A stretch of 63,370 bases of DNA from Nemertoderma westbladi (Eukaryota; Animalia; Xenacoelomorpha): the NCBI GenBank assembly GCA_032718475.1, contig JAUCBJ010009121.1:1-63370 (forward strand). The letters run 5' to 3'. Shown here one piece after another: positions 1 to 63,370 of the stretch. Position 1 is the first letter of the stretch, and every line of letters begins with the position of its first letter. A program made the position numbers and the translations under genes. Below the pieces are notes generated by a model that was not told the origin of the DNA, searched no databases, and worked only from the letters and a program-made list of their open reading frames with translations.

Positions 1-2343
1 GAGTTAGTGAGTGGCCTGTAGGGCCTACTTAGGTGAGTTAGTGGCCTGTAGGGCCTACTTAGGTGAGTTAGTGAGTGGCCTGTAGGGCCTACTTAGGTGA
101 GTAGATGGCCTGTAGGGCCTACTTAGGTGAGTTAGTGAGGCCTGTAGGGCCTACTTAGGTGAGTTAGTGAGTGGCCTGTAGGGCCTACTTAGGTGAGTTA
201 GTGGCCTGTAGGGCCTACTTAGGTGAGTTAGTGAGTGGCCTGTAGGGCCTACTTAGGTGAGTTAGTGGCCTGTAGGGCCTACTTAGGTGAGTAGTGGCCT
301 GTAGGGCCTACTTAGGTGAGTTAGTGAGTGGCCTGTAGGGCCTACTTAGGTGAGTTAGTGAGTGGCCTGTAGGGCCTACTTAGGTGAGTTAGTGGCCTGT
401 AGGGCCTACTTAGGTGAGTTAGTGGCCTGTAGGGCCTACTTAGGTGAGTAGTGGCCTGTAGGGCCTACTTAGGTGAGTTAGTGAGTGGCCTGTAGGGCCT
501 ACTTAGGTGAGTAAGTGGCCTGTAGGGCCTACTTAGGTGAGTTAGTGAGTGGCCTGTAGGGCCTACTTAGGTGAGTTAGTGAGTGGCCTGTAGGGCCTAC
601 TTAGGTGAGTAGTGAGTGGCCTGTAGGGCCTACTTAGGTGAGTTAGTGAGTGGCCTGTAGGGCCTACTTAGGTGAGTTAGTGAGTGGCCTGTAGGGCCTA
701 CTTAGGTGAGTTAGTGAGTGGCCTGTAGGGCCTACTTAGGTGAGTAGTGGCCTGTAGGGCCTACTTAGGTGAGTTAGTGAGTGGCCTGTAGGGCCTACTT
801 AGGTGAGTTAGTGAGGCCTGTAGGGCCTACTTAGGTGAGTTAGTGAGTGGCCTGTAGGGCCTACTTAGGTGAGTTAGTGAGTGGCCTGTAGGGCCTACTT
901 AGGTGAGTTAGTGAGTGGCCTGTAGGGCCTACTTAGGTGAGTTAGTGAGTGGCCTGTAGGGCCTACTTAGGTGAGTTAGTGAGTGGCCTGTAGGGCCTAC
1001 TTAGGTGAGTAGTGGCCTGTAGGGCCTACTTAGGTGAGTTAGTGAGTGGCCTGTAGGGCCTACTTAGGTGAGTTAGTGAGTGGCCTGTAGGGCCTACTTA
1101 GGTGAGTAGTGGCCTGTAGGGCCTACTTAGGTGAGTTAGTGAGTGGCCTGTAGGGCCTACTTAGGTGAGTAGTGGCCTGTAGGGCCTACTTAGGTGAGTA
1201 GTGGTCCTGTAGGGCCTACTTAGGTGAGTTAGTGAGTGGCCTGTAGGGCCTACTTAGGTGAGTGTAGTGGCCTGTAGGGCCTACTTAGGTGAGTAGTGGC
1301 CTGTAGGGCCTACTTAGGTGAGTAGTGGCCTGTAGGGCCTACTTAGGTGAGTTAGTGAGTGGCCTGTAGGGCCTACTTAGGTGAGTTAGTGAGTGGCCTG
1401 TAGGGCCTACTTAGGTGAGTAGTGGCCTGTAGGGCCTACTTAGGTGAGTTAGTGAGTGGCCTGTAGGGCCTACTTAGGTGAGTTAGTGGCCTGTAGGGCC
1501 TACTTAGGTGAGTTAGTGAGTGGCCTGTAGGGCCTACTTAGGTGAGTTAGTGGCCTGTAGGGCCTACTTAGGTGAGTAGTGGCCTGTAGGGCCTACTTAG
1601 GTGAGTTAGTGAGTGGCCTGTAGGGCCTACTTAGGTGAGTTAGTGAGTGGCCTGTAGGGCCTACTTAGGTGAGTTAGTGAGTGGCCTGTAGGGCCTACTT
1701 AGGTGAGTTAGTGAGTGGCCTGTAGGGCCTACTTAGGTGAGTTAGTGGCCTGTAGGGCCTACTTAGGTGAGTTAGTGAGTGGCCTGTAGGGCCTACTTAG
1801 GTGAGTTAGTGGCCTGTAGGGCCTACTTAGGTGAGTAGTGGCCTGTAGGGCCTACTTAGGTGAGTTAGTGAGTGGCCTGTAGGGCCTACTTAGGTGAGTT
1901 AGTGAGTGGCCTGTAGGGCCTACTTAGGTGAGTTAGTGAGTGGCCTGTAGGGCCTACTTAGGTGAGTTAGTGAGTGGCCTGTAGGGCCTACTTAGGTGAG
2001 TAGTGGCCTGTAGGGCCTACTTAGGTGAGTTAGTGAGTGGCCTGTAGGGCCTACTTAGGTGAGTTAGTGAGTGGCCTGTAGGGCCTACTTAGGTGAGTTA
2101 GTGGGGCCTGTAGGGCCTACTTAGGTGAGTAGTGGCCTGTAGGGCCTACTTAGGTGAGTAGTGGCCTGTAGGGCCTACTTAGGTGAGTTAGTGAGTGGCC
2201 TGTAGGGCCTACTTAGGTGAGTTAGTGAGTGGCCTGTAGGGCCTACTTAGGTGAGTTAGTGAGTGGCCTGTAGGGCCTACTTAGGTGAGTTAGTGGCCTG
2301 TAGGGCCTACTTAGGTGAGTAGTGGCCTGTAGGGCCTACTTAG
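1..2343. repeat. Tandem array, 29-34 bp unit (GTGAGTTAGTGAGTGGCCTGTAGGGCCTACTTAG and shorter variants), about 70-75 copies, runs off the window start; intronic to the dynein gene
   Basis: Directly visible periodicity; length variants differ by loss of GAGT or T; core GTAGG-G-CCTAC is an inverted repeat. Confidence 0.98.
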
Positions 2344-2587
2344 AGTTTTGGTTTGTAATTCCTTATAAAGTGACCACCATGGTTTATACATACAGCAGCA
2401 CATTCACGTAGCATATTCACAGTTCACACCGCAAATATCTTCGTCCTTTTGAATGATATATTATCTATAATATTTTGGAAGGAAAATTTTTGCAAAAATA
2501 ATCATATTTGGTAAATTTAGAGGAGAATCAAAATTCACAATAATTCAGTAGGTCTAGTTAAAATTAAATGATATGGATTGCTCTAAC

Positions 2588-2780
2588 CTCGGTTTTTTTA
2601 TTTGATCCAGTAACGAGTTGAACTTTGCCATTCTTCCTTTCCAGTAATCCAACTCCGCTGAGGGTCCGATGTCGTCAGCTTCCCTTCTGATCTGTTCGGT
2701 TTCCGCCAGCACTTGTTCGATTTGACGGCACCATAGTTTCAGGAGAAGCTCCAACTTCTCGGTTGTTTCACTGCTAGCGG
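2588..2780 (-). CDS. DNAH5: Axonemal outer-arm dynein heavy chain (DNAH5/DNAH8-like), 4th exon in window, N-terminal DHC_N1 region
   Basis: Translates ASSETTEKLELLLKLWCRQIEQVLAETEQIRREADDIGPSAELDYWKGRMAKFNSLLDQIKKP, matching the recalled DNAH5/8 motif W..Q.EQVLAE..Q...EADD.GP.AEL..WK.R..KFN.LL.Q.K. Acceptor ttattacctcacag, donor AG|gttaga; 193 nt = 2+63x3+2, phase-compatible with exon 17713-17896. DNAH5 versus DNAH8 not resolvable. Confidence 0.93.
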
Positions 2781-2848
2781 CTGTGAGGTAATAAAAAGTG
2801 ATTTATTTCTTTGCGTGTTGAATTACTTTAATTAATTTGCACTACCAA

Positions 2849-3803
2849 CAGGGGCGTGCCGAGGCATTCGTGCGCCCGGGGGCTAGAGTGGATTTTTCGC
2901 CCCCACCCCGCAGAAAAAATTTTCAAACTGTTAAATTTTGCGTTGGTTTGAAGCTATAGGGGTTTTCAAGGCCGCTGATCACGATACAACTCGTTAAAAT
3001 AATTTATGGTAACGCAACTATCATTTTAGGTGCTTGTCTGATGGGACGAAAAAAACAAGTAGCGTAAAATTTCAAACGGCAAAAAACGAATTTTGTTGTA
3101 TAATACTGTAGGATAGGCCCTATATTTTAGTGTCATATTCGTGATCAGAATCCCAGAAAACCCCTAATGACATAAAATCAGGTTGATTTGGATTTTTCAT
3201 TATGAATTTGTGCTACGTGTATTTTTTGTGCCACATATTAACACGTATCCAAAAAAGCCGTAATCAATAAGGTACAATATTATTCAGTGTCATATTCGTG
3301 ATCAGCATCCTAAAAACACATGTGTCATAAAATCAATTTGAATTCGTGTGATTTTTCATTATCATATTTCCACTACTTGTTTTTCATGCCCCAGGGCCCC
3401 GCACTTTTAAAATTACCAATAATTTTCTCGAATGTTTTATTTGAGTTCTATAATTGTGATCAGCATCCAAAAAACCGATATATACCGCAAATAAATTAAT
3501 TTTAGTGAACTCATAAAAACTTTGGAAAATTTTAGCACAAAAATACTGGAGATGTGTGTCAGAAAGGGACCACAACACGAAAACTAACATAGCCATGTAA
3601 ACGGCGTTTTCGCTGTTGGATAGCCTAATACATTTTCGGAAATGTCAGGAAATATCGGTTTTACAAACAAATCTGACTCAATAATACATATAAACTACAA
3701 AAAATTTATAAAATGACCCCCCACCCCGTGTCAAATACGGTTAAGCAACGAAAAAGTACCTATTTCAGAAAATAATTTCGTATTACATGGGGTTTCAATT
3801 TGT

Positions 3804-3834
<31 letters not shown>

Positions 3835-4122
3835 CTGTGGAAGAGTGCACCCGGGCCGCCAAGTCATTAAACCGGCCCTGCTAGTAGCCACCCATTTTAG
3901 TGATGTACGGGTACAAGACCTGTACTGACTTCTATAGAGAAATTAATTGTATTTTAAATTATATTAAGGTAAAACAATTTTTGGGTTTGGTTAATGTGTG
4001 TCCAGTGCTGGTGACAATAGCTAAATCGCCCCCGAAAATCCATCAACTGTGTCTGTCTGTTTTACATTTTTTTCGCCGCCCGGTGGCAATAGACACCCCG
4101 ACCCCCCCTCGGCACGCCACTG
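2849..4122. mobile_element. Non-autonomous hAT-like DNA transposon (MITE)
   Basis: TIR CAGGGGCGTGCCGAGG / CCTCGGCACGCCACTG; perfect 8-bp TSD ACTACCAA at 2841-2848 and 4123-4130; no transposase; internal G run of about 31 nt near 3824-3854 and a stray second hAT-like end (CCGGCCCTG, about 3872-3880). Confidence 0.88.
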
Positions 4123-4204
4123 ACTACCAAATGGCATACGGCAACATATTTTCGAACTTTATATCACAGAACCAGAGCGACATTATTTCTGAACTACATA
4201 AGTT

Positions 4205-4282
4205 CCACCTTGGAGTAACTAATGGTTGCCTTGAACATACAAGTCTCCGGAGGTCGGGTGAGTCCAATCCCGGCAGGGTATT
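4205..4282 (+). mobile_element. Possible degenerate tRNA-derived SINE head
   Basis: A-box-like TGGAGTAACTAATGG and B-box-like GAGTCCAATCCC at tRNA-like spacing; poorly conserved, no clear cloverleaf. Confidence 0.25.
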
Positions 4283-4872
4283 CCCAATCCTTACACTTTA
4301 CACCATGGCCCGGAATATAATGTAATAGATTCGGGGCCCTGGACCTAATCCTAATCCGCTAACGGATACGGTTCCCCCAGACTGTATCCACGGCGACCAA
4401 GGGTGACAGATTCCGCTGTTATCGCTTTTCCATGAACACCCACCCCACACCGGCCGGCCAACCCGGCCATACTACTGGCAATCAGTTCAGTACTGCTCGC
4501 ACACAGGGTCGAGATCGGCACGGAAACGCCCAGTATTTGTTGGGGCAGAAGCATCGCCGTCCATCTTGCTGGCCAACGCCGACACAAGGGTGGGACAGTA
4601 GAGTCAGGAACTCATACCGGTATCATAAACAATTTCAAAATCAGTTTGGTTATTTTATATTATTTAATTCCCTTGTATGGTTTAAATTTCCCGCCTTTTG
4701 CTCATTTGATAATATAAACAACAAGAGGGTACTACAAGGCATAGTACTAACTGTATTACTGCTCGCACACAACTGTAGTACCTCTACCGGTAGGGGGAAC
4801 TACTAAAAGTAAACTACAGAACTATGGGTACAGCTTGTATACTGGAGTGTTAATTACAGCAGTGCAATCGCA

Positions 4873-6174
4873 ATGCGAATGCAAAAAAAATTGATTAGAT
4901 TAATACTTCTTTGTAGTTTTATTGTAGGAGGGTTGTATTTCTTGTATGAATGGAAGAAGACTAGGCCTATATCCTATAAAAAGAGACTGACTAATAATAA
5001 TAATAATGAATATCTTGATGCCTTCAAACAGCAATTCCTAAAAGTAAACTCTGAAGGGGATCTCGATGAACACATTGTGTCGGTAACCAGTGACATCGCA
5101 AAGGTAGTCAACGTTACCACTTGCAATTACAACGTCCATATATTCTACTACGCGTGGTTCCGTTCTGTAAGTCAGGATGGGGCGTGGAGTCACTGGAACC
5201 ACGAATATATTCCACACTGGAAACCCAAAGTGGCTGCCAAGTACCGGACCGGGAGACATTACCCCCCTGACGACATAGGCGCTAATTACTATCCTTTGCT
5301 TGGTCCTTATAGCTCTTTGAACATGACTGTTTTAGAGTTACATATGATTTGGATCCTTAAGGCGGGGGCTGGAGTACTTGTCCTCTCGTGGTATCCACCA
5401 GGACTCGCCGATGATAATGGACCCCAGGTTGACCAGTATGTACGCACAATTCTAGATATCGCAAACAAATTTCAACTTAAAATAGCTTTCCATATCGAGC
5501 CGTTTGAGAATCGGAACGTAGAGACGATGCTGGCAGCTCTTCGCTACCTATTGGACACATATGGCGACCACCCTGGTATGTACAAATACACGGACGGGCG
5601 GCCTTTGATCTATGTGTACGACTCGTATTTGATAGACTGGCACTCCTGGAGGGAACTCCTGGACCCTTTGGGAAGTTATACGATTCGAGGTACTCGTTAC
5701 GACTGTCTCCTCATCGGTTTATTAGTCGACGAGGCCCATCAACGTGAGATAATTAATGCTGGGTTCGACGGGTTCTACACCTACTTTGGTGCGGATGGGT
5801 TTACTTTCGGCTCGACCCGTACTAACTGGGCATCATGCGCTAAGTTCGCTCGCTCGCACGGGAAACTCTTCATTCCTTCCGTCTCTCCCGGGTATTGTGA
5901 CACTAGAGTGCGGCCATGGAACGGGGGAAATGACCGACACCGCCAAAACGGGGCTTACATGGAGGAGGGTTGGAGAGTGGCGGAAGCCGCCAAACCACAT
6001 ATAATTGGTGTAACTTCCTGGAATGAATGGCATGAAGGAACCCAAATAGAACCGGCCATACCATTCAGTTACCCGGGTTATGTTTACTCAGATTACACCA
6101 GCGATGGCGGCCCATTCCATTATATTGAATCTACTAGGAGAAATATTGAGCGGTGGTGTGGAAACATTGAGTGA
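4873..6174 (+). CDS. MANEA: Glycoprotein endo-alpha-1,2-mannosidase (GH99), 433 aa, single-exon CDS, nested antisense in a dynein intron
   Basis: Type II membrane N-terminus (basic tail + hydrophobic LILLCSFIVGGLYFLY); GH99 motifs HIFYYAWF, HWNH, PPDDIGANYYPLLGPYSS, SWYPPG, FHIEP, YVYDSY, GFDGFYTYF, PGYCDTRVRPWN and catalytic TSWNEWHEGTQIEPA; uninterrupted ORF. Confidence 0.95.
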   Translation: MRMQKKLIRLILLCSFIVGGLYFLYEWKKTRPISYKKRLTNNNNNEYLDAFKQQFLKVNSEGDLDEHIVSVTSDIAKVVNVTTCNYNVHIFYYAWFRSVSQDGAWSHWNHEYIPHWKPKVAAKYRTGRHYPPDDIGANYYPLLGPYSSLNMTVLELHMIWILKAGAGVLVLSWYPPGLADDNGPQVDQYVRTILDIANKFQLKIAFHIEPFENRNVETMLAALRYLLDTYGDHPGMYKYTDGRPLIYVYDSYLIDWHSWRELLDPLGSYTIRGTRYDCLLIGLLVDEAHQREIINAGFDGFYTYFGADGFTFGSTRTNWASCAKFARSHGKLFIPSVSPGYCDTRVRPWNGGNDRHRQNGAYMEEGWRVAEAAKPHIIGVTSWNEWHEGTQIEPAIPFSYPGYVYSDYTSDGGPFHYIESTRRNIERWCGNIE

Positions 6175-8793
6175 TGGTGTGGAAACATTGAGTGATGGTG
6201 TGGAAACATTGAGTGATGGTGTGGAAACATTGAGTGATGGTGTGGAAACATTGAGTGATGGTGTGGAAACATTGAGTGATGGTGTGGAAACATTGAGTGA
6301 TGGTGTGGAAACATTGAGTGATGCTGTGGAAACATTGAGCGATGGTGTGGAAACATTGAGTGATGGTGTGGAAACATTGAGTGATGGTGTGGAAACATTG
6401 AGTAATGGTGTGGAAACATTGAGTGATGGTGTGGAAACATTGAGTGATGGTGTGGAAACATTGAGTGATGGTGTGGAAACATTGAGTGATGGTGTAGAAA
6501 CATTGAGTGATGGTGTGGAAACATTGAGTGATGGTGTGGAAACATTGAGTAATGGTGTGGAAACATTGAGTGATGATGTGGAAACATTGAGTTATGGTGT
6601 GGAAACATTGAGTGATGGTGTGGAAACATTGAGTAATGGTGTGGAAACATTGAGTAATGGTGTGGAAACATTGAGTGATGGTGTGGAAACATTGAGTGAT
6701 GGTGTGGAAACATTGAGTGATGGTGTGGAAACATTGAGTGATGGTGTGGAAACATTGAGTGATAGTGTGGAAACATTGAGTGATGGTGTGGAAACATTGA
6801 GTGATGGTGTGGAAACATTGAGTGATGGTGTGGAAACATTGAGTGATGGTGTGGAAACATTGAGTGATGGTGTGGAAACATTGAGTGATGGTGTGGAAAC
6901 ATTAAGTGATGGTGTGGAAACATTGAGTGATGGTGTGGAAACATTGAGTGATGGTGTGGAAACATTGAGTGATGGTGTGGAAACATTGAGTGATGGTGTA
7001 GAAACATTGAGTGATGGTGTGGAAACATTGAGTGATGGTGTGGAAACATTGAGTGATGATGTGGAAACATTGAGTGATGATGTGGAAACATTGAGTGATG
7101 ATGTGGAAACATTGAGTTATGGTGTGGAAACATTGAGTAATGGTGTGGAAACATTGAGTGATGGTGTGGAAACATTGAGTGATGGTGTGGAAACATTGAG
7201 TGATGGTGTGGAAACATTGAGTGATGGTGTGGAAACATTGAGTGATGGTGTGGAAACATTGAGTGATGGTGTGGAAACATTGAGTGATGGTGTGGAAACA
7301 TTGAGTGATGGTTTGGAAACATTGAGTGATGGTGTGGAAACATTGAGTGATGGTGTGGAAACATTGAGTGATGGTGTGGAAACATTGAGTGATGGTGTAG
7401 AAACATTGAGTGATGGTGTGGAAACATTGAGTGATGGTGTGGAAACATTGAGTTATGGTGTGGAAACATTGAGTGATGGTGTGGAAACATTGAGTGATGG
7501 TGTGGAAACATTGAGTGATGGTGTGGAAACATTGAGTGATGGTGTGGAAACATTGAGTGATGGTGTGGAAACATTGAGTGATGGTGTGGAAACATTGAGT
7601 GATGGTGTGGAAACATTGAGTGATGGTGTGGAAACATTGAGTGATGGTGTGGAAACATTGAGTGATGGTGTGGAAACATTGAGTGATGGTGTGGAAACAT
7701 TGAGTGATGGTGTGGAAACATTGAGTGATGGTGTGGAAACATTGAGTGATGGTGTGGAAACATTGAGTGATGGTGTGGAAACATTGAGTGATGGTGTGGA
7801 AACATTGAGTGATGGTGTGGAAACATTAAGTGATGGTGTGGAAACATTAAGTGATGGTGTGGAAACATTAAGTGATGGTGTGGAAACATTGAGTGATGGT
7901 GTGGAAACATTGAGTGATGGTGTGGAAACATTGAGTGATGGTGTAGAAACATTGAGTGATGGTGTGGAAACATTGAGTGATGGTGTGGAAACATTGAGTG
8001 ATGATGTGGAAACATTGAGTGATGATGTGGAAACATTGAGTTATGGTGTGGAAACATTGAGTTATGGTGTGGAAACATTGAGTAATGGTGTGGAAACATT
8101 GAGTGATGGTGTGGAAACATTGAGTGATGGTGTGGAAACATTGAGTGATGGTGTGGAAACATTGAGTGATGGTGTGGAAACATTGAGTGATGGTGTGGAA
8201 ACATTGAGTGATGGTGTGGAAACATTGAGTGATGGTGTGGAAACATTGAGTGATGGTTTGGAAACATTGAGTGATGGTGTGGAAACATTGAGTGATGGTG
8301 TGGAAACATTGAGTGATGGTGTGGAAACATTGAGTGATGGTGTGGAAACATTGAGTGATGGTGTAGAAACATTGAGTGATGGTGTGGAAACATTGAGTGA
8401 TGGTGTGGAAACATTGAGTTATGGTGTGGAAACATTGAGTGATGGTGTGGAAACATTGAGTGATGGTGTGGAAACATTGAGTGATGGTGTGGAAACATTG
8501 AGTGATGGTGTGGAAACATTGAGTGATGGTGTGGAAACATTGAGTGATGGTGTGGAAACATTGAGTGATGGTGTGGAAACATTGAGTGATGGTGTGGAAA
8601 CATTGAGTGATGGTGTGGAAACATTGAGTGATGGTGTGGAAACATTGAGTGATGGTGTGGAAACATTGAGTGATGGTGTGGAAACATTGAGTGATGGTGT
8701 GGAAACATTGAGTTATGGTGTGGAAACATTGAGTTATGGTGTGGAAACATTGAGTGATGGTGTGGAAACATTGAGTGATGGTGTGAAAACATT
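6148..8793. repeat. 21-bp tandem array (GAGTGATGGTGTGGAAACATT), about 125 copies, starting inside the last MANEA codons
   Basis: In the MANEA frame the unit reads GAG TGA TGG TGT GGA AAC ATT (E * W C G N I); no indels across the array. Confidence 0.98.
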
Positions 8794-9096
8794 TTATTTT
8801 TGTAAATATTTTTTTCACTGAGTTTGGATTATACCTTATATTTTTAAGGGTTCTTACACTTAATTTGGTTATTTTATTGGTTAATTTGGTTAATTATTTT
8901 TAAGGGGTCGTTTTTCCATGTAATGTTATTTTATGCATAAACCTGCGACGGCTCTTCAGGCTTGACAAGAACTCTCAAAATCCCGGTAAACTTCATCGAT
9001 TATGATTCAGGGTTAGGGTTACATGACAATTAATTACAATTAGGGTTTGTGCCTGACAAACAAACCCTAACCAAAAAATATACATCACCCACAACT

Positions 9097-12000
9097 TGAT
9101 CCAATGCCTGGACTGTCTACTGGTACCAGAACCAATGCCTAAGACTGTCTACTGGTACCAGAACCAATACCTGGACTGTCTACCGGTACCAGACCCAATG
9201 CATGGACTGTCTACCGGTACCAGATCCAATGCCTGGACTGTCTACCGGTACCAGACCCAATGCATGGACTGTCTACCGGTACCAGAACCAATGCCAGGAC
9301 TGTCTACCGGTACCAGATCCAATGCCTGGACTGTCTACCGGTACCAGAACCAATGCCTGGACTGTCTACCGGTACCAGACCCAATGCATGGACTGTCTAC
9401 CGGTACCAGAACCAATGCCTGGACTGTCTACCGGTACCAGATCCAATGCCTGGACTGTCTACCGGTACCAGACCCAATGCCTGGACTGTCTACCGGTACC
9501 AGATCCAATGCATGGACTGTCTACCGGTACCAGACCCAATGCCTGGACTGTCTACCGGTACCAGATCCAATGCATGGACTGTCTACCGGTACCAGAACCA
9601 ATGCATGGACTGTCTACCGGTACCAGAACCAATGCCTGGACTGTCTACCGGTACCAGACCCAATGCATGGACTGTCTACCGGTACCAGATCCAATGCCTG
9701 GACTGTCTACCGGTACCAGACCCAATGCATGGACTGTCTACCGGTACCAGAACCAATGCCAGGACTGTCTACCGGTACCAGATCCAATGCCTGGACTGTC
9801 TACCGGTACCAGAACCAATGCCTGGACTGTCTACCGGTACCAGACCCAATGCATGGACTGTCTACCGGTACCAGAACCAATGCATGGACTGTCTACCGGT
9901 ACCAGATCCAATGCCTGGACTGTCTACCGGTACCAGATCCAATGCCTGGACTGTCTACCGGTACCAGATCCAATGCATGGACTGTCTACCGGTACCAGAA
10001 CCAATGCATGGACTGTCTACCGGTACCAGAACCAATGCCTGGCCTGTCTACCGGTACCAGACCCAATGCATGGACTGTCTACCGGTACCAGATCCAATGC
10101 CTGGACTGTCCACCGGTACCAGACCCAATGCATGGACTGTCTACCGGTACCAGAACCAATGCCAGGACTGTCTACCGGTACCAGATCCAATGCCTGGACT
10201 GTCTACCGGTACCAGAACCAATGCCTGGACTGTCTACCGGTACCAGACCCAATGCATGGACTGTCTACCGGTACCAGAACCAATGCATGGACTGTCTACC
10301 GGTACCAGAACCAATGCATGGACTGTCTACCGGTACCAGATCCAATGCCTGGACTGTCTACCGGTACCAGACCCAATGCCTGGACTGTCTACCGGTACCA
10401 GACCCAATGCATGGACTGTCTACCGGTACAAGACCCAATGCCTGGACTGTCTACCGGTACCAGACCAAATGCCTGGACTGTCTACCGGTACCAGATCCAA
10501 TGCATGGACTGTCTACCGGTACCAGATCCAATGCCTGGACTGTCTACCGGTACCAGACCCAATGCATGGACTGTCTACCGGTACCAGAACCAATGCCAGG
10601 ACTGTCTACCGGTACCAGATCCAATGCCTGGACTGTCTACCGGTACCAGAACCAATGTCTGGACTGTCTACCGGTACCAGAACCAATGCATGGACTGTCT
10701 ACCGGTACCAGATCCAATGCCTGGACTGTCTACCGGTACCAGATCCAATGCCTGGACTGTCTACCGGTACCAGATCCAATGCATGGACTGTCTACCGGTA
10801 CCAGATCCAATGCATGGACTGTCTACCGGTACCAGAACCAATGCATGGACTGTCTACCGGTACCAGATCCAATGCCTGGACTGTCTACCGGTACCAGACC
10901 CAATGCATGGACTGTCTACCGGTACAAGACCCAATGCATGGACTGTCTACCGGTACCAGACCCAATGCCTGGACTGTCTACCGGTACCAGACCAAATGCC
11001 TGGACTGTCTACCGGTACCAGATCCAATGCCTGGACTGTCTACCGGTACCAGATCCAATGCCTGGACTGTCTACCGGTACCAGACCCAATGCCTGGACTG
11101 TCTACCGGTACCAGATCCAATGCATGGACTGTCTACCGGTACCAGAACCAATGCATGGACTGTCTACCGGTACCAGAACCAATGCCTGGACTGTCTACCG
11201 GTACCAGACCCAATGCATGGACTGTCTACCGGTACCAGATCCAATGCCTGGACTGTCTACCGGTACCAGACCCAATGCATGGACTGTCTACCGGTACCAG
11301 AACCAATGCCTGGACTGTCTACCGGTACCAGATCCAATGCCTGGACTGTCTACCGGTACCAGATCCAATGCCTGGACTGTCTACCGGTACCAGGACCAAT
11401 GCATGGACTGTGTACCGGTACCAGAACCAATGCATGGACTGTCTACCGGTACCAGATCCAATGCCTGGACTGTCTACCGGTACCAGACCCAATGCCTGGA
11501 CTGTCTACCGGTACCGGAACCAATGCATGGACTGTCTACCGGTACCAGAACCAATGCATGGACTGTCTACCGGTACCAGATCCAATGCCTGGACTGTCTA
11601 CCGGTACCAGATCCAATGCCTGGACTGTCTACCGGTACCAGACCCAATGCATGGACTGTCTACCGGTACCAGAACCAATGCCTGGACTGTCTACCGGTAC
11701 CAGATCCAATGCCTGGACTGTCTACCGGTACCAGATCCAATGCCTGGACTGTCTACCGGTACCAGAACCAATGCATGGACTGTGTACCGGTACCAGAACC
11801 AATGCATGGACTGTCTACCGGTACCAGATCCAATGCCTAGACTGTCTACCGGTACCAGACCCAATGCCTAGACTGTCTACCGGTACCGGAACCAATGCAT
11901 GGACTGTCTACCGGTACCAGAACCAATGCATGGACTGTCTACCGGTACCAGATCCAATGCCTGTACTGTCTACCGGTACCAGACCCAATGCCTGGACTGT

Positions 12001-14767
12001 CTACCGGTACCAGACCCAATGCATGGACTGTCTACCGGTACAATACCCAATGCCTGGACTGTCTACCGGTACCAGACCAAATGCCTGGACTGTCTACCGG
12101 TACCAGATCCAATGCCTGGACTGTCTACCGGTACCAGACCAAATGCCTGGACTGTCTACCGGTACCAGATCCAATGCCTGGACTGTCTACCGGTACCAGA
12201 CCCAATGCCTGGACTGTCTACCGGTACCAGATCCAATGCATGGACTGTCTACCGGTACCAGAACCAATGCATGGACTGTCTACCGGTACCAGAACCAATG
12301 CCTGGACTGTCTACCGGTACCAGACCCAATGCATGGACTGTCTACCGGTACCAGAACCAATGCATGGACTGTCTACCGGTACCAGAACCAATGCATGGAC
12401 TGTCTACCGGTACCAGATCCAATGCCTGTACTGTCTACCGGTACCAGACCCAATGCCTGGACTGTCTACCGGTACCAGACCCAATGCATGGACTGTCTAC
12501 CGGTACAAGACCCAATGCCTGGACTGTCTACCGGTACCAGACCAAATGCCTGGACTGTCTACCGGTACCACATCCAATGCCTGGACTGTCTACCGGTACC
12601 AGACCAAATGCCTGGACTGTCTACCGGTACCAGATCCAATGCCTGGACTGTCTACCGGTACCAGACCCAATGCCTGGACTGTCTACCGGTACCAGATCCA
12701 ATGCATGGACTGTCTACCGGTACCAGAACCAATGCATGGACTGTCTACCGGTACCAGATCCAATGCCTGGACTGTCTACCGGTACCAGACCCAATGCCTG
12801 GACTGTCTACCGGTACCAGACCCAATGCATGGACTGTCTACCGGTACAAGACCCAATGCCTGGACTGTCTACCGGTACCAGACCCAATGCATGGACTGTC
12901 TACCGGTACCAGATCCAATGCCTAGACTGTCTACCGGTACCAGACCCAATGCCTTACTTACTTGGATCGGCATGCTGCAATGCAGCTGCATTTTTAAGAA
13001 TGCTGTGCCGGCTTGTCAACAAAATTGCACCGCCACAACTCCCTATCACCCATGACATTTGCTAGATCATCCGCATGTTTAAGGCCAGTGTCCTTTAAGA
13101 TGCGTCTCAAGAAAGTCATGGGCTGTCCACCATGCTTATTCACTCCATGAGGCTGCCAAAGTACAAGATTATGCACTGGCTGGTCCTCACGGCGAAAGCA
13201 ATGTCCTGCAAAGCGGAGGCGATTTTCTTCTAGTGTCAAGCTTGGGGGAACCAATGAGACACCTCCAATGTTATATAGTGTCTGGTTGGAGATGTGTGCA
13301 TTGTACTTGACACAATGTACCCGGCGTAGCATTCTTGTGAATGTGCCATCCAGAGATTTGGTGTCCTCAGCAGTTAGAGCCCAGCATGGACTCCCGTAGA
13401 GGATTACTGGAACTACTGCTGCTCTGAATAATCGGACCTTAAGTTTCCGATTAATTCTAGGTGACTTCCAAATCCTGGAAAGCCTATTCAAGGCTGCCCA
13501 TGCCTTTCCCTTACGTATTCGAAGGTCCTCACCTGACTTCCGGATCCATGATCCCAGGTAACAGAAGTCGTCCACATGCTCAAGCATACCATCCTTTGAG
13601 CTTATGCTCATCCGATCAGAGACTTGCTGAGGACTTTCAAAGTTAACTGTCAGAATTTTGGTCTTTCTGGAGTTAATAAAAAGACCAACACTAGAAGCAG
13701 CATGTTCTAATGAGCTGAGGAGCCGCTGGGCTCCCTCTAATGATTCTGAGAGTACTCCTAAGTCATCAGCAAAGTCTAGATCAGTTAGGTATTTTGCAGG
13801 ATTTCCTCGACTTCTGGAGCCAGTAGGTGGAGTTATCATCACCCCATCATCATTATGATGATCTAAGGACATGCGTAGAACATAGTCAACCACAATAATG
13901 AATGCCTAGACTGTCTAACGGTACCAGACCCAATGCCTAGACTGTCTACCGGTACCAGACACAATGCCTGGACTGTCTACCGGTACCAGAACCAATGCCT
14001 GGACTGTCTACCGGTACCAGACCCAATGCCTGGACTGTCTACCGGTACCAGAACCAATGCCTGGACTGTCTACCGGTACAAGACCCAATGCCTGGACTGT
14101 CTACCGGTACCAGAACCAATGCCTGGACTGTCTACCGGTACCAGTCCCAATGCATGGACTGTCTACCGGTACCAGACCCAATGCCTGGACTGTCTACCGG
14201 TACCAGAACCAATGCCTGGACTGTCTACCGGTACAAGACCCAATGCCTGGACTGTCTACCGGTACCAGAACCAATGCCTGGACTGTCTACCGGTACCAGA
14301 ACCAATGCCTGGACTGTCTACCTGTACCAGAACCAATGCATGGACTGTCTACCGGTACCAGAACCAATGCCTGGACTGTCTACCTGTACCAGAACCAATG
14401 CATGGACTGTCTACCGGTACCAGTCCCAATGCATGGACTGTCTACCGGTACCAGACCCAATGCCTGGACTGTCTACCGGTACCAGACCCAATGCCTGGAC
14501 TGTCTACCGGTACCAGAACCAATGCCTGGACTGTCTAACGGTACAAGATCCAATGCCTGTACTGTCTACCGGTACCAGAACCAATGCCTGGACTGTCTAC
14601 CGGTACCAGTCCCAATGCATGGACTGTCTACCGGTACCAGACCCAATGCCTGGACTGTCTACCGGTACCAGACCCAATGCCTGGACTGTCTACCGGTACC
14701 AGACCCAATGCCTGGACTGTCTACCCGTACCAGACCCAATGCCTGGACTGTCTACTGGTACAATGCT
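9097..14767. repeat. 31-bp tandem array (CCAATGCCTGGACTGTCTACCGGTACCAGAH), about 150 copies, split by an RTE insertion
   Basis: Clear 31-bp period; palindromic core TACCGGTA overlapping GGTACC. Confidence 0.98.
12955..13900 (-). mobile_element. 5'-truncated RTE-clade LINE (RT C-terminal half, short 3'UTR, (TAAG)n tail)
   Basis: ORF 12994-13893 with LDFADD, FCYLGS, LYGSPCWAL, RLRFAGHCFR; tail AAGTAAGTA on the minus strand; apparent TSD AATGCCT at 12948-12954 and 13901-13907. Confidence 0.93.
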
Positions 14768-15250
14768 AAATTTGCATGGGATCTACCTTTTGTGTAGTAT
14801 ATTTATTTATACAAACGTAGAGGCAGTACCGGAAAGTCAATGGATTGTTGTTCTATAAGATGTGACCTTTACAGTCATACCTCAACCGCCGGGGTATATA
14901 CTGTATACTTCGATTCACGGTAATTATTATTCCATATCAGTTGCTGTTAACGGAATACTGACTGATCTAGCCAGTTTTGCCAAAGGATATCATTATTTTA
15001 TAATATGTTGCTATTGTTTGTTGTTCTTGTGCATAATCTTGTGGAAATTGTTAATAAAAAGTTGAAAGTTCTTTCAATCTAATCTTTCACCATCGGATAT
15101 ATGACATACTTTTTTATTCTTTGTTCAATAATATTTTTTTTAATATTTTTTTTATATAATATTTTTTGATTGAAAAAGTAGGTTATATTATTTCAATAAA
15201 AGTAATATTATATAACTATATAAATAACCAATATTATTATTATTAATGTC

Positions 15251-15320
15251 ATTGCGATAAAATGAATTTTATTGCGATAAAATGAATTTTATTGCGATAA
15301 AATGAATTTTATTGCGATAA
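15251..15320. repeat. Short 20-bp tandem (ATTGCGATAAAATGAATTTT) x3.5
   Basis: Directly visible. Confidence 0.9.
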
Positions 15321-15673
15321 TGGTATTTTTGTGGATATAAATTGTATTATATTATTAAGCGATAAAATTAACTTAAACTCATACTACTAACTCAAAAATA
15401 TAGATGGGAGGATTACAATTCATATTTCATGCAATGTAATTTTCAACAAACGTATCAAAAGTGAGGTTTCAAAATGGTGCTACAGTATATAAATGGTCCA
15501 ATTTGATTAATTTGTTGTTAACAAAAAGTTAACAAATTGATGTTGTTAAAACGCTCAACGTTTGTAATTTCTTCATACGTCTCACCAAAACATCTTTTAG
15601 AAAAACAATTGTGGGCTGTTTGAATACGGACAGCCAATAAACATTTAACCATTCTGTCAAAATACTTTTGTGT

Positions 15674-16889
15674 TTAACCCATGTTATCGGAGAACCGTGA
15701 TTCCGCGCTATAAGAACCCATCACAGATGCCCCAAACACGTGACGCTTATTAACCCATGTTATCGGAGAACCGTGATTCCGCGCTGTAAGAACCCATCAC
15801 AGATGCCCCAAACACGTGACGCTTATTAACCCATGTTATCGGAGAACCGTGATTCCGCGCTGTAAGAACCCATCACAGATGCCCCAAACACGTGACGCTT
15901 ATTAACCCATGTTATCGGAGAACCGTGATTCCGCGCTATAAGAACCCATCACAGATGCCCCAAACACTTGACGCTTATTAACCCATGTTATCGGAGAACC
16001 GTGATTCCGCGCTATAAGAACCCATCACAGATGCCCCAAACACTTGACGCTTATTAACCCATGTTATCGGAGAACCGTGATTCCGTGCTATAAGAACCCA
16101 TCACAGATGCCCCAAACACGTGACGCTTATTAACCCATGTTATCGGAGAACCGTGATTCCGCGCTGTAAGAACCCATCACAGATGCCCCAAATACGTGAC
16201 GCTTATTAACCCATGTTATCGGAGAACCGTGATTCCGCGCTATAAGAACCCATCACAGATGCCCCAAACACTTGACGCTTATTAACCCATGTTATCGGAG
16301 AACCGTGATTCCGCGCTATAAGAACCCATCACAGAGGCCCCAAACACGTGACGCTTATTAACCCATGTTATCGGAGAACCGTGATTCCGCGCTATAAGAA
16401 CCCATCACAGATGCCCCAAACACTTGACGCTTATTAACCCATGTTATCGGAGAACCGTGATTCCGCGCTATAAGAACCCATCACAGATGCCCCAAACACT
16501 TGACGCTTATTAACCCATGTTATCGGAGAACCGTGATTCCGCGCTATAAGAACCCATCACAGATGCCCCAAACACTTGACGCTTATTAACCCATGTTATC
16601 GGAGAACCGTGACTCCGCGCTATAAGAACCCATCACAGATGCCCCAAACACGTGACGCTTATTAACCCATGTTATCGGAGAACCGTGATTCCGCGCTATA
16701 AGAACCCATCACAGATGCCCCAAACACGTGACGCTTATTAACCCATGTTATCGGAGAACCGTGATTCCGCGCTATAAGAACCCATCACAGATGCCCCAAA
16801 CACTTGACGCTTATTAACCCATGTTATCGGAGAACCGTGATTCCGCGCTATAAGAACCCATCACAGATGCCCCAAACACGTGACGCTTA
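15674..16889. repeat. 76-bp tandem array (TTAACCCATGTTATCGGAGAACCGTGATTCCGCGCTATAAG...GACGCTTA), about 16 copies
   Basis: AACCC ends at 15680 and 15756 (period 76); near-identical units; unrelated in sequence to the 76-bp array at 32.7-51.1 kb. Confidence 0.97.
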
Positions 16890-16935
16890 ATTACAAAGGT
16901 TGAGTTCTTCGCTCGACCTAGTAGTAGTAGTAGTA

Positions 16936-17207
16936 GAGGCTGCCAAAGTACAAGATTTTGCACTGGCTGGTCCTCACGGCGAGAGCAATGTCCTGCAAAG
17001 CGGAGGCGATTTTGTTCTAGGGTCAAGCTTGGGGGAACCAATGAGACACCTCCAATGTTATATAGTGTCTGGTTGGAGATGTGTGCATTGTACTTGACAC
17101 AATGAACCCGGCGTAGCATTCTTGTGAATGTGCCATCCAGAGATTTGGTGTCCTCAGCAGTTAGAGCCCAGCATGGACTAGCGTAGAGGAGTACTGGAAC
17201 TACTGCT
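16936..17207 (-). mobile_element. Internal fragment of the same RTE LINE, truncated at both ends, abutting a (TAG)n tract
   Basis: Nearly identical to 13149-13420 (MLRRVHCVKYNAHISNQTLY...LVLWQP). Confidence 0.92.
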
Positions 17208-17712
17208 CATGATTTATAACTGATTTCTGAATCTGAATTTATATCTGAAATTCATTCATTAAATATATGTACATGAATGTCTATATTATAAATAATAGAA
17301 ACACTTGATGCTTTTTATTGAATATGATAAACATTTTTATGTGGCAGCGATTCAGTGAAGCGCTCTAGATACTATATATTTAAAATGTTGCGTAAATGAT
17401 ATTAAAAACATATGTGAAATGAAAAACGTAGGTGGGAAATAAACTACGTTTGTAAACCATTTGAATAAAAAGTTAGTGAACATTTTTAAAAATCTAGGCA
17501 TTTTTTAGTACATGAGATTTCTCGAAAGTTTTTTTTACTCATATAAAGAGGGCAGGGCAGATAGCTATTTTCAGCTTTGGATGAATGTGGCCGCAATAAA
17601 ATTAAAAATCCTGATCCCGAAAATTGTGGATCCCAATCCCGTTGCAACACTATCCTGTACCCTGTTTCTGTTTTATCTGCTACAGCATTATTGCTAAATA
17701 GGAATAACCCAC

Positions 17713-17896
17713 CTGCATTCTGGTAGTCAGCCGGACTTCGTAACTGGCTGATCAATGCTCCGTAATCATGGTCACCTAGGAAGATTCGGCTATCCATGTT
17801 AGCTTTGGCGCCAGTCAGTGAATTTACAAACTTATCAAGAATGTCCAGAAAGTCTGAAATCAAATTCTTATCTTCCTTCTTTGCGGTTCCCCAGCC
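17713..17896 (-). CDS. DNAH5: DNAH5/DNAH8-like dynein heavy chain, 3rd exon in window
   Basis: acaatttttag|GGC TGG GGA...: GWGTAKKEDKNLISDFLDILDKFVNSLTGAKANMDSRIFLGDHDYGALISQLRSPADYQNA; donor G|gtgggt; 184 nt, phase 0 in and phase 1 out, joining the 2780 exon as GCC. Confidence 0.9.
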
Positions 17897-17945
17897 CTAA
17901 AAATTGTTGTAATTATAGGCCTTCTGTACACATATAAGTACTGTG

Positions 17946-20900
17946 TAGGCTCCTCCTCTCCACGTAACTCTAGGCTCCTACTCTCCATGTAACTCTATGC
18001 TCCTCCTCTCCACGTAACTCCAGGCTCCTTCCTACTCTCCACGTAACTCTAGGCTCCTGCTCTCCACATAACTCTAGGCTCCTTCCTACTCTCCACGTAA
18101 CTCTAGGCTCCTTCCTACTCTCCACGTAACTCTAGGCTCCTCCTCTCCACGTAACTCCAGGCTCCTTCCTACTCTCCACGTAACTCTAGGCTCCTTCCTA
18201 CTCTCCATGTAACTCTAGGCTCCTACTCTCCACATAACTCTAGGCTCCTTCCTACTCTCCACGTAACTCTAGGCTCCTTCCTACTCTCCATGTAACTCTA
18301 GGCTCCTCCTCTCCACGTAACTCCAGGCTCCTTCCTACTCTCCACGTAACTCTAGGCTCCTCCTCTCCACGTAACTCCAGGCTCCTTCCTACTCTCCACG
18401 TAACTCTAGGCTCCTTCATACTCTCCATGTAACTCTAGGCTCCTCCTCTCCACGTAACTCCAGGCTCCTTCCTACTCTCCACGTAACTCTAGGCTCCTCC
18501 TCTCCACGTAACTCCAGGCTCCTTCCTACTCTCCACGTAACTCTAGGCTCCTTCCTACTCTCCATGTAACTCTAGGCTCCTGCTCTCCACATAACTCTAG
18601 GCTCCTTCCTACTCTCCACGTAACTCTAGGCTCCTTCCTACTCTCCATGTAACTCTAGGCTCCTCCTCTCCACGTAACTCCAGGCTCCTTCCTACTCTCC
18701 ACGTAACTCTAGGCTCCTCCTCTCCACGTAACTCCAGGCTCCTTCCTACTCTCCACGTAACTCTAGGCTCCTTCCTACTCTCCATGTAACTCTAGGCTCC
18801 TCCTCTCCACGTAACTCCAGGCTCCTTCCTACTCTCCACGTAACTCTAGGCTCCTGCTCTCCACATAACTCTAGGCTCCTTCCTACTCTCCACGTAACTC
18901 TAGGCTCCTTCCTACTCTCCATGTAACTCTAGGCTCCTTCCTACTCTCCACATAACTCTAGGCTCCTTCCTACTCTCCACGTAACTCTAGGCTCCTACTC
19001 TCCACGTAACTCTAGGCTCCTACTCTCCATGTAACTCTTTGTGGCTCCTCCTCTCCACGTAACTCTAGGCTCCTTCCTACTCTCCATGTAACTCTAGGCT
19101 CCTCCTCTCCACGTAACTCCAGGCTCCTTCCTACTCTCCACGTAACTCTAGGCTCCTTCCTACTCTCCATGTAACTCTAGGCTCCTCCTCTCCACGTAAC
19201 TCCAGGCTCCTTCCTACTCTCCACGTAACTCTAGGCTCCTTCCTACTCTCCACGTAACTCTAGGCTCCTACTCTCCATGTAACTCTTTGTGGCTCCTCCT
19301 CTCCACGTAACTCTAGGCTCCTTCCTACTCTCCATGTAACTCTAGGCTCCTCCTCTCCACGTAACTCCAGGCTCCTTCCTACTCTCCATGTAACTCTATG
19401 CTCCTACTCTCCATGTAACTCTTTGTGGCTCCTCCTCTCCACGTAACTCTAGGCTCCTTCCTACTCTCCATGTAACTCTAGGCTCCTCCTCTCCACGTAA
19501 CTCCAGGCTCCTTCCTACTCTCCACGTAACTCTAGGCTCCTACTCTCCATGTAACTCTTTGTGGCTCCTCCTCTCCACGTAACTCTAGGCTCCTTCCTAC
19601 TCTCCATGTAACTCTAGGCTCCTCCTCTCCACGTAACTCCAGGCTCCTTCCTACTCTCCACGTAACTCTAGGCTCCTACTCTCCATGTAACTCTTTGTGG
19701 CTCCTCCTCTCCACGTAACTCTATGCTCCTTCCTACTCTCCACGTAACTCTAGACTCCTTCCTACTCTCCATGTAACTCTATGCTCCTACTCTCCATGTA
19801 ACTCTTTGTGGCTCCTCCTCTCCACGTAACTCTAGGCTCCTTCCTACTCTCCATGTAACTCTAGGCTCCTCCTCTCCACGTAACTCCAGGCTCCTTCCTA
19901 CTCTCCACGTAATTCTAGGCTCCTTCCTACTCTCCATGTAACTCTAGGCTCCTCCTCTCCACGTAACTCCAGGCTCCTTCCTACTCTCCACGTAACTCTA
20001 GGCTCCTACTCTCCATGTAACTCTTTGTGGCTCCTCCTCTCCACGTAACTCTAGGCTCCTTCCTACTCTCCATGTAACTCTAGGCTCCTCCTCTCCACGT
20101 AACTCCAGGCTCCTTCCTACTCTCCACGTAACTCTAGGCTCCTACTCTCCATGTAACTCTTTGTGGCTCCTCCTCTCCACGTAACTCTATGCTCCTTCCT
20201 ACTCTCCACGTAACTCTAGACTCCTTCCTACTCTCCACGTAACTCTAGACTCCTTCCTACTCTCCACGTAACTCTATGCTCCTACTCTCCATGTAACTCT
20301 TTGTGGCTCCTCCTCTCCACGTAACTCTAGGCTCCTTCCTACTCTCCATGTAACTCTAGGCTCCTCCTCTCCACGTAACTCCAGGCTCCTTCCTACTCTC
20401 CACGTAACTCTAGGCTCCTTCCTACTCTCCATGTAACTCTAGGCTCCTCCTCTCCACGTAACTCCAGGCTCCTTCCTACTCTCCACGTAACTCTAGGCTC
20501 CTGCTCTCCACATAACTCTAGGCTCCTTCCTACTCTCCACGTAACTCTAGGCTCCTTCCTACTCTCCATGTAACTCTTTGTGGCTCCTCCTCTCCACGTA
20601 ACTCTAGGCTCCTTCCTACTCTCCATGTAACTCTAGGCTCCTCCTCTCCACGTAACTCCAGGCTCCTTCCTACTCTCCACGTAACTCTAGGCTCCTTCCT
20701 ACTCTCCATGTAACTCTTTGTGGCTCCTCCTCTCCACGTAACTCTAGGCTCCTTCCTACTCTCCATGTAACTCTAGGCTCCTCCTCTCCACGTAACTCCA
20801 GGCTCCTTCCTACTCTCCACGTAACTCTAGGCTCCTTCCTACTCTCCATGTAACTCTAGGCTCCTCCTCTCCACGTAACTCCAGGCTCCTTCCTACTCTC

Positions 20901-23900
20901 CACGTAACTCTAGGCTCCTACTCTCCATGTAACTCTTTGTGGCTCCTCCTCTCCACGTAACTCTAGGCTCCTTCCTACTCTCCATGTAACTCTAGGCTCC
21001 TCCTCTCCACGTAACTCCAGGCTCCTTCCTACTCTCCACGTAACTCTAGGCTCCTACTCTCCATGTAACTCTTTGTGGCTCCTCCTCTCCACGTAACTCT
21101 AGGCTCCTTCCTACTCTCCATGTAACTCTAGGCTCCTCCTCTCCACGTAACTCCAGGCTCCTTCCTACTCTCCACGTAACTCTAGGCTCCTACTCTCCAT
21201 GTAACTCTTTGTGGCTCCTCCTCTCCACGTAACTCTAGGCTCCTTCCTACTCTCCATGTAACTCTAGGCTCCTCCTCTCCACGTAACTCCAGGCTCCTTC
21301 CTACTCTCCACGTAACTCTAGGCTCCTACTCTCCATGTAACTCTTTGTGGCTCCTCCTCTCCACGTAACTCTAGGCTCCTTCCTACTCTCCATGTAACTC
21401 TAGGCTCCTCCTCTCCACGTAACTCCAGGCTCCTTCCTACTCTCCACGTAACTCTAGGCTCCTACTCTCCATGTAACTCTTTGTGGCTCCTCCTCTCCAC
21501 GTAACTCTAGGCTCCTTCCTACTCTCCATGTAACTCTAGGCTCCTCCTCTCCACGTAACTCCAGGCTCCTTCCTACTCTCCACGTAACTCTATGCTCCTA
21601 CTCTCCATGTAACTCTAGGCTCCTCCTCTCCACGTAACTCCAGGCTCCTTCCTACTCTCCACGTAACTCTAGGCTCCTACTCTCCATGTAACTCTTTGTG
21701 GCTCCTCCTCTCCACGTAACTCTAGGCTCCTTCCTACTCTCCATGTAACTCTAGGCTCCTCCTCTCCACGTAACTCCAGGCTCCTTCCTACTCTCCACGT
21801 AACTCTAGGCTCCTACTCTCCATGTAACTCTAGGCTCCTCCTCTCCACGTAACTCCAGGCTCCTTCCTACTCTCCACGTAACTCTAGGCTCCTACTCTCC
21901 ATGTAACTCTGTGGCTCCTGCTCTCCACATAACTCTAGGCTCCTTCCTACTCTCCACGTAACTCTATGCTCCTGCTCTCCATGTAACTCTTTGTGGCTCC
22001 TACTCTCCACATAACTCTAGGCTCCTTCCTACTCTCCATGTAACTCTATGCTCCTGCTCTCCACATAACTCTAGGCTCCTTCCTACTCTCCACATAACTC
22101 TAGGCTCCTTCCTACTCTCCATGTAACTCTATGCTCCTGCTCTCCATGTAACTCTTTGTGGCTCCTACTCTCCACGTAACTCTAGGCTCCTTCCTACTCT
22201 CCATGTAACTCTATGCTCCTGCTCTCCACATAACTCTAGGCTCCTTCCTACTCTCCACGTAACTCTAGGCTCCTTCCTACTCTCCACATAACTCTAGGCT
22301 CCTTCCTACTCTCCATGTAACTCTAGGCTCCTGCTCTCCATGTAACTCTATGCTCCTGCTCTCCACATAACTCTAGGCTCCTTCCTACTCTCCACGTAAC
22401 TCTAGGCTCCTTCCTACTCTCCACATAACTCTAGGCTCCTTCCTACTCTCCATGTAACTCTAGGCTCCTGCTCTCCATGTAACTCTAGGCTCCTGCTCTC
22501 CACGTAACTCTAGGCTCCTTCCTACTCTCCACATAACTCTAGGCTCCTTCCTACTCTCCATGTAACTCTAGGCTCGCTTCCTGACTCTGGGCCACAGTAA
22601 CTCTAGGCTCCTTCCTACTCTCCACGTAACTCTATGCTCCTGCTCTCCACATAACTCTAGGCTCCTTCCTACTCTCCATGTAACTCTATGCTCCTGCTCT
22701 CCATGTAACTCTAGGCTCCTACTCTCCATGTAACTCTTTGTGGCTCCTCCCTCCACATAACTCTAGGCTCCTTCCTACTCTCCATGTAACTCTATGCTCC
22801 TGCTCTCCACATAACTCTAGGCTCCTTCCTACTCTCCATGTAACTCTATGCTCTGCTCTCCATGTAACTCTTTGTGGCTCCTACTCTCCACGTAACTCTA
22901 GGCTCCTTCCTACTCTCCATGTAACTCTAGGCTCCTTCCTACTCTCCACGTAACTCTATGCTCCTGCTCTCCACATAACTCTAGGCTCCTTCCTACTCTC
23001 CACATAACTCTAGGCTCCTTCCTACTCTCCACGTAACTCTAGGCTCCTTCCTACTCTCCAGTAACTCTAGCTCCTGCTCTCCACATAACTCTAGGCTCCT
23101 TCCTACTCTCCACGTAACTCTATGCTCCTACTCTCCACGTAACTCTAGGCTCCTACTCTCCGCGTAACTCTAGGCTCCTACTCTCCACGTAACTCTAGGC
23201 TCCTTCCTACTCTCCACGTAACTCTAGGCTCCTACTCTCCATAACTCTGGCTCCTCTCTCCACGTAACTCTAGGCTCCTTCCTACTCTCCACGTAACTCT
23301 AGGCTCCTCCTCTCCACATAACTCTAGGCTCCTTCCTACTCTCCACGTAACTCTAGGCTCCTTCCTACTCTCCACGTAACTCTAGGCTCCTTCCTACTCT
23401 CCACATAACTCTAGGCTCCTTCCTACTCTCCATGTAACTCTATGCTCCTGCTCTCCACATAACTCTAGGCTCCTTCCTACTCTCCATGTAACTCTAGGCT
23501 CCTTCCTACTCTCCGCGTAACTCTAGGCTCCTCCTCTCCATGTAACTCTAGGCTCCTTCCTACTCTCCACGTAACTCTAGGCTCCTACTCTCCATGTAAC
23601 TCTTTGTGGCTCCTACTCTCCACGTAACTCTAGGCTCCTTCCTACTCTCCACATAACTCTAGGCTCCTTCCTACTCTCCATGTAACTCTATGCTCCTGCT
23701 CTCCACATAACTCTAGGCTCCTTCCTACTCTCCACATAACTCTAGGCTCCTTCCTACTCTCCATGTAACTCTATGCTCCTGCTCTCCACATAACTCTAGG
23801 CTCCTTCCTACTCTCCATGTAACTCTATGCTCCTACTCTCCATGTAACTCTTTGTGGCTCCTACTCTCCGCGTAACTCTAGGCTCCTTCCTACTCTCCAT

Positions 23901-26900
23901 GTAACTCTATGCTCCTGCTCTCCACATAACTCTAGGCTCCTTCCTACTCTCCACATAACTCTAGGCTCCTTCCTACTCTCCACGTAACTCTAGGCTCCTT
24001 CCTACTCTCCATGTAACTCTATGCTCCTGCTCTCCACATAACTCTAGGCTCCTTCCTACTCTCCACGTAACTCTAGGCTCCTTCCTACTCTCCATGTAAC
24101 TCTATGCTCCTGCTCTCCACATAACTCTAGGCTCCTTCCTACTCTCCATGTAACTCTATGCTCCTACTCTCCACGTAACTCTAGGCTCCTACTCTCCATG
24201 TAACTCTAGGCTCCTCCTCTCCACATAACTCTAGGCTCCTTCCTACTCTCCACGTAACTCTATGCTCCTACTCTCCACGTAACTCTATGCTCCTACTCTC
24301 CACATAACTCTAGGCTCCTTCCTACTCTCCACGTAACTCTAGGCTCCTACTCTCCATGTAACTCTATGCTCCTGCTCTCCACATAACTCTAGGCTCCTTC
24401 CTACTCTCCACGTAACTCTATGCTCCTACTCTCCACGTAACTCTATGCTCCTACTCTCCGCGTAACTCTAGGCTCCTACTCTCCACATAACTCTAGGCTC
24501 CTTCCTACTCTCCACATAACTCTAGGCTCCTACTCTCCACATAACTCTAGGCTCCTTCCTACTCTCCACATAACTCTAGGCTCCTTCCTACTCTCCACGT
24601 AACTCTAGGCTCCTTCCTACTCTCCACGTAACTCTATGCTCCTACTCTCCACATAACTCTAGGCTCCTTCCTACTCTCCACATAACTGTAGGCTCCTTCC
24701 TACTCTCCACGTAACTCTATGCTCCTACTCTCCACATAACTCTAGGCTCCTTCCTACTCTCCACATAACTGTAGGCTCCTTCCTACTCTCCACATAACTC
24801 TAGGCTCCTTCCTACTCTCCACGTAACTCTAGGCTCCTACTCTCCACATAACTCTAGGCTCCTTCCTACTCTCCACATAACTCTAGGCTCCTTCCTACTC
24901 TCCATGTAACTCTATGCTCCTACTCTCCACATAACTCTAGGCTCCTTCCTACTCTCCACATAACTGTAGGCTCCTTCCTAGTCTCCACATAACTCTAGGC
25001 TCCTTCCTACTCTCCACGTAACTCTATGCTCCTACTCTCCACATAACTCTAGGCTCCTTCCTACTCTCCACATAACTCTAGGCTCCTTCCTACTCTCCAC
25101 ATAACTCTAGGCTCCTTCCTACTCTCCACATAACTCTAGGCTCCTTCCTACTCTCCACATAACTCTAGGCTCCTTCCTACTCTCCACGTAACTCTATGCT
25201 CCTACTCTCCACATAACTCTAGGCTCCTTCCTACTCTCCACATAACTGTAGGCTCCTTCCTACTCTCCACATAACTCTAGGCTCCTTCCTACTCTCCACA
25301 TAACTCTAGGCTCCTTCCTACTCTCCACATAACTCTAGGCTCCTTCCTACTCTCCACGTAACTCTATGCTCCTACTCTCCACATAACTCTAGGCTCCTTC
25401 CTACTCTCCACATAACTGTAGGCTCCTTCCTACTCTCCACATAACTCTAGGCTCCTTCCTACTCTCCACATAACTCTAGGCTCCTTCCTACTCTCCACAT
25501 AACTCTAGGCTCCTTCCTACTCTCCACGTAACTCTATGCTCCTACTCTCCACATAACTCTAGGCTCCTTCCTACTCTCCACATAACTGTAGGCTCCTTCC
25601 TACTCTCCACATAACTCTAGGCTCCTTCCTACTCTCCACATAACTGTAGGCTCCTTCCTACTCTCCACATAACTCTAGGCTCCTACTCTCCACGTAACTC
25701 TATGCTCCTTCCTACTCTCCACGTAACTCTATGCTCCTACTCTCCACATAACTCTAGGCTCCTTCCTACTCTCCACATAACTCTAGGCTCCTTCCTACTC
25801 TCCACATAACTCTAGGCTCCTTCCTACTCTCCACATAACTCTAGGCTCCTTCCTACTCTCCACGTAACTCTATGCTCCTACTCTCCACGTAACTCTAGGC
25901 TCCTACTCTCCGCGTAACTCTAGGCTCCTACTCTCCACGTAACTCTAGGCTCCTTCCTACTCTCCACGTAACTCTAGGCTCCTACTCTCCACATAACTCT
26001 AGGCTCCTTCCTACTCTCCATGTAACTCTATGCTCCTGCTCTCCACATAACTCTAGGCTCCTTCCTACTCTCCACATAACTGTAGGCTCCTTCCTACTCT
26101 CCACATAACTCTAGGCTCCTTCCTACTCTCCATGTAACTCTATGCTCCTGCTCTCCACATAACTCTAGGCTCCTTCCTACTCTCCATGTAACTCTATGCT
26201 CCTACTCTCCATGTAACTCTTTGTGGCTCCTACTCTCCGCGTAACTCTAGGCTCCTTCCTACTCTCCACATAACTCTAGGCTCCTTCCTACTCTCCACGT
26301 AACTCTAGGCTCCTTCCTACTCTCCATGTAACTCTATGCTCCTGCTCTCCACATAACTCTAGGCTCCTTCCTACTCTCCATGTAACTCTATGCTCCTACT
26401 CTCCATGTAACTCTTTGTGGCTCCTACTCTCCGCGTAACTCTAGGCTCCTTCCTACTCTCCACATAACTCTAGGCTCCTTCCTACTCTCCACGTAACTCT
26501 AGGCTCCTTCCTACTCTCCATGTAACTCTATGCTCCTGCTCTCCACATAACTCTAGGCTCCTACCTACTCTCCACGTAACTCTAGGCTCCTTCCTACTCT
26601 CCACGTAACTCTAGGCTCCTACTCTCCATGTAACTCTAGGCTCCTCCTCTCCACATAACTCTAGGCTCCTTCCTACTCTCCATGTAACTCTATGCTCCTG
26701 CTCTCCACATAACTCTAGGCTCCTTCCTACTCTCCACGTAACTCTATGCTCCTACTCTCCACGTAACTCTATGCTCCTACTCTCCGCGTAACTCTAGGCT
26801 CCTACTCTCCACATAACTCTAGGCTCCTTCCTACTCTCCACATAACTCTAGGCTCCTACTCTCCACATAACTCTAGGCTCCTTCCTACTCTCCACATAAC

Positions 26901-29900
26901 TCTAGGCTCCTTCCTACTCTCCACGTAACTCTAGGCTCCTTCCTACTCTCCACGTAACTCTATGCTCCTACTCTCCACATAACTCTAGGCTCCTTCCTAC
27001 TCTCCACATAACTGTAGGCTCCTTCCTACTCTCCACGTAACTCTATGCTCCTACTCTCCACATAACTCTAGGCTCCTTCCTACTCTCCACATAACTGTAG
27101 GCTCCTTCCTACTCTCCACATAACTCTAGGCTCCTTCCTACTCTCCACGTAACTCTAGGCTCCTACTCTCCACATAACTCTAGGCTCCTTCCTACTCTCC
27201 ACATAACTCTAGGCTCCTTCCTACTCTCCATGTAACTCTATGCTCCTACTCTCCACATAACTCTAGGCTCCTTCCTACTCTCCACATAACTGTAGGCTCC
27301 TTCCTAGTCTCCACATAACTCTAGGCTCCTTCCTACTCTCCACGTAACTCTATGCTCCTACTCTCCACATAACTCTAGGCTCCTTCCTACTCTCCACATA
27401 ACTCTAGGCTCCTTCCTACTCTCCACATAACTCTAGGCTCCTTCCTACTCTCCACATAACTCTAGGCTCCTTCCTACTCTCCACATAACTCTAGGCTCCT
27501 TCCTACTCTCCACGTAACTCTATGCTCCTACTCTCCACATAACTCTAGGCTCCTTCCTACTCTCCACATAACTGTAGGCTCCTTCCTACTCTCCACATAA
27601 CTCTAGGCTCCTTCCTACTCTCCACATAACTCTAGGCTCCTTCCTACTCTCCACATAACTCTAGGCTCCTTCCTACTCTCCACGTAACTCTATGCTCCTA
27701 CTCTCCACATAACTCTAGGCTCCTTCCTACTCTCCACATAACTGTAGGCTCCTTCCTACTCTCCACATAACTCTAGGCTCCTTCCTACTCTCCACATAAC
27801 TCTAGGCTCCTTCCTACTCTCCACATAACTCTAGGCTCCTTCCTACTCTCCACGTAACTCTATGCTCCTACTCTCCACATAACTCTAGGCTCCTTCCTAC
27901 TCTCCACATAACTGTAGGCTCCTTCCTACTCTCCACATAACTCTAGGCTCCTTCCTACTCTCCACATAACTGTAGGCTCCTTCCTACTCTCCACATAACT
28001 CTAGGCTCCTACTCTCCACGTAACTCTATGCTCCTTCCTACTCTCCACGTAACTCTATGCTCCTACTCTCCACATAACTCTAGGCTCCTTCCTACTCTCC
28101 ACATAACTCTAGGCTCCTTCCTACTCTCCACATAACTCTAGGCTCCTTCCTACTCTCCACATAACTCTAGGCTCCTTCCTACTCTCCACGTAACTCTATG
28201 CTCCTACTCTCCACGTAACTCTAGGCTCCTACTCTCCGCGTAACTCTAGGCTCCTACTCTCCACGTAACTCTAGGCTCCTTCCTACTCTCCACGTAACTC
28301 TAGGCTCCTACTCTCCACATAACTCTAGGCTCCTTCCTACTCTCCATGTAACTCTATGCTCCTGCTCTCCACATAACTCTAGGCTCCTTCCTACTCTCCA
28401 CATAACTGTAGGCTCCTTCCTACTCTCCACATAACTCTAGGCTCCTTCCTACTCTCCATGTAACTCTATGCTCCTGCTCTCCACATAACTCTAGGCTCCT
28501 TCCTACTCTCCATGTAACTCTATGCTCCTACTCTCCATGTAACTCTTTGTGGCTCCTACTCTCCGCGTAACTCTAGGCTCCTTCCTACTCTCCACATAAC
28601 TCTAGGCTCCTTCCTACTCTCCACGTAACTCTAGGCTCCTTCCTACTCTCCATGTAACTCTATGCTCCTGCTCTCCACATAACTCTAGGCTCCTTCCTAC
28701 TCTCCATGTAACTCTATGCTCCTACTCTCCATGTAACTCTTTGTGGCTCCTACTCTCCGCGTAACTCTAGGCTCCTTCCTACTCTCCACATAACTCTAGG
28801 CTCCTTCCTACTCTCCATGTAACTCTATGCTCCTGCTCTCCACATAACTCTAGGCTCCTACCTACTCTCCACGTAACTCTAGGCTCCTTCCTACTCTCCA
28901 CGTAACTCTAGGCTCCTACTCTCCATGTAACTCTAGGCTCCTCCTCTCCACATAACTCTAGGCTCCTTCCTACTCTCCATGTAACTCTATGCTCCTGACT
29001 CTCCACATAACTCTAGGCTCCTTCCTACTCTCCACGTAACTCTATGCTCCTACTCTCCACGTAACTCTATGCTCCTACTCTCCGCGTAACTCTAGGCTCC
29101 TACTCTCCACATAACTCTAGGCTCCTTCCTACTCTCCACATAACTCTAGGCTCCTACTCTCCACATAACTCTAGGCTCCTTCCTACTCTCCACATAACTC
29201 TAGGCTCCTTCCTACTCTCCACGTAACTCTAGGCTCCTTCCTACTCTCCACGTAACTCTATGCTCCTACTCTCCACATAACTCTAGGCTCCTTCCTACTC
29301 TCCACATAACTGTAGGCTCCTTCCTACTCTCCACGTAACTCTAGGCTCCTACTCTCCACATAACTCTAGGCTCCTTCCTACTCTCCACATAACTCTAGGC
29401 TCCTTCCTACTCTCCACATAACTCTAGGCTCCTACTCTCCACATAACTCTAGGCTCCTACTCTCCATGTAACTCTAGGCTCCTACTCTCCATGTAACTCT
29501 AGGCTCCTACTCTCCACATAACTCTAGGCTCCTTCCTACTCTCCACTAACTTAGCTCCTCTCTCCACTAACTTAGGCTCCTTCCTACTCTCCATGTAACT
29601 CTATGCTCCTGCTCTCCACATAACTCTAGGCTCCTTCCTACTCTCCACATAACTGTAGGCTCCTTCCTACTCTCCACATAACTCTAGGCTCCTTCCTACT
29701 CTCCACGTAACTCTAGGCTCCTACTCTCCACATAACTCTAGGCTCCTTCCTACTCTCCACGTAACTCTAGGCTCCTTCCTACTCTCCATGTAACTCTATG
29801 CTCCTGCTCTCCACATAACTCTAGGCTCCTTCCTACTCTCCACATAACTCTAGGCTCCTTCCTACTCTCCACATAACTCTAGGCTCCTTCCTACTCTCCA

Positions 29901-31599
29901 CGTAACTCTATGCTCCTACTCTCCACATAACTCTAGGCTCCTTCCTACTCTCCATGTAACTCTATGCTCCTGACTCTCCACATAACTCTAGGCTCCTTCC
30001 TACTCTCCACGTAACTCTAGGCTCCTTCCTACTCTCCACATAACTCTAGGCTCCTTCCTACTCTCCACGTAACTCTAGGCTCCTACTCTCCACATAACTC
30101 TAGGCTCCTTCCTACTCTCCACATAACTGTAGGCTCCTTCCTACTCTCCACATAACTCTAGGCTCCTTCCTACTCTCCACGTAACTCTAGGCTCCTTCCT
30201 ACTCTCCACATAACTCTAGGCTCCTTCCTACTCTCCACGTAACTCTAGGCTCCTACTCTCCACATAACTCTAGGCTCCTTCCTACTCTCCACATAACTTA
30301 GGCTCCTCCTCTCCACGTAACTCTAGGCTCCTTCCGTACTCTCCACATAACTCTAGGCTCCTTCCTACTCTCCACATAACTCTAGGCTCCTTCCTACTCT
30401 CCACGTAACTCTATGCTCCTTCCTACTCTCCACGTAACTCTATGCTCCTTCCTACTCTCCACGTAACTCTAGGCTCCTTCCTACTCTCCACATAACTCTA
30501 GGCTCCTTCCTACTCTCCACATAACTCTAGGCTCCTTCCTACTCTCCACATAACTCTAGGCTCCTTCCTACTCTCCACATAACTCTAGGCTCCTTCCTAC
30601 TCTCCACATAACTCTAGGCTCCTTCCTACTCTCCACGTAACTCTAGGCTCCTCCTACTCTCCACGTAACTCTAGGCTCCTACTCTCCACGTAACTCTAGG
30701 CTCCTTCCTACTCTCCACGTAACTCTAGGCTCCTTCCTACTCTCCACGTAACTCTAGGCTCCTCCTCTCCACATAACTCTAGGCTCCTTCCTACTCTCCA
30801 CATAACTCTAGGCTCCTTCCTACTCTCCACATAACTCTAGGCTCCTTCCTACTCTCCACATAACTCTATGCTCCTACTCTCACGTAACTCTAGGCTCCTC
30901 CTACTCCCATAACTCTAGGCTCCTTCCTACTCTCCATGTAACTCTATGCTCCTACTCTCCATGTAACTCTTTGTGGCTCCTACTCTCCGCGTAACTCTAG
31001 GCTCCTTCCTACTCTCCACATAACTCTAGGCTCCTTCCTACTCTCCACGTAACTCTATGCTCCTCCTCTCCACGTAACTCTAGGCTCCTTCCTACTCTCC
31101 ATGTAACTCTATGCTCCTGCTCTCCACATAACTCTAGGCTCCTTCCTACTCTCCATGTAACTCTAGGCTCCTTCCTACTCTCCACTGTAACTCTAGGCTC
31201 CTTCCTACTCTCCACATAACTCTAGGCTCCTTCCTACTCTCCACGTAACTCTAGGCTCCTTCCTACTCTCCACGTAACTCTAGGCTCCTACTCTCCATGT
31301 AACTCTAGGCTCCTTCCTACTCTCCATGTAACTCTAGGCTCCTCCTCTCCACGTAACTCTAGGCTCCTTCCTACTCTCCACATAACTCTAGGCTCCTTCC
31401 TACTCTCCACGTAACTCTAGGCTCCTTCCTACTCTCCACGTAACTCTAGGCTCCTACTCTCCACATAACTCTAGGCTCCTTCCTACTCTCCACATAACTC
31501 TAGGCTCCTTCCTACTCTCCATGTAACTCTAGGCTCCTTCCTACTCTCCACATAACTCTAGGCTCCTTCCTACTCTCCACGTAACTCTAGGCTCCTTCC
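17946..31599. repeat. 13.6-kb pyrimidine-rich minisatellite of 25/28/29-bp monomers (TAGGCTCC[TTCC]TACTCTCCACGTAACTC), about 500 monomers, with higher-order structure
   Basis: Directly visible; fills nearly the whole intron 17897-32520. Confidence 0.98.
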
Positions 31600-32400
31600 G
31601 GACAAACAGGCAATTCAAAACGCTCTAGACCTAATTCACACAAATTTCGCAAAGGAGGGCACCTAGCTTGTACCGATAACTTTACTTACGGGGGTCAAAC
31701 CGTACCAATCTGCAACCAGTATGAATATCTGGGGGTAATAGTACAAACTTCACTCAGCTTCAGCGAACACATAAAATCGAAAAAGAAAAAGTGCTATAGG
31801 ATTATTGCATCAATAACAAACTTGCAGCTCGTTTCCATTGAAACAGGCCTAAGAATATTTCACATGAAAATTGCACCCATTGCCCTACATGCCTTTCCAA
31901 TATTCGCTCGTTTTCTTAAGGGGGGGGGGGGGGGGGGGGGGGGTATACCCCCCCTTAAGCTCTCACACCTAAAGGAAATAGACCGAATTAAAAAAACACA
32001 CATAAAGGGAATGCTGGGTCTACATATATCAGCTTCATCGACGTTGGCGCTGCACCTACTCAGGGAGAAAACATTCATTGCTGACATTTTACTAAAATAT
32101 CAAACATTTTTGACACTGATGTTTCAAAATACCATGAATTTATACAGGACCGAGAAAACAATTTTCTTTCTGAACTCTACGAAATGGGACCGGCATTTAC
32201 TACATCTACATGGAAACTGGCCAAACAGACTAACCGACACATCATTGCCAGGACGACCGCCCACGGTTTTCACCATAATTTCCACTATTACCACTACAAT
32301 TTCTGCTACTGCCGCAACTGTTTACTACATTGCCCACAGCGATATCATGTTCTACAATGTGCCGCATGCCCACCAATACCCACACTTGCAACTACATTTG
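31600..32400 (+). mobile_element. 5'-truncated, frameshifted non-LTR retrotransposon 3' end (RT thumb + Cys/His motif)
   Basis: Reads FTYGGQTVPICNQYEYLGVIVQTSLSFSEHI... (YLG motif) through KGMLGL; a shifted frame has HGFHH...CYCRNC...YHVLQC. Clade uncertain. Confidence 0.75.
31920..31954. mobile_element. 35-bp solo terminus (G24-TATA-C7) of the TTAA-targeting element at 54550-55426
   Basis: Flanked by TTAA at 31916-31919 and 31955-31958; same Gn-TATA-C7 motif as both ends of the full element. Confidence 0.8.
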
Positions 32401-32520
32401 TGCTCCTATTCCCTGTGCGTATTTGCTGTAGTAATACATAATTTAACCTATGTAACGCTGTATCGTTGCTAATATATATATATTTTTAGTGTATAGAAAA
32501 AAAATAATAATTCTACTCAC

Positions 32521-32710
32521 ATCCCAACTTTTCAGTGCTGGAATAACCATGGCAATCATATAATGTTCCAAAGCTTCTATCACTTGGCCGCCCCGACTGT
32601 CTAAGAATGTAAATGTAACTTCATTGGCCAATGATTGTTGGGTCACAGCTTTACCAGAAGTTCTCACGAAAACGTAGGCAGTACCAGTAAGCGGTTCCTG
32701 GGACCCATCA
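32521..32710 (-). CDS. DNAH5: DNAH5/DNAH8-like dynein heavy chain, 2nd exon in window
   Basis: tttttgcag|T GAT GGG TCC...: (S)DGSQEPLTGTAYVFVRTSGKAVTQQSLANEVTFTFLDSRGGQVIEALEHYMIAMVIPALKSWD; donor GAT|gtgagt; 190 nt = 1+63x3; resembles the recalled DNAH5 segment LTG...F.R....A.T......EV.F..LD...G.........IPAL. Confidence 0.9.
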
Positions 32711-32989
32711 CTGCAAAAATTTCAGATAATTAATAACTAAACGAAAACGTAGGCAGTACCAGTAAGCGGTTCCGGGACCCATCACTGCAAAAAGGTTCAG
32801 ATAATTAATAACTAAACGAAAACGTAGGCAGTACCAGTAAGCGGTTCCTGGGACCCATCACTGCAAAAAGGTTCAGATAATTAATAACTAAGTAGAAAAC
32901 GTAGGCAGTACCAGTAAGCGGTTCCTGGGACCCATCACTGCAAAAAGATTCAGATAATTAATAACTAAACGAAAACGTAGGCAGTACCA

Positions 32990-33900
32990 CCCAGTGAAAA
33001 GTGCGCAAGCGTATCGCAAGCGTGCAACGCAGGCGTATCTCATGTGATTCCCAAGAGTTATGGCCCGACCTTTACGCAAGCGATCTACTTGAGTAATGTC
33101 ACATAAATATCGCAACAACTTGCGTTCAGTCGCATAAAACTCACATGCGATTCACTTGCGACTTTCAAGCGTCATGGCGCATAAATATAGCAAAAATCTA
33201 CTGGTTGTGATTTTTGTGTAATATATTGAGAACTTTGTGACAGAAAATATGATAGTAGTTGATTATTCCACTACTGTTTGATACTAAACTATGGGCTTCT
33301 GTATCATCTGCCTGCTGCACTTACCTTACCTTACATTACATAAACATTACATTACACTCTCCAGACTTACAGTAGAACATTAGACATGCTGTATGAATCA
33401 ATACTAGAAATGGTTGGTTATATAGAGGATAATACAAATACATTAGAATAACCATGATACACTTTTAACTATTCCCTATAATTTTCAATTCTATAAAATA
33501 TATTAATATAATCTCTGAATTCGACAGCCATATTAGATAATTCGTATTCATCAATTTTATATTTTAAAACTATTTATTTCTTGATAGGCAACTTTATTTT
33601 AATTAATAATCTTCAGTGTAATTAAAAACATGCGATTCACATGGGAATTAACTCATGAGATTCTCATGGTGTAAAACATGCGTAAAATAAGCGTTAAATG
33701 AGGTGTGATTCGCATGCGATTTTCATGCACGGAATCACATGCGTAAAATAAGTTGTGAATCGCATGCGTGGAATCGCTTCCCTATTTTACATGTGAATCA
33801 CAAGCGAATCACAAGAGTATTATCGCTATTTATTGAGCCGCAATAAAAACGCATGACGCTTTAAAATCACTTGCGATACTCATGCGCATTTTTCACTGGG
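32990..33900. mobile_element. Non-autonomous CMC/EnSpm(CACTA)-like element, 911 bp, inserted in the acceptor array
   Basis: TIR CCCAGTGAAAA(G/A)TGCGCA; 2-bp TSD CA (32988-32989, 33901-33902) that restores the unit GTACCAGTAAG; subterminal short repeats (CGCATGCG, CACAAGCG). Confidence 0.82.
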
Positions 33901-36900
33901 CAGTAAGCGGTTCCTGGGACCCATCACTGCAAAAAGGTTCAGATAATTAATAACTAAGTAGAAAACGTAGGCAGTACCAGTAAGCGGTTCCTGGGACCCA
34001 TCACTGCAAAAAGGTCAGATAATTAATAACTAAACGAAAACGTAGGCAGTACCAGTAAGCGGTTCCTGGGACCCATCACTGCAAAAAGGTTCAGATAATT
34101 AATAACTAAGTAGAAAACGTAGGCAGTACCAGTAAGCGGTTCCTGGGACCCATCACTGCAAAAAGGTCAGATAATTAATAACTAAACGAAAACGTAGGCA
34201 GTACCAGTAAGCGGTTCCTGGGACCCATCACTGCAAAAAGATTCAGATAATTAATAACTAAACGAAAACGTAGGCAGTACCAGTAAGCGGTTCCTGGGAC
34301 CCATCACTGCAAAAAGGTGCAGATAATTAATACTTAAGTAGAAAACGTAGGCAGTACCAGTAAGCGGTTCCTGGGACCCATCACTGCAAAAAGATTCAGA
34401 TAATTAATAACTAAACGAAAACGTAGGCAGTACCAGTAAGCGGTTCCTGGGACCCATCACTGCAAAAAGGTTCAGATAATTAATAACTAAACGAAAACGT
34501 AGGCAGTACCAGTAAGCGGTTCCTGGGACCCATCACTGCAAAAAGGTTCAGATAATTAATAACTAAGTAGAAAACGTAGGCAGTACCAGTAAGCGGTTCC
34601 TGGGACCCATCACTGCAAAAAGGTTCAGATAATTAATAACTAAGTAGAAAACGTAGGCAGTACCAGTAAGCGGTTCCTGGGACCCATCACTGCAAAAGGT
34701 TCAGATAATTAATAACTAAACGAAAACGTAGGCAGTACCAGTAAGCGGTTCCTGGGACCCATCACTGCAAAAAGGTCAGATAATTAATAACTAAACGAAA
34801 ACGTAGGCAGTACCAGTAAGCGGTTCCTGGGACCCATCACTGCAAAAAGGTTCAGATAATTAATAACTAAACGAAAACGTAGGCAGTACCAGTAAGCGGT
34901 TCCTGGGACCCATCACTGCAAAAAGGTTCAGATAATTAATAACTAAACGAAAACGTAGGCAGTACCAGTAAGCGGTTCCTGGGACCCATCACTGCAAAAA
35001 GGTCAGATAATTAATAACTAAACGAAAACGTAGGCAGTACCAGTAAGCGGTTCCTGGGACCCATCACTGCAAAAAGGTTCAGATAATTAATAACTAAACG
35101 AAAACGTAGGCAGTACCAGTAAGCGGTTCCTGGGACCCATCACTGCAAAAAGGTTCAGATAATTAATAACTAAACGAAAACGTAGGCAGTACCAGTAAGC
35201 GGTTCCTGGGACCCATCACTGCAAAAAGGTTCAGATAATTAATAACTAAGTAGAAAACGTAGGCAGTACCAGTAAGCGGTTCCTGGGACCCATCACTGCA
35301 AAAAGGTTCAGATAATTAATAACTAAGTAGAAAACGTAGGCAGTACCAGTAAGCGGTTCCTGGGACCCATCACTGCAAAAAGGTTCAGATAATTAATAAC
35401 TAAACGAAAACGTAGGCAGTACCAGTAAGCGGTTCCTGGGACCCATCACTGCAAAAAGGTTCAGATAATTAATAACTAAACGAAAACGTAGGCAGTACCA
35501 GTAAGCGGTTCCTGGGACCCATCACTGCAAAAAGGTTCAGATAATTAATAACTAAACGAAAACGTAGGCAGTACCAGTAAGCGGTTCCTGGGACCCATCA
35601 CTGCAAAAAGGTTCAGATAATTAATAACTAAGTAGAAAACGTAGGCAGTACCAGTAAGCGGTTCCTGGGACCCATCACTGCAAAAAGGTTCAGATAATTA
35701 ATAACTAAGTAGAAAACGTAGGCAGTACCAGTAAGCGGTTCCTGGGACCCATCACTGCAAAAAGGTTCAGATAATTAATAACTAAACGAAAACGTAGGCA
35801 GTACCAGTAAGCGGTTCCTGGGACCCATCACTGCAAAAAGGTTCAGATAATTAATAACTAAGTAGAAAACGTAGGCAGTACCAGTAAGCGGTTCCTGGGA
35901 CCCATCACTGCAAAAAGGTTCAGATAATTAATAACTAAACGAAGACGTAGGCAGTACCAGTAAGCGGTTCCTGGGACCCATCACTGCAAAAAGGTCAGAT
36001 AATTAATAACTAAACGAAAACGTAGGCAGTACCAGTAAGCGGTTCCTGGGACCCATCACTGCAAAAAGGTCAGATAATTAATAACTAAACGAAAACGTAG
36101 GCAGTACCAGTAAGCGGTTCCTGGGACCCATCACTGCAAAAAGGTCAGATAATTAATAACTAAACGAAAACGTAGGCAGTACCAGTAAGCGGTTCCTGGG
36201 ACCCATCACTGCAAAAAGATTCAGATAATTAATAACTAAACGAAAACGTAGGCAGTACCAGTAAGCGGTTCCTGGGACCCATCACTGCAAAAAGGTTCAG
36301 ATAATTAATAACTAAACGAAAACGTAGGCAGTACCAGAAAGCGGTTCCTGGGACCCATCACTGCAAAAAGATTCAGATAATTAATAACTAAACGAAAACG
36401 TAGGCAGTACCATTAAGCGGTTCCTGGGACCCATCACTGCAAAAAGGTTCAGATAATTAATAACTAAACGAAAACGTAGGCAGTACCAGTAAGCGGTTCC
36501 TGGGACACATCACTGCAAAAAGGTCAGATAATTAATAACTAAACGAAAACGTAGGCAGTACCAGTAAGCGGTTCCTGGGACCCATCACTGCAAAAAGATT
36601 CAGATAATTAATAACTAAGTAGAAAACGTAGGCAGTACCAGTAAGCGGTTCCTGGGACCCATCACTGCAAAAAGGTCAGATAATTAATAACTAAGTAGAA
36701 AACGTAGGCAGTACCAGTAAGCGGTTCCTGGGACCCATCACTGCAAAAAGATTCAGATAATTAATAACTAAACGAAAACGTAGGCAGTACCAGTAAGCGG
36801 TTCCTGGGACCCATCACTGCAAAAAGGTTCAGATAATTAATAACTAAGTAGAAAACGTAGGCAGTACCAGTAAGCGGTTCCTGGGACCCATCACTGGAAA

Positions 36901-39900
36901 AAGGTCAGATAATTAATAACTAAACGAAAACGTAGGCAGTACCAGTAAGCGGTTCCTGGGACCCATCACTGCAAAAAGGTTCAGATAATTAATAACTAAG
37001 TAGAAAACGTAGGCAGTACCAGTAAGCGGTTCCTGGGACCCATCACTGCAAAAAGGTCAGATAATTAATAACTAAACGAAAACGTAGGCAGTACCAGTAA
37101 GCGGTTCCTGGGACCCATCACTGCAAAAAGATTCAGATAATTAATAACTAAACGAAAACGTAGGCAGTACCAGTAAGCGGTTCCTGGGACCCATCACTGC
37201 AAAAAGGTTCAGATAATTAATACTTAAGTAGAAAACGTAGGCAGTACCAGTAAGCGGTTCCTGGGACCCATCACTGCAAAAAGATTCAGATAATTAATAA
37301 CTAAACGAAAACGTAGGCAGTACCAGTAAGCGGTTCCTGGGACCCATCACTGCAAAAAGGTTCAGATAATTAATAACTAAACGAAAACGTAGGCAGTACC
37401 AGTAAGCGGTTCCTGGGACCCATCACTGCAAAAAGGTTCAGATAATTAATAACTAAACGAAAACGTAGGCAGTACCAGTAAGCGGTTCCTGGGACCCATC
37501 ACTGCAAAAAGGTTCAGATAATTAATAACTAAGTAGAAAACGTAGGCAGTACCAGTAAGCGGTTCCTGGGACCCATCACTGCAAAAAGGTTCAGATAATT
37601 AATAACTAAACGAAAACGTAGGCAGTACCAGTAAGCGGTTCCTGGGACCCATCACTGCAAAAAGGTTCAGATAATTAATAACTAAGTAGAAAACGTAGGC
37701 AGTACCAGTAAGCGGTTCCTGGGACCCATCACTGCAAAAAGGTTCAGATAATTAATAACTAAGTAGAAAACGTAGGCAGTACCAGTAAGCGGTTCCTGGG
37801 ACCCATCACTGCAAAAAGGTTCAGATAATTAATAACTAAACGAAAACGTAGGCAGTACCAGTAAGCGGTTCCTGGGACCCATCACTGCAAAAAGGTTCAG
37901 ATAATTAATAACTAAACGAAAACGTAGGCAGTACCAGTAAGCGGTTCCTGGGACCCATCACTGCAAAAAGGTTCAGATAATTAATAACTAAACGAAAACG
38001 TAGGCAGTACCAGTAAGCGGTTCCTGGGACCCATCACTGCAAAAAGGTTCAGATAATTAATAACTAAACGAAAACGTAGGCAGTACCAGTAAGCGGTTCC
38101 TGGGACCCATCACTGCAAAAAGGTTCAGATAATTAATAACTAAGTAGAAAACGTAGGCAGTACCAGTAAGCGGTTCCTGGGACCCATCACTGCAAAAAGG
38201 TTCAGATAATTAATAACTAAGTAGAAAACGTAGGCAGTACCAGTAAGCGGTTCCTGGGACCCATCACTGCAAAAAGGTTCAGATAATTAATAACTAAGTA
38301 GAAAACGTAGGCAGTACCAGTAAGCGGTTCCTGGGACCCATCACTGCAAAAAGGTTCAGATAATTAATAACTAAACGAAAACGTAGGCAGTACCAGTAAG
38401 CGGTTCCTGGGACCCATCACTGCAAAAAGGTTCAGATAATTAATAACTAAGTAGAAAACGTAGGCAGTACCAGTAAGCGGTTCCTGGGACCCATCACTGC
38501 AAAAAGGTTCAGATAATTAAGAACTAAACGAAAACGTAGGCAGTACCAGTAAGCGGTTCCTGGGACCCATCACTGCAAAAAGGTTCAGATAATTAAGAAC
38601 TAAACGAAAACGTAGGCAGTACCAGTAAGCGGTTCCTGGGACCCATCACTGCAAAAAGGTTCAGATAATTAATAACTAAACGAAGACGTAGGCAGTACCA
38701 GTAAGCGGTTCCTGGGACCCATCACTGCAAAAAGGTTCAGATAATTAATAACTAAACGAAAACGTAGGCAGTACCAGTAAGCGGTTCCTGGGACCCATCA
38801 CTGCAAAAAGATTCAGATAATTAATAACTAAACGAAAACGTAGGCAGTACCAGTAAGCGGTTCCTGGGACCCATCACTGCAAAAAGATTCAGATAATTAA
38901 TAACTAAACGAAAACGTAGGCAGTACCAGTAAGCGGTTCCTGGGACCCATCACTGCAAAAAGGTTCAGATAATTAATAACTAAACGAAAACGTAGGCAGT
39001 ACCAGTAAGCGGTTCCTGGGACCCATCACTGCAAAAAGATTCAGATAATTAATAACTAAACGAAAACGTAGGCAGTACCAGTAAGCGGTTCCTGGGACCC
39101 ATCACTGCAAAAAGATTCAGATAATTAATAACTAAGTAGAAAACGTAGGCAGTACCAGTAAGCGGTTCCTGGGACCCATCACTGCAAAAAGGTCAGATAA
39201 TTAATAACTAAGTAGAAAACGTAGGCAGTACCAGTAAGCGGTTCCTGGGACCCATCACTGCAAAAAGGTTCAGATAATTAATAACTAAACGAAAACGTAG
39301 GCAGTACCAGTAAGCGGTTCCTGGGACCCATCACTGCAAAAAGGTTCAGATAATTAATAACTAAACGAAAACGTAGGCAGTACCAGTAAGCGGTTCCTGG
39401 GACCCATCACTGCAAAAAGGTCAGATAATTAATAACTAAGTAGAAAACGTAGGCAGTACCAGTAAGCGGTTCCTGGGACCCATCACTGCAAAAAGGTTCA
39501 GATAATTAATAACTAAACGAAAACGTAGGCAGTACCAGTAAGCGGTTCCTGGGACCCATCACTGCAAAAAGGTTCAGATAATTAATAACTAAACGAAAAC
39601 GTAGGCAGTACCAGTAAGCGGTTCCTGGGACCCATCACTGCAAAAAGGTTCAGATAATTAATAACTAAACGAAAACGTAGGCAGTACCAGTAAGCGGTTC
39701 CTGGGACCCATCACTGCAAAAAGGTTCAGATAATTAATAACTAAACGAAAACGTAGGCAGTACCAGTAAGCGGTTCCTGGGACCCATCACTGCAAAAAGG
39801 TTCAGATAATTAATAACTAAACGAAAACGTAGGCAGTACCAGTAAGCGGTTCCTGGGACCCATCACTGCAAAAAGGTTCAGATAATTAATAACTAAACGA

Positions 39901-41578
39901 AAACGTAGGCAGTACCAGTAAGCGGTTCCTGGGACCCATCACTGCAAAAAGGTTCAGATAATTAATAACTAAACGAAAACGTAGGCAGTACCAGTAAGCG
40001 GTTCCTGGGACCCATCACTGCAAAAAGGTTCAGATAATTAATAACTAAACGAAAACGTAGGCAGTACCAGTAAGCGGTTCCTGGGACCCATCACTGCAAA
40101 AAGGTTCAGATAATTAATAACTAAACGAAAACGTAGGCAGTACCAGTAAGCGGTTCCTGGGACCCATCACTGCAAAAAGGTTCAGATAATTAATAACTAA
40201 ACGAAAACGTAGGCAGTACCAGTAAGCGGTTCCTGGGACCCATCACTGCAAAAAGGTTCAGATAATTAATAACTAAACGAAAACGTAGGCAGTACCAGTA
40301 AGCGGTTCCTGGGACCCATCACTGCAAAAAGGTTCAGATAATTAATAACTAAACGAAAACGTAGGCAGTACCAGTAAGCGGTTCCTGGGACCCATCACTG
40401 CAAAAAGGTTCAGATAATTAATAACTAAGTAGAAAACGTAGGCAGTACCAGTAAGCGGTTCCTGGGACCCATCACTGCAAAAAGGTTCAGATAATTAATA
40501 ACTAAACGAAAACGTAGGCAGTACCAGTAAGCGGTTCCTGGGACCCATCACTGCAAAAAGGTTCAGATAATTAATAACTAAACGAAAACGTAGGCAGTAC
40601 CAGTAAGCGGTTCCTGGGACCCATCACTGCAAAAAGGTTCAGATAATTAATAACTAAACGAAAACGTAGGCAGTACCAGTAAGCGGTTCCTGGGACCCAT
40701 CACTGCAAAAAGGTTCAGATAATTAATAACTAAACGAAAACGTAGGCAGTACCAGTAAGCGGTTCCTGGGACCCATCACTGCAAAAAGGTTCAGATAATT
40801 AATAACTAAACGAAAACGTAGGCAGTACCAGTAAGCGGTTCCTGGGACCCATCACTGCAAAAAGGTTCAGATAATTAATAACTAAGTAGAAAACGTAGGC
40901 AGTACCAGTAAGCGGTTCCTGGGACCCATCACTGCAAAAAGGTTCAGATAATTAATAACTAAGTAGAAAACGTAGGCAGTACCAGTAAGCGGTTCCTGGG
41001 ACCCATCACTGCAAAAAGGTTCAGATAATTAATAACTAAACGAAAACGTAGGCAGTACCAGTAAGCGGTTCCTGGGACCCATCACTGCAAAAAGGTTCAG
41101 ATAATTAATAACTAAGTACGAAAACGTAGGCAGTACCAGTAAGCGGTTCCTGGGACCCATCACTGCAAAAAGGTTCAGATAATTAATAACTAAACGAAAA
41201 CGTAGGCAGTACCAGTAAGCGGTTCCTGGGACCCATCACTGCAAAAAGGTTCAGATAATTAATAACTAAACGAAAACGTAGGCAGTACCAGTAAGCGGTT
41301 CCTGGGACCCATCACTGCAAAAAGGTTCAGATAATTAATAACTAAACGAAAACGTAGGCAGTACCAGTAAGCGGTTCCTGGGACCCATCACTGCAAAAAG
41401 GTTCAGATAATTAATAACTAAACGAAAACGTAGGCAGTACCAGTAAGCGGTTCCTGGGACCCATCACTGCAAAAAGGTTCAGATAATTAATAACTAAGTA
41501 GAAAACGTAGGCAGTACCAGTAAGCGGTTCCTGGGACCCATCACTGCAAAAAGGTTCAGATAATTAATAACTAAGTAG

Positions 41579-41678
41579 NNNNNNNNNNNNNNNNNNNNNN
41601 NNNNNNNNNNNNNNNNNNNNNNNNNNNNNNNNNNNNNNNNNNNNNNNNNNNNNNNNNNNNNNNNNNNNNNNNNNNNNN
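41579..41678. other. Assembly gap (100 N) inside the 76-bp array
   Basis: Run of exactly 100 N; true array length unknown. Confidence 0.99.
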
Positions 41679-44600
41679 ATAATTAATAACTAAACGAAAA
41701 CGTAGGCAGTACCAGTAAGCGGTTCCTGGGACCCATCACTGCAACAAGGTTCAGATAATTAATAACTAAGTAGAAAACGTAGGCAGTACCAGTAAGCGGT
41801 TCCTGGGACCCATCACTGCAAAAAGTTCAGATAATTAATAACTAAACGAAAACGTAGGCAGTACCAGTAAGCGGTTCCTGGGACCCATCACTGCAACAAG
41901 GTTCAGATAATTAATAACTAAGTAGAAAACGTAGGCAGTACCAGTAAGCGGTTCCTGGGACCCATCACTGCAAAAAGGTTCAGATAATTAATAACTAAAC
42001 GAAAACGTAGGCAGTACCAGTAAGCGATTCCTGGGACCCATCACTGCAAAAAGGTTCAGATAATTAATAACTAAGTAGAAAACGTAGGCAGTACCAGTAA
42101 GCGGTTCCTGGGACCCATCACTGCAAAAAGTTCAGATAATTAATAACTAAACGAAAACGTAGGCAGTACCAGTAAGCGGTTCCTGGGACCCATCACTGCA
42201 ACAAGGTTCAGATAATTAATAACTAAGTAGAAAACGTAGGCAGTACCAGTAAGCGGTTCCTGGGACCCATCACTGCAAAAAGGTTCAGATAATTAATAAC
42301 TAAGTAGAAAACGTAGGCAGTACCAGTAAGCGGTTCCTGGGACCCATCACTGCAAAAAGGTTCAGATAATTAATAACTAAACGAAAAAACGTAGGCAGTA
42401 CCAGTAAGCGGTTCCTGGGACCCATCACTGCAAAAAGGTTCAGATAATTAATAACTAAGTAGAAAACGTAGGCAGTACCAGTAAGCGGTTCCTGGGACCC
42501 ATCACTGCAAAAAGGTTCAGATAATTAATAACTAAACGAAAACGTAGGCAGTACCAGTAAGCGGTTCCTGGGACCCATCACTGCAAAAAGGTTCAGATAA
42601 TTAATAACTAAGTAGAAAACGTAGGCAGTACCAGTAAGCGGTTCCTGGGACCCATCACTGCAAAAAGGTTCAGATAATTAATAACTAAACGAAAACGTAG
42701 GCAGTACCAGTAAGCGGTTCCTGGGACCCATCACTGCAAAAAGGTTCAGATAATTAATAACTAAGTAGAAAACGTAGGCAGTACCAGTAAGCGGTTCCTG
42801 GGACCCATCACTGCAACAAGGTTCAGATAATTAATAACTAAACGAAAACGTAGGCAGTACCAGTAAGCGGTTCCTGGGACCCATCACTGCAAAAAGGTTC
42901 AGATAATTAATAACTAAGTAGAAAACGTAGGCAGTACCAGTAAGCGGTTCCTGGGACCCATCACTGCAACAAGGTTCAGATAATTAATAACTAAACGAAA
43001 ACGTAGGCAGTACCAGTAAGCGGTTCCTGGGACCCATCACTGCAAAAAGGTTCAGATAATTAATAACTAAACGAAAACGTAGGCAGTACCAGTAAGCGGT
43101 TCCTGGGACCCACCACTGCAAAAAGGTTCAGATAATTAATAACTAAACGAAAACGTAGGCAGTACCAGTAAGCGGTTCCTGGGACCCATCACTGCAAAAA
43201 GGTTCAGATAATTAATAACTAAGTAGAAAACGTAGGCAGTACCAGTAAGCGGTTCCTGGGACCCATCACTGCAAAAAGGTTCAGATAATTAATAACTAAA
43301 CGAAAACGTAGGCAGTACCAGTAAGCGATTCCTGGGACCCATCACTGAAAAAAGGTTCAGATAATTAATAACTAAGTAGAAAACGTAGGCAGTACCAGTA
43401 AGCGGTTCCTGGGCCCCATCACTGCAAAAAGGTTCAGATAATTAATAACTAAACGAAAACGTAGGCAGTACCAGTAAGCGGTTCCTGGGACCCATCACTG
43501 CAAAAGGTTCAGATAATTAATAACTAAACGAAAACGTAGGCAGTACCAGTAAGCGGTTCCTGGGACCCATCACTGCAAAAATTTCAGATAATTAATAAAT
43601 AAACGAAAACGTAGGCAGTACCAGTAAGCGGTTCCTGGGACCCATCACTGCAAAAAGGTTCAGATAATTAATAACTAAACGAAAACGTAGGCAGTACCAG
43701 TAAGCGGTTCCTGGGACCCATCACTGCAAAAAGGTTCAGATAATTAACAACTAAACGAAAACGTAGGCAGTACCAGTAAGCGATTCCTGGGACCCATCAC
43801 TGCAAAAAGGTTCAGATAATTAATAACTAAGTAGAAAACGTAGGCAGTACCAGTAAGCGGTTCCTGGGACCCATCACTGCAAAAAGTTCAGATAATTAAT
43901 AACTAAACGAAAACGTAGGCAGTACCAGTAAGCGGTTCCTGGGACCCATCACTGCAACAAGGTTCAGATAATTAATAACTAAGTAGAAAACGTAGGCAGT
44001 ACCAGTAAGCGGTTCCTGGGACCCATCACTGCAAAAAGGTTCAGATAATTAATAACTAAGTAGAAAACGTAGGCAGTACCAGTAAGCGGTTCCTGGGACC
44101 CATCACTGAAAAAAGGTTCAGATAATTAATAACTAAACGAAAACGTAGGCAGTACCAGTAAGCGGTTCCTGGGACCCATCACTGCAAAAAGGTTCAGATA
44201 ATTAATAACTAAGTAGAAAACGTAGGCAGTACCAGTAAGCGGTTCCTGGGACCCATCACTGCAAAAAGGTTCAGATAATTAATAACTAAACGAAAACGTA
44301 GGCAGTACCAGTAAGCGGTTCCTGGGACCCATCACTGCAAAAAGGTTCAGATAATTAATAACTAAGTAGAAAACGTAGGCAGTACCAGTAAGCGGTTCCT
44401 GGGACCCATCACTGCAAAAAGGTTCAGATAATTAATAACTAAGTAGAAAACGTAGGCAGTACCAGTAAGCGGTTCCTGGCACCCATCACTGCAAAAAGGT
44501 TCAGATAATTAATAACTAAGTAGAAAACGTAGGCAGTTCCAGTAAGCGGTTCCTGGGACCCATCACTGCAAAAAGGTTCAGATAATTAATAACTAAACGA

Positions 44601-47600
44601 AAACGTAGGCAGTACCAGTAAGCGGTTCCTGGGACCCATCACTGCAAAAAGGTTCAGATAATTAATAACTAAACGAAAACGTAGGCAGTACCAGTAAGCG
44701 GTTCCTGGGACCCATCACTGCAAAAAGGTCCGATAATTAATAACTAAACGAAAACGTAGGCAGTACCAGTAAGCGGTTCCTGGGACCCATCACTGCAAAA
44801 AGGTTCAGATAATTAATAACTAAGTAGAAAACGTAGGCAGTACCAGTAAGCGGTTCCTGGGACCCATCACTGCAAAAAGGTTCAGATAATTAATAACTAA
44901 ACGAAAACGTAGGCAGTACCAGTAAGCGGTTCCTGGGACCCATCACTGCAAAAAGGTTCAGATAATTAATAACTAAACGAAAACGTAGGCAGTACCAGTA
45001 AGCGGTTCCTGGGACCCATCACTGCAAAAAGGTTCAGATAATTAATAACTAAACGAAAACGTAGGCAGTACCAGTAAGCGGTTCCTGGGACCCATCACTG
45101 CAAAAAGGTTCAGATAATTAATAACTAAACGAAAACGTAGGCAGTACCAGTAAGCGGTTCCTGGGACCCATCACTGCAAAAAGGTCAGATAATTAATAAC
45201 TAAACGAAAACGTAGGCAGTACCAGTAAGCGGTTCCTGGGACCCATCACTGCAAAAAGGTCAGATAATTAATAACTAAACGAAAACGTAGGCAGTACCAG
45301 TAAGCGGTTCCTGGGACCCATCACTGCGAAAAGGTTCAGATAATTAATAACTAAGTAGAAAACGTAGGCAGTACCAGTAAGCGGTTCCGGGGACCCATCA
45401 CTGCAAAAGGTTCAGATAATTAATAACTAAACGAAAACGTAGGCAGTACCAGTAAGCGGTTCCTGGGACCCATCACTGCAAAAAGGTTCAGATAATTAAT
45501 AACTAAGTAGAAAACGTAGGCAGTACCAGTAAGCGGTTCCTGGGACCCATCACTGCAAAAAGGTCAGATAATTAATAACTAAACGAAAACGTAGGCAGTA
45601 CCAGTAAGCGGTTCCTGGGACCCATCACTGCAAAAAGGTCAGATAATTAATAACTAAACGAAAACGTAGGCAGTACCAGTAAGCGGTTCCTGGGACCCAT
45701 CACTGCAAAAAGGTCCGATAATTAATAACTAAACGAAAACGTAGGCAGTACCAGTAAGCGGTTCCTGGGACCCATCACTGCAAAAAGGTTCAGATAATTA
45801 ATAACTAAGTAGAAAACGTAGGCAGTACCAGTAAGCGGTTCCTGGGACCCATCACTGCAAAAAGGTTCAGATAATTAATAACTAAACGAAAACGTAGGCA
45901 GTACCAGTAAGCGGTTCCTGGGACCCATCACTGCAAAAAGGTTCAGATAATTAATAACTAAACGAAAACGTAGGCAGTACCAGTAAGCGGTTCCTGGGAC
46001 CCATCACTGCAAAAAGGTCAGATAATTAATAACTAAACGAAAACGTAGGCAGTACCAGTAAGCGGTTCCTGGGACCCATCACTGCAAAAAGGTTCAGATA
46101 ATTAATAACTAAGTAGAAAACGTAGGCAGTACCAGTAAGCGGTTCCTGGGACCCATCACTGCAAAAAGGTTCAGATAATTAATAACTAAACGAAAACGTA
46201 GGCAGTACCAGTAAGCGGTTCCTGGGACCCATCACTGCAAAAAGGTTCAGATAATTAATAACTAAACGAAAACGTAGGCAGTACCAGTAAGCGGTTCCTG
46301 GGACCCACCACTGCAAAAAGGTTCAGATAATTAATAACTAAACGAAAACGTAGGCAGTACCAGTAAGCGGTTCCTGGGACCCATCACTGCAAAAAGGTCA
46401 GATAATTAATAACTAAACGAAAACGTAGGCAGTACCAGTAAGCGGTTCCTGGGACCCATCACTGCAAAAAGGTCAGATAATTAATAACTAAACGAAAACG
46501 TAGGCAGTACCAGTAAGCGGTTCCTGGGACCCATCACTGCAAAAAGGTTCAGATAATTAATAACTAAACGAAAACGTAGGCAGTACCAGTAAGCGGTTCC
46601 TGGGACCCATCACTGCAAAAAGGTTCAGATAATTAATAACTAAACGAAAACGTAGGCAGTACCAGTAAGCGGTTCCTGGGACCCATCACTGCAAAAAGGT
46701 TCAGATAATTAATAACTAAACGAAAACGTAGGCAGTACCAGTAAGCGGTTCCTGGGACCCATCACTGCAAAAAGGTTCAGATAATTAATAACTAAGTAGA
46801 AAACGTAGGCAGTACCAGTAAGCGGTTCCTGGGACCCATCACTGCAAAAAGGTTCAGATAATTAATAACTAAACGAAAACGTAGGCAGTACCAGTAAGCG
46901 GTTCCTGGGACCCATCACTGCAAAAAGGTTCAGATAATTAATAACTAAGTAGAAAACGTAGGCAGTACCAGTAAGCGGTTCCTGGGACCCATCACTGCAA
47001 AAAGGTTCAGATAATTAATAACTAAACGAAAACGTAGGCAGTACCAGTAAGCGGTTCCTGGGACCCATCACTGCAAAAAGTTCAGATAATTAATAACTAA
47101 GTAGAAAACGTAGGCAGTACCAGTAAGCGGTTCCTGGGACCCATCACTGCAAAAAGGTTCAGATAATTAATAACTAAACGAAAACGTAGGCAGTACCAGT
47201 AAGCGGTTCCTGGGACCCATCACTGCAAAAAGTTCAGATAATTAATAACTAAGTAGAAAACGTAGGCAGTACCAGTAAGCGGTTCCTGGGACCCATCACT
47301 GCAAAAAGGTTCAGATAATTAATAACTAAACGAAAACGTAGGCAGTACCAGTAAGCGGTTCCTGGGACCCATCACTGCAAAAAGGTCAGATAATTAATAA
47401 CTAAGTAGAAAACGTAGGCAGTACCAGTAAGCGGTTCCTGGGACCCATCACTGCAAAAAGGTTCAGATAATTAATAACTAAACGAAAACGTAGGCAGTAC
47501 CAGTAAGCGGTTCCTGGGACCCATCACTGCAAAAGGTTCAGATAATTAATAACTAAACGAAAACGTAGGCAGTACCAGTAAGCGGTTCCTGGGACCCATC

Positions 47601-50600
47601 ACTGCAAAAAGTTCAGATAATTAATAACTAAGTAGAAAACGTAGGCAGTACCAGTAAGCGGTTCCTGGGACCCATCACTGCAAAAAGGTTCAGATAATTA
47701 ATAACTAAGTAGAAAACGTAGGCAGTACCAGTAAGCGGTTCCTGGGACCCATCACTGCAAAAAGTTCAGATAATTAATAACTAAGTAGAAAACGTAGGCA
47801 GTACCAGTAAGCGGTTCCTGGGACCCATCACTGCAAAAAGGTTCAGATAATTAATAACTAAGTAGAAAACGTAGGCAGTACCAGTAAGCGGTTCCTGGGA
47901 CCCATCACTGCAAAAAGGTTCAGATAATTAATAACTAAACGAAAACGTAGGCAGTACCAGTAAGCGGTTCCTGGGACCCATCACTGCAAAAAGGTTCAGA
48001 TAATTAATAACTAAACGAAAACGTAGGCAGTACCAGTAAGCGGTTCCTGGGACCCATCACTGCAAAAAGGTTCAGATAATTAATAACTAAACGAAAACGT
48101 AGGCAGTACCAGTAAGCGGTTCCTGGGACCCATCACTGCAAAAAGGTTCAGATAATTAATAACTAAACGAAAACGTAGGCAGTACCAGTAAGCGGTTCCT
48201 GGGACCCATCACTGCAAAAAGGTTCAGATAATTAATAACTAAACGAAAACGTAGGCAGTACCAGTAAGCGGTTCCTGGGACCCATCACTGCAAAAAGGTC
48301 AGATAATTAATAACTAAGTAGAAAACGTAGGCAGTACCAGTAAGCGGTTCCTGGGACCCATCACTGCAAAAAGGTTCAGATAATTAATAACTAAACGAAA
48401 ACGTAGGCAGTACCAGTAAGCGGTTCCTGGGACCCATCACTGCAAAAAGGTTCAGATAATTAATAACTAAACGAAAACGTAGGCAGTACCAGTAAGCGGT
48501 TCCTGGGACCCATCACTGCAAAAAGGTTCAGATAATTAATAACTAAACGAAAACGTAGGCAGTACCAGTAAGCGGTTCCTGGGACCCATCACTGCAAAAA
48601 GGTTCAGATAATTAAGAACTAAACGAAAACGTAGGCAGTACCAGTAAGCGGTTCCTGGGACCCATCACTGCAAAAAGGTTCAGATAATTAATAACTAAGT
48701 AGAAAACGTAGGCAGTACCAGTAAGCGGTTCCTGGGACCCATCACTGCAAAAAGGTTCAGATAATTAATAACTAAACGAAAACGTAGGCAGTACCAGTAA
48801 GCGGTTCCTGGGACCCATCACTGCAAAAAGGTTCAGATAATTAATAACTAAGTAGAAAACGTAGGCAGTACCAGTAAGCGGTTCCTGGGACCCATCACTG
48901 CAAAAAGGTTCAGATAATTCATAACTAAACGAAAACGTAGGCAGTACCAGTAAGCGGTTCCTGGGACCCATCACTGCAAAAAGGTTCAGATAATTAATAA
49001 CTAAACGAAAACGTAGGCAGTACCAGTAAGCGGTTCCTGGGACCCATCACTGCAAAAAGGTTCAGATAATTAATAACTAAACGAAAACGTAGGCAGTACC
49101 AGTAAGCGGTTCCTGGGACCCATCACTGCAAAAAGGTCAGATAATTAATAACTAAGTAGAAAACGTAGGCAGTACCAGTAAGCGGTTCCTGGGACCCATC
49201 ACTGCAAAAAGGTTCGGATAATTAATAACTAAACGAAAACGTAGGCAGTACCAGTAAGCGGTTCCTGGGACCCATCACTGCAAAAAGGTTCAGATAATTA
49301 ATAACTAAACGAAAACGTAGGCAGTACCAGTAAGCGGTTCCTGGGACCCATCACTGCAAAAAGGTTCAGATAATTAATAACTAAGTAGAAAACGTAGGCA
49401 GTACCAGTAAGCGGTTCCTGGGACCCATCACTGCAAAAAGGTTCAGATAATTAATAACTAAACGAAAACGTAGGCAGTACCAGTAAGCGGTTCCTGGGAC
49501 CCATCACTGCAAAAAGGTTCAGATAATTAATAACTAAGTAGAAAACGTAGGCAGTACCAGTAAGCGGTTCCTGGGACCCATCACTGCAAAAAGGTTCAGA
49601 TAATTAATAACTAAACGAAAACGTAGGCAGTACCAGTAAGCGGTTCCTGGGACCCATCACTGCAAAAAGGTTCAGATAATTAATAACTAAACGAAAACGT
49701 AGGCAGTACCAGTAAGCGGTTCCTGGGACCCATCACTGCAAAAAGGTTCAGATAATTAATAACTAAACGAAAACGTAGGCAGTACCAGTAAGCGGTTCCT
49801 GGGACCCATCACTGCAAAAAGGTCAGATAATTAATAACTAAACGAAAACGTAGGCAGTACCAGTAAGCGGTTCCTGGGACCCATCACTGCAAAAAGGTTC
49901 AGATAATTAATAACTAAGTAGAATACGTAGGCAGTTCCAGTAAGCGGTTCCTGGGACCCATCACTGCAAAAAGGTTCAGATAATTAATAACTAAGTAGAA
50001 AACGTAGGCAGTACCAGTAAGCGGTTCCTGGGACCCATCACTGCAAAAAGGTTCAGATAATTAATAACTAAACGAAAACGTAGGCAGTACCAGTAAGCGG
50101 TTCCTGGGACCCATCACTGCAAAAAGGTTCAGATAATTAATAACTAAGTAGAAAACGTAGGCAGTACCAGTAAGCGGTTCCTGGGACCCATCACTGCAAA
50201 AAGGTTCAGATAATTAATAACTAAACGAAAACGTAGGCAGTACCAGTAAGCGGTTCCTGGGACCCATCACTGCAAAAAGGTTCAGATAATTAATAACTAA
50301 GTAGAAAACGTAGGCAGTACCAGTAAGCGGTTCCTGGGACCCATCACTGCAAAAAGGTTCAGATAATTAATAACTAAACGAAAACGTAGGCAGTACCAGT
50401 AAGCGGTTCCTGGGACCCATCACTGCAAAAAGGTTCAGATAATTAATAACTAAGTAGAAAACGTAGGCAGTACCAGTAAGCGGTTCCTGGGACCCATCAC
50501 TGCAAAAAGGTTCAGATAATTAATAACTAAACGAAAACGTAGGCAGTACCAGTAAGCGGTTCCTGGGACCCATCACTGCAAAAAGGTTCAGATAATTAAT

Positions 50601-51389
50601 AACTAAGTAGAAAACGTAGGCAGTACCAGTAAGCGGTTCCTGGGACCCATCACTGCAAAAAGGTTCAGATAATTAATAACTAAACGAAAACGTAGGCAGT
50701 ACCAGTAAGCGGTTCCTGGGACCCATCACTGCAAAAAGGTTCAGATAATTAATAACTAAACGAAAACGTAGGCAGTACCAGTAAGCGGTTCCTGGGACCC
50801 ATCACTGCAAAAAGGTTCAGATAATTAATAACTAAACGAAAACGTAGGCAGTACCAGTAAGCGGTTCCTGGGACCCATCACTGCAAAAAGGTCAGATAAT
50901 TAATAACTAAACGAAAACGTAGGCAGTACCAGTAAGCGGTTCCTGGGACCCATCACTGCAAAAAGGTTCAGATAATTAATAACTAAGTAGAATACGTAGG
51001 CAGTTCCAGTAAGCGGTTCCTGGGACCCATCACTGCAAAAAGGTTCAGATAATTAATAACTAAGTAGAAAACGTAGGCAGTACCAGTAAGCGGTTCCTGG
51101 GACCCATCACTGCAAAAAGTTCAGATAATTAATAACTAAGTAGAAAATTGACCACTATAATAATTATTATATAATATAATTATAATAATTTCTAGAATAA
51201 TTACTGTCTATTAAAGTCTATAAATTTATTTTGGGAATCATATGTGGCGGATGCAGTAGAAAGGACACATGGAGAAAAGTGGAAAAAAGTGATGTTTTGA
51301 GAAAAAAAAAATTTAAAGTTTTCTGATTATTTAGATTAGTAAAGTAACTATAAAGTATAATATTTCTAGATTAAAATTTTACAACCTTT

Positions 51390-51580
51390 CCAGCCGCCAG
51401 ATTTACAGAAACCAGGTCGCATCTCTGCCTTGCATCCTTAAGTGGTAGCTAAATGAGTACGGGAGTTTCCTCTGGGGTGTAAAGTTCTGGGGGGACCGCA
51501 CTGGAAATAAGTCGTCAGACTTTGTGCGTAATCCCTGGCCTAGTGGCCGCAGAAAATTTACTTTTACTTTACTTTACTAT
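51390..51580 (+). mobile_element. 5'-truncated SINE with a Nin/Deu-type conserved central domain and (CTTTA)n tail
   Basis: CCAGGTCGCATCTCTGCCTTGCATCCTTAAGTGGTAGCTAAATGAGTAC resembles the recalled core GTCGACTCAGCCTTCATCCTT...TAAAATGAGTAC; ends TTTACTTTTACTTTACTTTAC. Confidence 0.55.
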
Positions 51581-51759
51581 ACCTAACTTCATGTCATAAA
51601 ATGTTACCAGATGTTTTCCAAGTGGTTTCATTTACAATTTTTCATTTTATTTCCGGCTTCTGGCCCCGGTGGCTATTAATTAGCATTAATATTAAAATAG
51701 GGATAAAATATGAACAATACACAAGTGCATATAGTACGATAAAATATAAGTAGTAGAAA

Positions 51760-53830
51760 TAATAGTTATAATTTAAGAAAATAAGTAAATTTGTTAAATC
51801 CATGTGCTGCTATGCAATGCGTAGTTAAACATTGAAAACGAGATGGAGCGGATGTGTCATTTATTTTACATAGAATTTTTTTACACGCTCGTGGGGCATT
51901 TCGTTTCAGTCAATAAGGTACTGGAGGTTGTTGTTACTGAAACTTAGTCTCTATTCCCTCTCCCCTCAAAAAAGTCGTTATTGCAGCATGTTTGATTTGA
52001 AAGCTTGCATGGCTGTTCAAAATGGAATAACAATACATGGCCTGGAATTCATGTTTAAATGGTGTTGTTGCTTCACAAGTTCTTCGTCTTGCGCCATTGA
52101 TGACGGCTTTTATGTTATGTTATGGGTCGATGCTAGGTTTGTTAGAGATGGTAGATCTTCCTTCCATGCCAATAGACTGTACTCAGACATGTATGTATTA
52201 TCTCGTGTTCTCGCGGTACAGTATGATGTGATAGTATTGTTGAGAATAAGTGTAATACTTTAGTATTATGGCTATTTAATATGTTGTATGTGACCCGACA
52301 TTTGTTGTATGCTACTATTTGTTGAACAGTTTCACTGTTGAAGAGCTTCCATAAGACATTGTTAGATATGTAATTACTAACTCCAAGTATTGTGCGCATG
52401 GCTTTTCGGATTGTTCTTTCTAGGGGTCTCAATAGGGCAATCTCAATAGGTGAAGATCCATAAAAAATTAATGGGAGACATACAATTTCCCTTATGAGAG
52501 ATGTAACGGCTAGTGGGACATCATAGGACGAATTCCGATCTTCCGAATTCCCAATCGGAATTCCGATCCGACGAATTTAAGGTCCGATTATTTAGAGCAG
52601 CAGTAGTTCCAGTACTCCTCTATGGGAGTCCATGCTGGGCTCTAACTGCTGAGGATACCAAATATCTGGATGGCACATTCACAAGAATGCTACGCCGGGT
52701 TCATTGTGTCAAATACAATGCACACATCTCCAACCAGACACTATATATCATTGGAGGTGTCTCATTGGTTCCCCTAAGCTTGACACTAGAACAAAATCGC
52801 CTCCGATTTGCAGGACATTGCTTTCGCCGTGAGGACCAGCCAGTGCATAATCTTGTACTTTGGTAGCCTCATGGAGTGAATAAGTATGGTGGACAGCCCA
52901 TGACTTTCTTGAGACGCATCTTAAAGGACACTGGCCTTGAAGATGCGGATGATCTAGCAAATGTCATGGGTGATAGGGAGTTGTGGCGGTGCAATTTTGT
53001 TGACAAGCCGGCACAGCATTCTTAAAAATGCAGCTGTAATGCAGCATGCCGATCCTAGTAGTAGTAGTAGTAGTAATAGGACGAAAGTGCTTTTGATTTT
53101 GTTTGGGAAACATTTATCCAGCACTTTTTCGTGAAGTGGTCTCGTAGGTTGGATGGGGTAGATGGTAAGGGTAGCCCCAAATATTTAAGTTTTGCCTCAT
53201 GTATTAGGTTTTTCCCAGGTTCAACTTGAATTGATTCTTGATTTCCTGTCGGTTGTGAAGAGGCAACAATGTAATGGGATTTGTGTACAAGTTCAAGCAT
53301 AATCCATTATTCTTGAAATAGTCGGTGCACAGACGTAGTACTGTATTCTGATGAGATCAGATTTTAAATAGGCCAATATTAATATGTCATCTGCAAAACT
53401 AAAGGCTGGGTAGGACTCATCCGCAACATGTAGGCCCAGTTTGGCAGCATACATATAGGGATGCAAATAGGTCTGCTAAGTAAAAATTAAAAAGCCAACC
53501 AGAGAGTACTCCACCTTGGCGTATGCCACGATGGAGTGGTATCATCTTCGTATGGATGAGGTTTCCAATCTTTATTGAGACTTTTGATTTGCTGCAAAGC
53601 AAAACAAAGCGATCAGTTGTGGACTCAGGTTTGTTTCTTCGAGTTTGCTGAACATAACATTGTGTTTAATAGTATCAAATGCGGCCGATAGATCGAGTGA
53701 TACGACATGGACTGGTGATGACTCTTTGTTGAAAAATTCAATGAGTTTACTTGCTGCTGTTACAGTAGATATGGTACTTCACTGTGCATCCCATGTTTAT
53801 TTGCCATTTGCAGGTGGCTTTGTTTAATTG
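51760..53830 (-). mobile_element. Degenerate non-LTR retrotransposon (RT domain with frameshifts and stops), interrupted by an RTE copy; boundaries approximate
   Basis: Minus strand: DLSAAFDTI, GIRQGGVLSGWLFNFY, FADD, KYLG, then past the insertion PLIFYGS and RKAMRTILGV. Confidence 0.8.
52533..53075 (+). mobile_element. 5'-truncated RTE LINE copy with a premature stop and (TAG)n tail
   Basis: Near-identical to the reverse complement of about 12962-13442; TGG TAG replaces W-Q; 10-bp TSD ATAGGACGAA at 52523-52532 and 53076-53085. Confidence 0.92.
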
Positions 53831-53919
53831 GTTTCAGTTCCTCAATGATTGTGTGCTCCCAAATGTTCCTGTTTCATGATTGTGTGCTCATATGTAATTT
53901 TCTCATGTTTGTCAGAGTC

Positions 53920-54255
53920 TAGTATGACTGTACGTCTGTTGTGTGTCAGTCTGACTGTTGTCTGTAAAATATAAGAAAGCACACCAATTTACTTAAATTT
54001 TCGACTTGGGGGGTTTTCCTTAGCGGCGATTGCATTTCCGACGTCAGTTCTCATGTTTGACAGCATTTAGTCTGTCTGTCAGTCTATTTGTATATCTGTC
54101 TGTTGTCACTCAAAATATAAGAAAGCCCTCTACGTGGCTAATATTTTAACTATATATGGTATTTCTGGCCTGTAATTTCATTTTTGATTTCAGTTTTCAT
54201 GTTTGGATGAATTTATTCTGTTTGTTGCATCTATACTAATTATCCAAATATATAA
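53920..54255. repeat. Old, diverged tandem of about 130-140 bp (2-3 units; AAAATATAAGAAAGC and CAGTT(C/T)TCATGTTTG recur)
   Basis: AAAATATAAGAAAGC at about 53966 and 54112; a related unit lies at about 55140-55250. Confidence 0.55.
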
Positions 54256-54293
54256 CTAAAGAAATTACAAAAGAAATAACTTTACCTAAAAAT

Positions 54294-54352
54294 TTTAATT
54301 ACTATTGAATAGTTCTAGAACTTTTTAATTACTATTGAATAGTTCTAGAACT
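54294..54352. repeat. Perfect 30-bp tandem duplication (TTTTAATTACTATTGAATAGTTCTAGAACT)
   Basis: Directly visible, two copies. Confidence 0.9.
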
Positions 54353-54549
54353 TTACATGTAGTTACCAAACTATACCAATCGGCAGGGAAAATAAGGCAA
54401 TTAAGTTTATAGAATAAATTTGAAATCGGTCACACTAAGTCCTGAGATAATGGACAATGGTGCAAAACATGAGCCGAGTCCTGGGCTGAAGTGGAGTCGC
54501 ACCGACACACACGTAATTCCCGAGGCGTTCTGCTCCACCGCCCTCTTAA

Positions 54550-55426
54550 GGGGGGGGGGGGGGGGGGGGTATACCCCCCCATAAACCTTTTTTTAAAATG
54601 GCTGTAAATTAGTGTTAAATGATAATATTGCTATTTTGTCATGGTCAACCACTGTATGGAAGGCCAAATAGCCTCCCCCTAGCGGCTGGCGGCGGAATTA
54701 AAGATTTCACTAAAATTGCTACTACTAGTCCCTCAATTTTGGTCCAAATTTCTTGAAACCAACTTTGTTGGACTCAGCGTGATCGACTCTACAAAAGTTA
54801 TCTTATAGAATTTTTAATTAGCCATTTTTATTTTAATTAATTAATTTAATTAATTAATTATCATATTTTTAATTAAAATTGGCTAATTAGAAAAAATGAT
54901 AATATTTATTAAAATTCCATAAGATATCTTTTAAAGCGCTACCAAAGCTCGTTCGAATGAGCCATAAACGAAGAAAATTGGTTAAAAAATGACGGAGGAG
55001 TAGTAATTTGAAAATGAAAAATGTCATTCCGAGAAAATGCCCTTCAAAGTTTAAACCATCCCACCAAAATTGGCTGTCTGTGTTCTGGTTGGTTAATTAT
55101 TTCTGGCACGAAGGTTGCATACCAACGAGCTAAAATGTTCATTACGGGGGTTTTCGGGGTCGCTGATTTCATTTCCGATGTCAGTTTTAATTTTTGGTGG
55201 AATCTAGTCTATCTGTCTGTATGTCGGTCTTCTGTCTTTCTTACAATTTGACGGACAGACCGTCATACGGAAAAACAGTGATAACCCGAGAACTGAAATA
55301 GATCTCACTAAGCGGTTTTCAGATTTGTATTCCTCATTAAATTCTGCTTTAGATGAAATAAAGAAACAACAATTTGAAAATTTTACCTGAGGGGGGGGGG
55401 GGGGGGGGGTATACCCCCCCTCCCCC
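54550..55426. mobile_element. Non-autonomous TTAA-targeting DNA transposon with GG...CC termini (Kolobok-like)
   Basis: TTAA at 54546-54549 and 55427-55430; both ends carry Gn-TATA-C7; purine start and pyrimidine end fit Kolobok better than piggyBac. Confidence 0.75.
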
Positions 55427-55836
55427 TTAAGAGTAAGGGAAGATAAAGGGAAGAGTAAGGGAAGATTAAGGGAAGAGTAAGATGCAAATTAGTAATGTTC
55501 CAGAATAATTTATGCTTCCGATAAGTTTCCAAAGTAGGCATACTGCTGAAAATAAGTTATAAAATGGCATTTAAGTGTAGTTTAGAACGATTTTAACTTT
55601 TGGGGGTTGAAGTGTCCATAATCACACTACCACTAACTACAGTAGCAGTAGGCCTACTATTTCTCTATAGTAAAAAAATAATTATAGGCGTGCAATTAAT
55701 TTATATGGAGTGACGAGTAAGGCATAACACGTTACAATTATTATTAATAGTGTCCGGTTTCAGTACAGTCAAATGCAATAGGTGCCTTACCCATAAGAAA
55801 TACAAATACAGTAGAGACCCTTGAAGGAATACCCAC

Positions 55837-55959
55837 CTTATAAACACTCTCTTTTGAACTCCAGTTGATAGACCCATGTGTTCTTTGCTAGTTTCCTGGT
55901 AGTAAAACATAATTGATCTTGGTCCGTCCACTGCCATAAACTCATCAAGAGCAGAAAAT
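55837..55959 (-). CDS. DNAH5: DNAH5/DNAH8-like dynein heavy chain, 1st complete exon in window
   Basis: ttttttatttag|A TTT TCT...: (R)FSALDEFMAVDGPRSIMFYYQETSKEHMGLSTGVQKRVFI; MFYYQ is a recalled DNAH5/8 motif; donor AG|gtgggt; 123 nt = 1+40x3+2; AG+T gives Ser in frame with exon 32710. Confidence 0.9.
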
Positions 55960-55997
55960 CTAAATAAAAAATAATTTCTCTCTACATTTCCTGGCTT

Positions 55998-56087
55998 GGC
56001 CTCCTGAGAATGCCTTCAGTTGTGGGGCGAAACCTACCGATCAGATGGCTGCTCAGCTGATCATTGATTGCATGCAACGTCTAGGTC
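55998..56087 (+). ncRNA. Possible hammerhead-ribozyme-like motif of the Penelope-like element type
   Basis: GGCCT-C-CTGAGAAT-GCC(...)GGC-GAAAC ... GTC-T-AGGTC; non-canonical core and a long stem III. Confidence 0.3.
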
Positions 56088-56367
56088 TTGTTGCTTTTTA
56101 GTTTATTACATACTTTGGCACTGACACACCTACCGGTAAGGTTTTTACTTAACGTGCTTAATAAATAAATAAAATACAAAAAATAATTAATTGCCCTGTT
56201 TATTTCCATTTATACCTTTTATACCCTTTATAAGCTATGCGTTTATCCATAGGCCCTACAGTAGGCTAAGAGATTATTGTCTCAGTTAACCAAACGGGAA
56301 TATGTTTTACTGTAGACTCTCCAGCGCAGTGCAAAGGTTTAGGTGAATGAATTTTAGCACGATGAAA

Positions 56368-59300
56368 CCAACCAGTCGTCTATTAGTATATTGTCCTCCA
56401 CCTGGTCAACAACCTGTCGTCTATTAGTATATTGTCCTCCACCTGGTCAACCAACCTGTCGTCTATTAATATATTGTCCTCCACCTGGTCAACCAACCTG
56501 TCGTCTATTAGTATATTGTCCTCCACCTGGTCAACCAACCTGTCGTCTATTAGTATATTGTCCTCCACCTGGTCAACCAACCTGTCGTCTATTAGTATAT
56601 TGTCCTCCAGCTGGTCAACCAACCTGTCGTCTATTAGTATATTGTCCTCTACCTGGTCAACCAACCTGTCGTCTATTAGTATATTGTCCTCTCCTCCACC
56701 TGGTCAACCAACCTGTCGTCTATTAGTATATTGTACACCACCTGGTCAACCAACCTGTCGTCTATTAGTATATTGTCCTCCACCTGGTCAACCAACCTGT
56801 CGTCTATTAGTATATTGTCCTCTACCTGGTCAACCAACCTGTCGTCTATTAGTATATTGTCCTCTACCTGGTTAACCAACCTGTCGTCTATTAGTATATT
56901 GTCCTCTCCTCCACCTGGTCAACCAACCTGTCGTCTATTAGTATATTGTACACCACCTGGTCAACCAACCTGTCGTCTATTAGTATATTGTACACCACCT
57001 GGTCAACCAACCTGTCGTCTATTAGTATATTGTACACCACCTGGTCAACCAACCAGTCGTCTATTAGTATATTGTCCTCCACCTGGTCAACCAACCTGTC
57101 GTCTATTAGTATATTGTCCTCCACCTGGTCAACCAACCTGTCGTCTATTAGTATATTGTCCTCCACCTGGTCAACCAACCTGTCGTCTATTAGTATATTG
57201 TCCTCCACCTGGTCAACCAACCTGTCGGCTATTAGTATATTGTCCTCCAGCTGGTCAACCAACCTGTCGTCTATTAGTATATTGTCCTCCACCTGGTCAA
57301 CCAACCTGTCGTCTATTAGTATATTGTCCTCCAGCTGGTCAACCAACCTGTCGTCTATTAGTATATTGTACACCACCTGGTCAACCAACCTGTCGTCTAT
57401 TAGTATATTGTACACCACCTGGTCAACCAACCTGTCGTCTATTAGTATATTGTACACCACCTGGTAAACCAACCTGTCGTCTATTAGTATATTGTCCTCT
57501 ACCTGGTCAACCAACCTGTCGTCTATTAGTATATTGTCCTCCACCTGGTCAACCAACCTGTCGTCTATTAGTATATTGTCCTCTACCTGGTCAACCAACC
57601 TGTCGTCTATTAGTATATTGTCCTCCAGCTGGTCAACCAACCTGTCGTCTATAAGTATATTGTCCTCCACCTGGTTAACCAACCTGTCGTCTATTAGTAT
57701 ATTGTCCTCTACCTGGTCAACCAACCTGTCGTCTATTAGTATATTGTCCTCCACCTGGTCAACCAACCTGTCGTCTATTAGTATATTGTCCTCTACCTGG
57801 TCAACCAACCTGTCGTCTATTAGTATATTGTCCTCTACCTGGTCAACCAACCTGTCGTCTATTAGTATATTGTCCTCTACCTGGTCAACCAACCTGTCGT
57901 CTATTAGTATATTGTCCTCCACCTGGTTAACCAACCTGTCGTCTATTAGTATATTGTCCTCCACCTGGTCAACCAACCTGTCGTCTATTAGTATATTGTC
58001 CTCCACCTGGTCAACCAACCTGTCGTCTATTAGTATATTGTCCGGTTATATTGAAAAATATCGAGACATGAAAAATATCGAGAGTAAAAATAACGCGAGT
58101 AAAAACATCGAGTGTTGAAAAATAACGATAATATCGAGAGTTCAAAAAATATCGAGAGTAAAAATATCGAGGGTAAAAATATCGAGAGTAAAAATACCGA
58201 GTGTTGAAAAATATCGAGAGTAAAAATATCGAGAGTAAAAATATCGAGTGTTGAAAAATATCGAGAGTAAAAATATCGAGTGTTGAAAAGTATCGAGAGT
58301 AAAAATATCGAGTGTTGAAAAATATCGAGAGTAAAAATATCGAGTGTTGAAAAATATCGAGAGTAAAAATATCGAGTGTTGAAAAATATCGAGAGTAAAA
58401 ATATCGAGTGTTGAAAAATATCGAGAGTAAAAATATCGAGGGTAAAAATATCGAGAGTAAAAATATCGAGTGTTGAAAAATATCGAGTGTTGAAAAATAT
58501 CGAGTGTTGAAAAATATCGAGAGTTGAAAAATATCGAGAGTAAAAATATCGAGTGTTGAAAAGTATCGAGAGTAAAAATATCGAGTGTTGAAAAATATCG
58601 AGAGTAAAAATATCGAGTGTTGAAAAATATCGAGTGTTGAAAAATATCGAGTGTTGAAAAATATCGAGAGTTGAAAAATATCGAGAGTAAAAATATCGAG
58701 TGTTGAAAAGTATCGAGAGTAAAAATATCGAGTGTTGAAAAATATCGAGAGTAAAAATATCGAGAGTAAAAATATCGAGTGTTGAAAAATATCGAGAGTA
58801 AAAATATCGAGTGTTGAAAAGTATCGAGAGTAAAAATATCGAGTGTTGAAAAATATCGAGAGTAAAAATATCGAGTGTTGAAAAATATCGAGAGTAAAAA
58901 TATCGAGTGTTGAAAAATATCGAGAGTAAAAATATCGAGTGTTGAAAAATATCGAGAGTAAAAATATCGAGTGTTGAAAAATGTCGAGAGTAAAAATATC
59001 GAGTGTTGAAAAATATCGAGAGTAAAAATATCGAGTGTTGAAAAATATCGAGAGTAAAAATATCGAGTGTTGAAAAATATCGAGAGTAAAAATATCGAGT
59101 GTTGAAAAATATCGAGTGTTGAAAAATATCGAGTGTTGAAAAATATCGAGTGTTGAAAAATATCGAGTGTTGAAAAATATCGAGAGTAAAAATATCGAGT
59201 GTTGAAAAATATCGAGTGTTGAAAAATATCGAGTGTTGAAAAATATCGAGTGTTGAAAAATATCGAGTGTTGAAAAATATCGAGTGTTGAAAAATATCGA

Positions 59301-62300
59301 GTGTTGAAAAATATCGAGTGTTGAAAAATATCGAGAGTTGAAAAATATCGAGAGTAAAAATATCGAGTGTTGAAAAATATCGAGTGTTGAAAAATATCGA
59401 GTGTTGAAAAATATCGAGTGTTGAAAAATATCGAGTGTTGAAAAATATCGAGTGTTGAAAAAAATATAGAATGTTGAAAAATATCGAGAGTAAAAATATC
59501 GATAGTAACAATTTTTTTAAATAAGGGTTGTATGATAATTTTTTTTACTAAAAATGTTCTAGAACAACAATATTTATTAACATTTGGTAGTTTATACGTG
59601 TTCTAATATAATATTTAACAATATTTATAATATTTATCAAAATTTATAGCTAGCACTTCTTTTATAATATTTATTAAAAAAATAGCAAAAACTAGCTAGT
59701 ATAATAAATCTGGTAAATGGGTACCCAAGGTGTATTACATAATGCCATTCACTTGCACTTGCACTGTTGTAACCCATGCACTGAAATATTGTTCCATAAT
59801 TCTAAATAAAATGCTCAAGCAAAATGCAATATTTTTACTCTCGATATTTTTCAACACTCGATATTTTTCAACACTCGATATTTTTACTCTCGATATTTTT
59901 CAACACTCGATATTTTCAACACTCGTTATTTTTACTCTCGATATTTTTCAACACTCGATATTTTTACTCTCGATATTTTTACTCTCGATATTTTTCAACA
60001 CTCGATATTTTTACTCTCGATATTTTTACTCTCGATATTTTTCAACACTCGATATTTTTCAACACTCGATATTTTTACTCTCGATATTTTTCAACACTCG
60101 ATATTTTTACTCTCGATATTTTTCAACACTCGATATTTTTACTCTCGATATTTTTCAACACTCGATATTTTTCAACACTCGTTATTTTCGATATTTTTCA
60201 TCTCGCGTTATTTTTACACTCGATATTTTTTAATCACGTTAATTTTCAACACTCGTTATTTTTACTCTCGATATTTTTACTCTCGTTATTTTTACTCTCG
60301 ATATTTTTCAAGTCTCGATATTTTTCACCATTACCTATTGTCCTCCACCTGGTCAACCAACCTGTCGTCTATTAGTATATTGTCCTCCACCTGGTCAACC
60401 AACCTGTCGTCTATTAGTATATTGTCCTCTACCTGGTCAACCAACCTGTCGTCTATTAGTATATTGTACACCACCTGGTCAACCAACCTGTCGTCTATTA
60501 GTATATTGTCCTCCACTTGGTCAACCAACCTGTCGTCTATTAGTATATTGTCCTCCACCTGGTCAACCAACCTGTCGTCTATTAGTATATTGTCCTCTAC
60601 CTGGTCAACCAACCTGTCGTCTATTAGTATATTGTCCTCTACCTGGTCAACCAACCTGTCGTCTATTAGTATATTGTCCTCTACCTGGTTAACCAACCTG
60701 TCGTCTATTAGTATATTGTCCTCTCCTCCACCTGGTCAACCAACCTGTCGTCTATTAGTATATTGTACACCACCTGGTCAACCAACCTGTCGTCTATTAG
60801 TATATTGTACACCACCTGGTCAACCAACCTGTCGTCTATTAGTATATTGTACACCACCTGGTCAACCAACCTGTCGTCTATTAGTATATTGTACACCACC
60901 TGGTCAACCAACCTGTCGTCTATTAGTATATTGTCCTCTACCTGGTCAACCAACCTGTCGTCTATTAGTATATTGTCCTCCACCTGGTCAACCAACCTGT
61001 CGTCTATTAGTATATTGTCCTCCAGCTGGTCAACCAACCTGTCGTCTATAAGTATATTGTCCTCCACCTGGTTAACCAACCTGTCGTCTATTAGTATATT
61101 GTCCTCTACCTGGTCAACCAACCTGTCGTCTATTAGTATATTGTCCTCCACCTGGTCAACCAACCTGTCGTCTATTAGTATATTGTCCTCTACCTGGTCA
61201 ACCAACCTGTCGTCTATTAGTATATTGTCCTCTACCTGGTCAACCAACCTGTCGTCTATTAGTATATTGTCCTCTACCTGGTCAACCAACCTGTCGTCTA
61301 TTAGTATATTGTCCTCCACCTGGTTAACCAACCTGTCGTCTATTAGTATATTGTCCTCCACCTGGTCAACCAACCTGTCGTCTATTAGTATATTGTCCTC
61401 CACCTGGTCAACCAACCTGTCGTCTATTAGTATATTGTCCTCCACCTGGTCAACCAACCTGTCGTCTATTAATATATTGTCCTCCACCTGGTCAACCAAC
61501 CTGTCGTCTATTAGTATATTGTCCTCCACCTGGTTAGCCAACCTGTCGTCTATTAGTATATTGTCCTCCACCTGGTCAACCAACCTGTCGTCTATTAGTA
61601 TATTGTCCTCCACCTGGTCAACCAACCTGTCGTCTATTAGTATATTGTCCTCTACCTGGTCAACCAACCTGTCGTCTATTAGTATATTGTCCTCCACCTG
61701 GTCAACCAACCTGTCGTCTATTAGTATATTGTTCTCTACCTGGTCAACCAACCTGTCGTCTATTAGTATATTGTCCTCCACCTGGTCAACCAACCTGTCG
61801 TCTATTAGTATATTGTCCTCCATCTGGTCAACCAACCTGTCGTCTATTAGTATATTGTCCTCTACCTGGTCAACCAACCTGTCGTCTATTAGTATATTGT
61901 CCTCCAGCTGGTCAACCAACCTGTCGTCTATTAGTATATTGTCCTCCACCTGGTTAACCAACCTGTCGTCTATTAGTATATTGTCCTCCACCTGGTCAAC
62001 CAACCTGTCGTCTATTAGTATATTGTCCTCCATCTGGTCAATCAACCTGTCGTCTATTAGTATATTGTCCTCCATCTGGTCAACCAACCTGTCGTCTATT
62101 AGTATATTGTCCTCCACCTGGTTAACCAACCTGTCGTCTATTAGTATATTGTCCTCCACCTGGTCAACCAACCTGTCGTCTATTAGTATATTGTCCTCCA
62201 CCTGGTCAACCAACCTGTCGTCTATTAGTATATTGTCCTCCACCTGGTCAACCAACCTGTCGTCTATTAGTATATTGTCCTCCACCTGGTCAACCAACCT

Positions 62301-63370
62301 GTCGTCTATTAGTATATTGTTCTCTACCTGGTCAACCAACCTGTCGTCTATTAGTATATTGTCCTCCACCTGGTTAACCAACCTATCGTCTATTAGTATA
62401 TTGTCCTCCACCTGGTCAACCAACCTGTCGTCTATTAGTATATTGTCCTCCATCTGGTCAACCAATCTGTCGTCTATTAGTATATTGCCCTCCACCTGGT
62501 CAACCAACCTGTCGTCTATTAGTATATTGTCCTCCACCTGGTTAACCAACCTGTCGTCTATTAGTATATTGTCCTCCACCTGGTCAACCAACCTGTCGTC
62601 TATTAATATATTGTCCTCCACCTGGTCAACCAACCTGTCGTCTATTAGTATATTGTCCTCCATCTGGTTAACCAACCTGTCGTCTATTAGTATATTGTCC
62701 TCCATCTGGTCAACCAACCTGTCATCTATTAGTATATTGTCCTCCACCTGGTCAACCAACCTGTCGTCTATTAGTATATTGTCCTCCATCTGGTCAACCA
62801 ACCTGTCGTCTATTAGTATATTGTCCTCTACCTGATTAACCAACCTGTCGTCTATTAGTATATTGTCCTACATCTGGTCAACCAACCTGTCGTCTATTAG
62901 TATATTGTCCTCCACCTGGTCAACCAACCTGTCGTCTATTAGTATATTGTCCTCCATCTGGTCAACCAACCTGTCGTCTATTAGTTTATTGTCCTCCATC
63001 TGGTCAACCAACCTGTCGTCTATTAGTATATTGTCCTCCACCTGGTCAACCAACCTGTCGTCTATTAGTATATTGTTCTCTACCTGATTAACCAACCTGT
63101 CGTCTATTAGTATATTGTCCTACATCTGGTCAACCAACCTGTCGTCTATTAGTATATTGTCCTCTACCTGGTCAACCAACCTGTCGTCTATTAGTATATT
63201 GTCCTCCACCTGGTCAACCAACCTGTCGTCTATTAGTATATTGTCCTCTACCTGATTAACCAACCTGTCGTCTATTAGTATATTGTTCTCTACCTGGTCA
63301 ACCAACCTGTCGTCTATTAGTATATTGTCCTCCACCTGGTCAACCAACCTGTCGTCCATTAGTATATTGT
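56368..63370. repeat. 42-bp tandem array, 110 or more copies, runs off the window end; unit = inferred last 38 nt of the upstream dynein exon + start of its 5' splice donor
   Basis: Minus-strand unit GTT GAC CAG GTG GAG GAC AAT ATA CTA ATA GAC GAC AG|GTTG; VDQVEDNILIDD(R) joins exon 55959 in phase (AG+A = Arg) and resembles DNAH5 EVEDAILEG. The array is certain; its exon origin is inferred. Confidence 0.95.
58044..60335. mobile_element. Foldback-type non-autonomous DNA transposon (2292 bp) with inverted arms of 15/17-bp tandem repeats
   Basis: Termini GGTTATATTGAAAAATATCGAGAC / GTCTCGATATTTTTCACCATTACC; 8-bp TSD TATTGTCC at 58036-58043 and 60336-60343; arms of AAAAATATCGAG(AGT/TGTTG) at about 58044-59510 and inverted at about 59830-60335. 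Confidence 0.9.

Follow-up and report, generated by a model that had tools for sequence, protein, structure and literature searches.

When an exon is preceded by hundreds of copies of its own 3' splice site, how would the one site that leads into the whole exon be chosen? This question is raised by an intron of a dynein gene in the 63,370-nt stretch of DNA analyzed here (the window). If correct mRNA is made from this gene, the spliceosome passes over 228 intact acceptors in 18 kb for a slightly weaker one that is backed by a donor. The locus would then offer a clean natural experiment that pits exon definition against first-come-first-served splicing, its own controls being 225 far decoys, three near decoys and a transposon carrying strong donors.

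The dynein gene and its array

The relevant features, in the direction of transcription of the dynein gene, are as follows.

55837..55959, minus strand: exon E1, the upstream dynein exon, 123 nt, ending ATAAG with donor GTGGGT; a phase-2 intron follows
32711..55836, minus strand: the array-bearing intron, at least 23.1 kb and 76% tandem DNA, with the array at its 3' end
41679..51143, minus strand: the part of the array transcribed first, 124 decoy acceptors, 51109 to 41738
41579..41678, no strand: 100-N assembly gap (N run) inside the array
33901..41578, minus strand: the middle part of the array, 101 decoy acceptors, 41543 to 33926
32990..33900, no strand: 911-bp non-coding inverted-repeat element inside one unit, with ~30-bp terminal inverted repeats CCCAGTG...CACTGGG
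32744..32989, minus strand: the three near decoys, exon starts 32937, 32860 and 32784
32711..32743, minus strand: the true acceptor with the rare tract variant, AG at 32712-32711
32521..32710, minus strand: exon E2, the true exon, 190 nt, DNAH5-like, donor GAT/GTGAGT at 32520
17713..17896, minus strand: exon E3, downstream, 184 nt, donor GTGGGT
2588..2780, minus strand: exon E4, downstream, 193 nt, donor GTTAGA, start of the DHC_N1 domain (PF08385, E 6.9e-14)

Judged by its sequence matches, the host gene is a DNAH5/8-type outer-arm dynein heavy chain gene, and is DNAH5-like. Joined, E1 to E4 give 229 codons free of stops, and do so only via the acceptor at 32710; the product is collinear with 18 homologues that extend into the N-terminal part (27-41% identity, BLASTP), and E2 aligns to residues 118-178 of human DNAH5 from its own second residue onward. 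Human DNAH5 was the top match for E4 (4e-17) and the sole match for E2 (0.002) in a search of the PDB. Searched alone, E1 gave no match, aligning within the joined E1-E4 comparison, and a homologue search with E2 alone gave 21 candidates, none at E <= 10; no close relative was found, the best dynein exon matches reaching 69-79%. A search for RNA sequencing runs with 18 words sampled from 32490-32745 listed none, a result that speaks neither for nor against expression. An earlier sequence-only reading had taken the repeated unit to be the dynein gene's own acceptor and exon start, and the DNAH5 match of E2, the open four-exon frame and the collinearity bear this out. A nested mannosidase gene is 41-52% identical to the 120 matches listed, which are spread over many animal groups, and its stop codon is the point where a second array has been seeded.

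A scan for the 14-base junction motif, allowing up to two mismatches, located 229 minus-strand acceptors whose exon starts run from 51109 to 32710, in agreement with the roughly 230 copies and 18 kb of that reading; given the 100-N gap within the array, 229 is a minimum. The sequenced array bases number 17,465, spread over ~18 kb, and blastn matches of one unit to the window were confined to 32668-51139. What is repeated is the 3' splice site together with the first 43-45 bases of the 190-nt exon at 32710-32521. The complete units (n = 226) comprise 149 of a 76-type (31 nt of intron and 45 nt of exon) and 77 of a 77-type (34 nt and 43 nt). The claim that each unit holds an intact acceptor plus the first 45 exon nucleotides thus stands for the acceptor, whose AG is kept in 229/229 copies, and for the exon part of the 76-type, but fails for the 77-type with its 43 nt.

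Divergence among the complete units averages 0.44 differences per unit (0.6%), with 35 distinct unit sequences in the array and a run of 12 identical units. Inner units are homogenized and variants are locally clustered, while the array ends deviate, the tract variant of the first acceptor occurring in 8/229 copies and that of the last in 2/229. The latter two copies, 43572 and 32710, confirm that the functional copy has a rare tract with a single similar copy elsewhere. A TTTTC microhomology is found at both unit ends, in the intron and again at exon base 39-43, and the first array copy retains a unique intron flank with TTTTC. Tandem arrays make up 77% of the window, and arrays unrelated to this one occupy 57-93% of all three window introns.

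Decoys and the true splice site

A stronger true acceptor as the cause of its choice was rejected, since its tract has 7 pyrimidines in 12 positions while 221/229 copies have 8 or more, mostly 8 in the decoys. Nor could the rare tract be taken as the sign of a better site, given that it has fewer pyrimidines and is present in one decoy. A more exposed true acceptor was rejected as well: with one 160-nt fold per site at 5 sites, the predicted mean unpaired value was 0.34 for the true acceptor versus 0.49-0.69 in four decoy contexts.

Downstream of the acceptors, read-through meets a stop after 228/228 decoys, within 31-202 nt and at 46 nt in 147/228, as had been proposed for the upstream copies, and it was also correctly seen that the last copy alone (AG 32712-32711) continues to the GTGAGT donor at 32520. 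Used with the true donor, the near decoys at 32937, 32860 and 32784 would give exons of 417, 340 and 264 nt, each with stops. The sequence GT[AG]AG is absent within 300 nt of 225/229 acceptors and present for the last four, and G at +5 occurs in 4/4 real window donors and in 0/6 distinct GT sites of the two main unit types. Inside the unit, CTG/GTACTG is found in 223/229 copies and has a donor score of 5/9 versus 6/9 for the true donor, by a rough comparison with the donor consensus rather than a trained model, so that 26-nt micro-exons could still form. Their in-frame inclusion was rejected, as adding one to four of them brought in stops in 4/4 cases. Considered as poison exons, all decoys carry stops, and candidate donors for them are the weak CTG/GTACTG and the strong sites of the 911-bp element.

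That element is flanked by a 2-bp TG duplication and divides the acceptors into 225 + 4, so that only three decoys adjoin the true site. On the sense strand it contains strong donor-like sites, including AAG/GTAAGT at 33324, and its near-perfect donors, at 33370-33324, lie 556-602 nt behind decoy 33926. There are three poly(A) signal matches across the array span, all within the element; the 76-type unit was searched for the signal and has none.

Coding use of the decoys was rejected on the grounds of the stops and of neutral drift, with 8 of 11 distinct substitutions in decoy exon parts altering the amino acid against a random expectation of 74%. Selection on the decoy AGs was rejected because the chance of all of them being untouched is ~0.29 (20 distinct variants, 33 intron positions). 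Each main unit type has three AGs, followed by GA, TT and TG, and neither type contains AG/GT or AG/GC. Rogers-type intron gain by tandem duplication was rejected, given that the duplicated exon part is without the proto-splice AG/GT.

Probable origin and tolerance of the array

We think it likely that this boundary array of at least 229 copies was born of a short duplication, was amplified by the repeat instability of the neighboring introns, and is tolerated because only its last copies have a downstream donor, recognition being predicted to act through the exon. The array is most likely a tolerated by-product, given the share of tandem arrays in the window and the neutral drift of the decoy exon parts. 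Exon definition is probably what selects the last copy, since the repeat breaks off right at a donor-like GTGAG and none of the decoys has a donor; with all decoys upstream and leading to stops, exon definition would be the natural explanation. The donor-like TTC/GTGAGA lies at +43 in E2, the exact cut point of the repeat unit, which ends at, or two bases into, the GTGAGA. Were the unit three bases longer each copy would be a 43-nt frameshifting exon, and the surviving cut point thus probably permitted the expansion. The testable rule that this suggests is that boundary repeats grow large only if the unit stops short of the donor.

The array may have begun with a 77-bp duplication between the two TTTTC microhomologies that left the last copy whole, after which slippage and unequal exchange would have amplified and homogenized the unit, the second junction of the 76-type spreading, and a transposon would have inserted four acceptors from the array end. 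As the array is transcribed, U2AF/U2 may probe the decoys without committing, given that no 5' splice site lies within exon range of them, and the donor 190 nt away would define the true site. Leak would go mainly to the three near decoys and be cleared by NMD.

Several observations count against exon definition as the explanation. The true acceptor's tract is no stronger than those of the decoys and its predicted exposure is lower, and the near-perfect donors of the inserted element lie behind a decoy. In the cited passages, introns of the fly dynein gene kl-3 are apparently spliced once an acceptor becomes available (PMC11207136), and in early globin experiments with duplicated splice sites the proximal copy was used in one study and the opposite was seen in another (PMC1557585). 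Moreover, since published arrays are far smaller, tolerance of the present one is an extrapolation.

Given that 228 AG-intact decoys are made before the true site, with a tract at least equal to its own, and that skipping of E2 would break the frame, the array might instead cripple splicing, the gene being a recent hypomorphic or null allele, or a gene copy, with exons still undecayed; at 0.6% divergence the array seems young, and the intact frame therefore carries little weight. We regard this as unlikely, since none of the four exons or eight splice sites is damaged and time has elapsed for two junction types, the local spread of variants and the insertion of a transposon. Loss of a DNAH5-class dynein, moreover, leaves cilia and sperm immotile. 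Little probability attaches to the proposal that the transcript share captured by decoys, or by decoy-to-transposon poison exons, rises with copy number, such that the satellite tunes outer-arm dynein dose, and hence ciliary or sperm motility, allele by allele. Less probable still is a selected rheostat, in which copy number sets the share lost to NMD, or U2AF/U2 is soaked up, or transcription is delayed as proposed for the giant fly dynein introns. Every decoy would be poison if used and no AG has been lost, and satellite-filled fly dynein introns are described as requiring a special expression programme in the cited part of PMC6508621. On the other hand, the untouched AGs are expected by chance, unrelated arrays take up 57-93% of each of the three introns, and the amphioxus repeats called mirages lie in genes unrelated to one another, the cited passages reporting no role for them (PMC3087553, PMC3902484). 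The copy-number-tunable NMD or splicing-factor sink of the sequence-only reading found no support, given a described repeat class and a window full of unrelated arrays.

It is highly improbable that assembly error produced the array or the greater part of its length. The 100-N gap, the 12 identical units in a row and a longest repeated run of unit types of 11, barely above the maximum of 10 in 200 shuffles, would all fit such an origin, but the 35 distinct unit sequences speak against it, as does the clustering of shared substitutions (mean nearest-carrier distance 32 units versus 60 when shuffled, P = 0.012), 11/13 of which occur on a single side of the gap. Nor do the array parts flanking the gap represent overlapping copies, with 18 types upstream only, 11 downstream only and 6 common; the target duplication at the insertion is clean, and the exons are collinear across the gap. 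The chance is slimmer again that the exon start has moved to a GAG site at exon +48, with 16 residues dropped and the decoys bypassed. This AG, found nowhere but in the true exon, is preceded by a run of pyrimidines and leaves the frame open; however, G at -3 is uncommon in acceptors, the decoys have a better TAG in the corresponding position, and the dropped residues 41-55 are conserved, with a mean identity of 34% (17 homologues) versus 26% in the exon remainder. Least probable of all is stepwise or recursive splicing, in which decoys would be used and then re-spliced to restore the junction. The intron, at least 23 kb, is near the size range described for recursive splicing, but the sites described require AG followed by GT (cited part of PMC8911335), and having no AG/GT or AG/GC the unit contradicts this route; E1 joined to a decoy reads AAG/TG, which is no donor, and one to four added micro-exons lead to stops.

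Comparison with known boundary repeats

On its sequence features, the dynein array belongs to a known repeat class, the amphioxus "mirage", made of tandem copies of an intron/exon boundary: the unit spans the boundary and is repeated head to tail, the end copy is authentic with an open frame, the AGs are kept and the interior is homogenized. With the class already known, what is gained is scale and not kind, the array being roughly ten times the size of the largest published case that we found. In practice, gene annotation and read mapping can both go astray at boundary arrays.

In the cited passages (PMC3087553, PMC3902484), mirages are reported in the globin genes BflGb6 and BflGb9, Adh3, troponin C and PGBD5, and are reported not to disturb splicing. 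As in the BflGb6 mirage, the intron 3' end and exon start stand in tandem within the upstream intron; the unit size is within the mirage range (10-72 bp in Adh3, 150-160 bp in the globins), and, as in mirages, splice signals are kept, inner units homogenized and end units deviant. The dynein array differs in extending over 18 kb with no fewer than 229 copies, where BflGb6 haplotypes have 3 and 6 units, in its 0.6% divergence where amphioxus mirages show 81-100% identity, and in the transposon inside it, unlike the amphioxus mirages as described there. For the latter the passages report that splicing is normal and that array length is polymorphic. If the dose-tuning reading were true, the dynein array would be a functional mirage.

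Like the Drosophila Y-loop genes kl-3 and kl-5, the host is an axonemal dynein heavy chain gene with introns of mostly tandem DNA, but the kl-3/kl-5 introns as described consist of megabases of simple repeats (AATAT, AAGAC) with no splice-site copies, against 15-23 kb here (PMC6508621, PMC11207136, PMC12965833). Megabase satellite introns were not found in the window, whose introns measure 14.6-23.1 kb.

In man, the 68-bp junction duplication CBS 844ins68 is spliced at the distal site, with one decoy at a short distance compared with 228 decoys and 18 kb of transcription in the dynein gene (cited part of PMC2630376). Human donor-side VNTRs are described in F7 intron 7 (5-9 x 37 bp), the 6-16 gene (25 pseudo-sites), CBS intron 13 (15-20), lamin B2 and PDGF, and there, as here, the end unit of a minisatellite spans an exon boundary, the dynein copies being ~10x as many (cited part of PMC1557585). 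In that account the exon-adjoining site is used, and 6-16 and CBS intron 13 also use two pseudo-sites, which by analogy suggests that some leak may occur at the near decoys of the dynein array. The human repeats are donors, with the true site transcribed first, whereas those of the dynein gene are acceptors, with the true site last (PMC1557585).

The array and its host gene

The array lies in a DNAH5-like dynein gene on the minus strand, between the first two of the four exons in the window (E1-E4) and reaching into the second.

Exons of the dynein gene in the window, all with GT-AG borders
E1: 55959-55837, minus strand
E2: 32710-32521, minus strand
E3: 17896-17713, minus strand
E4: 2780-2588, minus strand; Pfam DHC_N1

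Joined, E1-E4 give 229 codons without a stop. Among solved structures the best match of E4 is human DNAH5, which is also the only match of E2 (residues 118-178); E1 searched alone gave no match. Of the 150 proteins that a representative search gave, 18 have alignments starting no later than query residue 45 (27-41% identity). E2 matches DNAH5, these 18 homologues are collinear across the E1/E2 junction, and the 15 residues that the repeat unit encodes are conserved (mean identity 34%, 17 rows); on these grounds we identify the unit as the acceptor and exon start of the dynein gene itself. The sequence-only reading, which had claimed this, is borne out by the homologue alignment.

Tandem Repeats Finder reported an array with a period of 75-76 bp, in two parts (32666-32989 and 33901-51139). 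Splitting the minus strand at each junction motif yielded 229 acceptors, whose exon starts run from 51109 down to 32710; every one has its AG. This agrees with the earlier claim of about 230 copies of a dynein 3' splice site and exon start. The last is the true site; the other 228 are referred to here as decoys. The unit was found nowhere else in the window. The 226 complete units are nearest either to a 76-bp type (149 units) or to a 77-bp type (77 units), with 143 identical to their own type and a mean difference of 0.6%. Another two are interrupted: a 100-N gap (41579-41678) falls in one, and the other has taken up a 911-bp insertion (32990-33900) that is bounded by terminal inverted repeats and accompanied by a TG duplication. 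The 17,465 bases of sequenced array DNA are a lower bound, since the gap lies inside the array.

Acceptors by array segment
Before the gap: 124, minus strand
Between gap and insertion: 101, minus strand
After the insertion: 4, minus strand

Internal evidence favours a real array. There are 35 distinct unit sequences; carriers of 13 shared substitutions lie on average 32 units from the nearest other carrier, versus 60 in shuffles (P = 0.012), and 11 of the 13 are limited to one side of the gap, across which the unit-type spectra also differ. The insertion, too, has a clean target duplication. A longest-run test for higher-order repeats is neutral: it gave 11, hardly above the shuffled maximum of 10.

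The inserted element, single-copy in the window, has CCC-starting inverted ends, a 2-bp target duplication, five sense-strand GT[AG]AG sites and an acceptor-like site at 33403; we take it to resemble non-autonomous EnSpm/CACTA-type elements of animals.

Origin of the unit and its surroundings

Ahead of the first copy the unique intron sequence closes with TTTTC and then TACTTAG; TTTTC recurs as exon bases 39-43, where GTGAG comes next. A duplication between these two microhomologies would yield exactly the 77-bp unit and leave the last copy whole, and we infer such an origin; the 76-bp unit would represent a second junction that takes in two additional exon bases and lacks three intron bases. 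In the first and the last acceptor the tract is a base shorter than in the bulk, and a single substitution separates the two; their variants are present in 8 and 2 of the 229 copies, respectively. These deviating ends would fit end units that escape homogenisation, as reported for the amphioxus BflGb6 mirage, a minisatellite of tandem intron/exon boundary copies (PMC3087553). Tandem arrays make up 77% of the window and 57-93% of each intron, which suggests a strong regional tendency to amplify local sequence as the context of the array's origin.

Their units, of about 15-17, 21, 29, 31, 34, 42 and 76 bp, are unrelated, and some arrays are nested. An array with a 25-29-bp unit, 13.6 kb long (17951-31599), fills 93% of the E2-E3 intron and ends 54 nt before E3, sparing its acceptor. 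Between it and E2 lies a 293-codon stop-free stretch (31591-32469, plus strand) that resembles a decayed retroelement tail and has no Pfam match. A second array with a 76-bp unit (15674-16889; 16 copies, 98% matches) shares no sequence relationship with the acceptor array and directly adjoins a retrotransposon piece. Three truncated non-LTR retrotransposon pieces (12955-13900, 16936-17207 and 52574-53060) are 96-97% identical to each other and encode a reverse transcriptase C-terminus (weak PF00078 match); the longest (12955-13900) sits inside the array of the 31-bp unit and shows what looks like a 7-bp target duplication. A short, recurring palindrome-like motif (G run, TATA, C run; partly TTAA-bounded) is possibly a transposon end or footprint.

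Occurrences of the palindrome-like motif
about 31920-31960
about 54545-54585
about 55390-55430
about 3804-3834

Antisense within the E3-E4 intron is an intronless endo-alpha-mannosidase gene (MANEA-like, PF16317, 433 aa; 4873-6174, plus strand), in which an in-frame 21-bp unit at the C-terminus and stop codon has been amplified about 126 times (6140-8793). The first unit has an arginine codon, 112 of 122 matched units carry a stop (106 TGA, 6 TAA), and beyond the array the frame stays open for a few more codons before it meets another stop. Judged from sequence, this is a second case of coding-boundary seeding without breaking the protein.

Choice of the true acceptor

The proposal that any upstream copy soon leads to a stop held for all 228 decoys (read-through stops in 31-202 nt). 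Splicing the three decoys nearest the true site (exon starts 32937, 32860 and 32784) to the true donor would create exons of 417, 340 and 264 nt, none of them free of stops; a frameshift results if E2 is skipped. Of 11 distinct substitutions in decoy exon parts, 8 change the amino acid, versus 74% expected at random, thus giving no sign of coding use, which the stops also speak against.

How, then, could the true site win? A stronger acceptor was rejected, since the true tract has 7 of 12 pyrimidines whereas 221 of the 229 copies have at least 8; so was greater exposure, as folding predicts more pairing for the true tract than in the four decoy contexts that were folded. Recursive sites are reported to require AG followed by GT (PMC8911335), and AG|GT and AG|GC are absent from both main unit types, so that re-splicing was likewise rejected. 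The contrast lies in the donors: 225 of the 229 acceptors have no GT[AG]AG within 300 nt, and G at +5 occurs in all four real donors but in none of six GT sites of the main units. The true exon contains a donor-like GTGAGA, and the repeat unit stops either right at it or two bases inside it, which leaves every decoy without it. We infer that the true site would be set apart by its downstream donor rather than by acceptor strength, exposure or re-splicing.

Exon definition is an established model of splicing; applied here, it would have the 225 far decoys ignored and any leak fall on the three near ones. Several points count against this reading. A crude match to the donor consensus gives 5 of 9 for an internal GT site that 223 of the 229 copies carry, and 6 of 9 for the true donor; the inserted element places near-perfect donors 556-602 nt behind the decoy at 33926. 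Introns of fly kl-3 appear, as reported, to be spliced once an acceptor is available (PMC11207136), and early experiments on duplicated globin splice sites are reported to have given opposite results (PMC1557585).

The host gene probably tolerates the array. That the array cripples the gene is unlikely. Still more improbable is a sink that titrates NMD or a splicing factor by copy number: every copy keeps its AG, and the chance of finding no mutated AG is about 0.29, hence nothing to suggest that decoy activity is selected in either direction.

Comparison with known systems

Besides BflGb6, mirages are reported in amphioxus Adh, troponin C and PGBD5 (PMC3902484), and the amphioxus mirages are described as leaving splicing undisturbed (PMC3087553, PMC3902484). 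Of six mirage features, two, normal splicing and length polymorphism, are reported for amphioxus, and the other four are found here: a boundary-spanning unit, an authentic end copy with open frame, kept splice signals, and homogenised inner versus deviating end units. Our search of open-access papers, mostly by titles and abstract beginnings, found no boundary array with hundreds of copies. In CBS 844ins68 one junction is duplicated once, and splicing uses the distal site (PMC2630376, where the text says 'donor' and the title of the paper it cites says 3' splice site). Reported donor-side arrays have up to 25 pseudo-sites, and two of them leak to two pseudo-sites (PMC1557585). Fly kl-3 and kl-5 share satellite-filled dynein introns with the present gene but not the splice-site unit (PMC6508621, PMC12965833). 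We regard the array as real and as a very large example of an already known kind of repeat, and its value is as a natural test of exon definition.
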